A DNA stretch of 64,000 nt from an uncultured bacterium (GCA_963777505.1 CAVZQN010000007.1:1-64000), one strand, 5' to 3'. Shown: positions 1 to 64,000, counted from the first letter of the stretch. Notes: generated by a model from the letters alone, not told the origin. Made by a program: numbers and translations.

Positions 1-1684
1 ACAAATTCTCCACAAGGGGTTTCCGATTTTGACTGGTCCCCTGATAGCAAAAAATTAGCGTTGGTCATTACGGATAAAGATCCAGATGAGCCAGAAGAAG
101 ACCAGCAAAGAAGATGCTGCCGAAGCTTCAAAAGATAAAACGGCGAAACCGATTGTAATTACCCGACGTCAATTCAAACGTGATCAAGAAGGGTATCTCA
201 AAGAAATTTACGATCATATTCATACGATCGATATCTCAACGAAGACAATGAAGCAGATTACCTCGGGCCCACAGGATGATTCATGGCCAAGATGGAGTCC
301 CGATGGAAAACAAATTCTCTTTGTAAGCAACCGGACCGGAGACCAGGATGCAAACCGTAACACAGATGTTCTTGCGGTGTCAGCCGAAGGTGGTGAGCCT
401 AAGAAGTTAACTTCGAATCCCGGTGGCGATGAAAATCCAGAATGGAGTCCGGATGGAAAATGGATCGTTTATCAAACCACAGTGAAGCCAGATTTAATGT
501 GGTATGAAGTGCCAAAGTGTGCACTGATTCAATCTTCCGGCGGCGACGCCAAAATATTAACTGCTGAATTAGATCGATATTGCATCTATCCAACTTTTGC
601 ACCGGATAGCAAATCGATTTACTTCCTGTTGGAAGATAGCGGAACGGATCGTGTTGCCAACGTTTCAGTAAACGGCGGAACAGTCAATCGAAATGTTGTT
701 GGCGAAACAGAAATCACCGATTTTGATTTAGCCCCCAATGGCACAATCGCCTTTCTCGCAAACAGGCCCGATCTTCCTGATGAAGCATTTTTTTGGACAC
801 CCCAAGCAAAGTCAAAACAGATAACATTCACGAATGCGAAATTGCTGAATGAAATTCAGTTCGGGAAACTCGAACGGATTCAATTCAAAAGCAAAGACGG
901 AACAGCTGTTGAAGGCTTTGTTATTCAACCACCGGGTTTTGATTCTTCCAAAAAATATCCACTCATTTTGCGGATTCATGGCGGACCCGTCTCCCAATAT
1001 CCCGAAGGATTCTCATTCGAATGGCAAATTCTGGCAGCCAACGGTTATGTAGTTGTTTCAGTCAACCCGAGAGGCTCTTCAGGATATGGAGAAGATTTTT
1101 CCAAAGCGATCTTCGCTGATTGGGGAAATAAGGATTATGAAGATGTAATCGCCGGAGTCGATCATGTCATTTCAAAAGGGTATGTCGATCCAGAAAAAAT
1201 GGGAGTCGGCGGATGGAGTTACGGCGGCATTTTGACCGATTACGTGATTACAAAAACCACACGCTTCAAAGCCGCTATTGCCGGTGCCAGTGAAGCAAAT
1301 CATTTTGCCGGTTACGGCACAGATCATTATCAATATGAATGGGAAAAAGAGCTTGGGTTACCCTGGGAAAATTATGAGTTATGGCATAAGATTTCCGCAT
1401 TTTTTCAAGTCGGGAAAGTCAAAACCCCCACATTATTTGTATGCGGACAATCTGATTGGAATGTGCCAGTAATTAATTCAGAACAGATGTATCAAGCGCT
1501 TCGGCGGCTGGGCATCGATACTATGTTGATTATCTATCCTGATCAGTCTCATTCAATCACTACGCCGTCTTATAGCAAAGATCGATTTGATCGATATCTT
1601 GCCTGGTATGGACACTATCTGCAGGGTAAACCAGAGAAGGTGCCACCGAAACCAAAGAAAGAAGAGACAAAAGTAGCTAAATAA
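1..1684 (+). CDS. S9 family (prolyl oligopeptidase/acylaminoacyl) peptidase, 5'-partial, with a +1 frameshift near 90-100
   Basis: PD40-like WSPDG propeller repeats, IHGGP, nucleophile GWSYGG, Asp in DWNVP, His in SHSI. Frame 1 from base 1 reads TNSPQGVSDFDWSPDSKKLALVITDKD (another propeller blade) before shifting into the 86..1684 frame. Confidence 0.9.
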
Positions 1685-1726
1685 GTTTGTGAATAGCATA
1701 GAGTAAACCAGAAAGAAAAGTGGGGA

Positions 1727-1749
1727 GGGCGGGCATTACCCGCCCCTAC
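1727..1749. repeat. single REP-like palindrome (GTAG-type end), probable terminator between convergent genes
   Basis: GGGCGGG-CATTA-CCCGCCC followed by CTAC, the same end as the doublets at 19383, 20744 and 59171. Confidence 0.6.
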
Positions 1750-1759
1750 TACAAAAACC

Positions 1760-2314
1760 CTACTCCGTGTTAAAGGTGAAGCGGACGTTATAAGATCCTG
1801 TCACGTTTATTCCAAGACGTTCCATTGTGGCAACGCCTCTTGCGCCGGCGAATTGTCCGATGCCGCCAAGAATTACACGGGTTGTATTTGTTGATCCTTC
1901 AAAGCCATCTGTAATCAGGCGATTCTTATCATTTAGAACAAAGTAATGTGTGGATGCGCGTTGAATTTTTTCGGCTTCCATTCTATTTGCACCAACCAGA
2001 AACGATCCACGAGAATAAAACTCACCGATACTCCCGGGGGCGCCAGGTCCAAATGAACTAGGTGCAGTTCGAGTTCCACCCTTTGGAATTGTGCCGCCAG
2101 GGTAGATTTGTCCATTAATCAAATACGCATCACCACGCTTAACCTCGGTTGCTGCTGAATCTTGTTGGCTTAATGTAAAACTTTCTCCATTCATCGCTAC
2201 ATCATAAGTAACCGCTTGTACTGCCTGTACAGATGTAGTTGCAGGCTCCGGCATAACGCTAATTGCCAGGGCTGCAGTAGCCGCAATAAAAACGGCCCAT
2301 AACAATTTTTTCAT
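1760..2314 (-). CDS. secreted protein, dirigent/allene-oxide-cyclase-like beta-barrel
   Basis: Signal peptide MKKLLWAVFIAATAALA, GGAGG RBS, C-terminal VILGGIGQFAGARG motif typical of dirigent/AOC-like folds. Confidence 0.6.
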   Translation of the reverse strand: MKKLLWAVFIAATAALAISVMPEPATTSVQAVQAVTYDVAMNGESFTLSQQDSAATEVKRGDAYLINGQIYPGGTIPKGGTRTAPSSFGPGAPGSIGEFYSRGSFLVGANRMEAEKIQRASTHYFVLNDKNRLITDGFEGSTNTTRVILGGIGQFAGARGVATMERLGINVTGSYNVRFTFNTE

Positions 2315-2334
2315 CGATCCTCCAGTGTTTATTC

Positions 2335-2556
2335 ATGAAGGAAAGGCCGAAGCATGACCCTCACCCATTGAACATAGACGGACCCGCACTGTTGCAGGTT
2401 GCTTCTCCGCCATCTTAGAAACATTGCCGGACTGGCCGCAGGTAGGATTACATCCAATTCCTTCATACGAAGTACGTATGAATGATAAAACGGAATCTAT
2501 ACCGTTTAGCCTCATCTTCATCCCCAGTCCTTAATTTCCGTATCCGGCTAGGACTG
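2335..2556 (-). ncRNA. candidate structured 5' leader RNA (family unassigned)
   Basis: Nested stems found by eye: 2458-2466/2335-2343, 2449-2457/2368-2376, 2437-2443/2382-2388 and 2417-2423/2400-2406. Further hairpins at 2462-2482, 2488-2507 and 2525-2556. The G-U wobbles work only on the minus strand. Confidence 0.5.
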
Positions 2557-2676
2557 TTGTAGTACGCTAAGTGTAATATGATTGGTGCCGTATGTAAAGA
2601 GCTACATGTAGGGGGTAGTATGATGAAAGGCTAGAGATATTGGGGTATCTATGTGATGCGGATTTGGGATGCTAGT

Positions 2677-3399
2677 TTATTTGGCATCGTGGAAGATGAT
2701 GCCTAAAGTAAAGCGTGAACCTGAGAGGATTTTGCTGACACCATGGCGCATTGTTGCGCGATAGTATCCGCGGGTTCCATGAACAGGACGAAACGATGTC
2801 GCAAAAAAAACAAAAGCACCTTGCGGAATTGAAACGACATGCCCGGCTGATTGCGCGCGCGGCCGTTGCTCAATCAACAGAAATTCACCACCTGTAAAAT
2901 CCTTTCCAGGATTGCTTAACATGCATGTACCCTGAATGGGGAAGAATAATTCTCCATATAAATCCTGATGCAAACAGTTGTAATCATTCTTCTTATAAGA
3001 AAGCATCAACGGAGTCGGACGCTTCTGTCCACCGCGGTGACACTCCTCCAGAAATTGATTCAGCGTGTCGGGGTAAGATCGTTTCAGGTTCAGGCTTTCG
3101 ATCCAATGGTTCGCGACCGGCACAAGGTGCGGATAAAATTGTTGCCGTAATTCTTGTATCAGATCCGGCAGCGGATACTTAAAGTACTTATACTCCCCCG
3201 CTCCAAATCGATACTGCTCCATTTGAATTCTGCTGCGAAAATGTGAATCGCGTGAATACGATTCAATCAGATCTTTACATTCCTCTGGCGTCAACACGGG
3301 TTCGGTAATGGAAAAGCCTTGTGAATTCAACTCCTCCGATATGAGAGTCCAATTGAGTTCCGCTGCATTTTGCATGTGATTAAGTATGGGACGGATCAC
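2677..3399 (-). CDS. 2OG-Fe(II) oxygenase, DUF2086-type
   Basis: RPTPL, YNCLHQDLYG (HxD), DFTGGEF, EQRPRAQS, MRHGVS and RFTLGIIFHDA motifs. Confidence 0.85.
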   Translation of the reverse strand: MIRPILNHMQNAAELNWTLISEELNSQGFSITEPVLTPEECKDLIESYSRDSHFRSRIQMEQYRFGAGEYKYFKYPLPDLIQELRQQFYPHLVPVANHWIESLNLKRSYPDTLNQFLEECHRGGQKRPTPLMLSYKKNDYNCLHQDLYGELFFPIQGTCMLSNPGKDFTGGEFLLIEQRPRAQSAGHVVSIPQGAFVFFATSFRPVHGTRGYYRATMRHGVSKILSGSRFTLGIIFHDAK

Positions 3400-3447
3400 G
3401 TCCGAATTCTATCCGGAACATGAAATTCAAATACAAAGGAAAGAATT

Positions 3448-4536
3448 TTAGGCAGGCAATAACATTTCATTGAAATATAACGACAAAAGCAGATTCTCAT
3501 TCAAATCATCGTTATACTTTTCAAGAACCATCTTTTTGATCTCTTCGGTCGTCTTCACTCCATCAAACCAACTGATTACGTCAGATAATGCTTCCTGCAC
3601 CAGGAAGAATCCCACATCTGTTTTAACCATGTATGAAGATTGATCTGGCATAGGAAAAGCTTTTAATTCTGGATTTCTGCGCAAGATAGGTGGAATTTTG
3701 GGATTGATCACATCATTCTGCTTTTCTTTTAGCGAACGTAAGAGTACTTTTTCATGCATTCCGGAGATTCGATCGAACTCATCGCGACTCAGCTGTGAAA
3801 CAAGTTTGAAGCTTTCACAATAAAATTCTTCTTCCCTTCCGATCCACTGTCCCCAAATCTTCTTATAGCTTTCTTCCGGAGGAGATAATAGATCCAGGTC
3901 TTCCGGTTCAAGTAAACCCGACTCCAAATTGCGCACATAATCCAGGATACTGTCTACATCCCAATCCATTTTATAAAGCACATACCATGACAGAGTGTCT
4001 TGTGCCTGGTTTAAGTACCTGCGCAAAACTGTCCAGAATTTCTGACCTTGATTGCCGGCCATTGTTTTGCAGAAATATGTTGAACAAACGCAGTCGCGAA
4101 ATTTCCAGATTGAGCATAACCCGCCCTCTTTTACATAGTACGGACAAATCAAGGTTTCGCTCCTGCCAAAACTTCGCTTAGTGCTCGATCTGTGGATGAG
4201 GCTAAAACGTTTCGGAACGTCTACCGCTTGAGGTGTGACTGCAATTCGGGTCTGAATCCGTTCCCGAATTCTTCTGCGTCCTTCTTCCATGGACGGATTT
4301 GTATCGGTTAAGAGTCCGCCTACTAAATAATTGGGAAGCTTCGGGTAATACGAACAACATTTCACATCCGGTTTGAAGTATTCAATCCCAGGAACTACAG
4401 GTTCACCTGGCTTTTGACACATTGCACAATCATTGCAGGTCGCATTTTCTTCAATTGGAATCTCTTCTTCAAAAAACGCCGGAAACATAGACCTGTATAA
4501 TTCTGGCAAATCTGTGTAAATCGGCTGCAACTTCAT
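3448..4536 (-). CDS. Cys-cluster (CxxCxxC..CC, YkgJ/FliB-like) protein with C-terminal winged-helix/PqqD-like domain
   Basis: CNDCAMC, KCCSYYP, CPYY, LCSIW..RDCVCSTYFC. The tail SWFDGVKTTEEIKKMVLEKY resembles PqqD/RRE helices. Confidence 0.55.
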   Translation of the reverse strand: MKLQPIYTDLPELYRSMFPAFFEEEIPIEENATCNDCAMCQKPGEPVVPGIEYFKPDVKCCSYYPKLPNYLVGGLLTDTNPSMEEGRRRIRERIQTRIAVTPQAVDVPKRFSLIHRSSTKRSFGRSETLICPYYVKEGGLCSIWKFRDCVCSTYFCKTMAGNQGQKFWTVLRRYLNQAQDTLSWYVLYKMDWDVDSILDYVRNLESGLLEPEDLDLLSPPEESYKKIWGQWIGREEEFYCESFKLVSQLSRDEFDRISGMHEKVLLRSLKEKQNDVINPKIPPILRRNPELKAFPMPDQSSYMVKTDVGFFLVQEALSDVISWFDGVKTTEEIKKMVLEKYNDDLNENLLLSLYFNEMLLPA

Positions 4537-4627
4537 AAGATAAAAAATGAAAAATCAAAAATAAAAGATAAGGAAGACTAGAGTCTCAGTCTTAATACTT
4601 TACTCTTCATTTTTGATCTTTGATCTT

Positions 4628-5710
4628 TCATTTTTTTTGTTCGGCGCCTTTTTTTAGAAGCAATGATACAAGATCTGAATTTCCTGATTCCTGTGCGAGA
4701 TGAACGGCGTCATGATTTTGCTTGTTTTTTAAACTCAGGTTTGCACCATGTTGAATCAATATTTCCGCGACTTCAAGTTTTCCAGCGCTTGCCGCATGCA
4801 ACAAGGGGGTTGCTCCGGAAGTGTCGACAGCGTTTGGATTTGCCTTCTTTGAACACAAAAGCTTTACAGACTCAACATGCCCATTACGCGATGTCCATGC
4901 GAGTGCTGTCATTCCTTTTTTATCTTTGGCGTCACGATCTTCAGCGGTAATTGCGTTCTTCAACAAAAGTTCAACGAGATCCGTATACCCGCGTTGCGCA
5001 GCCAATATTAATGCGGTTTCCAAAGTAGCATGATTTTGAACAAGAACGTCTGCTCCTGCATTGATGAGCGCTTCGGTAATCGAAAATTCATTCTCCGTGA
5101 CGGCGAGCATGACTGCACTGAATCCAGCATTATCGCGTACATCAACATTTGCGCCTCCAGTGATGAGAGCGTGAGCAATTTCAGATTGATGTGTACGAAT
5201 TGCATGAATCAATGCTGAATTCCCATCAAAATCAGGCTGACTTAAATTCAATCCGCCAGTTACGAGCGCGCGAACAGCTTCCAGATGTCCGTTGAGAACC
5301 GCAACTGAAACCGGAGTTCTGCCTTTCACATCCTTTTGATTCCGATCCAATTTCGGATTTGAAAGAAAGGCCTGGATTATGTTGATTCTTCCAGCTTGAG
5401 CTGCATGCATTAGTGCAGTCTCACCTTGCTGATTCTTGCGATTTGGATCCGCACCGGCATCGAGCAATGCTTTTACAATCGTTGCATTGCCACTTTGGCT
5501 GGCTTTCATCAATGCTGATTCACCGGCCGAATCAGCACTTTCTATATCAATGCCGCCTTCGATAAACAACAGCGCAAGATCTTCTTTGCCATCAGCGATC
5601 TGTTTTAAAAAGGAGTCCGAATTGAATTCAATTCCACGGGTTTCAATTTGTTTTCTTGCTTTCCCGGGAACATTTAAGACTTTTGTCCGGAAGAAATCTT
5701 TTACAGACAC
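4628..5710 (-). CDS. ankyrin repeat protein
   Basis: About nine G-x-T/S-A/P-L-x-x-A...G...GAD/NxN repeats. Confidence 0.93.
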   Translation of the reverse strand: MSVKDFFRTKVLNVPGKARKQIETRGIEFNSDSFLKQIADGKEDLALLFIEGGIDIESADSAGESALMKASQSGNATIVKALLDAGADPNRKNQQGETALMHAAQAGRINIIQAFLSNPKLDRNQKDVKGRTPVSVAVLNGHLEAVRALVTGGLNLSQPDFDGNSALIHAIRTHQSEIAHALITGGANVDVRDNAGFSAVMLAVTENEFSITEALINAGADVLVQNHATLETALILAAQRGYTDLVELLLKNAITAEDRDAKDKKGMTALAWTSRNGHVESVKLLCSKKANPNAVDTSGATPLLHAASAGKLEVAEILIQHGANLSLKNKQNHDAVHLAQESGNSDLVSLLLKKGAEQKK

Positions 5711-5807
5711 AACAAACGATGCCTCCGAGTGTTCCTACCTTTTTTTATGAGAGTGATTATTATATTCAAAGTGTTTTGAAAGCATAAGGAAAATTTCAGG
5801 AGGAAGC

Positions 5808-7400
5808 ATGAAAAGACTTTTTGCTGGAGCTGCGCTTTTGCTTGTAACAGCTATTGCTCTCCCTGCTAAAGACAATCCCGGCAACGCTAAGACTGAAGTC
5901 ATCCCCCTCCTTTCTGAAGAAATAATTGAGCCCCGTATCGATGGTGTACCAGATCCTGACGCAAACCGCGTTACCACGGTCAAACGTGTTCGATCCCATC
6001 GTTATGTTGATGAACAAACCTACGCTCGTTTGAAGGATGAAGCGTACAACAATCCTGCCCTTCCTGAAGGTAAATTGATTCGATCTCTCGATGAGCGAGA
6101 ATTGCACGCCACAGCGGCCCCCGTCATTTTAAGACGATTTAATGGCATTAACTTTTTTAACGAACCTGGTTTTCCCCCAGATACAATCGTTGCTGCCGGC
6201 CCAAGCCATGTACTTGAAGGCACAAATAGCGGAATGCGCCTTTCATCAAAAGAAAACACGAATGTTCAGGCAGTACTAACGACAGCATTTTTCAATCGAC
6301 CAAACAAATTCCTATTTGATCCCAAGGTATATTTCGACAGGATCTCAAACCGTTTTTTTGCAGTTATTTTAGAATTCGATGATTCTCCTCAAACTTCTCT
6401 GATTCATCTTGCTGTTTCCCGAAGCGCTACTCCGGAGAGTCTGACATCCGGCTGGTGCCGGTATCAAATCAATGGAAAGACATCTGGCAGTGCCGCCGAC
6501 TTTCCAGGTTTAGGAATGAATGAAAATTGGCTTGCAATCACAACAAACAATTTCCGATTCAGCGACGATTTTTTTGATCGAACTCTGATTAAGGTCGTAA
6601 ACAAATCCGCTTTGGTGAACAATACAAACTCATGCCCCGCGATCAGAACATTTTCGTATGCGAATGCTGAAGCTTTTACGATACAACCGGCGCTTCATTA
6701 CACAACCAACACGCTTCCAGGTACACCATTGTTTATGGTTAGTACGATTTTTGGAAATGATAACGTCTACGAACTCTGGCGCATCAGAGGCCCTATAGGG
6801 ACCAGGCCTTCTCTAACGAAAACTGAAGTGACTGGAACTGCATACAGTATTCCGCCTAACAGCAAACACAAAGGTGGCGGTGTCTTGTTGGATACCGGAG
6901 ACAACAGAATGCTTCATACAGCTTTCCGAAACGGATCCATATGGAGCGCTTTTTCCACAGGTTGCAGTTTTGGTCTGCCTCCCAATGAGAGTTGCTTCAG
7001 GCTTGTTGAAATTTTGCCAAATGCAACTAGCGGCTCTGTAGGGTTTGAAGATTCATTTGGTGGTGGTGCCGGGAAATTCTTCTGGATGCCATCAGTGGCA
7101 GTAAATCAGAATAACGATGTTGTCGTTGCATTTCAGCAAAGTAGTCCCGGAATATTTTTAGGAACTGCGTTCACAGGAAAACGCGCAAACTTGAACCGCT
7201 TCGATCCATTCCGCGTAGCGCGGCCAGGGGGCTGCAATTTGAGTGATGTGGATGGAGGCGGCCGCAATCGAACCGGAGATTATACTGGCGCTCAGACGGA
7301 TCCTGACAACGTCTCATTCTGGATTGGTGGAGAGTTCCCTTCTACTCAAAACAATCGTTGCGAGTGGAATACAGTGATTGCTCAGGTTAAATACAATTAA
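5808..7400 (+). CDS. secreted hypothetical protein, probable beta-propeller
   Basis: AGGAGG RBS, signal peptide, PPDTIVAAGP, FDPKVYFD, ADFPGLG and RTGDY motifs, paired Cys. Confidence 0.65.
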   Translation: MKRLFAGAALLLVTAIALPAKDNPGNAKTEVIPLLSEEIIEPRIDGVPDPDANRVTTVKRVRSHRYVDEQTYARLKDEAYNNPALPEGKLIRSLDERELHATAAPVILRRFNGINFFNEPGFPPDTIVAAGPSHVLEGTNSGMRLSSKENTNVQAVLTTAFFNRPNKFLFDPKVYFDRISNRFFAVILEFDDSPQTSLIHLAVSRSATPESLTSGWCRYQINGKTSGSAADFPGLGMNENWLAITTNNFRFSDDFFDRTLIKVVNKSALVNNTNSCPAIRTFSYANAEAFTIQPALHYTTNTLPGTPLFMVSTIFGNDNVYELWRIRGPIGTRPSLTKTEVTGTAYSIPPNSKHKGGGVLLDTGDNRMLHTAFRNGSIWSAFSTGCSFGLPPNESCFRLVEILPNATSGSVGFEDSFGGGAGKFFWMPSVAVNQNNDVVVAFQQSSPGIFLGTAFTGKRANLNRFDPFRVARPGGCNLSDVDGGGRNRTGDYTGAQTDPDNVSFWIGGEFPSTQNNRCEWNTVIAQVKYN

Positions 7401-7433
7401 TACGGAGCGCAGACATTGCCTGTATGAAAATTT

Positions 7434-7483
7434 GCGGACTAGAAGTCCGCGGTCCCCAATGCAGGCCAGAGGCCTGCGGTCCC
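7434..7483. repeat. tandem REP-like palindromes ending GGTCCC
   Basis: GCGGACT-AGA-AGTCCGC-GGTCCC and GCAGGCC-AGA-GGCCTGC-GGTCCC between convergent genes. A related degenerate copy lies at 14701-14722. Confidence 0.7.
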
Positions 7484-7493
7484 TTTGCATTTC

Positions 7494-9248
7494 TTATTGA
7501 GGGGATCGATTTAAGACTGCAGCAATATTCCAGTTCGCCGTTTCAAGAAGGCTTTTGGCTTCATCTACTGAAATATTTTTTAAACGGCTGACAATCTGTA
7601 CAGCGCGTTCCCGCAGCTTGGAGTTGGTTGGACTTAATCCAACCATCAAATTGCCTTTCACTTTTCCAAGTTTGATTAATGAACATGTGGAAAGAATATT
7701 CAATGCAAGTTTTGTTGCTGTCCCTGCTTTCAGGCGCGTTGATCCTGTAATTAACTCGGGGCCGGTTGGCAAATCAATTTCCAAATCAAAAACGCTCGTG
7801 CGGTCTCGCTCAGGATTGCAGGTCAACAGGATCGTTTTTGCTCCGATTTGTTTTGCTTGATTTAATGCGGAAAGAACAAAAGGGGTACGACCGCTTGCTG
7901 AGATCCCGCAAACAACATCGTTTGCTTTCACACCGCGTTCGATGATTGAATTGGCTCCTTTCATTTCATCATCTTCTGCACCTTCAACGCTTCGATACAA
8001 AGCTGTTGCACCGCCGGCCATAATTGCCTGAACGCGATCAGGTGGCTCCCCAAAGGTTGGCGGGATTTCGCTTGCATCGAGCGTACCAAGACGTCCACTC
8101 GTTCCAGCACCTACATAAAATAGCCTGCCATTTTTTTCAAATACAAATGTGATGATCTCGATTGCTTCTTCGAGCTCTTTCCTCTTCGAATCAAGAGCTT
8201 TCGCAACAAACTCTTCTTCGCTTACAAATAAATCGATCAATTCCGCTGTATTCATTTGATCAATCAAAAGCGATCGTGGATTCGATTGTTCTGTTGAAGC
8301 ACGACTTAATTCGTCTTTGTTTATTTGAAGCGGAACTTTCCGCAATTTTCCATCTGGCAAATAGTGTTTGCCTGATTGTGCAAGCCATGCTGCTCCTTGT
8401 GATCCTTTTGTATTGGTGAGATCAATCGAAGAAGTATTGAGAATGTCACTTAGCGCTTTACGGTAAAGGTCCACATATAAAGGTTGATGTTGAAAAACTC
8501 CGCCAAGCAATCGAACATCTGGCGATTCAAAGTTGAGCCATCTCGCGACTGATAGCGTATATTCGGCAAGCGACTCCGCGCCAACTCTTATGATTTCAAG
8601 CATTTCATGATCTCCGCTTTGTGCGGCATCAAACATCACAGGTAACAATTGTGAAATTGACATCTTGTTGGCATCCTGAGTCCACGCTATCAAATCTTCC
8701 ATGCGATTCAGCATCAAAGCTCGCAGGAGTTCACTTCCAAGAGGTGTAGTTCGATGTTCAAGATCGTAGTTGCGCAAAACCAGGCGCAAGCCTTCCATGC
8801 AGATTACATAACCGCCGCCACGATCGCCTAGCAGATGACCTCTACCTCCTGCATTTTCAACTTTCCCATTCTTGCGGCCAGTTACTGCAGAACCAGTACC
8901 GCTGATTACAATGATTCCATCTCGATCTTGAAACGCGGCGGCAAAACCGGAATCACGATCGCTGCCAACAACAATTTCTGCAGACGGCCAAACTTGTTGT
9001 GATAGTTTGCGCAATTTACTTCGATCATCTGAAGTAATGCATCCTGCAAGGAAGACTCCTGCCTTGGAAATTTGCGTAGGCATGAGTCTCAGTGTTTCTA
9101 ACAACTGAGATTCTGTGATGAGTCTAAAATTTGTTGGTGACAGCTGTCCTTCATCAACAATAAGTATTGAATTCCCTTTCTTTTGAACTAAAATCCAATC
9201 TGTTTTGGTTCCCCCGCCTTCAACACCCAGTATCAGCTGCTGCTTCAT
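7494..9248 (-). CDS. murQ: fusion of BadF/BadG-type N-acetylhexosamine kinase and N-acetylmuramic acid 6-phosphate etherase
   Basis: N-half GVEGGGTKT, ISGTGS, GGRGHLLGDRGGGY. C-half TEQSNPRS, GAGTSGRLG, DASEIPPTF, VEGAED, GSTRLKAGTATK. Confidence 0.9.
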   Translation of the reverse strand: MKQQLILGVEGGGTKTDWILVQKKGNSILIVDEGQLSPTNFRLITESQLLETLRLMPTQISKAGVFLAGCITSDDRSKLRKLSQQVWPSAEIVVGSDRDSGFAAAFQDRDGIIVISGTGSAVTGRKNGKVENAGGRGHLLGDRGGGYVICMEGLRLVLRNYDLEHRTTPLGSELLRALMLNRMEDLIAWTQDANKMSISQLLPVMFDAAQSGDHEMLEIIRVGAESLAEYTLSVARWLNFESPDVRLLGGVFQHQPLYVDLYRKALSDILNTSSIDLTNTKGSQGAAWLAQSGKHYLPDGKLRKVPLQINKDELSRASTEQSNPRSLLIDQMNTAELIDLFVSEEEFVAKALDSKRKELEEAIEIITFVFEKNGRLFYVGAGTSGRLGTLDASEIPPTFGEPPDRVQAIMAGGATALYRSVEGAEDDEMKGANSIIERGVKANDVVCGISASGRTPFVLSALNQAKQIGAKTILLTCNPERDRTSVFDLEIDLPTGPELITGSTRLKAGTATKLALNILSTCSLIKLGKVKGNLMVGLSPTNSKLRERAVQIVSRLKNISVDEAKSLLETANWNIAAVLNRSPQ

Positions 9249-9318
9249 ATCTTCATAATAACGATGTCCGGTTTGATTTAAATAGGCTTATAGTATGGGA
9301 TAAACTTTTTCCCTTAGC

Positions 9319-10053
9319 TTGATCATGATCTTTCGAACCGCATTAGCATATTTTCGATTGTTCCTCGCGTTAATGGCAACCGTTTTTTGGTGCAGCCTTG
9401 CATTGGTATTACGGCCATTCTGGAAAAGAAGTGTCATTGTTCTGCAGCCATATTGGGCTCGCACCCTGCTATTCCTCGTTGGTGTTAAAGTGAATGTACG
9501 CTGCGATGCAACGATCTCCCCGCCTGTAATTTATGTAGCCAATCATCAAAGCGGTCTCGACATTCTTGTAATGATTGCGCACATGCCTGACAGCGTTCGC
9601 TTTGTTGCTAAAAAGGAACTGGCGAATGTTCCTTTCACAGGTTGGTGTATGAGGGCAGCAGATTATTTGTTCATCGACCGCGATAATCCTGGTGGTGCGC
9701 GCGAAAAGTTACGTCAGGCTGGAGCCGAGATCCGATCCGGCGGACGCAGCGTTATCATGTTTCCAGAAGGAACTCGCTATCCATTGGGACACCTTGGTCC
9801 ATTCAAGTCAGGAGCTTTTTATCTTGCCCTTGCGGCTGAAACTACACTCGTTCCAGTTGGAATAACGAATACTGGGGAATTGATGGAACGAAAAGGATTA
9901 TTGTGCTATTCAGGATCTGTGAATATCAATATCGGTCCACTTATCAATACAAGTCAGTGGGTCGGCCGCGAACAACAGTTGCGTGACTACGTTCGTGATG
10001 AAGTACGAAGGCTCGCTGGTAAGAGTGCAGCGCTAGATTCTGTCTCCAGCTAA
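9319..10053 (+). CDS. plsC: 1-acyl-sn-glycerol-3-phosphate acyltransferase family
   Basis: NHQSGLD, FIDR, FPEGTR and FKSGAF motifs. Confidence 0.88.
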   Translation: MIMIFRTALAYFRLFLALMATVFWCSLALVLRPFWKRSVIVLQPYWARTLLFLVGVKVNVRCDATISPPVIYVANHQSGLDILVMIAHMPDSVRFVAKKELANVPFTGWCMRAADYLFIDRDNPGGAREKLRQAGAEIRSGGRSVIMFPEGTRYPLGHLGPFKSGAFYLALAAETTLVPVGITNTGELMERKGLLCYSGSVNINIGPLINTSQWVGREQQLRDYVRDEVRRLAGKSAALDSVSS

Positions 10054-10691
10054 GGGCTCAATTTCAGAAAAACTTCTGCATATGTACTCTGCACCGAAGT
10101 TTGTTGCGGATCCGCAAAAACTGCCCTCCATCGATTCAGTCCTGCAATGCCTTCACCGTACGGAATGCTCGCCAACTGTGACTGATGTTTTGCGATAGCC
10201 TGTAGTTTCTTATCCATATGATGAGTAATATCTTCGAATCTATCCCACGAATTAAATAAACCCCACACCTCATAAGCCCATACTTCTACATTTTTCAACC
10301 TACTCTGATTCAATGCATCAAGAGTAATTTTTCCAGTGATCCTGTGGGAAGCATGACGATCCAATTCAGGATGAAGTGTAAAAATCTGTTCAGGGTCAAC
10401 AATATTTATGACTTCGATCAGTTTTTGCGTTACATCATTCTGATTTGAAAGCGATTCAAAATTAAGAAAAATTGTTTCACGAATTCCTAAAATCGCTGAA
10501 GCCCGTTTGCTTTCTTCCTGTCTGAGTTCAGCCATTCTGTTTTCGGACATGGCTGATGGATTGGGCGCACGGCGGCCATCTGTGAGGATGGCCGAAACAA
10601 CATGGTTATTTTCAGTAAGCTTGGCGACGGTACCACCCATTCCGATTTCCATATCGTCCGGATGAGCACTGATGACTAAAACGCTTTTCAT
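10050..10691 (-). CDS. PIG-L/LmbE family N-acetylglucosaminyl deacetylase
   Basis: SAHPDDME, HASH and H.SQL motifs. Confidence 0.88.
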   Translation of the reverse strand: MKSVLVISAHPDDMEIGMGGTVAKLTENNHVVSAILTDGRRAPNPSAMSENRMAELRQEESKRASAILGIRETIFLNFESLSNQNDVTQKLIEVINIVDPEQIFTLHPELDRHASHRITGKITLDALNQSRLKNVEVWAYEVWGLFNSWDRFEDITHHMDKKLQAIAKHQSQLASIPYGEGIAGLNRWRAVFADPQQTSVQSTYAEVFLKLSP

Positions 10692-10712
10692 GACAAAGAC
10701 GCTTCGAAGATG

Positions 10713-11396
10713 CTAAAGCGTCTGAAGCCAATGGAGGATGACATTGAGCGAGCCTTGCAATACCTCCTGGTTTGAGCGTCCGCTCTTACGCGGGACTTCA
10801 AGTGAATGACCTGCGCCATCAACCAGATGATAGCTTGCATACTCTCCAATTTTGTTGAGGGTACGTTTTAATAAGTCAATTTGCGCAAAAGGATCTTTCT
10901 TGCCGCTCACAAAAAGCATCGGCTTACGAATTTCATAAAGATGTTGGTCGCGCAATTGATCTGATTTTCCAGGAGCATGAAGTGGATATCCCAAAAACAA
11001 TAAGCCAGCAACACGCGGATGGTGTGCGATGTAGGAGGCGATACGACCTCCCATCGATTTTCCGCCAATCACGACTTTTTTCTCATGCATCGTTTCAATC
11101 GCTTGTTCGAAACAGCGGATCAAAACCTGTTGCTGATCTGGAATCTTCCGTTTCGCCTCACTGTAAAAGAAGTTGAACTTCAACGAAGCATACCCTGCTC
11201 CAGCAAAGCCGTGTTGAAAAAAATCGATAAACGGAGCATTCATATTTCCACCGGCGCCATGTGCAATCACAATACCCAAATCTTTTTTAGGAGAAGGAAC
11301 GATCAGTACACCGGAGGATTGATTTGAACCATCTTGAATCGTAATGCTTTGAATTTTCAATCTTGAAGTACTCTTGAAACGCGATCTTGAGCACAT
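10713..11396 (-). CDS. alpha/beta hydrolase (KANSL3/Tex30-like)
   Basis: AHGAGG, GGKSMGGR nucleophile, LGYPLH, DPF and GAGHSL. Start uncertain. Confidence 0.82.
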   Translation of the reverse strand: MCSRSRFKSTSRLKIQSITIQDGSNQSSGVLIVPSPKKDLGIVIAHGAGGNMNAPFIDFFQHGFAGAGYASLKFNFFYSEAKRKIPDQQQVLIRCFEQAIETMHEKKVVIGGKSMGGRIASYIAHHPRVAGLLFLGYPLHAPGKSDQLRDQHLYEIRKPMLFVSGKKDPFAQIDLLKRTLNKIGEYASYHLVDGAGHSLEVPRKSGRSNQEVLQGSLNVILHWLQTL

Positions 11397-11486
11397 TTTA
11401 CACCTTTCTAAGAATACATGTCGGAATCTCTAGGGGTTCCTTCGCACAATCACATGCGCTATGCTAAAAGTAAAGCAGGAGGGAGA

Positions 11487-12878
11487 ATGTCGAAGTTAAC
11501 AAAAATAAGAGGAAGTATATTTCTGACGATCGTTCTTCTTATCGCAGGTATTGTTACTCTGTCGATGAAAAAAGAAGAAAAGTCTGGAGAGAAAAAGAAG
11601 ACCTACACCGGGAGATCCTACATTAATGAAACACGTGTAGAAGCATTTCCCAAAGTTTCCACGATTACAACTGCTTTTGCTGCCGAAAGAGTTTGGAGTG
11701 GTCAGGATGATTGGGAACCAGCGATCGCAGCGGATCCTTCATCATCGTACGTTTATCAAATGACAACCCGATATAGTGGTCCAAAGCCTTGTAACAATTG
11801 TGCGCTCCCTGCAATTGTGGTGCGTGCATCTTCGAATGGAGGTTCGACCTGGGGGCCCGACCGCTTTGTTGCTCAAACACGCAAAACACAAAATGATCCA
11901 CAAATAGAAGTAGCAACGGATGGTTCGATTTACGCTGTGTTTTTAAACGATTACAACCCTGGAGTTCATTTTACGAAGTCAACAAATCGTGGCGTTACAT
12001 GGTCAACTCCAATCCGGATTTCAGGCGGGAACATAAAACCAAAATTTTCAGATAAACCGATCCTTGCGATCACTCCAGATGGTCAACATGTCTACATTGG
12101 CTTTAACGCAAGCGATAGTTGGGTCACCGCATCTCATAATTTTGGACAGACTTTCTCGGCTCCTGTGAAAACAAGTAACGATACGCGTTATTGGTTTCAT
12201 TCTGCGGGAGCAGTTGCTGCAAATGGTGATGTTTATTTCGCAACAACAAACTTCAGTCAAACGTATGCTGGAGATTCCAATATTAGCGTCTTGAAATCCA
12301 CAAATCAGGGTGCATCATGGACCACAACTCAAGTGGACACTTCAAAAGAAATGCCACCATGTCCGTGGGCTGCTGGATGCTACTTCGGATTTTTAGGTCC
12401 GAGTGCAGGACTCGACGTAGATGCTACGGGGAAAATTTTACTCGCATACAATGCTGGCAATGTTGCAGGCGCGCCGCAAAAAATTTATGTACGCACATCC
12501 TTAAATGGAACGACCTGGAGTGCACGTCAGCAAATTTCTGAAAGCCCAGATTCTATTAACAACGCATTTCCTGTGGTTGCTGCAGGTTCGAGTTCTGATG
12601 ATTTTCGCGTCGTCTGGCAAGATGATCGCAACGGTTCTACCAATGCGTGGAACACATGGTATCGGCGCACGAATAATGGAGGATCCACATGGACTTCTGC
12701 TTTGCGTCTTTCTGCAGAACCATCGGGAGCACCTTACAAGACTGCTGCCGGTTATTTCTTTCCGTATGGTGATTATCTGGAAATGACAGTCGATTCAGGC
12801 GGAAATAACCACATCATTTGGGCTGAAGGCAGCAGCTACGACGGTCCCGGCGGCACCTGGTACGCATCACGGAAATAA
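11487..12878 (+). CDS. secreted/anchored BNR (Asp-box) sialidase-like glycosidase
   Basis: Repeated S-x-N/D-x-G-x-T-W Asp boxes, N-terminal hydrophobic anchor, AGGAGG before ATG 11487. Confidence 0.75.
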   Translation: MSKLTKIRGSIFLTIVLLIAGIVTLSMKKEEKSGEKKKTYTGRSYINETRVEAFPKVSTITTAFAAERVWSGQDDWEPAIAADPSSSYVYQMTTRYSGPKPCNNCALPAIVVRASSNGGSTWGPDRFVAQTRKTQNDPQIEVATDGSIYAVFLNDYNPGVHFTKSTNRGVTWSTPIRISGGNIKPKFSDKPILAITPDGQHVYIGFNASDSWVTASHNFGQTFSAPVKTSNDTRYWFHSAGAVAANGDVYFATTNFSQTYAGDSNISVLKSTNQGASWTTTQVDTSKEMPPCPWAAGCYFGFLGPSAGLDVDATGKILLAYNAGNVAGAPQKIYVRTSLNGTTWSARQQISESPDSINNAFPVVAAGSSSDDFRVVWQDDRNGSTNAWNTWYRRTNNGGSTWTSALRLSAEPSGAPYKTAAGYFFPYGDYLEMTVDSGGNNHIIWAEGSSYDGPGGTWYASRK

Positions 12879-13885
12879 AATAACATCGAACGTGTTTTGC
12901 CAACGAAATATTCAAGCAAGACAGTTTCTTCATCTAGTAGAGCTTGCGCATCAGTAATCTTCAAAGGCTGAGGATATTGAACGCTTGCGTACTGCGGATT
13001 CTGTTGCCGGATTTCAACTACTAGTTTCGTGTAGTCATTCTGAAGTTCGTTTTCCTTTTGAATCAGGTCGCCAAGACGGATTTTGTCGGGCTTGTCCTTT
13101 TCATTTTCTTGCTGAAGCAGACTATGTATATCCACTAGATCTGAAAGCATCTTCTTCTTTCTTTCTCGTAATTCGGGATTCAGGTGCTGCTCCGGATCTA
13201 TATCTGCTTCTGCGATCATCTCAACAAATCCACGTGCTTTGGATCGCTGAGCGTACTCAAACGCCTCTGCAACTTGATTTTTAGAAACAAACATCATCAC
13301 AAGATCCTCATATACATCCACTTTTGATTGAAAGAATCCGGATTTCTGTTCATCAAGGTTCAATTCGTTTCGCTTATCTTCAATGACTTCAACCGCGTCT
13401 TTAAGCCATCGAATTGCGTCCGTAGTTTTTCCGCTGTCGCGGTCCACCAAAGCCACTTTGTGATAAGCAGACCAGAGTATTTCGGCGTGTCCTGTTTCTT
13501 TAACAATTTCAATTGATTTCATCAATGCTGCTTCGGCCTCGGCCAAAGCGTGTTTGCTGTAGTAAACAGTTCCAATCCACAAATGAGTCTCTGCAATGAG
13601 TTGCTGACTTCCTATAGATTCGGCAATCAAGGCACACTTATTTAATTCTTCAAGAGCAACATCGAAGTCACCTTTTCTCCATTGCACAACTGCGATCGCA
13701 GTCAACGTATGAGCTTCCATCAATTTGTTATTGCTCTCTGTGGAAAGCCGGTATGCCCGTTGGTAATATTTCAGTGCCGTGGAATAGTCGCCTTTTAGCT
13801 CATAGCATAAAGCGACTCCGTGCAGGGCATCGTAAATCGCGAACTGGCCTTTGGATTCTTCGGACACTCGGAGCGATTTCTGCTA
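12879..13885 (-). pseudogene. internal fragment of a TPR-CHAT family gene, truncated at both ends
   Basis: TPR repeats, then AFEYAQRSKARGF and YPQPL..AQALLDEETVLLEYFVG, the linker that precedes CHAT domains. It ends at the stop of the convergent gene and starts mid-TPR (QKSLRVSEE) just after an in-frame stop. Confidence 0.7.
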
Positions 13886-13948
13886 AGATTCGCGGCTCCA
13901 AATGATTTACTTTGTTTCTTTGCGGTAATAAGTTTATGTTTATCGCTC

Positions 13949-14698
13949 ATGAAAATCGCAACATGGAATGTAAACGGCATTCGTGCCAGGGCTTCACAAA
14001 TTGTAGAGTGGATCAGCGAAGAACGGCCGGACATCGTGTGCCTTCAGGAAATAAAAGCTTCACGTGATCAAGTACCGATGCCCTTGTGCGATCTTGATGA
14101 CTATTGGTGTTACTGGCATGGTGCGAAGGGTTATTCCGGCGTTGGCTTACTCTTTCGCCGAGGGTCATTCACAGAGTCTCCAAAGTTCGAACATCCTGAA
14201 TTCGATTATGAAACGCGGATTGTAACAGTAACGCAAGCTAACATTGTTTATGCTTCAGTCTATGTTCCAAACGGCGGAAAAGATTATGAAGCTAAAATGC
14301 GATTCGTTGAATCCTTAAGACTTTTTGCAAAACGAGTCCATGAGGATGGGCAAAGCCTGATCATGTGCGGCGATATGAATATTGCACGAAGTGAAATGGA
14401 TGTGCATCCGAAAGAGCGACGCCCTCGCTCAATCGGACAACTTCCTGAAGAACGTGCAGCCTTTGAAAATATTCTTGCCCAGGGGTTAATTGATGTCGGC
14501 CGTACATTAGATCCAGACAATGATCAGTTATACACATGGTGGGCACCCTGGCGAAATATGCGACAGCGAAATATCGGTTGGCGTTTGGATTATGTTCTGG
14601 CAAGTGAAACAATTGCCAATACTGCAAAAAGTTGTGTGGTGTTTCCTGCAATAGGAACTAGCGATCACGCTCCGGTCGTTGCAGATTTTCAAGTTTAG
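13949..14698 (+). CDS. xth: exodeoxyribonuclease III
   Basis: MKIATWNVNGIRAR, LQEIK, GYSGV, YVPNG, GDMNIA, GWRLDY and SDHAPV. Confidence 0.95.
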   Translation: MKIATWNVNGIRARASQIVEWISEERPDIVCLQEIKASRDQVPMPLCDLDDYWCYWHGAKGYSGVGLLFRRGSFTESPKFEHPEFDYETRIVTVTQANIVYASVYVPNGGKDYEAKMRFVESLRLFAKRVHEDGQSLIMCGDMNIARSEMDVHPKERRPRSIGQLPEERAAFENILAQGLIDVGRTLDPDNDQLYTWWAPWRNMRQRNIGWRLDYVLASETIANTAKSCVVFPAIGTSDHAPVVADFQV

Positions 14699-14718
14699 GA
14701 GCCGGCAAGATGCCAGCG

Positions 14719-15630
14719 TTACATTTTATAGTGGGCGATTAATACTGTCACATTGTCTTTGCCGCCATTTTGAAGGGCAAGATTCACAAGCTCCTGGCAG
14801 CAATCAGCAGGCGCTGAAATGCGCGACATAACTTCTGCGATCGTTTGATCGTCTACCATCTCTGTCAGTCCGTCACTGCACAGCATCAAGCAATCGCCAT
14901 TTCCAAGCTGAATCTGCTGAATATCTACTGAAACTTTTCCGCCGCGAGATCCTACTGCATTTGTTAAAACGTGACGCATAGGGTGACTTGAAACATCCTC
15001 CGGCGAGATTGTGCCTACATCGGCAAGTGCCTGTGCCACAGTTTGATCACGCGTTAATTGAAAAAGCTTTGCATCCCGGAATAGATACGCCCGTGAATCC
15101 CCTACATTCATAATAAATGCAGTGGCACCGATGCTATAAGCAGCAGTCAGTGTTGTACCCATCCCTGCAAGTCCTGGGTCCGCTTTTGCCTTATCGGTGA
15201 TTTCAGAATCAACCCGGCGAAAATACTTTGCAGAAAGTTCCATCAGGTCTTGTGCTTCTTTTTCGTCCATGCTTAATATCCATTTCGGAGCACGCGCGGT
15301 AAGATTCAACAAAATTTGAATCGCTGATCTGCTTGCGAATTCACCTCCTGCTTGCCCTCCCATTCCATCAGCAACTACCATCCCATAACCCGTTTCTTCG
15401 AAAGGCGCTGCAAGTTCATTTTCAGGAACATTTGTGTAGAGCGGTTGCATGGTACGGTTTAACTTCAGAACGATGTAATGATCTTCGTTGTTTGTACGCA
15501 CTTTCCCCTGATGGGACAATGCTCCAAACTCGATTTGAATATTTAGTGCAGAAGGTTTTTCAGATTGTGGTTTCCGAAAATTTGGATCGGTCTCAATATC
15601 TATGTGACGCTCTGGAATTTGTTCAGTCAT
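14719..15630 (-). CDS. PP2C-family Ser/Thr phosphatase
   Basis: RTNNED, VADGMGG, GMGTT, VGDSRAY, LCSDGL and GGKDNVT. Confidence 0.93.
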   Translation of the reverse strand: MTEQIPERHIDIETDPNFRKPQSEKPSALNIQIEFGALSHQGKVRTNNEDHYIVLKLNRTMQPLYTNVPENELAAPFEETGYGMVVADGMGGQAGGEFASRSAIQILLNLTARAPKWILSMDEKEAQDLMELSAKYFRRVDSEITDKAKADPGLAGMGTTLTAAYSIGATAFIMNVGDSRAYLFRDAKLFQLTRDQTVAQALADVGTISPEDVSSHPMRHVLTNAVGSRGGKVSVDIQQIQLGNGDCLMLCSDGLTEMVDDQTIAEVMSRISAPADCCQELVNLALQNGGKDNVTVLIAHYKM

Positions 15631-15676
15631 AATGTACTCATAAGTAATATAGATTCGAAATTGCGGATTTCACCCA

Positions 15677-16712
15677 CTAAAAACTAGTTTTGTAACTTAA
15701 TCCGAGAGTCATGATTTTTTGCAAAAGTGAGTCATAGTCGATTCCCATTGTTAAAGCGGAGGCAGCAAAGTCTTCACCGTCAGAAATATTCGGATTTGGA
15801 TTTGCTTCCAACATATAGATCCTTCCATCATCTTTAAGCCGGTAATCGAGACGGGCGTAACCACTTAAATGAAGAATTTTGTAACACCGCTTAGCGAGGC
15901 GGAGGATCTGTTTCGTTATCTCAGGTGTTATTTCTGCAGCCTGCGTTAAAACTCCGACTTTTTCTTGATACTTATAATCCCATTTCACTTTCATTGTGGC
16001 GATTAATGGCGCACCATCGGGCAATTTATTTACGAACAACTCCCACGGTGTAAAAGCTTGCAGCCGTTCATTGCCCAGCACTGCGACATATAACTCACGC
16101 CCTTCAATGTATTCCTCCGCAATTGCATGAGTGGTGGTTTGTCTATGAACAAATTCCACTCGTTCCTCAAGTTTTTCGTCATCATAAACGAGTGAAGCGC
16201 GTGAAATGGCTACTGAACCTTCTTCACTCAGCGATTTCACAAGCAGCGGATACTTAAGCCACTTTGGTCGTTTTACCTTTCTGTTGATTGGAAAAACAGC
16301 AAAGCCTGGTGTGAGTATTCGATGAAAGGCAAGGATCTTTTTTGCAAGCGCTTTATCATGAGCAAGCGTTAATCCCCGCGGATTACAACCTGTATATTTT
16401 TGGCTGCGTAACTCAAGATAGCTAACGACATGTTGATCAAAAAGCGAATAACCATGAAATTCTTCAAGCAGATTAAATGCGATATGGGGTTTTACTTCTT
16501 CAAGTGCCTTTTGAATGACTCCGAGATCACTATAGACTCCAACTGGGACAACTTCATGCCCGCTTTTCTTTAAGAGTTGAAATCACATCAAATTCAGTTT
16601 TCCATTCCGATATTTCTTTCTGTGACCGGCCTTGAATCGAATCAGGAGGTACAAGATCTTCATGAACCAAAACAATCGCACGCAGCTTTTTATAAATCGG
16701 TTTCTTCTTCAT
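15677..16712 (-). CDS. ATP-grasp ligase, D-Ala-D-Ala ligase-like but non-canonical; +1 frameshift in an A-run near 16565
   Basis: ATG at 16712 overlaps the upstream stop (ATGA) and reads MKKKPIYKKLRAIVLVHEDLVPPD. After the shift it reads GHEV..FNLLEEFHG..YTGCNPRGL..HDKALAK..YPLLVKSLSEEGS..EEYIEGRE..RLDYR..LEANPNP. Confidence 0.85.
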
Positions 16713-17737
16713 AAGGCGATCCGGAAATAACCGGAATGAACCGCGTTCATGGTATGCACGGTCAACATAATCATGACACGCTGGCGAGCATGTGATTCAC
16801 TGGTATCGAGTCTTAGCTTTAAATGGCGGCTCCGGCTGATCATGTCTTCAAGCAAATAATTAATTGAATACTGATGAACTCCTGTTCCTTCGGCAACAAC
16901 TTGCCGCAAGTCATTTCGATAACGCCTGATAAAAGTTGCTGCACTCGTTCGTTTTCGATGACGTGGATCATGAGAAAAAATTTGCTTCAAATCCCGATCG
17001 TAATATGCAGGCCATTTGAAATTATAGTACTCCCTTTTTCTTCGATAGTGTTCATGCAACGTGTAGGAATCTCGCGAAAGAGGTTCGACTTTTATACGTT
17101 TTCGATTTTTTGGCGGCGTGCCGGCCAATTCTTTCATTAATTGATCTACGTATTCCAATTTTCTATAAGCCGGCCATCCATGATAACGGACTCTCCATCT
17201 GGAGCCAGGAGTCAACCAGACTGCAAATGTTTCTGCAAAATCTTCCGCTGGATGTGCCTGCGCATACCATGCATTCAGATGCAAAACATAATTGCGGCTT
17301 CCAGGCCGGGGTTTGTACGATTGAGGATAGGGTTCGCGAAAAGAGCCAAATAAATCTCGCCAACGTCTGCGAAAATGAAGCCGGTATGCATTGTCAATCG
17401 CATGACCTGCTTCATGCCTGAGGATTCGCATACTTTCGGCATCGGAAGCGCCTTCCACTTCTAGCATTTGTTTTCGTTCAAGTTTTATCAATCGCGGATG
17501 CGCAAGATAAAATGGAAGCGCGATCCCTGGAACACCATCCGGAGTAAACCATTCATGAGCCAGCCACACATGAGGTTTAAATCGGATTCCGCGATCTTCA
17601 AGTTCCTTGTGCAATCGCCGGACGCGATCTTCCAACTGGGAGCCTTCAATTTGCACAGGCAGATCGCGAAGTTTCATGTCCAACAAGCGATCATCGCTCA
17701 TTTTCCAAAGCGATCTGCGGCTAAGCCCATTTTTCAT
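16709..17737 (-). CDS. putative zinc-binding metallopeptidase (Peptidase_Mx-like zincin)
   Basis: LRHEAGHA (HExxH) and YAQAHPAEDFAETFAVWL. Likely start is ATG 17737. Confidence 0.8.
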   Translation of the reverse strand: MKNGLSRRSLWKMSDDRLLDMKLRDLPVQIEGSQLEDRVRRLHKELEDRGIRFKPHVWLAHEWFTPDGVPGIALPFYLAHPRLIKLERKQMLEVEGASDAESMRILRHEAGHAIDNAYRLHFRRRWRDLFGSFREPYPQSYKPRPGSRNYVLHLNAWYAQAHPAEDFAETFAVWLTPGSRWRVRYHGWPAYRKLEYVDQLMKELAGTPPKNRKRIKVEPLSRDSYTLHEHYRRKREYYNFKWPAYYDRDLKQIFSHDPRHRKRTSAATFIRRYRNDLRQVVAEGTGVHQYSINYLLEDMISRSRHLKLRLDTSESHARQRVMIMLTVHTMNAVHSGYFRIAL

Positions 17738-17863
17738 GCCTTTTAATCTAATGGACATCGTGTCAATATCAAAGGGGTTGATGTTAAGTAACGAGCATTG
17801 AGTCATGAGTCTGAGGAGCTCAGGACAAGCACTCATTGCTCAAACCCGGTACCGGTTAAACTC

Positions 17864-19369
17864 ATGGATCGTTTTAAGCCTCCCTATAGATTGCTTCTCA
17901 GGCGTACAAAGATTGTCGCTACAATTGGCCCTGCAAGTGAGTCCAGCGATGTACTTCGCCAACTCATATCTGCCGGGATGAATGTAGCCCGATTGAATTT
18001 TTCACATGGAACTCATGAGAGTCACTTAGCTGTTATTACACGGATCCGAAAAATTATAGAAGAGACCGGGATACGGATCGCTATGCTTGGTGATTTATGT
18101 GGTCCGAAAACGCGTGTTGGTAACTTTGTGAATGGTTCGATTGAGCTGCGTCCCGATGAGGAAGTAAAAATTGTTACAGAATCGGCTGAACCCGGGCAGG
18201 ATGGAATTATTCCTTCGCAATATACCGAGTTAATAAAAGATATCAGTCCCGGTCAGAGAATCCTCTTTGATGATGGTTTGCTTGAAGTTGTGGTCACACG
18301 CATTGAGAACGATCAGGAAGCATTCGCACGGGTCGTAAAAGGTGGAACTTTAAAAAATAAGAAAGGAATGAATTTGCCAGGTGCAAACATTTCTGCACCA
18401 GCAATCACAGAAAAAGATCTTAAAGATCTTGATTTCGCCATCAGACAGCGATTGGATTATGTCGCTCTTTCATTCGTTCGAAAAGCAAGTGAGATTATCG
18501 AATTGAAAGATCGGATTTTGAATCTCACTCATCTTCATCATCCAGGATTATTTAAAGATCAGCCCCAAGCTTCCTCCTACACTCGAGTCATTGCAAAAAT
18601 TGAAAAACCGGAAGCTCTCGATGAAATTGAGCAAATCGTTGAAGAATCGGATGGGATCATGATTGCGCGTGGAGATCTAGGGGTTGAACTTCCTCCGGAA
18701 CGTGTGCCGATTGTTCAATCTGGCTTGATTAAAATTGCGGGTGAAAGGAACAGACCCGTGATTGTTGCAACTCAAATGCTTGAAAGTATGACGGAAAATC
18801 CACGCCCTACCCGCGCTGAGGTTAGTGATGTTGCAACAGCTGTAACAGATCGAACGGATGCCGTGATGCTTTCCGGAGAGACGGCGGCCGGTTTATATCC
18901 TTTGGAATCTGTGAAAATGATGGACCAGATTGTCCGAGAACTTGAAAGTCATCAGTGGGCATCAGGACATTGGGGAAGATTGCGTGAAACAGTATCCATT
19001 TCCCCGTTACCGAATGCGCTGGCACGCGCTTGCACTCTGCTTTCTCATGATATGGAAATCAGAGCGATTAACGTATTAACGCGTACCGGAAGTGCTGCGC
19101 GAATCATGTCAGCTGCGCGGCCTAAATGTCCGATACTTGCCTATTCAAGTGATCCGATTGTTGTAAAACAAATGCTTTTATTGTGGGGAGTTTATCCTGT
19201 GCAGCTTGAAACGGAACTAACGTTTGAATCTTTTGCAGATGTAGCAGCGCAGAATTGTAAAGCAATGGGGCTTGTCCAACCCGGCAATCACATTCTGCTG
19301 GTATCAAGCCCTTTGAAACGCTATATCGAACACCCTTTGAGTTCCATCATTATTTATGAAGTGCGGTAA
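17864..19369 (+). CDS. pyk: pyruvate kinase
   Basis: RRTKIVATIGPAS, RLNFSHG, IAKIEK, MIARGDLGVE, ATQMLESM, PTRAEVSDV and MLSGETA. Confidence 0.97.
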   Translation: MDRFKPPYRLLLRRTKIVATIGPASESSDVLRQLISAGMNVARLNFSHGTHESHLAVITRIRKIIEETGIRIAMLGDLCGPKTRVGNFVNGSIELRPDEEVKIVTESAEPGQDGIIPSQYTELIKDISPGQRILFDDGLLEVVVTRIENDQEAFARVVKGGTLKNKKGMNLPGANISAPAITEKDLKDLDFAIRQRLDYVALSFVRKASEIIELKDRILNLTHLHHPGLFKDQPQASSYTRVIAKIEKPEALDEIEQIVEESDGIMIARGDLGVELPPERVPIVQSGLIKIAGERNRPVIVATQMLESMTENPRPTRAEVSDVATAVTDRTDAVMLSGETAAGLYPLESVKMMDQIVRELESHQWASGHWGRLRETVSISPLPNALARACTLLSHDMEIRAINVLTRTGSAARIMSAARPKCPILAYSSDPIVVKQMLLLWGVYPVQLETELTFESFADVAAQNCKAMGLVQPGNHILLVSSPLKRYIEHPLSSIIIYEVR

Positions 19370-19382
19370 CTGTTTGTAGTAA

Positions 19383-19455
19383 GTAGGGGCGAGTCTAGAC
19401 TCGCCCGCAAGTATTTGCGATAATAATCCCGGGCGGGTCTAAGACCCGCCCCTAC
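19383..19455. repeat. GTAG-type REP inverted doublet (REPIN-like)
   Basis: GTAGGGGCGAGTCTAGACTCGCCC ... GGGCGGGTCTAAGACCCGCCCCTAC. Confidence 0.8.
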
Positions 19456-19473
19456 TAATAGATTTGGACGATT

Positions 19474-20739
19474 ATGAACAGACGTGAATTCTTTCAAGTT
19501 TTTGGAGCCTTAGGGATCATGCCGCTTCAGCAGAATTCAACTCCCAAAACTTCTCTGTCTCAAACATTTGAATGGCCGAATGATACGGATCCTGATTACT
19601 GGGAAACACTTCGCTCACAGTTTTACATTCCGAAAGATGAAGCGTTTTTCAATAATGGAACATTAGGAGCTTGTCCAAAGCCGGTTATTGAAACTGTTGT
19701 GAATCATATGCGTCAAATCGAAGAAACTCTTGCGCATTGGGATTACAAACCTGAAAATCCAACCTGGTTTTCAGGATACAACGAAGAAATTGCACTTCGG
19801 AAAAAGTTTGCAGAGTTCCTTGGGGCGAAAGAATCTGAAATTGGATTGACCCAAAATGCAACGATGGGAATGAATTTTCTCGCATCAGGTTTGACGCTTC
19901 AACCTGGCGATGTAGTACTGAGCACAGATCAGGAACACCCAGGTGGAAGATGTGGATGGGAAATGCGTGCACAACGCGAGGGAATTATTTTTCGAACCCT
20001 TGAAATTCCGATTCCACCGCAAAATCCTGAAGAAATTGTCCGGCTATTCAGCGATAGCATTACCTCACGAACGCGAGTCATCACTCTACCTCACATCACA
20101 TCACGTTACGGATTTGTGATGCCCGTTCAAGAAATTTGCAAACTCGGCAGCAAACATGGAATTTTTACCATTGTTGATGGCGCACAAGCAGTCGGACAAA
20201 TACCAGTAAATCTAAAACAGATCGGATGTGATGCATATTTTTCAAGCCCGCATAAATGGCTGCTCGCACCGCCCGGCAATGGTTTACTCTACATTCGTGA
20301 AACGAAGCAGAACGAAGTTTGGACAACCCTCGCAAGTTCTGCATGGAACGACTATCAGAAAGGTCTATTCCGTTTCATGCAATACGGGACAGGCAACCTA
20401 TCGTTACTCAAAGGACTCGAGGCGGCCATCGATTTTTACAATAGAATCGGTCCAGATCGTGTATTCAAACGGATTTTTCAACTCGCTGAATATTTGAGAA
20501 AGGGCCTTCGCGAAATTAACAAAGTTACCCTGAATTCTTCTCCCCATCCCGCAATGGCTGCGGCGATAACCAACTATAAATTAGGTGGGATTAAAGCGAT
20601 TGCCTTGCAGGATGAACTTTGGAAGCGCAAGAAGATTCGTATTCGTGCAGTAGGAGAGGAGGACGTTCGTCATTCAATCCATCTGTATAATAATGAAAGA
20701 GAAATTGATGAAACGTTAGATATAATTCGAAGTTTATAA
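19474..20739 (+). CDS. class V PLP-dependent aminotransferase (isopenicillin N epimerase/cysteine desulfurase-like) with a Tat-like N-terminus
   Basis: FNNGTLG, QEHPGG, VDGAQ and SPHKWL (PLP lysine). N-terminus MNRREFF. Confidence 0.88.
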   Translation: MNRREFFQVFGALGIMPLQQNSTPKTSLSQTFEWPNDTDPDYWETLRSQFYIPKDEAFFNNGTLGACPKPVIETVVNHMRQIEETLAHWDYKPENPTWFSGYNEEIALRKKFAEFLGAKESEIGLTQNATMGMNFLASGLTLQPGDVVLSTDQEHPGGRCGWEMRAQREGIIFRTLEIPIPPQNPEEIVRLFSDSITSRTRVITLPHITSRYGFVMPVQEICKLGSKHGIFTIVDGAQAVGQIPVNLKQIGCDAYFSSPHKWLLAPPGNGLLYIRETKQNEVWTTLASSAWNDYQKGLFRFMQYGTGNLSLLKGLEAAIDFYNRIGPDRVFKRIFQLAEYLRKGLREINKVTLNSSPHPAMAAAITNYKLGGIKAIALQDELWKRKKIRIRAVGEEDVRHSIHLYNNEREIDETLDIIRSL

Positions 20740-20743
20740 AGAA

Positions 20744-20816
20744 GTAGGGGCGGCCCTTGTGGCCGCCCGCATTCTGGCGAACAATTTTCTAGGGCGGCCA
20801 CAAGGGCCGCCCCTAC
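20744..20816. repeat. GTAG-type REP inverted doublet
   Basis: GTAGGGGCGGCCCTTGTGGCCGCCC ... GGGCGGCCACAAGGGCCGCCCCTAC, perfect 25-nt inverted arms. Confidence 0.85.
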
Positions 20817-20842
20817 CAAGCTTGTAACCGAACGGAGGGACT

Positions 20843-21727
20843 ATGAGGCTGATCACACGCGCAGATTTAGATGGGCTGACCTGCGCAGTTTTAATTACTG
20901 AAATTGAACCGGTCGAATCCATCGAATTAATTCATCCACAGGATCTTACGGATAAACGATTTCAAGTGCTGCCCGGAGATATCATGGCAAACGTACCGTA
21001 TGATCCAAATGCCGGCAAATGGTTTGATCATCACCTTCTTACAAGCAGTAATCCTAAACCTCCGGAAAAATTCTCCGGCGCATATCGCCATGCCCCAAGT
21101 ACTGCGCGCATTGTGTATGAGTACTATAACGATTCAAAACTCAAGAAATATGATTCTCTTGTGTATGAAACGGATCGTATGGACAGCGCAAACTTAACTC
21201 TTGAAGATGTTCTCGATCCAAAAGGCTTTATTCTGCTTGGGTACACAATCGACCCCCGCACAGGTCTGACTGGTTTCAAAGATTACTTTATGCTGCTTCT
21301 GGATGCTCTAAAGACGAAAAACGAAGATCAAGTCCTTGAACTGCCGGAAGTGAAAAAGCGCGTAAATCAAATGCGCGAAGAGTGGGTTGAATTCAAACGA
21401 CTAACTCAAGAACATTCACGGATGGAAGGAAATGTTGTTGTAACAGATTTCCGTGATCTCGAAAAAATACCGGTTGGAAATCGATTTATTGTTTACACAC
21501 TGTTCCCACAATCGAATGTTTCAATAAGACTTCATTGGGGCCCAAGGAAAGAATTTGTCGCAGTTGTTGTGGGACATTCGATTTTTAATCGAACATGTAA
21601 AGTCAATATCGGTGAGTTGATGTCCGAGTTCGGCGGCGGCGGACATGTTGGTGCGGGTGCCACTCCTTTAAAACTTGAAACCGCTGAACAAGATTTACAG
21701 AAACTGATAAAGCGCTTGCAAAGTTAG
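20843..21727 (+). CDS. DHH-family phosphoesterase (exopolyphosphatase/nanoRNase-like)
   Basis: TRADLDG, FDHH and GGGGH motifs, GGAGG RBS. Confidence 0.85.
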   Translation: MRLITRADLDGLTCAVLITEIEPVESIELIHPQDLTDKRFQVLPGDIMANVPYDPNAGKWFDHHLLTSSNPKPPEKFSGAYRHAPSTARIVYEYYNDSKLKKYDSLVYETDRMDSANLTLEDVLDPKGFILLGYTIDPRTGLTGFKDYFMLLLDALKTKNEDQVLELPEVKKRVNQMREEWVEFKRLTQEHSRMEGNVVVTDFRDLEKIPVGNRFIVYTLFPQSNVSIRLHWGPRKEFVAVVVGHSIFNRTCKVNIGELMSEFGGGGHVGAGATPLKLETAEQDLQKLIKRLQS

Positions 21728-21745
21728 TTCTCCGCGTCTTTGCGG

Positions 21746-22270
21746 TTATCTTAACTTTTTGGCGATTTCACGGATGCTGGCAAGATGATGATCATCATGT
21801 TCTGCGACGAAGTAGGCCATATCGATTAATCGCATTTGAACATTGAGTCTCGGATGCACAGCAGTTCTTTTCAACACTTCAATATCCACAGCTTCTAGCC
21901 GATCTACAAAACGTTTTCGTGCCGCTCGAAATGCTGCGAGTAACTCTTCGCCTTTGCGTTGATTATGACCTCCGTCCCAGGTTTTACGATTCATTAAATC
22001 GGCCGGACGCATATTCTCAAGTTCCGAAAGGTAATCATCGATACGTCCATCATGAAGTTCATCAAGATCGCTAATATGTCCGATGTGATCTTGAATCGAC
22101 CAAAGCTCATTCACGCGGGTCGTCAATATATTTGAAGAAAAAGAGCGCACCATTTCTTCCAGGCGGGCTGGAGTGCCGCGGAGGCGCTCAAGAATGCTCG
22201 GAAAGACTTCAAGCGGAAAATTAAATGTGAAATTCCGTTCGAACCATGGGGTTCGTTCAACGTCAGCCAT
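21746..22270 (-). CDS. DinB family protein
   Basis: WSIQDHIGH and AEHDDHHL metal-binding His pattern. Confidence 0.85.
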   Translation of the reverse strand: MADVERTPWFERNFTFNFPLEVFPSILERLRGTPARLEEMVRSFSSNILTTRVNELWSIQDHIGHISDLDELHDGRIDDYLSELENMRPADLMNRKTWDGGHNQRKGEELLAAFRAARKRFVDRLEAVDIEVLKRTAVHPRLNVQMRLIDMAYFVAEHDDHHLASIREIAKKLR

Positions 22271-22484
22271 TTGTTTTAGTCCTGAATTGATTTATCAACC
22301 GGTTGAAACGAGCTTCGTAAATCATATCGTATAGGTCTATGCTTTCCGGGAGGAACTTTTTGCACCATTGCCGCAAGAGTTTGCGTTCTCCTTCAATCGT
22401 CTCGTCCGGTATCTGTTCGCAAAAAATTAAGGCGCATACAACGTCGGCTTTTCGCCTTAATTTTTCGGAGATTTCTGCATTCAT
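22263..22484 (-). CDS. small hypothetical protein (73 aa)
   Basis: Helical ORF with LYDMIYEARFNRL whose stop overlaps the DinB start. Start taken at ATG 22484. Confidence 0.6.
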   Translation of the reverse strand: MNAEISEKLRRKADVVCALIFCEQIPDETIEGERKLLRQWCKKFLPESIDLYDMIYEARFNRLINQFRTKTNG

Positions 22485-22590
22485 ATAGTAATTATAAGCT
22501 TTGTCCTGACCAAAGGGTGGGCTTCGGTAAATCCTTTGTAACAAACGGCTTTTGTGGTTAATATTAGATTTACGGGAGATCAAACTGATT

Positions 22591-24432
22591 ATGAATTTTC
22601 CGGAATACGTAAAAAATCAAAAACTAAAAGATTGGGTTCAGGAGATCGCAAACCTCACTCAACCGGAAAGAATTCATTGGGCTGACGGTTCGCAGGAAGA
22701 ATACGATGAGCTTTGCCGTCAAATGGTGGAATCCGGTACTTTCAAAAAGCTGAATCCTGAGAAAAGACCAAACAGCTATTTAGCCTGGTCCGATCCCAGT
22801 GATGTCGCGCGGGTGGAAGATCGTACTTTTATCTGCAGCAGACGTAAAGCTGATGCTGGGCCTACAAATAATTGGGTTGATCCCCGCGAGATGAAAAATA
22901 CGCTTCGTGGATTATTCGAAGGTTCTATGCGCGGTCGTACTATGTACGTCATTCCTTTCAGCATGGGACCTTTAGGTTCGCACATTGCTGAAATTGGTGT
23001 GGAAATTTCAGACTCGCCCTATGTCGTTGTCAACATGCGGATCATGACACGGATGGGTAAAAAGGTTTTGGATGTACTCGGCGATGGCGAATTCGTTCAC
23101 TGCTTACACTCCGTAGGAATGCCGCTTCAGACAGGACACAAGGATGTACCGTGGCCTTGTAACAAGGATCACAAATATATTGTGCACTTTCCTGAAGAGA
23201 GGGCGATTTGGTCTTATGGCAGCGGATATGGCGGAAATGCACTTCTTGGAAAAAAGTGTTTTGCACTTCGGATCGCTTCCTGCATGGCTCGCGACGAAGG
23301 CTGGCTTGCAGAGCACATGTTAATTCTTGGTGTTGAATCGCCGCAAAGTGAAAAAACGTACGTTGCCGCAGCATTTCCAAGCGCATGCGGAAAAACAAAT
23401 TTCGCAATGCTTATTCCGCCCAAAGCATTTGAAGGATGGAAAGTCACAACGGTTGGAGATGATATCGCATGGATTAAGAAAGGCTCAGATGGCAGATTGT
23501 ATGCGATTAATCCAGAGGCAGGATATTTTGGTGTCGCACCGGGAACATCAGAAACATCCAACAAGAATGCAATGGCTACGATGGCGAAGAACAGTATTTT
23601 TACAAATGTTGCTTTAACGCCTGATGGAGATGTGTGGTGGGAAGGGATGACGAAAACACCGCCGCCCAATTTGACTGATTGGCAAGGTCAACCCTGGACT
23701 CCGGAATCAGGAAAAAAGGCAGCACATCCGAATGCTCGTTTTACAGCCCCTGCACATCAATGTCCGTCAGTGGATCCTGATTGGGAAAATCCGCAAGGAG
23801 TGCCAATCAGTGCATTCATTTTTGGCGGACGCCGAAGTGATTCAATTCCACTCGTTTATCAGGCAGTTAATTGGAGCTTTGGTGTGTATCAAGCCGCAAC
23901 CATGGGTTCTGAAACAACTGCTGCCGCCGCAGGTAAAGTCGGAGAAGTTAGACGAGATCCGATGGCGATGCTTCCCTTCTGTGGTTATCACATGGCGGAT
24001 TATTTCAATCATTGGCTTCAAATCGGAAGAAGTGTCCATAATCCTCCGCGGCTATTCTTCGTGAATTGGTTCAGAGCTGACAAAAATGGAAAGTTCTTAT
24101 GGCCTGGGTTCAGCGAAAATATGCGCGTTCTGAAGTGGGTAGTTGATCGAGTACATGGACGCGGCTATGCAATCGAAAGTCCGATCGGCTGGATGCCCCG
24201 TTATGAAGATCTTGAATGGAATGGACTCGACTTTTCCCACGATCGCTTTCACGAACTTATGAGTGTTGATCGTGAATCATGGAAGAAGGAAATTTCGTCG
24301 CACGAATCTTTATTTTCAAAGCTGTACGATAAAATTCCAAAAGAATTTCCGTACATCCGCGAATTACTTCTATCGAGTTTGTGGCGATCCCCTGAACATT
24401 GGGCGCTTGCCTTAGACGAACCCCACGAGTAA
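22591..24432 (+). CDS. pckG: phosphoenolpyruvate carboxykinase (GTP)
   Basis: [52 protein letters not shown] and DPMAMLPF. Confidence 0.97.
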
Positions 24433-24444
24433 CTCTGTGTCTCT

Positions 24445-26071
24445 GTGGTTAGATGCTATGACTTTCTCATCATTGGAAGCGGCTTCGGCGGAAGTGTCTG
24501 CGCAATGCGACTTTCGCAAAAAGGCTATCGTGTAGCGGTCCTCGAAAGCGGTAAACGCTGGAAAAAAGAAGACTTCCCCAAAACGAATTGGAATTTTCGA
24601 AAATATTTATGGATTCCCCGGTTACGTTGTTTTGGAATTCAATGCATCACGCTCTTGAAAGGCGTAATGGTGTTGCATGGAACCGGCGTTGGCGGCGGGA
24701 GTCTTGTTTACGCGAATACACTGATAAAACCAAAGCCGGAATATTTTAAAGATCCCGCATGGCCGGCCGGTTTTGATTGGGAAACGGAACTGGATCCATA
24801 TTATGAAGTTGCCGGAAAAATGCTTGGCACTGTTACAAATCCTGCAATTTTTGAAGGTGAAGAAGTCCTCCGCAAAATTGGTGAACGGATGGGAGTTTCT
24901 TCCAGTTATCAGCCGGCGCAAGTTGGAGTCTATTTTGGTGAACCAGGCAAAACTGTTTCTGATCCCTACTTTTCAGGCCAGGGTCCGGAAAGATCAGGCT
25001 GTACCTATTGTGGCGGATGTATGGTGGGATGCCGTCATGGTGCAAAAAATACATTAGATCAGAACTATTTGTATTTTGCAGAAAAATGGGGCGCTGAAAT
25101 TATTCCGGAAACCAAAGCGAAAAAGAATTGAACAGACAGCAAATGGTTATGTCGTAGAAACCGATAGTTCAACTTCGATATTTCGCAAGCCTAAATCATT
25201 TCAAGCGAACAAAGTAATTGTCGCTGCAGGCGTCCTCGGCACGGTTGAATTCTTGTTGCGAAACCGTGATCGATACAAGACACTACCGGAAATTTCGAAT
25301 CAACTCGGTGAGAATGTGCGCACTAATGGTGAAAGTCTGCTTGGTGCGACAAGCTTCGAAAAGCACCGCGATCTATCCCGTGGAATTGCGATCGGTGCGT
25401 CGTTCCATCCAGATGCTCAAACACGGATCGAAAATGTGAGATACCCATCCGGCAGTGGAGCAATGCGTTTATTGGGTGTTCCGCTAACAGGCCCAGGATC
25501 ACTCTTCACAAGACCTGGAAAACTCTTGATCAATAGCTTGCGAAGATTTCCGCGTACACTGAGATTATGGACCATTCGTGATTGGGCTCGAAGCACAATC
25601 ATCTTGCTTGTGATGCAAACGGTGGATCATCAAATGCGATTGAAACTCGGACGCTCACTTGTACGTGGTCATGTTCTAAAAGGAGCTTCTACCGGCAAAC
25701 CATTACCAAGTTATTCACCGACCGGACAAAAAGCAGCACAACTTCTTTCGGAAGAATTGAAAGGCGAAGCACAAAACGTAGTATCTGAAGTTCTTCTAGG
25801 CACACCTGCGACAGCGCATATTTTAGGTGGCTGTACAATCGGTGCAACCAAAGAAAAAGGCGTCATAGATCCGGATCATCAAGTTCATGGATACGACGGC
25901 CTTTATGTTTGCGATGGAAGTGTTATCCCTGCAAACCCTGGCGTAAATCCAAGCCTCACAATCACTGCCCTTGCCGAAAGGTTCTGTGCACAATTCCCGC
26001 CAGCAGATCCAACATCGCTTGAAGATCGAACAATCCACTTTGGTCAATCAATATTGACCCGGCAGAAATGA
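24445..26071 (+). CDS. GMC oxidoreductase (cholesterol oxidase-like); +1 frameshift in an A-run near 25120
   Basis: IGSGFGG, GVGGGSLVYAN, CxxCxxCxxGC, AHILGGC, DGSVIP and GVNPSLTITALAE, split across ORFs 24445..25131 and 25076..26071. Confidence 0.88.
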
Positions 26072-26080
26072 GATCGATAT

Positions 26081-26171
26081 CACGAAAACACTGAATTCAC
26101 TAAAATCACGGAAGAGTACTATTTGATCGACATAAATTTTCAGTGAATTCCGTGCCTTTCGTGTTTCCGTG
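26081..26171. repeat. inverted array of degenerate 9-mer units (CACGAA/CACGGA ... TTCCGTG/TTTCGTG)
   Basis: Three units followed by their reverse complements. Same style as 62218-62292 and the half-arrays near 21730 and 24433. Confidence 0.6.
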
Positions 26172-26182
26172 AACTACAAATC

Positions 26183-26257
26183 GTGTCAGATTTTCGACAC
26201 TAATTTTATTTGTTCACTATAAATCTCCTCGATGAATCTCTTGGCATTGGCATTGCT
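26183..26257 (+). promoter_or_regulatory. sigma-54-like -24/-12 promoter with an upstream dyad
   Basis: TGGCATT-GGCA-TTGCT at 26242-26257 (GG and GC 12 bp apart). Dyad GTGTC-N8-GACAC at 26183-26200. Confidence 0.5.
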
Positions 26258-26299
26258 TTCCATCAATTGGAAAAGTGTCAGCATTCAGGAGGAGATGAA

Positions 26300-27712
26300 A
26301 TGACTAAACGAATTGTTGCGATTATTTTTATCTATTTTTGCGTTTGTATATCCTGGGTTTTTCTCGGATCTGTCATGAAGTATCGCACGACAACGCAAGA
26401 CACAAAGCTGAAATCGATTGTCGGGCAACTCTGGGGATCCCCTCAAAAACAAACCGCTCCAGAAGTCTTCTATCAAACGAAAACTGAACACCAGGTGAAA
26501 ACGAAGAAAGACGATGAAACTACAATTGAAACTCGCGTTGATCTTACGAATCATCCAATTCCATTGGAAACAAGTAATGTAAATGTACGGCTGTTTCTAG
26601 ATCATCGAAAGAAAGGTCTTCTCTGGTATTCGACTTACCGTGTGCAGTTTGCCTCAGAATATACCTTCATCAATCCAACATCTGAGCTACGTGAATTCTC
26701 TGTACGTGTCACACTGCCGACAAAAGACGCTGTTTATGATAATTTCCGTTTTGCGATAGGCGGCAAAAGAATCGACAACATTGACGCTCATTCCGGCGCA
26801 TTTATTAAAAGCATCCCCGTTTTACCGGGAAAATCCGAAGTCGTTTCGATTGAATATGGATCACAGGGTATGGATCAATGGTGGTATGACTTCGGTACAG
26901 ATGTCACTCAGGTAAACAATTTTTCGTTGAATCTTGCCACTAATTTTCATGAAATTAATTTTCCCGAAAATAGCATTTCTCCTACATCCAAAAACGAAAC
27001 AGCGACCGGATGGAATTTATCCTGGAAATACAGCCAGCTTCTCTCTGGTGTCAAAATTGGAATGGAGATGCCACAAAAGCTCAATCCCGGACCATGGGTA
27101 AGCAATGTGACCTATGCTGCTCCCGTCTCGTTGTTTCTTTTCTTCTTTTTGATGCTTGTGCTGTCAACGTTAAAGAAGGTCGCTTTGCATCCGATGCATT
27201 ATTTTTTCATCGGTGCTTCCTTTTTTAGCTTTCATATACTACTTGCTTATCTTGTTGACCATATTTCCATTCACGCATCCTTTCTCATTTCCTCAATCGT
27301 TTCCATTTGTCTTGTAACATCCTATTTGCGAATCGTGGCTGGTAAACGTTTTGCGTTTCTGGAAGCTGGAATAGCACAGTTTGTTTATTTAGTCCTGTTT
27401 TCCTATACCTTCTTTTTTGAAGAGTACACGGGACTCGCAATCACTGGTCTTGGAATTTTGACACTGTTTATTGTGATGCAAATTACGGCGCGGATTGATT
27501 GGCAGAGTGTATTTTCACGGAATTCTGTGAGTGCTCAAAATGCACAGGGATTACATTGTCCCTATTGCCGCGGTACTCTACATGGAACTGCTACAGAACG
27601 ATGTGTAACCTGCGGAACATTACATCATTATGTTTGCTTCCGCGAACATGGTCATTGTGCAATTTTCGGATGCAATTCTGCGGCAGCACCGCCAGTCTTG
27701 GCAACGGAATAA
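26300..27712 (+). CDS. CreD-family inner membrane protein with a C-terminal prokaryotic RING finger
   Basis: AGGAGG RBS, N-terminal TM, periplasmic domain, 6-TM block with LHPMHYFFIG..LLAYLVDH, tail CPYC..CVTCGTLHHYVC..C..GC. Confidence 0.75.
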   Translation: MTKRIVAIIFIYFCVCISWVFLGSVMKYRTTTQDTKLKSIVGQLWGSPQKQTAPEVFYQTKTEHQVKTKKDDETTIETRVDLTNHPIPLETSNVNVRLFLDHRKKGLLWYSTYRVQFASEYTFINPTSELREFSVRVTLPTKDAVYDNFRFAIGGKRIDNIDAHSGAFIKSIPVLPGKSEVVSIEYGSQGMDQWWYDFGTDVTQVNNFSLNLATNFHEINFPENSISPTSKNETATGWNLSWKYSQLLSGVKIGMEMPQKLNPGPWVSNVTYAAPVSLFLFFFLMLVLSTLKKVALHPMHYFFIGASFFSFHILLAYLVDHISIHASFLISSIVSICLVTSYLRIVAGKRFAFLEAGIAQFVYLVLFSYTFFFEEYTGLAITGLGILTLFIVMQITARIDWQSVFSRNSVSAQNAQGLHCPYCRGTLHGTATERCVTCGTLHHYVCFREHGHCAIFGCNSAAAPPVLATE

Positions 27713-27721
27713 GCTCTAAAA

Positions 27722-27761
27722 GTAGCGCCAGTCCCCGCTCTATAGCGAACACCGGCGCTAC
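27722..27761. repeat. GTAG-ended palindrome between convergent genes
   Basis: GTAGCGCCAGT ... ACCGGCGCTAC with an inner CGCT/AGCG stem. Confidence 0.55.
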
Positions 27762-27800
27762 CAAGAGCCTCGATAAACGAGGCGTACCAATTACTTGTTT

Positions 27801-28190
27801 TTACTGGTTTTCAGGTGGAGTAGTGGTTTCAACTTCTTTGACTCTGACACGTGTAACTACGTTTGAAGGATCTGCTTCGAGAACAATTACATCACCAGAC
27901 TTCAATGTGTCAACTTTAAGTACGTTCTCCGAAGTACCCCAAACTGTTTTATCGGTAAATGTGTAGGTCTTTGTTGTCATTGTTCCATTCTTATCAACTT
28001 TCACTATGAAAGTTTTCGTTGGAACATCCACTTTTTCAATCGTTCCGATTATCTCACCATCTTTCGTTACGATTGTTTTCTCTGAGGTCGTTGAGGGTTG
28101 CTGTGTCACCACAGTTGTTTCCTCAGTTTGTGCAAAACCAATGGCTGCAACAAAAAACCCCAGAATTGCGAATAACGCTAGCTTCTTCAT
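27801..28190 (-). CDS. small secreted beta-rich (OB-fold-like) protein
   Basis: GGAGG RBS, signal peptide, GTIEKVD...LKSGDVIVL pattern. Confidence 0.65.
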   Translation of the reverse strand: MKKLALFAILGFFVAAIGFAQTEETTVVTQQPSTTSEKTIVTKDGEIIGTIEKVDVPTKTFIVKVDKNGTMTTKTYTFTDKTVWGTSENVLKVDTLKSGDVIVLEADPSNVVTRVRVKEVETTTPPENQ

Positions 28191-28383
28191 TCAACACCTC
28201 CAGTCGTGTTGGCAAATGCGTTCATGCAGAACGCTTGATTAATGATTTAACATTTTTCAAACTACGCCTTAATTTCACGTTTTCAATCGTAAATTCTGTT
28301 TTTAATTGTGATTCTGAGATATCTCTATTGATTTGAAGAACTTAGAATCTGCTAAATTTTTGTAGATTGATGGTAAGGGCTAT

Positions 28384-28785
28384 TTACTCTGGCTCGGTTT
28401 CCATCGTGCGCCATAAGATCTGCCAATTTCCGCTAGAACGTGAAAGGACCAATGCCTCTTTTCCATGTTCGTTATATACAGCTCCTTGAAGATCGTACGC
28501 GACAAAAAATGGAAGCAGAACGACTGCGATATCACCAAAAAGATCGATCTGAGGTTCACCGGAAAGAAATTCAGTTGTTTGCGCAACGGCATCGTAATCA
28601 CGATAGGACTGAACGTATGCCTCTCTACCCCTGATCCGATCACTCGAACCTGGTGGAACCATGACAACATCATCGGCTAAAAAACTGCCGAGCATATCGT
28701 AGTTTTTTTGAAGCCAGCTTTCGTTTATTTTCTTAAGAACGTCTTGAATGGCCTTCTTGTCACTTTCCAGAGAACTATTCATCAC
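28384..28785 (-). CDS. NTF2/SnoaL-like (DUF4440) protein
   Basis: LADDVVMVPP..IRGRE, FGDIAVV and GNWQI. Confidence 0.8.
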   Translation of the reverse strand: MMNSSLESDKKAIQDVLKKINESWLQKNYDMLGSFLADDVVMVPPGSSDRIRGREAYVQSYRDYDAVAQTTEFLSGEPQIDLFGDIAVVLLPFFVAYDLQGAVYNEHGKEALVLSRSSGNWQILWRTMETEPE

Positions 28786-28852
28786 TCACTCAATAGCCTG
28801 TTAAGGAATTAGAATTTCCTTCAGGATTTTTATCAGGGCTATTCTATCGTTC

Positions 28853-29149
28853 TCATCGCGCAAGGCGATTGTAAACGGCTCCGAGTAATACTCCGGATAG
28901 GCAACCCGCTATAAAGGCGTAGGCAAAACCAATGAAGCTTCCAGCCCAGGTTACAGAATAGCCAGGAAAATATTGACTTAACAAACTGAGATGCGGACCT
29001 GGATTTGGACCACCTTTTATCACAAGCCAGATAGTCGCAAAAAATAACGCACTACCAGCAAGAATCCCTAGAATGACTCCTGTGGCTGTTGCGTTCAGTC
29101 TTACAACCGCACGAGTTATCTGATCTTCCTGGATTGTGCTATGACGCAT
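28853..29149 (-). CDS. small 2-TM membrane protein (paralog B)
   Basis: GPHLSLLSQYFPGYSVTW.G..IGFAYAF. Confidence 0.75.
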   Translation of the reverse strand: MRHSTIQEDQITRAVVRLNATATGVILGILAGSALFFATIWLVIKGGPNPGPHLSLLSQYFPGYSVTWAGSFIGFAYAFIAGCLSGVLLGAVYNRLAR

Positions 29150-29151
29150 AA

Positions 29152-29535
29152 CTAAGGCAAATCACTTAAAGTAGCTTGCTGAGCACGCCTGCGCGCCCAA
29201 TGAATATAAATCCACAAAAAAGCATTTCGCATCGAAGCGAAAAAATAAGCAAAGATAAAACCTAGAACAAAAGCATAAATGAATCCCAGGATTGCTCCTG
29301 GCCACGTCACCGTATATCCCGGAAAGTATTGTGCAAGAAGTCTGAGCGTCGGACCGATGGGATTGCCCCCGCGTATCAGTAATATCACCGTTGCAAAAAA
29401 AATCCATAAGCCGCAAACAATACCTGATGCAGTTCCAAGCGCAGCAGCATTCAGATGAGCAAAAACAAGCAGAACAGGACGCGGAAGAGGACTATTTGAA
29501 GTTTGAGGATGCGAGGTTATAACCACTTCTTTCAA
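29152..29535 (-). CDS. small 2-TM membrane protein (paralog A)
   Basis: GPTLRLLAQYFPGYTVTW.G..LGFIYAF. Confidence 0.75.
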   Translation of the reverse strand: MKEVVITSHPQTSNSPLPRPVLLVFAHLNAAALGTASGIVCGLWIFFATVILLIRGGNPIGPTLRLLAQYFPGYTVTWPGAILGFIYAFVLGFIFAYFFASMRNAFLWIYIHWARRRAQQATLSDLP

Positions 29536-29661
29536 ACTTTATACCAGATAGAACTTAGAATACAGCCGCTTAACGGAAGGAAGCAAGTGGTGAGGTTTGA
29601 ATCACAAGGAACAATTCAATATAATCCACACAGCCCTGTGAGTTCCTTTTATTCCCGTTCT

Positions 29662-30720
29662 ATGGGAGACCATCAGATTCGTATCAGTGTAATTGTGCCT
29701 GCATTCAATGCCGGACGTACGCTCAAAGCCTGTCTGGCTTCCATTTTGGCAAATCGAAGCAACTATGCCGAAATAATTCTCGTCGATGATAGGTCTACTG
29801 ATGACACCGCTGAAATAGCGAAGAATTTGGGAGTTTATGTCGTGCCGAACTCAAGATTAAAAGGGCCGGCAGGTGCGCGAAATGAAGGAGCCACTCACGC
29901 ATCGGGAGAAATCCTGCTCTTTATCGATTCTGACATAACCGTACCAGATACTCTCCTGGCCGAAGTTATGAGTAATTTTGATCAGGATTCAGAACTTGTA
30001 GCACTATTTGGATCATACGATACAAGTCCTGCCTGTTCGAATTTTTTGTCTCAGTACAAAAACCTCATGCACCACTTCGTCCATCAAATCTCACGGGAAC
30101 AGACTTCCAGTTTTTGGGGAGGATGCGGAGCCATACGCAAAGACATCTTTCTTGAAACAGGTGGTTTCAACGAAAAGGATTATCCGAACGCCTCGATAGA
30201 AGACATTGAATTAGGCTTGAGGCTTACAAAACAAGGACACCGAATCAAGTTGTTGAAGAGTCTTCAAGTAAAACATCATAAGAAATGGACAATCTTCAAT
30301 TTGTTGAGAGCCGACATCTTATACCGTGCGGTTCCATGGACAAAATTGATCGCCGAAACGGGAAAAGTTCCGGATGATTTGAATCTCCAAATTTCACAAC
30401 GTTGGAGCGCATTGCTCGCCGGACTTTTTGTAGCCGTTTGCCTTTTAGTCGGAATCAAACATTGGTGGAACCCTGTACCTATTTCAATCCTTCTTGCTTC
30501 TGCCCTACTTCTAACGGTTATCCTGATTTACTTAAATCGGGGTATGTATCGATTTTTTTTACGACACAAAGGATTCCTTTTCTTGATTCCGACCTTCTTT
30601 TGGCACGTATCGTACTATCTCTATAGCAGTATCACATTTGTGATCCTCTGGATTTACCATCGCACCCGTATGCGCCTGAATCCAACGCACCCCACACAAC
30701 GGACACGAATAGCCGGATGA
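29662..30720 (+). CDS. GT2 glycosyltransferase with C-terminal TM helices
   Basis: SVIVPAFN, VDDRSTD, GPAGARN, FIDSD and EDIELG. Confidence 0.9.
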   Translation: MGDHQIRISVIVPAFNAGRTLKACLASILANRSNYAEIILVDDRSTDDTAEIAKNLGVYVVPNSRLKGPAGARNEGATHASGEILLFIDSDITVPDTLLAEVMSNFDQDSELVALFGSYDTSPACSNFLSQYKNLMHHFVHQISREQTSSFWGGCGAIRKDIFLETGGFNEKDYPNASIEDIELGLRLTKQGHRIKLLKSLQVKHHKKWTIFNLLRADILYRAVPWTKLIAETGKVPDDLNLQISQRWSALLAGLFVAVCLLVGIKHWWNPVPISILLASALLLTVILIYLNRGMYRFFLRHKGFLFLIPTFFWHVSYYLYSSITFVILWIYHRTRMRLNPTHPTQRTRIAG

Positions 30721-32160
30721 TGGCCACTTCAGCGAAAGTTGTAATTCTCGGCGCCGGACCCGGTGGACTTGCAGCCGGACATCGTCTTTGTGCAAACGGA
30801 ATCAAACCCATCGTTCTTGAAAAATTGCATTATGTGGCAGGGCTTTGCCATACGATCCATCGTGATAATTTTCGATTTGATATCGGCGGTCATCGGTGGT
30901 TTACAAAAAATGATGAATTAAACCGCTGGTTTGTGGAGTCTAATGCGTGACGAGCTCGTCACCGTGGAGCGAATCAGCCGGATTTATTTTGATGGTAAGT
31001 ATTTCAGCTATCCAATAAGCATCAAAAATGTTCTGCGAAATGCAGGAGTCCTGACGAGTACACACGCAGTTATGAGTTATTTGATGGCACAGATAAAAGG
31101 TCTGATCGATGATGAAGCGCCACTAAATATGGAAGACGCTTATGTCAAACAGTTTGGCAAAAAATTGTACGAAATGTTTTTCAAAAACTACTCCGAAAAG
31201 GTTTGGGGTACCTCGTGCCGGGAGATTTCCGCCGACTGGGTTGAACAGCGCACAAAAGGGTTATCAATCTTTACAGCTCTTCGCGACGCATTGATCGGAT
31301 CCACAGGTAGAGTTGCAAGTCTCGTTGAACAATTTATGTATCCGCGTTTCGGATATGGAAGAATTTCGGAACGTATGGCTGAAGACATTATCGCTGCGGG
31401 CGGAAAAGTCTTGTTGAAACATAAAGTATTGTCTGTTGTTCATGAAAATTCGAAAGTAGTTGCTGTGCGATATGAAGATTCCGAAGGGATTCAGCATACG
31501 ATAGAGGCAGATTCCGTAGTATCCTCTATTCCTCTCACTTTGCTTGCTCGTAACATGACTCCCTCACCTTCTGATGAAGTGATATCTGCTACGAAAAAAC
31601 TTCGGTTCCGCGATCTAATTACAGTAAATGTTCTGTTGAACCGCGAGCAGGTAACAAAAGATACGTGGCTATATATTCACGATTCGCAAATTCCTTTTGC
31701 AAGGCTTCATGAACCTAAGAATTGGAGCCGCGATATGGCTCCCGCTGGTAAAACTTCAATCGTTGCAGAAGTATTTTGTTCGATCGGTGATGCAGTGTGG
31801 ACCCTATCGGACGAAGAGATCTGTCAACGCGTGATCCATCATCTCGCGCATACACTCGGGTTTATCCGTGAAGATGAAGTCCTTTCATCTTTTGCATTCC
31901 GCGCACCCCAGGCCTATCCAATTTATGATCTTGAATATCAAACGAACCTTCAATTGATTAAAGATTTTGTCAACGACATTGAAGGATTGCAAATCATCGG
32001 GCGTGGCGGAACATTTCGCTACAACAATTCAGACCATTCGATCGAAATGGGCTTGATGGCCGCAGAAAATTTGCTGGGTGCCTCGTATCGAATTGATTCT
32101 GTAAATGAAGCACAGGAATACCTGGAAGAAAAACGTCTAGACCCCGTATCACCGCGTTAA
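30717..32160 (+). CDS. FAD-dependent oxidoreductase (protoporphyrinogen oxidase/UDP-galactopyranose mutase-like); +1 frameshift near 30935
   Basis: ILGAGPGGL, FDIGGHRWF, YSEKVWG, AYPIY and GRGGTFRYNNSDHS across two overlapping ORFs. The start overlaps the GT2 stop. Confidence 0.85.
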
Positions 32161-32164
32161 ACCT

Positions 32165-32292
32165 TTTGTAGTAAGGCACGCAGCCGAGCGAATGCGAGGC
32201 AGTGCCGTGAGCTTCTAAAGTCTATGGTTTGATAATTTACGGCACTGCTTCGTCTGCCTTCGGCAGACTTCAGCTGCGTGCCTTACTACAAA
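32165..32292. repeat. 128-bp palindromic element with 20-bp terminal inverted repeats
   Basis: TTTGTAGTAAGGCACGCAGC / GCTGCGTGCCTTACTACAAA, inner GCAGTGCCGT / ACGGCACTGC. A half copy lies at 50076-50115. Confidence 0.8.
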
Positions 32293-32295
32293 TGG

Positions 32296-33507
32296 CTACT
32301 TCAGGTTATAAATCGTTGTATCAGGATTGTAGTTCTTCCAATCAAACCAATAATCTTTAAGGGTGTAAATCTTCTGCAATTTTTGTCCCGCAAGAGGACC
32401 AGACAAAGCCAATCCGGTAAAATCCCATCGTGAAGCCGTTTGTGAATCGGTCATTTGAAATTCATTTCCATCGACTTGAAAAAAATCCAGAACCTGTCCA
32501 TTGATTTTTCGATAAAATGCCCGGACCGATTTTCCATCTGAGTGCAGCACAACACTGATCGGCTCACCGCCAACTGAATCCAAAATTAATTTTTGCTTCT
32601 GTAGAATTTCAATCGGATATGCTTTCGCAGAGTTGTCCACTGTGAGACCAACGATCAAGGTTCTGGCAGTCACCCCATCTCCTGCTGGATTGATCACGAT
32701 AGGCATAGTCTTCATCCGTTCTTCCCAATCTACCTTCGCATAGTCCCCTGCCTTTACGATTTCAGGAACGGGGCGTAGTACGCGTCCGCTTTTGTTTTCC
32801 GCCTTCCATGTCGCGAATGTTAATTCATCATGGTCTATCAACTTTAGGCGCTTTCCTTTGAGGGGACCTTGAATTGCCTCACCCGAAACTTGCTGCCACC
32901 AGCTTTTTGTTTCACGGTCCTGCATTATGAAGTTTTGGTTATTAATTCCGAATAAATTGAAATGCAGAATCTTTCCGTCAACATCGGCTTCCCACACCAG
33001 ACCGGTGTGACAGAGCGTTCAATAGGTAGCCACTATGGGCTTTCCTCCAACTGTATCGTTTACAAGATGGTGGTAGGCAAGCAAGCGCACTGGATAAGCA
33101 ACTGCATCCCCGTTGATACTCATCGAAAGAACCATATCGCTACCAGTAGTAAACTCTTGTTCGGAAGCTCGGACATACGCAGCATCAGGCAACGGATTGA
33201 ACATCCACTCGAAATAATTCTGCTGAGCAAACCACGCAAACACTCCTGAGACCAGTACCACGAACACTGCAGCAATCTTTTTCCACCATCGATTTGTACG
33301 CTTCAGCAGGATTGCCAGAAAGACCACATTCGCAACAAAGAAGATTATCGTCAGAATGGGCGACCATCTGCGCAGGAGATACGAAAGCTCAACGCCGTCA
33401 GGTGTTTGTGCCTTGAAAGGTTGAATGATCCAGGCAGGCACAAAAATGGAAATGAAAGCAATCGTTGTGCATAAAACGATACCAACCCAGAGCGACTTTG
33501 TTTTCAT
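32296..33507 (-). CDS. DUF3179 domain selenoprotein (403 aa, Sec at codon 163)
   Basis: ORFs 33019..33507 and 32296..32997 are in frame and separated only by TGA. Read-through gives AYP..L.YHHLVNDTVGGKPIVATY-U-TLCHTG, matching the DUF3179 TYCxxC motif, followed by DRETKSWWQQVSGEAIQGPLKG. Confidence 0.88.
32993..33021 (-). promoter_or_regulatory. bacterial SECIS element
   Basis: UGA-ACGCUCUGU-CACACC-GGUCU-GGUGUG: a 6-7 bp stem with a G-initial apical loop 15-16 nt after the UGA. Confidence 0.75.
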
Positions 33508-33601
33508 CAGAAGAATTCTAACTAAGAACGAGGGCCTAAGCCAGGGACATCTTTCCTAAATCATTGATTCCTTGGGCATTATGATTAGAGTAAATGGAAA
33601 C

Positions 33602-34471
33602 ATGAAAATTACTGTTATTGTGGCTGCAAAGAATGCTTCATCGATGATCAAAGAGAGTCTTACTGCATGGAAAAATCAACTGCATAACACCGATGAAATC
33701 ATTGTCTCAAATGCTTCCGATGAATCCACAGCTGAAATTGTTCGCCGGGAATTTCCTTCAGCAATACTGCTCAACTTAGACAAAAATGCCTTGATTCCCG
33801 AACTTTGGGCTGCAGCTATTCCACAATCAACAGGCGAGCTTATAGCAATTACAATCGCAAATTGCGTGCCGCGCAGCACATGGATCAAACACGCGCGAAT
33901 CTTGATTGCCTCGGGACTTTCAGGTGCCGGTGGTGCAATCGAAAATCACAGACAGGCTTCTCTCGCTGATACCGCTGTTTATTTCTCCAGGTACTGGCGC
34001 TACCTTCCTCCCTTTATCGCAAAGGAGACAGATGATCTTCCCGCCGATAATGTCGTTTACAAAACATCAGATTTATTGAAGTATCGAATGCTATTCAAGG
34101 ATGGCTTTTGGGACCATGAAATCAATAAGCAAATGATCGAAGAAGGAATGCATCTCCTCATTACACCGAATCTTACTGCATCCCACAAATATGGAGCCGG
34201 TTTTTTTTCGTTCTTTGCAAACAGATTTCACCATGGCTTTCACTTCGGGCGCGCGCGTTGCGAAGAGTTTGGTATTCCCAAAAGAATTCTTTATGTCCTG
34301 GCTGCTCCTGTCATTCCATTCGTACTCTTGTACCGCATTTGGAACGCCACAAAGGTTGATACAAGACAAAGGCGGTCCCTGACGCGCGTTGTGCCGCTTC
34401 TTCTTCCTTTCTTAATTGCATGGAGTATCGGAGAAGTTTTCGGATATATAGCAGGTCCACTTCAAGCTTGA
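33602..34471 (+). CDS. GT2-like glycosyltransferase, degenerate DxD
   Basis: KITVIVAAKN, GELIAITIANCVP at the DxD position, C-terminal TM helices ending IGEVFGY. Confidence 0.7.
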   Translation: MKITVIVAAKNASSMIKESLTAWKNQLHNTDEIIVSNASDESTAEIVRREFPSAILLNLDKNALIPELWAAAIPQSTGELIAITIANCVPRSTWIKHARILIASGLSGAGGAIENHRQASLADTAVYFSRYWRYLPPFIAKETDDLPADNVVYKTSDLLKYRMLFKDGFWDHEINKQMIEEGMHLLITPNLTASHKYGAGFFSFFANRFHHGFHFGRARCEEFGIPKRILYVLAAPVIPFVLLYRIWNATKVDTRQRRSLTRVVPLLLPFLIAWSIGEVFGYIAGPLQA

Positions 34472-34519
34472 GTTAAGATGGAAGAAATCGGCAACTATTG
34501 AGTCTAATAATACGAAAGC

Positions 34520-35125
34520 ATGTTTAAGAAGCTTTTTGCTATCAAGAAGCTGTTTCCCGTTGAACCTGAACTCGATCCCGAGGAAATCAGCTTAATCCGT
34601 GCAGCTCAGCGTGGCGATCATGGTGCATTTCAGCAGTTGTATGAATCCTACCATCAGCGTTTTTATAACCTTGCCTACTACACGCTCAAGGACAAACAAC
34701 TGACTGAAGATACAGTGCAAACAATTTTTTTGAAGATCTATCGCGGGCTGCCTACCTATAGATTTGAATCAAGTTTCTTAACTTGGGCTTACAAAATTGC
34801 GATGAATGAAGCTAGAAATCAACTCAGGAACAAGAAAAATGATCTGCCGCTTGCAGTCCTTAACGGAAGCATTCATGAGATCCATGAAAAGGCGGGTCCG
34901 CATGAAGAGCACATGATTCAACAGCGTGAAGAGATTGTAAGACGCGCAGTCCTGGAACTCACGCCAAAGTTAAGAACTGTAATCGTTCTTAAATACGTAA
35001 ATGGATTGTCATATGACGAAATTGCATCCATTCTGAATTGTTCCCAGGGAACCGTAGCTTCACGATTAAATCGAGCTGTAGAAAAACTGGAGTCAATCCT
35101 GTCACCTTTCAGGAGTCTCCTGTAG
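34520..35125 (+). CDS. ECF sigma-70 factor
   Basis: GDHGAFQQL, EDTVQTIFLK, FLTWAYKIA and GLSYDEIA..GTVASRLNRA. Confidence 0.93.
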   Translation: MFKKLFAIKKLFPVEPELDPEEISLIRAAQRGDHGAFQQLYESYHQRFYNLAYYTLKDKQLTEDTVQTIFLKIYRGLPTYRFESSFLTWAYKIAMNEARNQLRNKKNDLPLAVLNGSIHEIHEKAGPHEEHMIQQREEIVRRAVLELTPKLRTVIVLKYVNGLSYDEIASILNCSQGTVASRLNRAVEKLESILSPFRSLL

Positions 35126-35135
35126 GAAGGTTTCT

Positions 35136-35798
35136 ATGAGATGTTTTCGGATCGGATATTCCAAAAAACTAATGCAGTATATTCATGACTCACTTTCTCC
35201 ACGTGAAACTCAAAATGTGGAGCAGCACGTTTCACAATGTAATTCCTGCAACACAAAGCTAAAACAATTAATGGAAGGAAATTCGCTTGCAAAGCTGATT
35301 CCTGTAATCCAAACACAACAAGATGGCTGGACAAAACTACAAGAGGCGATTTCAAACAATCAGGATGCCGTAAATTCAAAACCCTCTTCGATGGTTCTTC
35401 GAGCCAGTGTTGCTATTGTCTTTCTTTCCGTTGTGAGTTTCTTTTTATGGCGGGCTGCAGAAATGTCTTCTGACAAAATATCCGGACTTGAAGCCTATCG
35501 ATATCGCGAAGTTACAATTCGAAAAATGCCGGAAAATACGGAACCACATGTGGTTACCGAAGGTTACATCAGCGAAGTACGGGTTGATCATCACGACGGG
35601 GATCTTGTTTTTAAACTTGTTGAGAGTCTTGAGAGCCCTACTCCATTTGTGATTTGCGAAATTATTCCACCATTCCGCCTCGATAAGCCCGAGGTTGGCA
35701 ATAAAGTGCGGGTCTATGGTGTCAGCAGGTTTGATCCCAAAGAAAATCATCAATGGTATGAAGTCCATCCTGTTATGGGGATAGAAAAGGTCGAGTAA
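35136..35798 (+). CDS. zf-HC2 anti-sigma factor with TM and a C-terminal OB-fold-like domain
   Basis: HVSQCNSC (HxxxCxxC), single TM, then VTEGYISEVRVDHHDGD..CEIIP..VRVYG..WYEVHPV. Confidence 0.8.
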   Translation: MRCFRIGYSKKLMQYIHDSLSPRETQNVEQHVSQCNSCNTKLKQLMEGNSLAKLIPVIQTQQDGWTKLQEAISNNQDAVNSKPSSMVLRASVAIVFLSVVSFFLWRAAEMSSDKISGLEAYRYREVTIRKMPENTEPHVVTEGYISEVRVDHHDGDLVFKLVESLESPTPFVICEIIPPFRLDKPEVGNKVRVYGVSRFDPKENHQWYEVHPVMGIEKVE

Positions 35799-35841
35799 TT
35801 ATTCAGCTCTTAAAATAAATGTTCAAGGGGTAAATGAGACT

Positions 35842-38024
35842 ATGAGACGTTTCTTTATGATTTTGATTGCTGCGTTCTTTTCAACCGTAGCAAATGCAGA
35901 AGAGATTGAAGTAGTAGGAAATGTAAAACGAAGTGGGGGAATACCAATTTCGAATGCCACAATCTCAATCGAGCAGGCGGAGATTACAACTGAAACTGAC
36001 GCAGGATGGAAATTTTTCTTTGAGATTGCCAAGCGGAACTTACACGATTGTCGTAGAAGCGGCAGGCTACGAAGTACTCGGACAAAGCTTTACTACAAAC
36101 GATTCACAAAGCATGCAGCTGGAATTTTCGCTTATGCCAAAATATTTGGCCTTTGAGGAAATTGTTGTAGGAAAAGAAGCTTCCGAAAGTGCTGTCTCAG
36201 TTTCTTCACCAACCACAGTCGTAGATCCTGAACGTCAAAAAAGATCAAGTTCAGTTCTGAGCGCCGTAACGAGTGTCGCAGGAGTCGCACCACTCGGACA
36301 AGGTGGATTATTTCAGGTTCCAAGTATTCGTGGAGCAGCACGAGAAAGAACGATCCTGATGCTTGAATCAGTACGCGTTACATCAGAACGAAGAACCGGG
36401 CCAAGTTTTTCTTTTGTTGATCCGCTCATGCTTGATCGTATTACTGTTACGCGCGGACCAGCTCCTGTTCTTTATGGCTCGAATGGTGAGACCGGTCTGA
36501 TTCAATCTACTCTGTTAGAGCCAAATTCAATCTCTTCTGACATAGCTTTTCAAACCGGCTATCTCAGCAATATTAACGAAAACTGGCAAGCACTTTCATT
36601 TAAAGACGGATCCGAAAGCTTCCAGTATTCGCTAGGCGTTGCTCGAAGAGAAGCTGATACTTTTGAATCAGGCGATGGTCAAGAATTCTCATCAGGTTAT
36701 ACGCGTGTTAATTTACTGGCAAAAGGCCGATGGTTTTCAGATGCCGGAACATTAACATTCCTCGTTCTTCCATCCTGGACTGACGATATTGAAAAAGCCA
36801 GCAGCGACGCAGTTACGAGACCGACTCTCTATCCCGAAGAAAGACATCAGGTTTATTCAATCGATTGGCAAAACCGACTGCTGCAGGGTTTGTACAGTTA
36901 TCAGGTTCAAGGCTGGTACCATCCCAATTCATTGATTACACAAGATTCACAGCTTGCAGAGGATGGAGCTTTGACATCACGAAACCTCGTTTTTAACGAC
37001 ACAGATGATTATGGAATCCGGTTCCGTTTTGGCCGAACGTTTGCAGAAACGTGGACGCTTTGGACAGGAGTCGATCATTTTGGACGTACAAACGTGAACG
37101 CAAGCCAGGAATCCTTTGCCCCTAACGAAACAGGAAATTTAGAGCTTGTAAATGCTTTCGATTCGATTCAAAACGGAAGTTATTCTGATACAGGATTATT
37201 TTTTACCGGCAATGGAAATCTTGGAAAACTGATTACAAACTACGGTGTACGCTTCCAACGTACAGCCACTGAAAATCATGTAGCCCAGGAAATTTCAGAT
37301 TCAGAAAATAATTGGAGTGGAAATTTCGGAGCGAGCTTTCCATTTACTGAAAATTGGGATGCGATTTTTAACGTTGGTCGCGGAATTCGTCCTGCCACAA
37401 TCAGTGAGTTGTTTTTTACGGGTGAAACAGGACGCGGCAGCATCACAGGCAATCCAAATCTTGTGACTGAATCCAATTTCGAAGTGGATGGTGGTATCCG
37501 TTATCACCGCGCCAATGCGTTCGGCGGCCTCTATGTATTCCACAACGATATTGACGATTTTATCGCGCGTGTGCGTATCGCGGACGGAAGCTTTACTTAT
37601 TTCAATTTACCCGAAGTCAAAATCTATGGAATCGAAGGAGAAGGCCATTATCGTTGGGATGCTTTGCGATTCTATGGAAACTTTCATTCAATCGTAGGCC
37701 ACGATGGTCTTGATGTGGACGTTAATGATATTCCGCCTTCAAGACTCGTTGGCGGAATTGAATATGGAACTTTCGGAAGTCGATGGAATGCTTCAATGGA
37801 AGTTGTTCGACAATTCGAAAAATCAGATCCTGGTCCAGACGAATTACTAAGAGAAGCCGCTTGGGTTCTCAATGCATCAGCAGAAGTTGGATTGCTTGCA
37901 AAACCTGAGAATCCGTGTCTCCGGTTTGAATCTAACCAATGAAACATATTTCGACAGCGCCGACAATCGTGCGCCACTTGCGTGGGGCCGCAGTCTTGGC
38001 GCGGAGCTTCTGGTAGATTTCTAA
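35842..38024 (+). CDS. TonB-dependent receptor; +1 frameshifts near 36004 and 37895
   Basis: Signal peptide, carboxypeptidase-regulatory-like domain (TD.DGNFSL), plug SIRG..RITVTRGPAPVLYG, GNPNL. The shifted C-terminus reads NLTNETYFD..GRSLGAELLVDF* with a terminal Phe. Confidence 0.88.
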
Positions 38025-38068
38025 ACCAAAGGTCTCATAACCCTATCAAGTATCGTTCCTGGCGGTCT

Positions 38069-38842
38069 TCACGGGCCGCCAGGAAATTTTATATCAAGTG
38101 GAACCCCGCGGTAAACTGTGACCCCAGAACCATCCGCTGCAAACGTCGACAATGGTTCACATAAAAGATACTTGCCGAAAACAGAACCGTATAGTGCGTT
38201 CACATCACATTCAAACGAAAACTTTGCCGCTTTCCAAACTCTCCAATGTGGATGTTCTACCTTATACTCAATTGAAGTGCCATCCGATTGCTTCGTGTAA
38301 CCCCAATAATGCTGTGTAATAAATTCTTCAAGCGAGTTATTTGACGGAAAATCCGGAATGCCATCTACCTGAGCACTTAGATGACACCACTTATTTTCAA
38401 ATTTCCATTCATAGGAAAAACTTCCTGCCTGGTTTTGACACGGCGTTACAATATTGCTTCTTGTAGGCATTGAGATGTATGGTTCCTCATAAAGCCCACG
38501 CGCAACTAACGCAATTGCAGGCTTTGGAACAATCTCGCGAATGAAGACGACTCCACGCCTTATTTCATTTTGGTGCTGTCGACGAACATAAAAACGTAAA
38601 TTAATTTCTTCAAAATTTCGATGCAGCGGAATCGGAATGCCATAAACTTTTGTATTCAGAAATTGGAAAGCGACGATACTCACATACGTTGTGCCTTGAA
38701 AACTATCCAGCACAGTTCCTACCGGCACATATTGCTTTAATACTTCAGGATCAATTGCGAAATTTGCCATAACGAGATTTTCCCATTCAGCTTTCAGAAA
38801 TTTACCAGGGGCTTTCATTTCTGTTAACCTCATGAGTGGCAA
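38069..38842 (-). CDS. DUF2071 (YqjF-like) protein
   Basis: AEWENL, FEEINLRFYV, RGVVFI, EFITQHYWGY and VEHPHW. Confidence 0.85.
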   Translation of the reverse strand: MPLMRLTEMKAPGKFLKAEWENLVMANFAIDPEVLKQYVPVGTVLDSFQGTTYVSIVAFQFLNTKVYGIPIPLHRNFEEINLRFYVRRQHQNEIRRGVVFIREIVPKPAIALVARGLYEEPYISMPTRSNIVTPCQNQAGSFSYEWKFENKWCHLSAQVDGIPDFPSNNSLEEFITQHYWGYTKQSDGTSIEYKVEHPHWRVWKAAKFSFECDVNALYGSVFGKYLLCEPLSTFAADGSGVTVYRGVPLDIKFPGGP

Positions 38843-38944
38843 GCTTCATTGTCAATTATTCTCTGACATGAAATCTGCGAACCCCACTACAGCATGAGTT
38901 TGTAGTTTACTTAGCTTTAAACAAATCACCAAGGAGGTGGCAGA

Positions 38945-39097
38945 ATGATAACAATCCTGATAGTTGTTTTAGTATTGCTGCTTGTTGGCGCACTCCCCAA
39001 TTGGGGTCACAGCAGAAGCTGGGGATATGGGCCTAGCGGCGTTCTGGGATTGATCGTTGTGGTGTTACTAATTCTATTTCTGATGGGGAGAATATAA
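38945..39097 (+). CDS. DUF3309 family small membrane protein (50 aa; absent from the ORF track)
   Basis: AAGGAGG RBS. Translation: MITILIVVLVLLLVGALPNWGHSRSWGYGPSGVLGLIVVVLLILFLMGRI. Confidence 0.9.
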   Translation: MITILIVVLVLLLVGALPNWGHSRSWGYGPSGVLGLIVVVLLILFLMGRI

Positions 39098-39138
39098 GGA
39101 CACTCACGATAGAGTTTCTATCTATTCAATCATCTTGC

Positions 39139-39168
39139 AGGGCGGCTTGTGAAGCCGCCTTTTCTTTT
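39139..39168 (+). terminator. intrinsic terminator
   Basis: AGGGCGGCTT-GTG-AAGCCGCCTT followed by TTCTTTT. Confidence 0.8.
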
Positions 39169-39171
39169 AAA

Positions 39172-39576
39172 CTATTGGACTTCGCTAAAAGTTCCCTTTT
39201 CTAGAGTACATCGTCTCTTCGAACCTGAATTGTAAGTAATAAACGCGGAAACTGTAGACTTTGAGAAATCCAGTATCTGGCTCACTGTGATTCCTGACTT
39301 TTCAAGCCAGTTAATAAAGTAAATGTCAGGTGCGATCTCTAACGACTGAATTTTTTCGACGCCTTTTTCCCCTTTTGCTGGACCGGAGAGCGCTTCCCAT
39401 TGAAGTTCTGTGGACGTCTTATAGTCACCACTAATTTCTAAACCATTCTCATAATGCAATAAAATCTTTTTACCTTCGAATCTCATCTTTCTCTCCTGTG
39501 CCTGTGGGATGGTTAGACTTGAGCTGCATACCGACCAAAACACAATTAAAAATAGGGCGCGCTTCAAAAAAAACAT
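39172..39576 (-). CDS. MoaF N-terminal/phenolic acid decarboxylase-like small beta-barrel protein
   Basis: YENG..LQW..GP.KG..IAPDIYFINWLEKSG.TVSQILDF. Confidence 0.6.
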   Translation of the reverse strand: MFFLKRALFLIVFWSVCSSSLTIPQAQERKMRFEGKKILLHYENGLEISGDYKTSTELQWEALSGPAKGEKGVEKIQSLEIAPDIYFINWLEKSGITVSQILDFSKSTVSAFITYNSGSKRRCTLEKGTFSEVQ

Positions 39577-39630
39577 TAACCCTCCTGACAGATCATAAAA
39601 ATGAAAGAATAATTATTCCTCATTTCCAAG

Positions 39631-39676
39631 GTCAATATCATTGACTTTAATCAATTAATTGATTGCTTTTAGTCAA
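39631..39676. promoter_or_regulatory. candidate operator of the MarR-GNAT gene
   Basis: Dyads TTGAC-TTTA-ATCAA (39641-39654) and TTGCT-TTTA-GTCAA (39663-39676) flank the perfect palindrome AATCAATTAATTGATT. Confidence 0.55.
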
Positions 39677-39714
39677 CTAATAGTGATATAGTCGTAAACG
39701 CAAGGTAGAGTCAC

Positions 39715-40644
39715 ATGCCTGAAACCCGCATTGATGCACGGATCGAATACATACGCCACTTTAATCGATTTTACACCCAGAAGATCGGGGTTTTGCAAGA
39801 AGGTCTTCTGAAAAGCCCTTTTTCCCTAACCCAGCTTCGTGTTTTGTATGAGCTGGCCTATCGTGAACACATTTCGGCGGCAGAACTCTGTCAGGATTTG
39901 AACCTGGATGCGGGCTATCTGAGCAGGATCCTTACTGACTTTGAAAATCGTGGCTTCATTGAACGAAAACAATCAAAGGAAGACGGTAGACAAAACACAC
40001 TTGAGCTCACAAAAAAAGGGCATGATGCTTTTGAACCATTAAACACCCGCTCCCATGAGGAAATTGGCGAACTACTTTCGACCCTCTCAGTCGCCGATCA
40101 AATAAAGATGGTTGATGCAATGAAAGCAATTGAAACGATGCTTGAGACTAAGCCTGAAAAGAAACCCGCTTACATTTTGCGTCCACACCAACCAGGAGAT
40201 ATGGGTTGGGTCGTTTATCGGCATGGAGTGTTGTACTCGCAAGAGTATGGATGGGATGAACAATTTGAAGCGTTAGTTGCAACAATTGTCGCAAATTTTT
40301 TGAAACGCTTTGATGCAAAACGCGAACGCTGCTGGATTGCAGAAAAAGATGGAGAAATTGTGGGTTCTGTTTTTCTGGTAAAACGTTCGAAAAATATAGC
40401 ACAGCTTCGGATGCTTTACGTAGAACCTTCCGCACGAGGTTTGGGTATTGGTGGACGCCTTGTGAGCGAATGTGTACGTTTCGCCAAACAGTCGGGATAT
40501 AAAAAAATAGTCCTATGGACGAATAACATTTTGCACGCGGCAAGAAAGATTTACGAAGCACAAGGATTTCAAATCACAAAGAAAGAGCCAGAACATGCTT
40601 TTGGCCATGATATGGTTTTTGAAACCTGGGAACTGGAGCTCTGA
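39715..40644 (+). CDS. MarR HTH-GNAT acetyltransferase fusion
   Basis: IRHFNRFYT, LDAGYLSRIL, DGR, PGDMGWV, LYVEPSARGLGIG and LWTN. Confidence 0.93.
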   Translation: MPETRIDARIEYIRHFNRFYTQKIGVLQEGLLKSPFSLTQLRVLYELAYREHISAAELCQDLNLDAGYLSRILTDFENRGFIERKQSKEDGRQNTLELTKKGHDAFEPLNTRSHEEIGELLSTLSVADQIKMVDAMKAIETMLETKPEKKPAYILRPHQPGDMGWVVYRHGVLYSQEYGWDEQFEALVATIVANFLKRFDAKRERCWIAEKDGEIVGSVFLVKRSKNIAQLRMLYVEPSARGLGIGGRLVSECVRFAKQSGYKKIVLWTNNILHAARKIYEAQGFQITKKEPEHAFGHDMVFETWELEL

Positions 40645-40672
40645 TGTGTGATACGAGATGCTGGATGCGGGA

Positions 40673-41389
40673 TTAGACTTTTTTCCATACAATGTCGATT
40701 CCCTCCCTTCGAAATAACATGCCGCTCACATTGCCTGATTTATCAGTAGCAAATAGGATCCGGCTGCGAGGCGAACCTTTCCGGAAGAAAACATTCTCCG
40801 TTTCTGAAAATAATTGTTCTTTTTCGCGTCCCGTTCGTTGGCCCATCAGTTTGCCTTGCTCAACACTTAAGATGTAAGTATCCTGCCCAAGCTGATACCG
40901 TCCCGCATATTTTTGCAATGTTTCGGAAGGAACTTCAATAGCCGGAGGATCATTATTAATTGCGATGACTTGCGCAGCGACAAGTTGCCAGTGTCCCTTT
41001 GTGCGAATAAAGGTGCTCGTTTGTAAATAGCGGGCTGTAATTTTTTGCCCAAAAATTTCCATATTCTCCAACTCTCGGACGGTAAGAATGGCTGTGTCAC
41101 CATAAACCTGCGATTTCGCTTCTTCTACCTTGAGGTTTCCAGAATATCCTGGAGGGAGAGGTCCAAAATCTGCTAGCAACTCTTTCTTAGAGTATGTTTT
41201 GCCATTCTCATCGCTGAATAAACACATATCGGACAGATGCTTTTCCCAAACTTCTTTCTTTCCGGCAGCAACTGAATCCAATAACTCATTCAAGATTGCT
41301 ACAAGTTCTTTTTCGATTTCGGCATCTGACGAAAATGAAAACTGTGGAGCGGCCAGAATTAGAAAAAGTAGAAACACAATTTGTTTCAT
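40673..41389 (-). CDS. secreted DUF4440 (NTF2-like) plus DUF3471-like protein
   Basis: Signal peptide, VYGDTAI..WQLVAAQ, then LQKYAGRY. Confidence 0.72.
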   Translation of the reverse strand: MKQIVFLLFLILAAPQFSFSSDAEIEKELVAILNELLDSVAAGKKEVWEKHLSDMCLFSDENGKTYSKKELLADFGPLPPGYSGNLKVEEAKSQVYGDTAILTVRELENMEIFGQKITARYLQTSTFIRTKGHWQLVAAQVIAINNDPPAIEVPSETLQKYAGRYQLGQDTYILSVEQGKLMGQRTGREKEQLFSETENVFFRKGSPRSRILFATDKSGNVSGMLFRREGIDIVWKKV

Positions 41390-41423
41390 GATCTTTGTTC
41401 CTTAGGAGAGAGCGTTAATTGTA

Positions 41424-43793
41424 TTGCACCTTGTATCCTGTATCCTGAATCCTGTATCCTGTAACTTGATTCTGGGTGAACGTGGTGTTTTAGTCCGGCA
41501 TCTCGCGGCAATCGCACTGTTGGCTGCCGCATTCTATTTTCTAAAACAGTGGTATTTGTATCAAGGCCCTCTTGATCAAATTCTCTTCATACTCCTCTTT
41601 GCTACTTCCATTCTCCTCGCAATTTGGCGCGCCTTGCGAGTTGTCAATTCCCTTCCAATCATGCGCGTTTTAGTTTGCGGAATTCTCATTTTCCTAATAT
41701 TTCCGTGGGGCGAATGGCTCCGGCTGAGTACTTCCACATCACGTGCCGAGTGGAGTCTTCAACTTTATACCCAGGCAATCTTTCTATATGGATCGTTCCT
41801 CTTCCTGAGCTTTTTACCGGGAATCGTATCGCGTGTGCATTCAGCCATTTTGGCTGCTCTTGAAACAGTTTACAGAAGGCGGCTGCTTTGGATTCCACCT
41901 ATTTTGTTTTTTCTATTTACAAGCTGGATCGCATTTTTCGTTTATAGGCAAACACCAATTGTCCAAGATTCTGCCGCGCACATCTTTCAAGCCAAAATTT
42001 TTCTGAATGGAAAGTTATTTGCACCTGCCCCGCCGGCTCCGGATTTCTTTTCAATCATTGGTGACATGCTTGTCATTCATGACGGCCGTTGGTTCGGAAT
42101 GTATCAGCCGGGTTTTGCCGCTCTTTTAGCATTTGCCATGATGTTAAAAGCGCAATGGTTTCTATCACCGATTTTGGGTGCCGCAACAATTGCAATTTGG
42201 ATCGCTTATGTTCGCCGTTGGCACAATCCGCTTGCCGCTGCACTTTTTTCCTTGTTAGCTCTGCTTTCTCCTTTCCTTTTCATGATGTCTTCAACCATCA
42301 TGGTTTTCACACCTGAACTTTTTACAGCAACATCCATCATCTATTTGTGCCGCTTACAAACAGAACAAGAGCGCTCATGGAGATATGCAGTCATTTTTGT
42401 GCTGTTGTTCTACGGAACGTTGGTCCGTTCATTTTCGCTAATTCCGTTTCTTGCACCCGTGCTTGCATATACCTCGTGGAATCGTTTTCGATCGCGTTCC
42501 TATTTATGTCCAATCATAATTGCCGGAGGAATCATTGCAGGCACTTTAGTGATGATGTGGTATCAAATACAAACCACGGGAAATGCATTACTACCCGGTT
42601 ATCTGATCGAATATCCCGACGTTGGTTATGGATTCGGGCAGCATTTTGCAGGACGTCATACCCCGATTAAGAGCCTGGAAAACATTTCCAATAACTTGCT
42701 CGGAATGAACGACTGGTTAAATGGCTGGATTTCTGGATCCATATTTTTCGTCATTCTATTTTTTATTCTTGAAAAAAGAATCAAAAAATGGGATCTCTTG
42801 CTGCTGCTTGGTTGCGCAGGTCTGGCCAGTTTCTATTTCTTCTTCTTTTTCCAGGATCTCTTTTTCGGACCTCGTTATTATTACTGCCTGGCTCCTGTTT
42901 TCCTTTTAATGGTTACCCGCAGTATTACACCGGACGAAAATGCTTTACCGAAATTGCAACCTTATTTGGTCTGCATTCTTGTTATCTGTACTTCAAGTTT
43001 CCTGTTTTACAAATTACCAAAGTACGTCTATCGTTATCCGCTCGAAAGCAATGGTGGCTATCTTAAAAGCGAAATCGAGGAAAACGGGGATCAGAAAAGG
43101 CTTGTCTTTCTAGACAAGAATATTCAAAACCAATTTGTAAGCTGGAACGATCCGTTTTTGCGAGACCCTGTAATCATTGTTCGAGACTATGGCAGCCGTA
43201 ACCCCGAGGTGATGAGATTCTTTCCAGATTACAAACCCACATATTACCGGATGGAAATTGAATACAAAAAGAAAAAGCTCAAGGCAGAATTCAAGTTTTA
43301 TGACAAGCCAACAGACCGTCATCCGGGTTATTTGAGCTCATTTGAACTAGCTATGACCATGCAGGCTGCCAACAATTATTGGACGAAAGATTGCTTTGAT
43401 ATTACATACACTGATTTATTCAATGCCCATGAATCACCGGCAAACTTAATGTTTCTCGCGAAGGAGGAACAAAGTCTCCCAGCAGTAAGAAGATATAAGG
43501 ATCATTTTCGTGAAGGATTAATTCATTCAGCCAGAATGCTTCTACTTCCAAAGTTAGCTTTTGAAGAACGTGGATTGGAATGGTTTTCTGCTTTTCAACC
43601 GGAACAATTTCGAAAAGAACATTCGTCAGCTGTTCACAGTTTTAAACTAGCCGGAGATGTGGGAAATAGCATTCTTCAACAGCTTGAGAAAGTGCGGAGA
43701 CGGATCGATCGCGATCGAAATGGAGTAATGTCCGATTCAGAATTAAATCGCTTTCTTAATGAAAAGATCCGGATCTTTTTTATGGGCGGCTAG
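41424..43793 (+). CDS. GT-C/ArnT-PMT-like multi-pass membrane glycosyltransferase with a C-terminal EF-hand; true start probably downstream
   Basis: Many TM helices, QDSAAHIFQAK, YQPGF, GPRYY, tail DRDRNGVMSDSE. Confidence 0.72.
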   Translation: MHLVSCILNPVSCNLILGERGVLVRHLAAIALLAAAFYFLKQWYLYQGPLDQILFILLFATSILLAIWRALRVVNSLPIMRVLVCGILIFLIFPWGEWLRLSTSTSRAEWSLQLYTQAIFLYGSFLFLSFLPGIVSRVHSAILAALETVYRRRLLWIPPILFFLFTSWIAFFVYRQTPIVQDSAAHIFQAKIFLNGKLFAPAPPAPDFFSIIGDMLVIHDGRWFGMYQPGFAALLAFAMMLKAQWFLSPILGAATIAIWIAYVRRWHNPLAAALFSLLALLSPFLFMMSSTIMVFTPELFTATSIIYLCRLQTEQERSWRYAVIFVLLFYGTLVRSFSLIPFLAPVLAYTSWNRFRSRSYLCPIIIAGGIIAGTLVMMWYQIQTTGNALLPGYLIEYPDVGYGFGQHFAGRHTPIKSLENISNNLLGMNDWLNGWISGSIFFVILFFILEKRIKKWDLLLLLGCAGLASFYFFFFFQDLFFGPRYYYCLAPVFLLMVTRSITPDENALPKLQPYLVCILVICTSSFLFYKLPKYVYRYPLESNGGYLKSEIEENGDQKRLVFLDKNIQNQFVSWNDPFLRDPVIIVRDYGSRNPEVMRFFPDYKPTYYRMEIEYKKKKLKAEFKFYDKPTDRHPGYLSSFELAMTMQAANNYWTKDCFDITYTDLFNAHESPANLMFLAKEEQSLPAVRRYKDHFREGLIHSARMLLLPKLAFEERGLEWFSAFQPEQFRKEHSSAVHSFKLAGDVGNSILQQLEKVRRRIDRDRNGVMSDSELNRFLNEKIRIFFMGG
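41433..41462. repeat. heptamer tandem repeat (GTATCCT)n
   Basis: GTATCCT GTATCCT GAATCCT GTATCCT. Similar degenerate heptamers near 40645-40674 and 4540-4630. Confidence 0.7.
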
Positions 43794-43876
43794 CTCATAT
43801 AAAAAACGTTTCAACCTTAGAATACAATGATGATTGAATTGCTAGCGGGACAAAGATCGGGGGGCTCGCACGAGAT

Positions 43877-45163
43877 ATGAACGATCCTGTTATTCTCGTT
43901 GAAGATTTAACGAAGATATATCACATTGGGGCTAGAGAAGACTCGTTTCGAACATTCCGGGATGTTGTTTCGTCAGCATTGTCTGCGCCAGCTCGTAGTA
44001 TAAAAAAATGGATCGATCATTCAGTCGACCACAATAGCTCTGACGAGGACCACATTTATGCTTTAAAAAATGTTTCTTTTGAAGTTAAACAAGGTGAAGT
44101 GGTTGGCGTCATCGGTCGCAATGGTGCTGGAAAAAGTACGCTTCTTAAGATTCTTTCGAGAATTACGGAACCAAGTAGTGGATATGCCCAAATCAGAGGC
44201 CGCGTAGGATCGTTGCTGGAAGTTGGAACAGGTTTTCATCCGGAATTAACAGGACGTGAAAATATTTATCTGAACGGCGCGATTCTTGGGATGAGAAAAG
44301 CAGAGATTCAAACAAAGTTTGATGAAATTGTCGCGTTCTCTGAATTAGATAAATTCCTTGATACTCCCGTCAAACATTACTCAAGCGGGATGTATGTTCG
44401 TCTGGCTTTTGCTGTGGCAGCTCATCTTGAGCCAGAGGTGCTCTTAATAGACGAAGTTCTGGCTGTTGGCGATTTGGCCTTCCAAAAAAAGTGCCAAGGC
44501 AAAATGGGAGACGTTGCTCAGCATGGACGAACAATTCTCTTTGTAAGCCACAATATTGTTTCGATTCAAAATTTATGCCCATCTGCAATCTTATTGGACG
44601 ATGGCCAAATGATTTGCCAGAGTGATACAACGAAAGTTCTTCAAAATTATCTTTCTCGAATCAGTGAAGAACCACAAAAGTTCTTGAATACAAGACAAGA
44701 TCGCAAAGGCGATGGAAGCTTACGTTGGAAAGAAGTCTCTTTTGAGAGGGGTGACGGAAAGAAAACATCTACCTTTCTGAGCGGTGAAAGCTTTGTTGCA
44801 AATTTGTACTATGAAGGAAACGTGATTTCTCCATCACATTCAGTCATTGTCGGGATCACGGTAAAAGACAGATTTGATCAGATTCTATTCAACTGCAGTA
44901 ATCAAGTTTCCGGACAAACATTAAGTGGCTGGTCTGAGGCCGGTTATGTTAGTTGCAGGATTCCACGTCTTCCGCTAACATCAGGCACTTATAACATTAA
45001 TTTATTCATTTCAATTAATGGACTCGTTGCTGATTGGATTCAAAACGCAGCTACTTTCAACGTACAAAGCGCAGATTACTTTGGCACAGGACACCTTCCG
45101 CCAGCAACACATGGGAGTTTTCTCGTAGATCATTCTTGGGAACTCCACAAGAAAGAGGAATAG
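43877..45163 (+). CDS. wzt: polysaccharide ABC exporter ATPase with Wzt C-terminal domain
   Basis: GRNGAGKST, GFHPELTGREN, YSSGM, IDEVLAVGD and VSH, plus a C-terminal beta domain. Confidence 0.92.
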   Translation: MNDPVILVEDLTKIYHIGAREDSFRTFRDVVSSALSAPARSIKKWIDHSVDHNSSDEDHIYALKNVSFEVKQGEVVGVIGRNGAGKSTLLKILSRITEPSSGYAQIRGRVGSLLEVGTGFHPELTGRENIYLNGAILGMRKAEIQTKFDEIVAFSELDKFLDTPVKHYSSGMYVRLAFAVAAHLEPEVLLIDEVLAVGDLAFQKKCQGKMGDVAQHGRTILFVSHNIVSIQNLCPSAILLDDGQMICQSDTTKVLQNYLSRISEEPQKFLNTRQDRKGDGSLRWKEVSFERGDGKKTSTFLSGESFVANLYYEGNVISPSHSVIVGITVKDRFDQILFNCSNQVSGQTLSGWSEAGYVSCRIPRLPLTSGTYNINLFISINGLVADWIQNAATFNVQSADYFGTGHLPPATHGSFLVDHSWELHKKEE

Positions 45164-45269
45164 AATCCACACACAAATGAGTGAAAGCAATTGCGGCTAA
45201 AGACCTTCGGAAAATCTTGCTTATGTCAGAAAAGCATAAACACACAGATCGAGATTTAATCTGAAGTTT

Positions 45270-45983
45270 ATGTTAAAAGAACTGATCCCACGATGGATAA
45301 CAAAGTTTTTTCGGGAACCACAACCAGACCTTTCGCAAAACTACATGGATCCCGATATACCCCAAAAACAGCGCCAGCTGGTCGATCAACAATTAGAAAA
45401 AATGTATCGGGGCGATATCGTTCCGCATTTTAGAGTACTCGCCAACGTTTTTGAAAAACTGGAAAATGGCAAATATGCATTGAAGATTCTAGATGCAGGA
45501 TGTGCTTCAGCTTATTATTCTGAAATCATAAAACATCTAGTCCCACGACCTTTTGATTACGTAGGCTCCGATTACAATCCTGAAATGCTTCAGTTGGCAA
45601 AAGAAAAATATCCTGTACTTCCTTTTTTCAGGATGGATCTGCGGCGATTGGCCTGGCTTGATTCATCGTTTGATGTGGTGATGTCTGGCGCTGTAATTGT
45701 TCATATCAAGGAATGGGAAAAAGCAGTTTCAGAGATCGCGCGAGTCTCAAAGAAATGGCTAATCTTGCACCGCACTCGGGTACGCACAGAGGCAGAAACC
45801 ATCATCAAAGTTGAGACGCATTACGATGTTCAGGTTTATCGAGTGTCGATTGCAGAAAACGAACTGGTCAAGCATTTAAGTGGTTTAAACTTTGAGTTGG
45901 TTTCAAAGATGGATTGTTATGAAGGAGAAATGGAAGAAGGGTTCGGAAATTTTACATATTTGTTTTCGCGGAAGAGACCTTAA
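45270..45983 (+). CDS. class I SAM-dependent methyltransferase
   Basis: ILDAGCASA, DSSFDVV and EIARVS. Confidence 0.85.
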   Translation: MLKELIPRWITKFFREPQPDLSQNYMDPDIPQKQRQLVDQQLEKMYRGDIVPHFRVLANVFEKLENGKYALKILDAGCASAYYSEIIKHLVPRPFDYVGSDYNPEMLQLAKEKYPVLPFFRMDLRRLAWLDSSFDVVMSGAVIVHIKEWEKAVSEIARVSKKWLILHRTRVRTEAETIIKVETHYDVQVYRVSIAENELVKHLSGLNFELVSKMDCYEGEMEEGFGNFTYLFSRKRP

Positions 45984-47032
45984 TGTCCAATTTTCCTCGC
46001 ATCACCTTTGGAATCATCGTTTTTAATGGTGAACCATTTGTGCGCTACAATCTTCGCGCGCTTTATCCATTCGCTCATGAAATCATTGTAGTCGAGGGTG
46101 CATGCGAAGCCTCTTCCACGCTTACCACAAAAGATGCTCATTCAACCGACGGAACTTTGGAGACTCTCCATCGCTTCAAGAGCGAAGAAGATAAGGAAAA
46201 CAAGCTTCAAATCATAACTCAGGACTCCTTCTGGACAGAAAAAGATCAACAATCGCGGGCATATACAGATCGAGCGACAGGGGACTATATCTGGCAGATT
46301 GATATTGATGAATTTTATCAACCTGAAGATATGTCAAAGATTATCGAAATGATCCGAAAAGATCCTTCGATCTCAGGCGCCTCCATCAAACAAATTACAT
46401 TTTGGGGAGGATTTGATTATTTGACGGATGGATTTTACCTCCGTAGTGGAGCTGATATTTTTCATCGAATATTTCGATGGCAACTTGGATACTCTTACAT
46501 TACACATCGTCCTCCCACTGTTTACGATGTAGAAAAACACGATCTCACATCTTTGAATTGGTTAGATGGAGGAAGGCTCGCGCAAAATGGAATTTTGCTC
46601 TATCACTATTCCCTTTTGTTTCCAAAACAAGTTATTGAAAAATGCGAGTATTACGGCCAGGCTGCATGGGCGGAGCGTCCGATGGCCCAGAAATGGGCTC
46701 AAGACGTCTACATGAATTTAAAAAATCCGTATCGCGTTCACAATGTTTATGATTATCCGAGTTGGTTAGAAAGGTTTAAAGGAAAACATCCGCCTCAGAT
46801 TCAATCGCTTATGAAAGATATTCAGAGTGGTTTTATTAAAACTGAACTCAGAAAAACAGATGACGTGGAAAAACTTCTTCGATCTCCAACTTATAAGATA
46901 GGTCGTTCACTCTTAAAGCAATGTGAACGGATTCAACGAAAATATCAGACACCCTGGAATCGAAATATGTATCGCTTGAAACACCCAATCAATTCCTTCA
47001 AAAACCTTGCACGCAAGATCGTTCGAGAATGA
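45983..47032 (+). CDS. GT2-like glycosyltransferase
   Basis: IIVFNGE, IVVEGA, STDGT and QIDIDEFY. Confidence 0.8.
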   Translation: MSNFPRITFGIIVFNGEPFVRYNLRALYPFAHEIIVVEGACEASSTLTTKDAHSTDGTLETLHRFKSEEDKENKLQIITQDSFWTEKDQQSRAYTDRATGDYIWQIDIDEFYQPEDMSKIIEMIRKDPSISGASIKQITFWGGFDYLTDGFYLRSGADIFHRIFRWQLGYSYITHRPPTVYDVEKHDLTSLNWLDGGRLAQNGILLYHYSLLFPKQVIEKCEYYGQAAWAERPMAQKWAQDVYMNLKNPYRVHNVYDYPSWLERFKGKHPPQIQSLMKDIQSGFIKTELRKTDDVEKLLRSPTYKIGRSLLKQCERIQRKYQTPWNRNMYRLKHPINSFKNLARKIVRE

Positions 47033-47054
47033 AACGCATTGACGCCCAGAATTT

Positions 47055-48263
47055 ATGAATATTGCAGTTCTTTCCGATTTTGAGACATACGGAGGAGCTG
47101 CAACCGCAACAAGCAGATTGTCCCAGGAACTATGCGAAGCAGGGATCACGGTTACTCGGATCGTCGCCCATGAAGATGGTAATAAGCATTCCTGGAGAAC
47201 GGTACCTCTCAACCAAAAGCGGTTGATGGATCGTATTACACGAAAATCACCTGCCAGTGAAAAGCGGATGCTCAAGCGTCTTGAAGATTTGCTTGAATCG
47301 ATTCGTCCGCAAGTAATTAATGTTCACAATATACATGGTGCGCTATCGGAAGGCTGGTCTATCGACTTTTTGAGTGTTTGCAAGAATTTTGCACCAACAA
47401 TCTGGACGCTTCATGATATGTGGAGTTTTACCGGGCGCTGCGCATACAGTTATGATTGTCGAAAATTCATTGATGGCTGTGATTCAAATTGCCCTACACC
47501 GGATGAATATCCATCACTTGCGCCGGACCAGATCAAACCTGCATGGCTTAATAGGCAGGCAATTTTAACAAATGAAAAAGGAATTTCGTGTGTTACTCCT
47601 TCTCAATGGATGGCGAACGAAGCGCGCGCTGGAATTTGGAACAAATCACAGATCGATGTGATTCCAAATGGTTTGCCGTTAGAAATATTTAAACCCGTGG
47701 ATCGTGCTTATGCGCGAGAAGAGCTGGGAATTGCGTCCAAAGGTATTGTGATGGTTTCTGTTGCACAGAATTTTGATGAACGCAGAAAAGGTGGAATCTA
47801 TTTACAGGAAGGACTCAATCACATTCTTAATCAGGATTTAACATTGATCGTAATGGGACAAGGAAAATTAGAGATGCCCTCTGACCGGTTAAGGATTTGC
47901 TCTTTGGGCTTTGTTGCAGAAGATCGAATAAAGACTCTCGCTTACAGTGCGGCCGATTTCTTAATTCATACAGCTCCTGTTGATAATTTTCCCAATGTCA
48001 TCGTTGAGGCAATGGCTTGTGGCACCCCAACTGTCGCTTTCGATGTTTGTGGCATTCCTGAACTTATCCGCACCGGTGTAACAGGTTGGCTCGCAAAAGA
48101 AGTGAATGCCTCTTCCCTTTCGAATACTGTGCAAACGGCAATTCAAGATATTCAAAGTGGGATTAATCTTCGAGCATCATGCAGGAATGTAGTTGAAGCG
48201 GAATACCCTTTGTCTTTGCAGGCAAAACGTTACGCTGATTTGTTTTCTAATTTAGCGTCCTAA
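47055..48263 (+). CDS. GT4 glycosyltransferase (WcaC-like)
   Basis: GGAA, WTLHDMWSFTGRC, VIPNG, RKG and DNFPNVIVEAMACGTP. Confidence 0.9.
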   Translation: MNIAVLSDFETYGGAATATSRLSQELCEAGITVTRIVAHEDGNKHSWRTVPLNQKRLMDRITRKSPASEKRMLKRLEDLLESIRPQVINVHNIHGALSEGWSIDFLSVCKNFAPTIWTLHDMWSFTGRCAYSYDCRKFIDGCDSNCPTPDEYPSLAPDQIKPAWLNRQAILTNEKGISCVTPSQWMANEARAGIWNKSQIDVIPNGLPLEIFKPVDRAYAREELGIASKGIVMVSVAQNFDERRKGGIYLQEGLNHILNQDLTLIVMGQGKLEMPSDRLRICSLGFVAEDRIKTLAYSAADFLIHTAPVDNFPNVIVEAMACGTPTVAFDVCGIPELIRTGVTGWLAKEVNASSLSNTVQTAIQDIQSGINLRASCRNVVEAEYPLSLQAKRYADLFSNLAS

Positions 48264-48296
48264 CCCATCACCGTTTCGCCCAACCACCAGAATAAG

Positions 48297-48425
48297 GTGA
48301 GCTTCCACCCAAGCTAACTAGAGGTTTTCTGACATGGAACGGGTGGAAGCTCACTTGCTTTGTGGGTGAAAATTACCGTTGTGTAAAAATGCCTCAAGGG
48401 GGCCAAACCAATCGTTCGGCCCCCT
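48297..48425. repeat. two intergenic inverted repeats
   Basis: 14-bp arms GTGAGCTTCCACCC / GGGTGGAAGCTCAC (48297-48354) and a 12-bp GC-rich hairpin (48397-48425). Confidence 0.7.
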
Positions 48426-48826
48426 ATTGCGAGCCAAGTCATCTGACACGTCTTAGAGCCACTTATAAAACTTTAATTCTCAACCTGAGGAGTTAATCTC
48501 AGTCTTTGAAATGTTGGAGGCACAAGCTATGAGTTTTAGTCGTGAACATTTTCAACTGAAACTTCCCATCTCTGAATCGAAATTTCATCTGTTGTCCTAA
48601 AATTTCTTGGACTTCATATCCTGTGCACGACAATACTATTTATAGCGCACCGAAAAATGATGCTGCATGGTAGTGCCTCCCGTAGTGCCGTTATTTTTGT
48701 TTGGGCTGTTACAATGGGTGGATCTCTGATCGAATGATTCCAATTTCTGAAGGTACAATTTGAGTCTCAAACATTTTCTCTTACTATTAAATGTGAGTCT
48801 CTAAACTTTAAAGGAGCATTAAATCG

Positions 48827-50071
48827 ATGACTAAAATAAGACACTTCCTATTCTTCTTACTCCTTTCATTCATCGCTTTTTCTATTGTGTCGGCAGAAAA
48901 TTGGCCAAGTTGGCGCGGGCCTAGGAGCGATGGGACAAGTCAAGAGACAGGCATTCCTTCAAAGTGGAGTAAAACAGAAAACGTGGCCTGGCGTGTGCCT
49001 CTCCCCGGTCCTGCTGGTTCAACTCCTATCATATGGGGAAAACAAATATTTCTTACATCCGGAGAAGAAGACAATATTGTCCTGATTAGCCTCAGTACAG
49101 ATGGGAAAGTTCTATGGAAACAAGTCTTAGGAACTGGAAATAGTTCAGTGCGAGGTGATGAAGCAAATTTCGCGGCACCGTCGCCATCAACAGATGGTAA
49201 ACACGTTTGGACATTTGCGGGTACCGGTGACCTTGCTTGTTTTGATTTTGCAGGCAAACAAATATGGAAAACAAATCTTCAAGAGCGCTATGGCAAGTTT
49301 GATTTGAATTTTGTAATGTCATCCACCCCGGTTCTTGATGGAAACCGTCTTTATGTTCAGCTTCTCCATACCGGCGCTCAACTTGTTCTTGCACTGGATA
49401 AAACAAACGGAAAGGAAGTATGGAAGCATGAGCGCATTAGTGATGCAAAAGAAGAATCACGACATTCTTATGCGTCTCCATTTTTATACCGCGATGGAAA
49501 ACGAGAATTTCTTTTGGTTCATGGAAGCGATTACATTACCGCGCATAAGCTGAGCGATGGAACTGAAATTTGGCGATCCGGAGAACTCAACTCAAAAGAA
49601 AGTTACAATCCCGCTTTCCGTTTTGTTACGTCTCCTGTTGCAGCATCGGGAATCATCATCGTTCCGTCTGCAAAAAAAGGACCGGTGCATGCCATCAATC
49701 CTGATTCACAAAAACTATGGACTCTTCCCAAAGTCACGCCCGACGTACCTTCACCAGTGATCCATGACGGCATCCTTTATCTTTGCCGTGAAAACGGCGA
49801 TCTGATTGCTATTGATGCAAAGAATGGAAAACAGATTTACCTGAATCCAACGCATGAACACAGACATCGCTCTTCTCCGATTTATGCGGATGGAAAGATC
49901 TTTCTCATCGCAAGAGATGGTGTTACGACTGTCGTAAAAGCAGGACAAACATTTGAGGTTTTATCTACCAACGAAATCGGAGAACCCATTTCATCTTCCC
50001 CAGTAGTATCAAATGGAACGCTGTACATTCGAAGTTTCGCGGCGCTCTATGCAATTCGCAACAGCATGTAA
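48827..50071 (+). CDS. secreted PQQ-like beta-propeller repeat protein (BamB-like)
   Basis: Signal peptide, ENWPSWRGP, repeated SSP/STP..DG..W blades. Confidence 0.88.
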   Translation: MTKIRHFLFFLLLSFIAFSIVSAENWPSWRGPRSDGTSQETGIPSKWSKTENVAWRVPLPGPAGSTPIIWGKQIFLTSGEEDNIVLISLSTDGKVLWKQVLGTGNSSVRGDEANFAAPSPSTDGKHVWTFAGTGDLACFDFAGKQIWKTNLQERYGKFDLNFVMSSTPVLDGNRLYVQLLHTGAQLVLALDKTNGKEVWKHERISDAKEESRHSYASPFLYRDGKREFLLVHGSDYITAHKLSDGTEIWRSGELNSKESYNPAFRFVTSPVAASGIIIVPSAKKGPVHAINPDSQKLWTLPKVTPDVPSPVIHDGILYLCRENGDLIAIDAKNGKQIYLNPTHEHRHRSSPIYADGKIFLIARDGVTTVVKAGQTFEVLSTNEIGEPISSSPVVSNGTLYIRSFAALYAIRNSM

Positions 50072-50075
50072 GTTC

Positions 50076-50115
50076 GTAGTAAGGCACGCAGCTGAGCGAC
50101 GCGAGGCAGTGCCGT
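50076..50115. repeat. half copy of the 32165 element
   Basis: GTAGTAAGGCACGCAGCTGAGCGACGCGAGGCAGTGCCGT between convergent stops. Confidence 0.8.
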
Positions 50116-50943
50116 TTACGTGAGAGATGTTAACTCAGTGCTAATTTGCCAGAGTCGTTCTGCTGCCTCTTTATCATAAGAGATCGGAGAGGATTTGGAC
50201 TCTTTGAGGCCATTGAAATATTTGCCGGATACTTTTTCCATTTCAGGCGAAGTTGCAAGACGAACAATTGCCTCTGAACCTTTTTCGGGTGAACCAGCAA
50301 TCATTCGAACAAGAACGCGCACAAAGCCAGGAGCTTCGCGAAAAATGCCTGTACTTAAAAAGCCTGGATGGAGAGCATTCACAGTTACATTCGATCCTTC
50401 CAACCGCCTGGAAAGCTCGTATGTAAAAAGAAGATTCAATAATTTTGAAAGGCTATACGCACGAAATCCGCCATAATTTTTTTCCATCTGCAGATCATCA
50501 AAATCGAGTTGAGCATTCCGATGTGCTTCGGACGAAACATTGATGATCCGCGCAGGTGCACTTGCTTTGAGTACATCCACCAAAAGGTTCGTGAATAAGA
50601 AATATGCGAGATGATTCACTGCCAATGTCATCTCAATTCCATCCGGAGATAACAATCTTGGTCCGGCCAACCCTGCATTATTCACAAGAATGTGTAAATT
50701 CTTGTATCGCGATTTAAAAACCTCTGCTGCTTTGTGGATTGCAGCTTGAGAAGATAAATCAGCAATTAGAATATCGATATTCTGGTTGCCAGTTTTCTTC
50801 ACAATTTCTTTTTTAGTCTCCTCTGCTAACTCCGGATTTCTAGCAACCATCACAACTGTTGCTCCGCGGCGCGCAAATTCCACGACAGTGGACTTCCCTA
50901 TTCCACTCGTTGATCCAGTAACAACAGCAACTTTATTTTCCAT
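50116..50943 (-). CDS. SDR oxidoreductase (retinol dehydrogenase-like)
   Basis: TGSTSGIG, NNAG, VNHL, NVSS, YSLSK and LHPG. Confidence 0.92.
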   Translation of the reverse strand: MENKVAVVTGSTSGIGKSTVVEFARRGATVVMVARNPELAEETKKEIVKKTGNQNIDILIADLSSQAAIHKAAEVFKSRYKNLHILVNNAGLAGPRLLSPDGIEMTLAVNHLAYFLFTNLLVDVLKASAPARIINVSSEAHRNAQLDFDDLQMEKNYGGFRAYSLSKLLNLLFTYELSRRLEGSNVTVNALHPGFLSTGIFREAPGFVRVLVRMIAGSPEKGSEAIVRLATSPEMEKVSGKYFNGLKESKSSPISYDKEAAERLWQISTELTSLT

Positions 50944-51004
50944 GGTATTCACAATATGGAACAAAACTGAACGTATTCAACTCCCCATGCTACTATAAAT
51001 TCCT

Positions 51005-53281
51005 ATGTACTTGACGAGAATACTGCTCGCTATATGTGCTCTGATCTTGTCTTTTCAATCCTCTTTATTCAGCGAGACAGCCGAACTTATCGTTCCACGG
51101 ATCTCTCAACGAATTACGATCGACGATTTTACAGGAATGACTCCGCGAGAAGGGCTTGCAGAAAAACTGGCAGTCATTGAAGGATTCATCCAAACATCGC
51201 CAACAGACGGCGCACCTTCTACACAAAAAACGGTTGTATATCTTGCCTATGACAATGACAACCTCTATGTAGTCTTTCTCTGTTTCGACAAAGAACCTGG
51301 AAAAATTAGCGCGGCGATGACACGCCGTGAAGCTTTTGGTCAAGATGAAGATTGGATTGAAATTTACCTGGATACATACAATGATCAGCGCCGTTCTTAT
51401 TGTTTTTCAGCAAATGCATATGGAATTCAATGGGACTCGCGCTATTCAGAAACCAGCGGTTATTCTGACAACCGCGGGCATCAACCGTCCTTTGATGCAC
51501 TCTGGTATTCGGATGGAAAAATTACTGATCAAGGCTACATCGTTTGGATGGCGCTCCCGTTCAAAAGCATGCGTTTTCCTTCGGGTGATATTCAAAAATG
51601 GAGAACTCTGGTCGGACGGAGTATTCCGAGAAGCAGTGAATATTCTGCCTGGCCGCATAAAAGCCGCGATGTTCAGGGGATTCTGACACAGACTTCATTT
51701 CTGAATGGGCTGGAAGATGTTGCACCTGGAAGAAGCCTTCAGTTTATTCCGTATACAAGTTTCCGATCCTTCCGATTGCTGGATGCGCAGGCTTCGCCCC
51801 CAGCCTTCATTAGCGATCGGAGCGATCCATCAGTAGGGCTGGATACAAAATTGGTTTTAAAGGACTCATACGTTTTGGATTTCGCATTAAATCCTGATTT
51901 CAGCCAGATTGAGTCCGACGAACCTCAAGTTACAGTCAATCAACGCTTTGAAGTTTTCTTCCGCGAGAAGCGTCCATTTTTTCTAGAGAATGCACAATAT
52001 TTCGAAACTCCACTGAATCTTGTTTTCACCCGGCGAATTGCTGATCCACAATTGGGCGGTCGTCTGACTGGAAAGTATGGCCCGTACACAATGGGATTTT
52101 TATTTGCGAATGATGAAGCTCCAGGTAAACAAGAACCGATTGAGAGTCCGATTTATGGCGATGATGCATATTTCGGGATCTTTCGTGTCAGCAGAGATAT
52201 TTTTGGACAATCCTCAATTGGGGCGCTATTTACTACAAGAGATTTTGAAGACGACACTAACAGTGTCGGGGGCGGCGATTTTCGATTGCGTTTAAATGAT
52301 CAGTGGCAGGCAAATGGACAATTCGTTGCGAGCCGTACAGATTTTGATGATGGAAGTAACTTTTCAGGACATGCAATCCGCAGCGAAATTACAAGAACAG
52401 GCAGCCAATTTGGCCTGGACATTCTCTATAACGATCTGTCACCGGAATTTCGAACTTTTACCGGATTCATTCCACGCGTTGATTTTCGAAGTATTGAAGG
52501 AAGCACACACTATTATTTTCGACCGGAAGGTAAATTTCTAATTGCATGGGGACCGGAGATAGGCGCTCTTGAATTATGGGATTACAATGGCACCCGCCTT
52601 GATTCCAGCTTACACCCATCGCTTTATGTGGAGCTGCAACGTCAAACCTACATTAGAATGAATTACTTTCATGATCGCCAGAGACTCCGGCCAGAAGATT
52701 TTATTGAACTATCGGAAGATGTGGATTTCAAAACACCTCAATACCTCTTTAATCTTGAAACCTCTTTCTTGCAAAGAGCTACAATCCGTTTCTCGTACGA
52801 ATTCGGGAAAGAAATCAATTTTGTTCCGCCTGTAGGCCAGACTCCTGACCTGAGTGACTTCAATTCTGCAGATTTGGAATTGATCATGCGGCCGCTTCCG
52901 CGCCTTCAAGTGCGTACAAATTATCTATTCACAGGACTGAAATCACTGGATGACGAAAAGATCTTTGATGATCATATCGTTAGCGTTCGATCAAATTACC
53001 AGTTTACGAAGGAATTTTCCCTCCGGCTGATCCTCCAGTATGAATCGACTCTCGCAAATCCGGCCCTGACGAGTTTAGAGGATAGGCGCAATTTGAATGC
53101 GGATGTTCTTCTTACATACATGGTAAATCCATGGACTGCTTTATACGTCGGATATAACGGCAATCGTCAAAACTTAAGTCTGATCGATGAGATCGGAAGG
53201 CCTGAACTCATTCGTACCGGAAGACTCATTAATGATGCAAATCAGTTCTTTCTAAAATTCTCCTACCTGATCCGCTTGTAG
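51005..53281 (+). CDS. CBM9-like plus DUF5916 outer-membrane protein
   Basis: AYDNDNLY, LDTYND, NPDFSQIESD, EKRPFFLE and FTRRI. C-terminal FFLKFSYL. Confidence 0.85.
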   Translation: MYLTRILLAICALILSFQSSLFSETAELIVPRISQRITIDDFTGMTPREGLAEKLAVIEGFIQTSPTDGAPSTQKTVVYLAYDNDNLYVVFLCFDKEPGKISAAMTRREAFGQDEDWIEIYLDTYNDQRRSYCFSANAYGIQWDSRYSETSGYSDNRGHQPSFDALWYSDGKITDQGYIVWMALPFKSMRFPSGDIQKWRTLVGRSIPRSSEYSAWPHKSRDVQGILTQTSFLNGLEDVAPGRSLQFIPYTSFRSFRLLDAQASPPAFISDRSDPSVGLDTKLVLKDSYVLDFALNPDFSQIESDEPQVTVNQRFEVFFREKRPFFLENAQYFETPLNLVFTRRIADPQLGGRLTGKYGPYTMGFLFANDEAPGKQEPIESPIYGDDAYFGIFRVSRDIFGQSSIGALFTTRDFEDDTNSVGGGDFRLRLNDQWQANGQFVASRTDFDDGSNFSGHAIRSEITRTGSQFGLDILYNDLSPEFRTFTGFIPRVDFRSIEGSTHYYFRPEGKFLIAWGPEIGALELWDYNGTRLDSSLHPSLYVELQRQTYIRMNYFHDRQRLRPEDFIELSEDVDFKTPQYLFNLETSFLQRATIRFSYEFGKEINFVPPVGQTPDLSDFNSADLELIMRPLPRLQVRTNYLFTGLKSLDDEKIFDDHIVSVRSNYQFTKEFSLRLILQYESTLANPALTSLEDRRNLNADVLLTYMVNPWTALYVGYNGNRQNLSLIDEIGRPELIRTGRLINDANQFFLKFSYLIRL

Positions 53282-53362
53282 CTCTTCTTTCGATTGTATG
53301 TAGCCTAAATTACTATACCGCTATTCGTGCTAACGCTTATTTTCTTGTTAAGGTTTGTGTGG

Positions 53363-54508
53363 ATGAATACCCGAACGATCTGGCCCCTTGCAAAGGAAAC
53401 ATTTAAAGAATGGCAGGAAGACAATGCTCTCCGGCTGGGAGCTGCACTTTCCTATTACACGATCTTTTCACTTGCTCCTTTACTAATTATCATCATTGGG
53501 ATTGTCTCTATTGTCTTTGGAAATGATGTGGCACGTACACGAATCATGGAACAAATGCAGGGTCTTATAGGGGAACAAAGTGCCGCCGCTATTGGCGATC
53601 TTCTGAAGTCCCAGGAAGAAAAGACATCCACCGGAATTTTTGCAACGCTTGTTGGAGTGATCACCTTACTGGTTGGCGCTACGGGAGTTGTTGGAGAACT
53701 TCAAAAATCACTTAGCACAATTTGGGAAGCCCCGGAACCAAAAGGAGGGCTAGTCGCTTTGATACGCGAACGGATACTTTCCCTGGCGATGATTTTAGGA
53801 ATTGGTTTTCTCCTTTTAGTTTCTCTGTTGTTATCAGCCGCTTTAACGGCACTCGGCGATTCTTGGGGAACAGCAAAAATACTGGAAAGTATCAATTTCG
53901 TTATCTCACTTGCGGTTATAACTGTTCTATTCGCTGCAATGTTCAAATTCCTTCCTAACGTCAAGATCCCATGGCGAAACGTTTGGATTGGTGCAGCTTT
54001 CACAGCGATATTATTTACAATAGGGAAAACACTGACAGGATTGTACCTCTCCAAAAGCGCAGTCGCATCGGGTTTTGGAGCAGCTGGTTCTCTGGTCATT
54101 ATTCTTGTGTGGGTCTATTACAATTCTCAAATCTTGTTTCTTGGAGCTGAATTCACGCAAGTGTATTCAAAATCTCGCGCAAGAATAAACGATGAAGAAA
54201 TAGAAGGTGAAATTTTGGAGGCTGATACGATGAACAATGTGGAAAAAGGAGTAGACAACAAATCGCCATTGTATAAAGTTGCCTACAAAGCCGGTTACCA
54301 AAGTGCAAAGGCTGATGAGCTTGAAAATAAACTCGAATCCAAGTGGAAACTTGTAAAGTGGGGCTATCGAGTTGTTGATTTCCTGGGTTTTAGAAGATCC
54401 GCAAAATTAGGCTGGAAAGGTTATAAAGCAAAAAAGAAAATCGACAAAGTTACGCAGAAAATAAAGGCAGAACCGCCAGAACAAGATCGTGTTCACAAGA
54501 GTCGTTAA
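53363..54508 (+). CDS. YihY/BrkB family membrane protein with a basic C-terminal extension
   Basis: GAALSYYTIFSLAP, FGAAGSL, WVYY and GAEF. Confidence 0.9.
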   Translation: MNTRTIWPLAKETFKEWQEDNALRLGAALSYYTIFSLAPLLIIIIGIVSIVFGNDVARTRIMEQMQGLIGEQSAAAIGDLLKSQEEKTSTGIFATLVGVITLLVGATGVVGELQKSLSTIWEAPEPKGGLVALIRERILSLAMILGIGFLLLVSLLLSAALTALGDSWGTAKILESINFVISLAVITVLFAAMFKFLPNVKIPWRNVWIGAAFTAILFTIGKTLTGLYLSKSAVASGFGAAGSLVIILVWVYYNSQILFLGAEFTQVYSKSRARINDEEIEGEILEADTMNNVEKGVDNKSPLYKVAYKAGYQSAKADELENKLESKWKLVKWGYRVVDFLGFRRSAKLGWKGYKAKKKIDKVTQKIKAEPPEQDRVHKSR

Positions 54509-54556
54509 TCATTCCGCTCTAGAATAAAAGGGAATCTTTTATATATACTTGTCAGC

Positions 54557-55108
54557 ATGCGACTAGTAACCGCGACCCTTCTAATGTTGTTAGCATTTCA
54601 GATGAGTGCAAGCACGCCGGTTATTCCTCCTAAAATCCGAAATGAAGGCGAAAAGATTCTTGGTTGGGTCAAAGATCCTACCTTATTGGAAGCACTCCAG
54701 AAGCAAAATAAAATGTCAAAAAGCCTTGATGAGATTCAAAAAGTTGATCGTGAGTGGGTGGAAGGTAACATCTCAGAAGATTTCGTTAATTCAAAGCTGC
54801 AAGGTCCCTGCGCAGAAAAGCTGAAAGAATTAGAACGTAAAATTCCGAGTGCATCTGAATCGTTTTTAATGGATGCACAGGGCGGCCTTGTTTGCGCTAC
54901 AAAAAAGACTTCTGATTACTGGCAAGGCGATGAACCAAAATGGAAAGATGCCTTCGAAGGCTCTGAGGACATCGTCTTTGGCGCACGAAACTATGATGAA
55001 AGCACGAAATCCACATTAATGCATATTTCTGCGCCAGTTAGAGAAAATCAGAAAACAATTGGGGTCGTTTCTGTAGGAATTAATCTGACAAAACTTTCAG
55101 AATATTAA
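54557..55108 (+). CDS. stand-alone secreted Cache/PDC sensor-like domain
   Basis: Signal peptide, TSDYWQGDEPKW, YDEST and ISAPV..IGVV.VG. No second TM or output domain. Confidence 0.72.
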   Translation: MRLVTATLLMLLAFQMSASTPVIPPKIRNEGEKILGWVKDPTLLEALQKQNKMSKSLDEIQKVDREWVEGNISEDFVNSKLQGPCAEKLKELERKIPSASESFLMDAQGGLVCATKKTSDYWQGDEPKWKDAFEGSEDIVFGARNYDESTKSTLMHISAPVRENQKTIGVVSVGINLTKLSEY

Positions 55109-55117
55109 GCAGGGCAC

Positions 55118-56017
55118 TTATTTTGTTAGCTTTGAATTTAATTCCGTCAGTGATTCATCTGCAATAATACGAAATACTCGTGGGTTGGCTCCGGCGGGAA
55201 AGTGTTCAGCCAGTAGACTATCGGTAACAATAAACCGCCGGGAAGACAAAGCCCGTTGCCAGTCTTTTCTTCGTGCATCCCGAAGTTCAATCGCTGACGT
55301 ATCGATACCAACAGATATAAGTGTTGTCTTGGCCCAAAGCAAAAACTCAGACCAGCGAGATACGATTGTAATTAATGTATCCGGTTCAGGTTTTGGTTGC
55401 GAGGCAAGTACTTTAGGAACTGAACGCGACCGTAGATAAAAGCATGAAGTTTCAGATGACAAAATTTTTTGTATATCCTCAGCGCTGTCATAGAGTGCGA
55501 CACAAAATGCACCAACGAGATTTTTTGGATCTGCACTTTCTTCAAAGCCTATTCCTTTTACGGGCATCGAGTTTGAATTACGAACTTCGGTAACTAAAAT
55601 TGCCCGCAGTTCTGGATCTGGTTCAATCACAAGAATATGATCCGGAGGCTGCATTGAAAGCCATCGTGCAATTCTGGATTGAATTTCATTTAACGAATAG
55701 CCTTTGTCTCGCATCACTTGAAAAAATGTAGATATCAAGCGATCCAGGTTCAAAGATGAGTCGAGTCTTTGGTCTTCCGTCAGAGCGCGCACATAAAATC
55801 CACTTCCCCGCTTCCATTTAGCCCAACCCCTTTTTACCAATTCTCGATACGCAGCACGAACGGTGTTTGGATGGATATGGAAACGCCTTCCCAGTTCACT
55901 GGTGCTTGGCAGTTGTTCACCTGGTGAGAGATCGGCGCTCACGATTCCAAGGATCAATTGTGTAATTAGTTGTTCTTGAAGAGGTACTTCGCTGCTTTTA
56001 GACAGCCAGATTTTCAT
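55118..56017 (-). CDS. GntR (YtrA-like) transcriptional regulator with a long C-terminal domain
   Basis: PGEQLPSTSEL..IHPNTVRAAYREL..RGSGFYV. Confidence 0.88.
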   Translation of the reverse strand: MKIWLSKSSEVPLQEQLITQLILGIVSADLSPGEQLPSTSELGRRFHIHPNTVRAAYRELVKRGWAKWKRGSGFYVRALTEDQRLDSSLNLDRLISTFFQVMRDKGYSLNEIQSRIARWLSMQPPDHILVIEPDPELRAILVTEVRNSNSMPVKGIGFEESADPKNLVGAFCVALYDSAEDIQKILSSETSCFYLRSRSVPKVLASQPKPEPDTLITIVSRWSEFLLWAKTTLISVGIDTSAIELRDARRKDWQRALSSRRFIVTDSLLAEHFPAGANPRVFRIIADESLTELNSKLTK

Positions 56018-56043
56018 TGCTTCTGTAATTAAAACACAGGTAA

Positions 56044-56087
56044 GTCGTCAATCTGTAATGACGACAAGGCTCATCTCACAATGTGAC
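56044..56087. promoter_or_regulatory. dyad sites in the divergent GntR/desaturase promoter
   Basis: GTCGTCA-N8-TGACGAC and TCACA-A-TGTGA. Confidence 0.4.
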
Positions 56088-56162
56088 AGTTAAGAAACTA
56101 TAACAATGTGTCGATTCTTGAGCATAAGAACCTCGTATATTGCGGTTGAGAGGTAAAACATT

Positions 56163-56972
56163 ATGAGCCTGATTCAATCGTATGAAAGGAACCGTTCAAT
56201 CTTGTTTAGCCGAATCATTATTTCTGCCGTTGTTACCAGCGCAATTGCAACATATTTCTGGCACCCTGCAGGCGCCTTGCTTGTTGTACTGGACTTAATC
56301 ATACGGACGTATTTGCATTTTATTGCAGGTGCGATGGCCCATGAAGGTGTTCACGGACATCTTGGCAATACGAAAAAATCAAATCGTTGGTGGAGTCGCA
56401 TTGCACTAATTCCAACGACAGTTCCGGAAGTTACATTTCGCAAAACACATATCCAGCATCATGCGGCAACAAACATTCCTGATAAAGATCCGGATGAATT
56501 TCTGAATACAAATCACACCTGGCAAATTCCGTTTCGCGCCCTCGCAATGCCGCATCACTGGCTTATGTGGCTTTTAAAGAGAGGACAATTTTCTCGTTCA
56601 GACCGGATCGAGTATGTTCTGACTTATGTTGGGCTAATAGCAATCTACGGCGCGATTGCTTCCGTTGTTGGCGTTCAGCGCGTTCTACTCGGACTGATTC
56701 CTTCAGCCATTTTGCATTCTTTATTCTTGTGGTACTTCTTTGCAATCAAAACACATGAAGGCTATCACCTGGGAATGGCTGCCAGACGCTCTCACAATTA
56801 TTACGGCAAATTAATCTACTGGCTCTCATTCGGACTCTCCATGCATCGTACACATCACATGAAACCACAACTTGCATGGCTACAAATGTCGAGTGAAGTG
56901 GAATCTGGTACATGGACACAACGTCTTCTGTTTCAACGGAGCATCGACCCCTCCGTAAAGAAAATTGCATGA
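56163..56972 (+). CDS. membrane di-iron fatty acid desaturase/hydroxylase family
   Basis: Three His boxes (HEGVH, HIQHH, HRTHH) with TM segments. Confidence 0.88.
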   Translation: MSLIQSYERNRSILFSRIIISAVVTSAIATYFWHPAGALLVVLDLIIRTYLHFIAGAMAHEGVHGHLGNTKKSNRWWSRIALIPTTVPEVTFRKTHIQHHAATNIPDKDPDEFLNTNHTWQIPFRALAMPHHWLMWLLKRGQFSRSDRIEYVLTYVGLIAIYGAIASVVGVQRVLLGLIPSAILHSLFLWYFFAIKTHEGYHLGMAARRSHNYYGKLIYWLSFGLSMHRTHHMKPQLAWLQMSSEVESGTWTQRLLFQRSIDPSVKKIA

Positions 56973-58555
56973 ACCACGAACGGATCAATGACTTTCTGCG
57001 TTTTCTAATCGACTACGCAATAAAGACTTTGGCGCTGATTTTTCGATTTCTGCTGTTCATCAGATTGAACACCTATTCCATCAATCAAGCATGGCTAAGA
57101 CGCAAATATCGAATTGTTGGAGGTACTCCGATTCATGGCTTTGATGAGGAGATTCTGACTTCGATTGAATTACGTTTCGGCAAAATGGGAACTTCCGCTG
57201 CATACGCTTACACATCCGGCTCTACAAGCCATCCAAAGAAAATCGCATACGATGCCAAACGGCTGCGGCGAACCCGAATTGTATTCATTGATGCATTCTT
57301 CAGGTATCTTGCGTTGCTGCCAAATAACTGCACTCTATTCATCTTTTCACCCTTTGAATCAGATGATTCACTCACTGGATTGCTGATGCAAGAATCAGGA
57401 TTGCCCTCCTATGTTTCCGGGCTTCAAGCACCTCACCGCGTCCAGAATCACCCAGCCATTCAAGCATTGGCAAAAGTCTATGGAGATACCGCCGTTCGAT
57501 TTTGGATCCTTACAATCGCAAATCCAGGAATGATTTACGCAACAAACCCATCAACAATCGCGCTATTCCTTAACGAACTCCATGAACAATGGGAAACATC
57601 CAGTGCTTTAATCAAAGACTATGTCAACAATCCAGAAGAATTTTCTGAAACGGTAGGCAAAATTCATTGTCGAATTGCATCGCTTGGATCGAGTGAAAGA
57701 CTCAAGAAAATTGCGTCAAGCCACGAGCCATTAGCCGAAAAAGAATTATTCCCAGGACTGCATGGATTTGCGTGCTGGGACGGTGGGTACGTCAGACCAT
57801 TCATTCAACAAATCCGAAAATATCTTCCCTCCGAACAGTACAAGCATTATCCAATGTATTCGATGTCAACTGAGGTAATTGAAACAATTATGAAACTAAA
57901 CGGCGTTCAGCCTGTTTTTCTTCCGATGGCACCTGGAGTTTGTTACGAATTCATTGATGAACACAACGAAGATATTGTGGCCAATGTTTTGCGTCCTAAC
58001 CAACTGACTCCTGGCCGTCTCTATTCAATGCTTGTCAGTGATGCTTACGGTCTTAAGCGATATCAAACTGAGGATCTCTTTGAGTGTGTTGGTGCTGTTA
58101 GCGGTATTCCTGATCTTCGGTTTGTACGCAGGCGGAATCTATCCTATTCATTCACCGGAGAAAAATTAACGGCCGAACAATTGAGTCTAGCATTCGCAGA
58201 TGTCGAATCCTTTTTTCCTGAATTGTGGAAAAGTGGTTTTTTGACATGCTTTCCAACAATGGCACCACACCAACCTTCTCCATCCTATCGTGTCGTTTTT
58301 GTCTACAACAATGGAAATCTTCCAAAGAATATTGCCAACATCGCTTCTCAAGTGCAAGAAAGACTCAAACATTACAATTACGAATTCAAATCTAAGATTG
58401 AAAGCCGCCGTCTCGGAGAATTAACATTTGAATGCATGCCAATTCGCGAATTTTTTCAGCATCTATGCAACACAAGAGACGCATCCTGTTCGAGATCGCA
58501 GATTAAAACACTGCCTCTCTATACAAAATTATGGGAAAACTTCTGCATACAATGA
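56969..58555 (+). CDS. GH3-family acyl-adenylate/amido synthetase
   Basis: YTSGSTSHPKKI, YSMSTE, YEFI, GLKRYQTEDL and FTGEKLT. ATG 56969 overlaps the desaturase stop. Confidence 0.82.
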   Translation: MNHERINDFLRFLIDYAIKTLALIFRFLLFIRLNTYSINQAWLRRKYRIVGGTPIHGFDEEILTSIELRFGKMGTSAAYAYTSGSTSHPKKIAYDAKRLRRTRIVFIDAFFRYLALLPNNCTLFIFSPFESDDSLTGLLMQESGLPSYVSGLQAPHRVQNHPAIQALAKVYGDTAVRFWILTIANPGMIYATNPSTIALFLNELHEQWETSSALIKDYVNNPEEFSETVGKIHCRIASLGSSERLKKIASSHEPLAEKELFPGLHGFACWDGGYVRPFIQQIRKYLPSEQYKHYPMYSMSTEVIETIMKLNGVQPVFLPMAPGVCYEFIDEHNEDIVANVLRPNQLTPGRLYSMLVSDAYGLKRYQTEDLFECVGAVSGIPDLRFVRRRNLSYSFTGEKLTAEQLSLAFADVESFFPELWKSGFLTCFPTMAPHQPSPSYRVVFVYNNGNLPKNIANIASQVQERLKHYNYEFKSKIESRRLGELTFECMPIREFFQHLCNTRDASCSRSQIKTLPLYTKLWENFCIQ

Positions 58556-59256
58556 GCAGTGACATTAATTTATCTCGTATCAAATTAGTAAGCTGGGATG
58601 TTGATGGAACTTTGTTCTCATATAAAGAGTTAATTCTTCAGCTACTTTCGAGTACATTTCGCAGAATGAATGTAATGGGCCTGAGAAATACGGCAAAATG
58701 TCTCATTGAAATTTTCAGGTTTCATCACAAAGTTGAAGCGCAGCGGCTGAGTAGCGAATGTAGAGTCATTAATACCGAATTGGATCAATATGAAGCTGCG
58801 AAGGCAGATGAAAAAGAAGCAATACGAGTTGGGCTGAGTAAAATTGCGCCTCGATCGGAAGCAATTGCGATGATTGAGCAATTCGCTGCTGCGGCAATTG
58901 TGCAAGTCGCTCTGAGTGATTTTGAATGTGATTACAAATTAGATGCACTCCGCTTAAGTCATCATTTCAAAAAAGCATATGCTTGTGAGCGCATTGGCTA
59001 TTGGAAGCCATCACCGATTCCTCTTGCACAAATTCAGCGCGATTTCGGAATTGATCCCCAAGAGCATCTTCATATTGGTGATCGATCGTCAACAGATGGT
59101 CTGGCATGTGCGCGGAATGGCTGCCACTTTCTATCTGTGAAACATCTAATAACTCAGCGCCTCGGTAACGGTAGGGGCGGCCCTTCAATTTTTGTTCACC
59201 CAAACGGGCGACCACAAGGGTCGCCCCTACCCCGATCCATATCGAGAGCATATTGA
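58552..59256 (+). CDS. HAD-family hydrolase
   Basis: WDVDGTL, LSD, WKPSP and HIGDR..TDG. ATG 58552 overlaps the GH3 stop. Confidence 0.85.
   Translation: MSSDINLSRIKLVSWDVDGTLFSYKELILQLLSSTFRRMNVMGLRNTAKCLIEIFRFHHKVEAQRLSSECRVINTELDQYEAAKADEKEAIRVGLSKIAPRSEAIAMIEQFAAAAIVQVALSDFECDYKLDALRLSHHFKKAYACERIGYWKPSPIPLAQIQRDFGIDPQEHLHIGDRSSTDGLACARNGCHFLSVKHLITQRLGNGRGGPSIFVHPNGRPQGSPLPRSISRAY
59171..59230. repeat. GTAG-type REP doublet inside two overlapping 3' ends
   Basis: GTAGGGGCGGCCCTT (truncated arm) ... GGGCGACCACAAGGGTCGCCCCTAC. Confidence 0.8.
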
Positions 59257-62183
59257 GCGGCGAATTCCAGGCTCATTTTCGTGCCTGCCTGTTTTAACTT
59301 CGCCGCCTGATCGCTACCAATCCTGATTTCAGCTGGATCTAAGTATCGTCTTTTCAGCTCACTCCAAAATGCGATGGTCAAATTTAGTCCTTCAAAATCT
59401 TTTGCAGCAGTGACAGCCGCAGCAAGACATAAGGCTTTCGAATCCCTTCCCATTCCAGCCAGTGACATCGCAACACCTTCAATCTCAAAAGCGATTTCGA
59501 CACGGTCTCCGTATTTCATTGCAGCTCGTAAACTTTCTACATAATTCATTGCAGCTTTGTTCACATCACCACGGATCAATGCACAGTCCGCCAAGTAGTG
59601 AAGCGCACTATGAATGTCGCGAGGCTCATCATATTTACGCGCAATTTCCAGAGCCTTTACGGATAATGGTTCAGCTTTATCCACTTCCCATTCACTCACA
59701 AGAACCTGACAAATATTTAAAGTCGCCCGATTCATTAACTTTTCGTTTCCGAGTTTACGAAATTGTTCAAGGCTTTCTTCAAAAGCTTTGTATGCGCCAG
59801 CATTATCTCCAACAAACCATAGACTCCATCCATAAGGTTCTAGTGCTAGAGCAACCTCCATCGTATTTCCAAGCTTTCGCCAAATTTCAATACTCTTCTC
59901 AGCTAATTGACGGCCTTCGCTGTGATCAGCCTGCATAGAGGCAAACATTGAAGCTCCCCAAAGTGCGCGGGCCATTTCAGCAGACTCATCAAAGTTTTGT
60001 TTTAGTACACTTTGAAGTTTTTGCCTCCCTTCGGAAATGTGACCATGCAAAAACCAGAACCACACAACGGCACCGATCAGTCTAAGTTCGCCTTCAGGAC
60101 TATTTTTCGATGCCCACAAAATTGCAGAGCGCAAATTATCATGGTCGCGCTCCAGTCTTTCAAGCCAGAAAGTCGAAGATGCGTTACGCTCGTCGTAGGC
60201 ACGATCCGCCATGTTCGCATAATGATCAAAGTGGCGCCTTTGCAATTCCGTGGCATCACTACTTTCTGCGAGTTTTTCCACAGCATACTGCCGAAGCGGC
60301 TCAAGCATTCGATACCGCATCGAATCTTTTTCGCTGCGTTCAGAAACAACAAGCGACTTATCAACGAGTCTTCCCAGTGAATCAAGAATGTCATCCTGAT
60401 TCAATTCACCATATCCGCAGACGTTTTCCACGGCTTCAAGATCAAAACCGGAAAAGCAGGAGAGTCTACGGAATAAAATTCGCTCCGATTCCGGCAGCAG
60501 ATCATAACTCCAATCAACCGCGGCCCGTAAAGTTTGATGACGTTGTAAAGAAGCGCGTGAACTGGATGTTAGCAGTCTAAAACAGTCATCCAACCGTTTA
60601 TGAATTTCAACAACCGACATTGCTTTAATTCGCGCAGCGGCTAGTTCGATTGCTAGTGGAATTCCATCAAGTCTGCGGCAAATCTTAACAACAAAATCTA
60701 GATTGGTTTCGGTTAAAGTGAATCGAGGATCGATTGACTTTGCTCGATCTATGAATAATTGAATTGCATCAAACTGTTTCACGGTTTCAATTGTAAAAAC
60801 ATCGCTTTGCGATGGAAGCGACAGAGGTGGAACAAACCAGACTTGTTCTCCCGCCAGATTAAGTGATTCGCGGCTAGCGGCAAGGACCTTGATGTTTGGA
60901 GCTTTTTGAAGAATCACGCTGATGGCCGCAGCGGTTTCATCAAGCACATGTTCACAATTGTCCATGATTAGCAAAGCATTCTTGTGTCGAAGATAATCCA
61001 CGACAACATCCAGCAAGGGACTATCCTTTTCCTCTTTTAAATTCAGAGCGGTTGCGATACTTTGCAGAACAAGATCATCCGAAGAAATAGGTGCAAGATT
61101 AATAAACCAAACACCATCCGAAAAATTGCGAAGGCTTTTTCCTGCGGCTTCAATTGCAAGACGTGTCTTACCCGACCCTCCAGTTCCACAAACTGTCAGT
61201 AAACGAGAAGACGATAATATCTTTCGTATCTCAGTAAGTTCCTGACTTCGGCCAATGAAATGAGTAATAAAATCCGGAAGATTGTTCCGAGGACCATCGT
61301 GGATTTGCGAACGCGCACTTTCTGATGTTCCGGAACCGGCTGAAAGTTCTTTGAGGTGGTCATATATGTCACGCACGGTTTGATAGCGATCATTCGGATG
61401 TTTCATCAAGCAAAGCTTGATCATCTGATCAAGTTGTTCAGGTATATCGGCTTTGAGATTAGTAATAGGCTCAGGCGTATCTCTCAGTATGGATGAAATA
61501 ATCTCAGCAGTTGAATCTCCTTGAAAAGGTTTTCCACCGGTGATCATTTCAAAGAAAATAATTCCCAGAGAAAAAATATCGGAACGAGAATCCAACTTTT
61601 TTCCTTGAAGCTGCTCTGGAGACATGTAATGGAGAGTTCCGATAACCGTGCCTTCTTTTGTTTCTGCTACTGTTTCGAGATTTGAAGCGCCTGAATCGGA
61701 ATCCTGTATTAAGAGTTTTGCCAGGCCAAAGTCTAAAACCTTCACTCTGCCTTCTTTGCTTACCATTATGTTGGCTGGCTTAAGATCACGATGAATGATT
61801 CCTTTTTCATGCGCTGCGCATAAGGCATCTGCAATTGGGGTTGCGATTCGAAGAAATGCCTCCACATCAAAACCATCTTTAGGAATTATGCTTGCGAGAG
61901 TATTCCCTTCCACAAGCTCCATTGTTAAGAAGTGAATTGATCCGGACTCTTCAACCGAAAAAATCGTCACAATATTCGGGTGATTGAGTGCAGCAACCGA
62001 TTGAGCTTCAGTCTTAAATCGAGTAGCTCGTGCTGGGTCTGCGGAAACGTCTTCAGGTAGTACCTTAATCGCTATCTTGCGCTTCAGTCGCGTATCTTCA
62101 GCTGCATACACTTCGCCCATGCCCCCTTTTCCGAGACGGGCAATAACTTTGTAATGATTGATCATGGTCCCGATCATGATCAA
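59196..62183 (-). CDS. Ser/Thr kinase - STAND/NB-ARC-like ATPase - TPR protein (PknK-like)
   Basis: GKGGMG, HRDLKPAN, DFGLAK, YMSPEQ. Walker A GTGGSGKT, Walker B LIMDNCEH, LDGIPLAIELAA, C-terminal TPR helices. Confidence 0.92.
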   Translation of the reverse strand: MIMIGTMINHYKVIARLGKGGMGEVYAAEDTRLKRKIAIKVLPEDVSADPARATRFKTEAQSVAALNHPNIVTIFSVEESGSIHFLTMELVEGNTLASIIPKDGFDVEAFLRIATPIADALCAAHEKGIIHRDLKPANIMVSKEGRVKVLDFGLAKLLIQDSDSGASNLETVAETKEGTVIGTLHYMSPEQLQGKKLDSRSDIFSLGIIFFEMITGGKPFQGDSTAEIISSILRDTPEPITNLKADIPEQLDQMIKLCLMKHPNDRYQTVRDIYDHLKELSAGSGTSESARSQIHDGPRNNLPDFITHFIGRSQELTEIRKILSSSRLLTVCGTGGSGKTRLAIEAAGKSLRNFSDGVWFINLAPISSDDLVLQSIATALNLKEEKDSPLLDVVVDYLRHKNALLIMDNCEHVLDETAAAISVILQKAPNIKVLAASRESLNLAGEQVWFVPPLSLPSQSDVFTIETVKQFDAIQLFIDRAKSIDPRFTLTETNLDFVVKICRRLDGIPLAIELAAARIKAMSVVEIHKRLDDCFRLLTSSSRASLQRHQTLRAAVDWSYDLLPESERILFRRLSCFSGFDLEAVENVCGYGELNQDDILDSLGRLVDKSLVVSERSEKDSMRYRMLEPLRQYAVEKLAESSDATELQRRHFDHYANMADRAYDERNASSTFWLERLERDHDNLRSAILWASKNSPEGELRLIGAVVWFWFLHGHISEGRQKLQSVLKQNFDESAEMARALWGASMFASMQADHSEGRQLAEKSIEIWRKLGNTMEVALALEPYGWSLWFVGDNAGAYKAFEESLEQFRKLGNEKLMNRATLNICQVLVSEWEVDKAEPLSVKALEIARKYDEPRDIHSALHYLADCALIRGDVNKAAMNYVESLRAAMKYGDRVEIAFEIEGVAMSLAGMGRDSKALCLAAAVTAAKDFEGLNLTIAFWSELKRRYLDPAEIRIGSDQAAKLKQAGTKMSLEFAAQYALDMDRGRGDPCGRPFG

Positions 62184-62217
62184 TTATTGTAAACGAAACC
62201 CTGAGAATTGAACTATT

Positions 62218-62292
62218 ACCACGGAGTCACGGAGAACACGGAGTTAGATCAGTAATGTATAAAGAACTCCGTGCCCTCTGTGACTCCGTGGT
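62218..62292. repeat. inverted array of CACGGAG 9-mer-type units
   Basis: ACCACGGAG TCACGGAG AACACGGAG ... CTCCGTG CCCTCTGTG ACTCCGTGGT. Confidence 0.75.
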
Positions 62293-62308
62293 GAAAAATA
62301 ACTTTCGA

Positions 62309-62816
62309 TTACTTCCCAATCCTTTTATAAATGCCATCAAATTCAACGTTCCAGGTTTTCCCTTCATCCGATGATTGTTTCCAGATCTGGCGAATTGTGC
62401 CATCTGATGATGGGGTAAACGACATGCTTCCAAGAACATTTTTACCTTCTGTAGTTTTGTAACGTGCGGTGTATTGCAGGGTTTTACCCTCAAAGGTTCC
62501 TTCAAATTCAAGTAACTGACCACGGATATCAACCCACTTTTGAACCCATTTCTTCCTGTTCCGGTCATACAGATTGAAGCTTTTACCTTCGAATCCATCA
62601 ACACCAGTCCAGTTTTCAAGGATCACACAGCTTTTTAATATTTGTTGCACCGAACTCTTACCTGCCGGTCTTCCATCGCTATAAGAAACTGTCCATTCAC
62701 CGACCCAAAAATCGAGCTGACGATATTCAGCAGCTGTGCAGTCCGGCTCCGCTGCGAATCCAAATGATGTTAAACAAAACAATACGATGCAATGTGCTAC
62801 TAAAACTTTCATCATG
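62309..62816 (-). CDS. secreted beta-barrel hypothetical protein
   Basis: Signal peptide, CTAAEYRQLDFWVGEW, ILENW, GKSFN and S.D.GKTW. Confidence 0.75.
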
Positions 62817-63010
62817 TTAGTCAACCTCACTGTTTTGAGTATGAATGAAGTCACTGCTCAGACGCATGAATTTGGAATATGCGGGGAAAATTAAGCTACA
62901 AAAGGCGCTTCAAAATGTCAGACTTCTTAAACTTCTGATGTTTGCTCTCTAAATTGCATGTTGTTATATTGTCTCGAAGAATACGTAAACATTGCTGATA
63001 AGGAGAGTTC

Positions 63011-64000
63011 ATGAGTGAGGATATTCTTGAAAAATCGGAACTAGCAGAGAGCGACGCAATTGCTTCGTTAGGAAACGAGATTTCTTTGATGGGACCGTAT
63101 GAAGCGTCAGAGCGGCTAGAAAATGAACCGGATGAAATCATTGTAGAAGTACTTCAAACAATGAACCCATCTCTGGGGATGGATATTCTGGATGATTTAC
63201 CTCCCCAGAAAAGGCGGACCGTAATTGCAGCTGCTTCTCCTGAAGTTGGACAACAATGGTCACGAAATCAGCAATATGAAGAAGACACAATTGGGCGACT
63301 TATGGAGCCACCTGTTGCAGTGTTCAGACCAGAAACTACTGTAAAACAAACGATCGATCGCCTTCGCGTTCTAGTTCAAACAGCAACGGTTACCTATGGT
63401 TATGTGACAGACAATGCTGCCAGACTCCTGGGTGTGATCGTAATGCGTGATCTTTTGTTTGCAGAGGACTCAGCTTTGCTGCAGAACATCATGATTAAGG
63501 ATCCATTTTATTTGGATCCAAAAATGGAACTCCATGATGCAATGAGACTTGTCTTGAATCGTCATTATCCTGTTTATCCGGTATGCGAAGAAGGAGGCCG
63601 GCTCGTTGGAATTGTGCGTGGACAGATGATGTTTGAAGAACAAGCATTTGAAATCAGCGCACAACCTGGAAGCATGGTTGGTGTTGAAAAAGAAGAACGA
63701 CTTTCCACACCATGGCCGCGCAGTTTGAAATTTCGTCATCCCTGGCTTCAATTGAATTTACTTACAGCCTTTTTTGCGGGTGGAGTCGTTAGTCTCTTTC
63801 AAACAACAATCGATCAACTCGTTATTCTTGCTGTATTCCTTCCAATTCTTGCTGGACAATCCGGAAACACAGGTTGTCAGGCACTTGCTGTCGCTTTGCG
63901 TGGACTAACGCTGGGTGACTTAAAACCAGGTCAAGAAAAGAAATTAGTTCTAAAGGAAGGGCTGCTTGGTCTTCTAAATGGTGCACTTGTTGGAGTCTCT
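63011..64000 (+). CDS. mgtE: magnesium transporter MgtE, 3'-partial (absent from the ORF track)
   Basis: AAGGAG RBS, open frame to the window end: YEEDTIGRLM, a CBS pair, RHPWLQLNL, FLPILAGQSGNTGCQ and KEGLLGLLNG. Confidence 0.9.
   Translation, partial: MSEDILEKSELAESDAIASLGNEISLMGPYEASERLENEPDEIIVEVLQTMNPSLGMDILDDLPPQKRRTVIAAASPEVGQQWSRNQQYEEDTIGRLMEPPVAVFRPETTVKQTIDRLRVLVQTATVTYGYVTDNAARLLGVIVMRDLLFAEDSALLQNIMIKDPFYLDPKMELHDAMRLVLNRHYPVYPVCEEGGRLVGIVRGQMMFEEQAFEISAQPGSMVGVEKEERLSTPWPRSLKFRHPWLQLNLLTAFFAGGVVSLFQTTIDQLVILAVFLPILAGQSGNTGCQALAVALRGLTLGDLKPGQEKKLVLKEGLLGLLNGALVGVS

Follow-up and report, generated by a model that had tools for sequence, protein, structure and literature searches.

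A 64,000-nucleotide stretch of DNA from an uncultured bacterium (the window; GCA_963777505.1, CAVZQN010000007.1:1-64000) contains three overlapping genes, des, gh3 and had, which together with a divergent gntR gene may form an operon under local regulation, with a dedicated oxygenase, for the biosynthesis of a modified lipid of the N-acyl amino-acid type, a proposal that sequence comparison and analogy leave evenly poised. Gene order, catalytic motifs, predicted fold, conservation and co-distribution were computed directly; all substrates and the product we infer. A lipid-amide product had been suggested in a preliminary description of the locus, and a GH3-dependent N-acyl amino-acid (aminolipid-type) pathway is the best-supported reading by virtue of OlsH, a GH3-like enzyme that makes N-acyl-ornithine (PMC12493201).

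Operon layout and a candidate GntR operator

The des, gh3 and had genes (56163-59256, plus strand) are divergent from gntR across a gap of 145 bp (56018-56162), and their stop and start codons overlap as ATGA at 56969-56972 (des/gh3) and 58552-58555 (gh3/had), reproducing every coordinate of the arrangement described previously. In-frame upstream ATG alternatives are present at 56912 for gh3 and at 58531 for had; because homolog alignments begin at residues 1 to 3 of the 528-aa protein, the start at 56969 is favored for gh3. Approximately 34 C-terminal residues of the HAD open reading frame have no counterpart in homologs.

Table 1. Features of the gntR-des-gh3-had region, numbered from the first nucleotide of the window
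Feature	Position	Strand	Remarks
gntR, GntR-family regulator	55118-56017	-	299 aa; ORF and Pfam
Perfect dyad GTCGTCA-N8-TGACGAC	56044-56065		Window-specific
Candidate GntR operator, imperfect palindrome, 23 nt	56083-56105		Conserved between loci
des, FA_desaturase-family membrane di-iron His-box oxygenase	56163-56972	+	269 aa; ORF and Pfam
gh3, divergent GH3-family adenylating acyl-acid amido synthetase (predicted)	56969-58555	+	528 aa
had, HAD-IA-type phosphatase (DxD)	58552-59256	+	234 aa; conserved portion up to ~residue 200
Kinase gene, convergent to had	59196-62183	-	Overlaps had ORF by 61 nt

The GntR protein contains an N-terminal winged helix-turn-helix domain (PF00392, E value of 6e-13, residues 14 to 76), to which its NCBIfam matches were confined; its C-terminal ~220 residues, the part by which subfamilies such as FadR, HutC, MocR and YtrA are told apart, matched no Pfam or NCBIfam model, and its AF2 model (pLDDT of 46.6) was too poor for use. 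Orthologs with 53 to 60% identity are adjacent and divergent in eight loci (L001, L004, L009, L011-L014 and L018). An imperfect palindrome with the pattern (T)GTGACAGT-N7-ACTnTnACA is kept in the gntR-des gaps of the window and of six loci with differing flanks, a footprint suggesting that the divergent GntR protein would bind there and govern both transcription units. Within the 5.23-Mb genome, GTGACASTNNNNNAASYNNNACA is matched exactly at the candidate operator and nowhere else, and allowing one mismatch added two further matches, compared to five for the reversed control pattern. Dyads had been noted in this gap, and a perfect 7-nt inverted repeat is indeed present, but it is specific to the window (GTCGTCA-N8-TGACGAC was not seen in homologous intergenic regions), the conserved palindrome is another site, and at least one such repeat arose in 13.5% of 5,000 shuffles, so that the dyad alone does not exceed chance.

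Predicted activities of the three enzymes

The des product matched PF00487 with an E value of 1.4e-19 (71.3 bits versus a cut-off of 29.7). Its histidine boxes (HEGVHGH, HIQHH and HRTHH) follow the pattern HExxHGH, HxxHH, HxxHH that, along with H198 and H211, is common to the aligned orthologs, and all 13 orthologs share H60, H64, H96, H99, H100, H198, H211, H228, H231 and H232. There are four to five hydrophobic segments, paired twice (12-30, 36-54, 152-170 and 165-195). Profile, histidine boxes and paired segments identify des from its sequence as a membrane di-iron enzyme of the PF00487 superfamily, either a desaturase or a hydroxylase. Its best curated NCBIfam match was CrtR beta-carotene hydroxylase (NF045688, E value of 1.2e-12), but the score of 47.5 bits compares with an equivalog cut-off of 475, and des is therefore not CrtR. 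That match favors carotenoid or isoprenoid tailoring, with des as a CrtR/CrtW-like ring oxygenase and GH3 ligating a carotenoid or apocarotenoid acid; the low score and the lack of any carotenoid biosynthesis gene conserved beside the core in 85 loci make this explanation very improbable.

The GH3 protein matched PF03321 (5.6e-8, 32.8 bits) and PF23571 (1e-11, 45.2 bits), each with a cut-off of 23.6 bits; the C-terminal model PF23572 was matched in some clade members and had no match in the window GH3. Its motifs are T82SGSTSHPKK, Y297SMSTE and G361LKRYQTED, plus the C-terminal K513, and the alignment of 34 sequences shows no variation at T82, S83, G84, T86, K90, S298, M299, T301, E302, G361, L362, R364, Y365, T367, D369 and K513. 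The reference GH3 motifs given in the OlsH report are SSGTSxGxxK-like, YxxSE-like and GLYRYxxGD-like (PMC12493201). The best PDB sequence match was JAR1 (1e-4). With the AF2 model (pLDDT of 88.8, pTM of 0.86), the Foldseek matches listed at ranks 1 to 26 were all plant GH3s, PaaK-type ligases appearing first at rank 29; the best match was 4epl (8e-19), and 6e1q gave a TM score of 0.66. Pfam matches, motifs and predicted fold together place the protein in the GH3 family, for which ATP-dependent amide synthesis from an acid and an amine is the predicted activity. Identity to the canonical bacterial GH3s of the phylum is 24 to 26% over ~230 to 240 of 528 residues, and a very long branch separates the two in the tree. 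This GH3 is the only one in its own genome, in which no PF13444 (OlsB/OlsF-type) N-acyltransferase was found.

Plant GH3s conjugate indole-3-acetic acid (IAA), jasmonate and benzoates, accepting aromatic and cyclopentanone acids, and divergent GntR regulators are frequent in catabolic operons. These are points in favor of a different role, in which an exogenous acid (plant auxin, phenolic acid or xenobiotic) would be ligated to an amino acid so that it could be detoxified or taken up, the same compound being processed by the oxygenase and phosphatase and GntR serving as a repressor that responds to the substrate. The plant enzymes are the best structural matches, many of the related loci are on soil-type metagenome contigs, and the regulator counts against a biosynthetic pathway in that local regulators of the GntR type are no less typical of operons for catabolism. 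We nevertheless consider this role unlikely, given that GH3 has as its dedicated partner a di-iron enzyme of the acyl-lipid type that is integral to the membrane, that a WS-DGAT/condensation-like acyltransferase is present in most relatives, and that across 85 loci the core shows no conserved association with genes for transporters, ring cleavage or beta-oxidation.

The HAD protein matched HAD_2 (1.7e-10) and Hydrolase in Pfam and reached no curated NCBIfam subfamily. Motifs I to IV of DxD-type phosphatases (DxDxT, S/T, K and GDxxxD) are present, including DVDGT, K152 and GDRSSTD, and D16, D18, T20, S122, K152, G176, D177 and D182 are retained in at least 96% of 27 orthologs. The catalytic motifs previously called intact in all three enzymes were thus found, and they are invariant or nearly so across the family alignments.

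Conservation, distribution and a fourth gene

Relatives of the operon were compared in 85 loci, of which 62 were informative for HAD and 41, with 2.3 kb or more of sequence upstream, were informative for des. In 38 of the 41, a des ortholog precedes the GH3-clade gene in the same orientation, overlapping the gh3 start by 7 nt in L012 and L013. For HAD, 25 of the 62 have an ortholog no more than 3 kb from the GH3-clade gene, in three arrangements: adjacent and on the same strand in 13, adjacent but on the opposite strand in 5, and farther off in 7. The genes had been proposed to form a conserved unit, and co-occurrence elsewhere was confirmed in that des and gh3 are kept together across related loci and HAD in part; the three-gene core proposed initially stands for des-gh3, but not for HAD, and most relatives have a fourth gene, encoding an acyltransferase. 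The conserved core at the sequence level is des plus gh3, with HAD less constantly linked.

In a survey of 301 genomes of the phylum, des orthologs (E value of 1e-30 or lower) were found in four (G000, G001, G003 and G187), and the GH3 clade was found in 3 of 300 sampled genomes (G000, G003 and G490, the last of which was taken as the same genome as G187 because contig number, size and neighboring coordinates agree), with des and gh3 adjacent or 1.3 kb apart in each of the three. Outside genomes carrying the window-type GH3, the des orthogroup is practically absent. G001, of the same genus, retains gntR-des and lacks gh3-had; either des has its own use there or the cluster is decaying. The absence of HAD near GH3 in 37 of the 62 informative loci, and the retention of des without gh3 in G001, would fit three unrelated genes packed by chance, their adjacency having no functional meaning. 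This is barely credible: des and gh3 occur together at 40 to 64% protein identity in named metagenome-assembled genomes of Terriglobia and Myxococcaceae and in metagenome loci, and their stop and start codons overlap. The conservation data, like the confinement of des, already contradict such packing, and by sequence comparison the linkage of the genes is not due to chance.

Most relatives carry, between des and gh3, a gene encoding a stand-alone HHxxxDG condensation/WS-DGAT-like acyltransferase that the window subtype does not have. The HHxxxDG motif is invariant; among 18 members, 13 matched Condensation and 11 matched WS_DGAT, and a PDB search gave NRPS C domains and a DGAT. Judged by sequence, such an enzyme is what a second, O-acylation step would be expected to require. 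No HHxxxDG acyltransferase homolog was found anywhere in the subtype genomes G000 and G302, and a complete acyloxyacyl lipid is therefore unsupported for the window. Elsewhere in the phylum (L093), a canonical GH3 is encoded beside a PF04116 fatty-acid hydroxylase and an acyltransferase, so GH3s are paired with membrane di-iron oxygenases more than once, and not always with the same oxygenase family.

Other genomic contexts of the GH3 clade appear from their gene content to be lipid related. In the L036 group, the context includes a second desaturase and a methyltransferase; L003, a divergent clade member, adjoins a PKS module, an acyl-CoA dehydrogenase gene and an Mpo1-like gene, with a putative esterase gene 1.8 kb downstream. 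The PKS module, the dedicated local regulator and the patchy distribution (with loss in the same-genus genome) would suit a diffusible lipid signal, surfactant or antibiotic made in small amounts by the same N-acyl amide chemistry rather than a membrane lipid, as would the legionellol GH3, suspected of attaching a modified ornithine (PMC5640695). No exporter is conserved with the core and nothing sets a diffusible product apart from the membrane-lipid reading, and we regard it as a minority possibility.

Proposed pathway and comparison with known systems

In the proposed N-acyl amino-acid pathway, GH3 would adenylate a free (fatty) carboxylic acid with ATP and then move the acyl group onto the amino nitrogen of an amino acid or a similar amine, both steps following from family chemistry and the OlsH precedent; by analogy with the plant GH3s, the acyl substrate could instead be nonfatty. 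The translationally coupled des would desaturate or hydroxylate the acyl chain prior to or following conjugation. In most relatives, the HHxxxDG acyltransferase would esterify a hydroxyl with a second acyl chain to give an acyloxyacyl aminolipid, whereas the window subtype would end at an N-acyl (lyso-type) product. HAD is unexplained because the aminolipid model needs no phosphatase; in what would be the weakest step, it might free the amine from a phosphorylated precursor or dephosphorylate a phosphorylated head group, and acylation of a phosphorylated amine followed by its dephosphorylation, as first suggested, is conjecture.

In classical aminolipid pathways, the hydroxyl is imported ready-made as 3-hydroxyacyl-ACP. 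A bolder joint reading, which we offer as doubtful, is that des-(acyltransferase)-gh3 would be a fourth, oxygen-dependent aminolipid route, in which GH3 joins a free fatty acid to an amine, des puts a hydroxyl or double bond on the finished amide, the HHxxxDG enzyme adds a "piggyback" chain, and the head group of the HAD subtype is a phosphorylated amine (e.g., phosphoserine or phosphoethanolamine) whose phosphate is removed once it has been acylated. If true, this would yield a bacterial N-acyl-serine or N-acyl-ethanolamine-type lipid new to Acidobacteriota.

The window GH3 resembles the plant enzymes (JAR1/AtGH3.11, GH3.5/3.6, GH3.12 and GH3.15) in its predicted fold (Foldseek E values of 8e-19 to 1e-13, TM scores of at most 0.66), its three nucleotide-binding motifs and its C-terminal lysine, but differs in identity (12 to 16% in structural alignments), in its bacterial membrane-enzyme operon context and in an acyl substrate that is probably a fatty acid and not a hormone. 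With OlsBA/OlsF and OlsC/D/E it would share a product class, an N-acyl amino acid that is possibly hydroxylated and O-acylated, although OlsBA and OlsF are unrelated acyl-ACP-dependent GNAT-type N-acyltransferases. In the legionellol cluster of Legionella pneumophila, the lol1 GH3 is likewise a bacterial GH3 within a fatty-acid/polyketide setting, but its partners are KAS III, acyl-CoA ligases and ACP, and its suspected role, the addition of a residue derived from ornithine, is put forward there as a suggestion (PMC5640695). The GH3 operons of G059 and G026, read from their genes as a putative N-acyl amino-acid lipid module, also combine a GH3 ligase with a membrane di-iron oxygenase, an acyltransferase or both. 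The L093 and L089 cassettes contain a canonical GH3, the PF04116 (OlsE-like) hydroxylase, an MLE-type enolase and a CocE/S15 hydrolase, in contrast to the PF00487 oxygenase and HAD of the window and the HHxxxDG acyltransferase of its relatives. As stated in the preliminary description, no pathway with this gene combination appears to have been described; literature searches found no paper on one.

Bacterial GH3s had also been called mostly uncharacterized, which is tempered by the direct precedent of OlsH and OlsI, OlsH being the sole characterized one found. OlsH of Singulisphaera acidiphila (526 aa, GH3-like) forms N-acyl-ornithine from free fatty acid, ATP and Mg2+ in a reaction independent of CoA and ACP, after which the O-acyltransferase OlsI completes the ornithine lipid (PMC12493201; J Biol Chem 2025); a review defines OlsH orthology by at least 30% identity and at least 70% coverage (PMC12971839). 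The window GH3, in a deep clade separate from canonical bacterial GH3s, is set beside OlsH through the latter's published description: among the best 120 relatives retrieved for a canonical GH3, no protein bore the name Singulisphaera, and the published OlsH motifs were present in none of four GH3s examined. Unlike OlsH-OlsG-OlsI, the window has no OlsG methyltransferase, and no OlsI-type alpha/beta-hydrolase was found in its operon or among the recurrent Pfam-scanned families of the 85 loci; the partners are instead the PF00487 oxygenase and HAD, with the HHxxxDG acyltransferase of relatives in the place expected of the O-acyltransferase. Like the OlsH system as published, the window combines a GH3-like enzyme of ~526 to 528 aa, divergent yet recognizable nucleotide motifs and an operon with lipid-tailoring genes, and the OlsH/OlsI precedent makes the predicted pathway a variant of a known GH3-dependent kind rather than one without parallel.

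Operon architecture and putative operator

The gntR gene and the divergent des-gh3-had genes are separated by a measured 145 bp, and the sequence reads ATGA at both of the stop/start overlaps that had been noted in the preliminary description (56969-56972 and 58552-58555). All of the catalytic motifs quoted there are found in the ORF translations and are invariant or nearly so in alignments of the GH3 (n = 34), oxygenase (n = 13), and HAD (n = 27) families. In-frame upstream ATGs offer alternative starts for gh3 (56912) and had (58531). For gh3, the 56969 start is better because homologues align from residues 1 to 3 of the 528-aa form; had could begin at 58552 or 58531. The last ~34 residues of the had ORF have no counterpart in homologues (n = 27 alignment), and this tail overlaps the convergent kinase gene by 61 nt. 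The 995-aa product of that kinase gene joins a Ser/Thr kinase, an NB-ARC/STAND NTPase, and TPR repeats in one chain, and a terminator-like hairpin lies within the unconserved HAD tail. The upstream neighbors of the operon encode an outer-membrane-type protein (DUF5916/CBM9), a membrane protein of the BrkB/YihY family, and a small secreted Cache-domain protein. In the syntenic region of G001, a genome from the same genus, tblastn found no match to the BrkB and Cache genes and only a partial match to the outer-membrane-type gene.

Coordinates of the operon, its surroundings, and features of compared loci (window positions unless a locus is named)
Feature	Position	Strand	Basis or content
Outer-membrane-type, BrkB/YihY, and Cache-domain genes	51005-55108		Upstream neighbors of the operon
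GntR-family ORF	55118-56017	-	ORF listing; Pfam GntR 6e-13
Perfect dyad	56044-56065		GTCGTCA-N8-TGACGAC
Candidate operator	56083-56105		(T)GTGACAGT-N7-ACTnTnACA
des, 269-aa ORF	56163-56972	+	ORF listing; Pfam FA_desaturase 1.4e-19
gh3, 528-aa form	start 56969	+	GH3 N-terminal domain 5.6e-8 and central domain 1e-11, both above cut-off
had ORF	end 59256	+	Pfam HAD_2 1.7e-10, Hydrolase 5.1e-10
Terminator-like hairpin	59173-59185	+	Within HAD tail
Ser/Thr kinase-NB-ARC-TPR gene	59196-62183	-	Convergent with had
Des+X single frame	L076 2926-4992		Clean read-through
Des+GH3 single frame	L004 5059-7587		Possible assembly frameshift
X+GH3 single frame	L078 1521-4202		Possible assembly frameshift
Most divergent clade member	L003 35-7602		PKS-associated GH3
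gntR-des remnant	L096 (G001:C1:70000-86000), about 5627-7479		Same-genus genome
Canonical GH3 cassette	L093 (G059:C26) 3805-7817		With a Rieske oxygenase, a hydroxylase, and an acyltransferase
Canonical GH3 cassette	L089 (G026:C34) 4058-8820		With an S15 alpha/beta-hydrolase

Dyads had been reported in the intergenic gap, and a perfect one is indeed present; it is, however, specific to the window and unremarkable against chance, and the conserved element is a different site. This candidate operator is kept in the gntR-des gaps of six loci of the window's compact subtype (type A), where the surroundings are otherwise unalignable. Its degenerate pattern has one exact match in the 5.23-Mb genome, which is the window site, and one-mismatch matches genome-wide are no commoner than those of a reversed control. 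As judged from sequence comparison, the element is a phylogenetic footprint of a putative dedicated operator, whose simplest binding partner would be the GntR protein encoded next to it. At several loci the site directly adjoins the start codon of gntR, an arrangement that would bring about autoregulation as well. A simple scan of the 145-bp gap found no sigma-70-like promoter, and the AF2 model of the GntR protein (pLDDT 46.6) was unusable for classification of the effector domain.

Conservation of the gene cluster and its variants

A scan with one genome per species yielded four loci, and a metagenome scan queried with the 34-sequence alignment returned 179 relatives, 80 of them retained for study. 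Analysis covered 85 loci (L001 to L004, L006, and L009 to L088), leaving out the window itself (L005) and four canonical GH3s (L007, L008, L089, and L090). Of the 41 loci with 2.3 kb or more of sequence upstream of gh3, 38 carry a des orthologue within 2.5 kb upstream and in the same orientation; this count comprises 36 found by the filter plus L012 and L013, which fall outside it because des overlaps the start of gh3 there by 7 nt. The three loci without an upstream des (L003, L083, and L087) carry the most divergent GH3s. The cluster is real, conserved, and uncharacterized, and chance adjacency of its genes is the least probable of the explanations considered.

The preliminary description had proposed the trio as a minimal cluster. 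The des-gh3 pairing is widely kept, but the HAD gene is a recurrent rather than universal partner, since an orthologue was linked to gh3 (within 3 kb) in 25 of the 62 loci with at least 900 nt of downstream sequence, and most loci have a fourth gene. The HAD gene was adjacent on the same strand in 13 cases, adjacent on the opposite strand in 5, and farther away in 7. In a large sub-clade its downstream place is taken by genes for a weakly ferritin-like DUF892-type protein, an unknown 199-aa protein, and a HIT hydrolase. The HAD protein has the DxD phosphatase signature and reached no curated subfamily. The five loci of one sub-clade (L036, L043, L051, L065, and L078) have, after gh3, genes for an unknown 237- to 283-aa protein, a second, larger FA_desaturase (396 aa), and a HAD on the opposite strand; L036, L043, and L051 additionally encode a class I methyltransferase.

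The fourth gene, X (~420 aa), is directly upstream of gh3 in 50 of the 65 loci with at least 400 nt of upstream sequence under a strict filter; a second count gave 54 loci with X, among them L049 and L088, overlooked by the filter. Single X sequences had no above-threshold Pfam match. In the X alignment, HHxxxDG is invariant, Condensation is touched by 13 of 18 members and WS_DGAT by 11 of 18, and the X profile matches NRPS C domains and diacylglycerol O-acyltransferase in the PDB. X is for these reasons classed, on sequence evidence, as a predicted stand-alone enzyme of the CoA-dependent acyltransferase superfamily. Type A loci (L001, L004, L006, L009 to L014, and L018) have a compact layout in which des lies directly against gh3, with had next on that strand and gntR divergent. 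The X profile found nothing in the window's own genome or in that of L001; as a positive control, it scored 2e-146 in the genome of L002.

Three loci contain long single frames suggestive of fusions, which are not counted as evidence because they are single metagenomic instances. The Des-X frame of L076 is the sole clean read-through. The X-GH3 frame of L078 looks like a frameshift (the X C terminus is replaced, and the near-identical L065 has two ORFs), and the Des-GH3 frame of L004 and its close relative L001 differ in nothing but reading frame; both may be assembly frameshifts.

The cluster is rare, and its occurrence is patchy. Of 41 relatives, only the window's genome and G003 contain the GH3 clade; canonical GH3s, ~27% identical, occur in two others. 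A sample of 300 genomes from the phylum includes 3 that encode a clade member at E <= 1e-40, and the des orthogroup (E <= 1e-30) is present in 4 of 301 genomes (the window's own, G003, G187, and G001). G187, which appears to be the same genome as G490, has gh3 and des 1.3 kb apart on the same strand, the X-containing type. In G001, des looks intact (77% identity), gh3 and had are absent, and nucleotide similarity to the window extends no further than the 3' end of des; its gntR aligns in two frames, suggestive of a frameshift. Because G003 and Terriglobia MAGs share the window's four-gene arrangement, this locus is probably a deletion remnant, although it also leaves room for an independent role of des.

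The GH3 clade and its dedicated oxygenase

The best sequence match of the GH3 protein in the PDB is JAR1, at only 1e-4. The AF2 model built from the family alignment (pLDDT 88.8, pTM 0.86) retrieved plant GH3s at Foldseek ranks 1 to 26 (4epl, 8e-19; 6e1q, TM 0.66), with PaaK-type ligases lower. Over about 230 to 240 residues, the protein is 24 to 26% identical to the phylum's canonical bacterial GH3s. A quick maximum likelihood tree (76 rows) sets the clade apart from two canonical GH3s of this phylum with a branch length of 5.16, and the type A sequences and L002 fall outside a 63-row clade (SH-aLRT 95) of X-containing and divergent loci. At least 773 proteins matched the clade at E <= 0.001 among 8000 candidates scored. 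These GH3s form a deep clade with a dedicated oxygenase and usually their own acyltransferase. The window's genome encodes a single GH3, and no PF13444 OlsB/OlsF-type domain was found in it. A hydrophobic helix near the GH3 N terminus (residues 13 to 31) was rejected as a membrane anchor because the family consensus does not preserve its hydrophobic character. Prediction of a GH3-Des complex scored 0.00 and gave no answer, which is neutral on interaction. The most divergent clade member, in L003 (38% identity), has neither des nor HAD, and upstream of it are genes for a PKS AT-DH-ACP module, an acyl-CoA dehydrogenase, a 2-oxoacid-dehydrogenase-type acyltransferase, and an Mpo1-like dioxygenase.

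Des has ten invariant histidines in an HExxHGH / HxxHH / HxxHH pattern (n = 13) and two pairs of hydrophobic segments. It had no meaningful sequence match in the PDB and, in the protein atlas, fell only into generic "fatty acid desaturase" clusters. Its best curated match, CrtR, was rejected because the score of 47.5 is far below the cut-off of 475, and carotenoid tailoring, to which that match would point, is very improbable as the function of the operon. Des is predicted to be a desaturase or a hydroxylase, two activities that its sequence does not separate. In one sub-clade, the des-X-gh3 core is accompanied by genes for an APH-family kinase, an acyl-CoA dehydrogenase, and a TPR protein, located upstream of des on the opposite strand (L052, L074, and ~11 to 15 related loci). 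Such APH-dehydrogenase pairs resemble the kinase/dehydrogenase pairs that process 4-hydroxyacyl-CoA; they could hint at handling of hydroxy fatty acids or reflect mere lineage synteny.

Proposed pathway and known GH3 systems

With about even confidence, we favor a GntR-controlled operon for a modified lipid of the N-acyl amino acid type; gene order, motifs, fold, and co-distribution are observed, and the substrates and product are inferred. Starting from a free fatty acid, GH3 would form the amide, desaturation or hydroxylation of the chain would fall to the di-iron enzyme, and in relatives X would esterify a hydroxyl. Because X is absent from the window's subtype, its product would be an N-acyl (lyso-type) lipid. 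The weakest step is that of the HAD protein, which may act on a phosphorylated amine or head group. The same chemistry could instead yield a signal or secondary metabolite, an unlikely outcome; somewhat less likely still is conjugation or catabolism of an exogenous acid. The cluster is a concrete candidate, easy to test, for the synthesis of an amide lipid not yet described from soil bacteria (Acidobacteriota, Myxococcota, and others). With just three or four genes and a regulator with a defined candidate operator, it lends itself to heterologous or cell-free reconstitution, and it would provide enzymes that form amides independently of CoA or ACP and might serve in biocatalysis.

The preliminary description knew of no pathway with this gene combination. 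Full-text searches likewise found no match joining a bacterial GH3 with a desaturase, but there is a precedent for bacterial GH3-dependent lipid synthesis, which was shown only in 2025, in one planctomycete (PMC12493201). OlsH of Singulisphaera acidiphila (UniProt L0DAW6 / AGA25978.1) makes N-acyl-ornithine from a free fatty acid with ATP and Mg2+, the alpha/beta-hydrolase OlsI adds an ester-linked acyl chain, and OlsG methylates the head group; its authors suggest that GH3 homologues elsewhere may take other amino acids and consider the roles of many bacterial GH3s open (PMC12493201). OlsH was the one characterized bacterial GH3 found by full-text search, and a 2026 review names S. acidiphila as the sole organism in which the OlsHI pathway has been identified to date (PMC12971839). 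The GH3 of the legionellol cluster was suspected of attaching a modified ornithine (PMC5640695). Named members of the present clade have accessions different from those listed for the published GH3 tree (PMC12493201), whose "Acidobacteria" clade may or may not correspond to the present one. The 120 top-scoring relatives of a canonical GH3 bore generic names only, and four GH3 loci of the phylum lacked both the published OlsH motifs and an OlsG/OlsI-type operon.

Two cassettes with canonical GH3s were also observed: one in G059, with a Rieske oxygenase, a PF04116 fatty acid hydroxylase, and a hexapeptide acyltransferase, and one in G026, with an S15 alpha/beta-hydrolase and an adjoining MLE-type enolase. 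The combination of a GH3, a membrane di-iron oxygenase, and an acyltransferase thus recurs with nonorthologous parts, which by analogy supports a shared logic in which an N-acyl amide would be made, oxidized, and acylated. Compared with OlsH and OlsI, the operon is a variation on the theme of GH3-dependent aminolipid synthesis and is not unparalleled.
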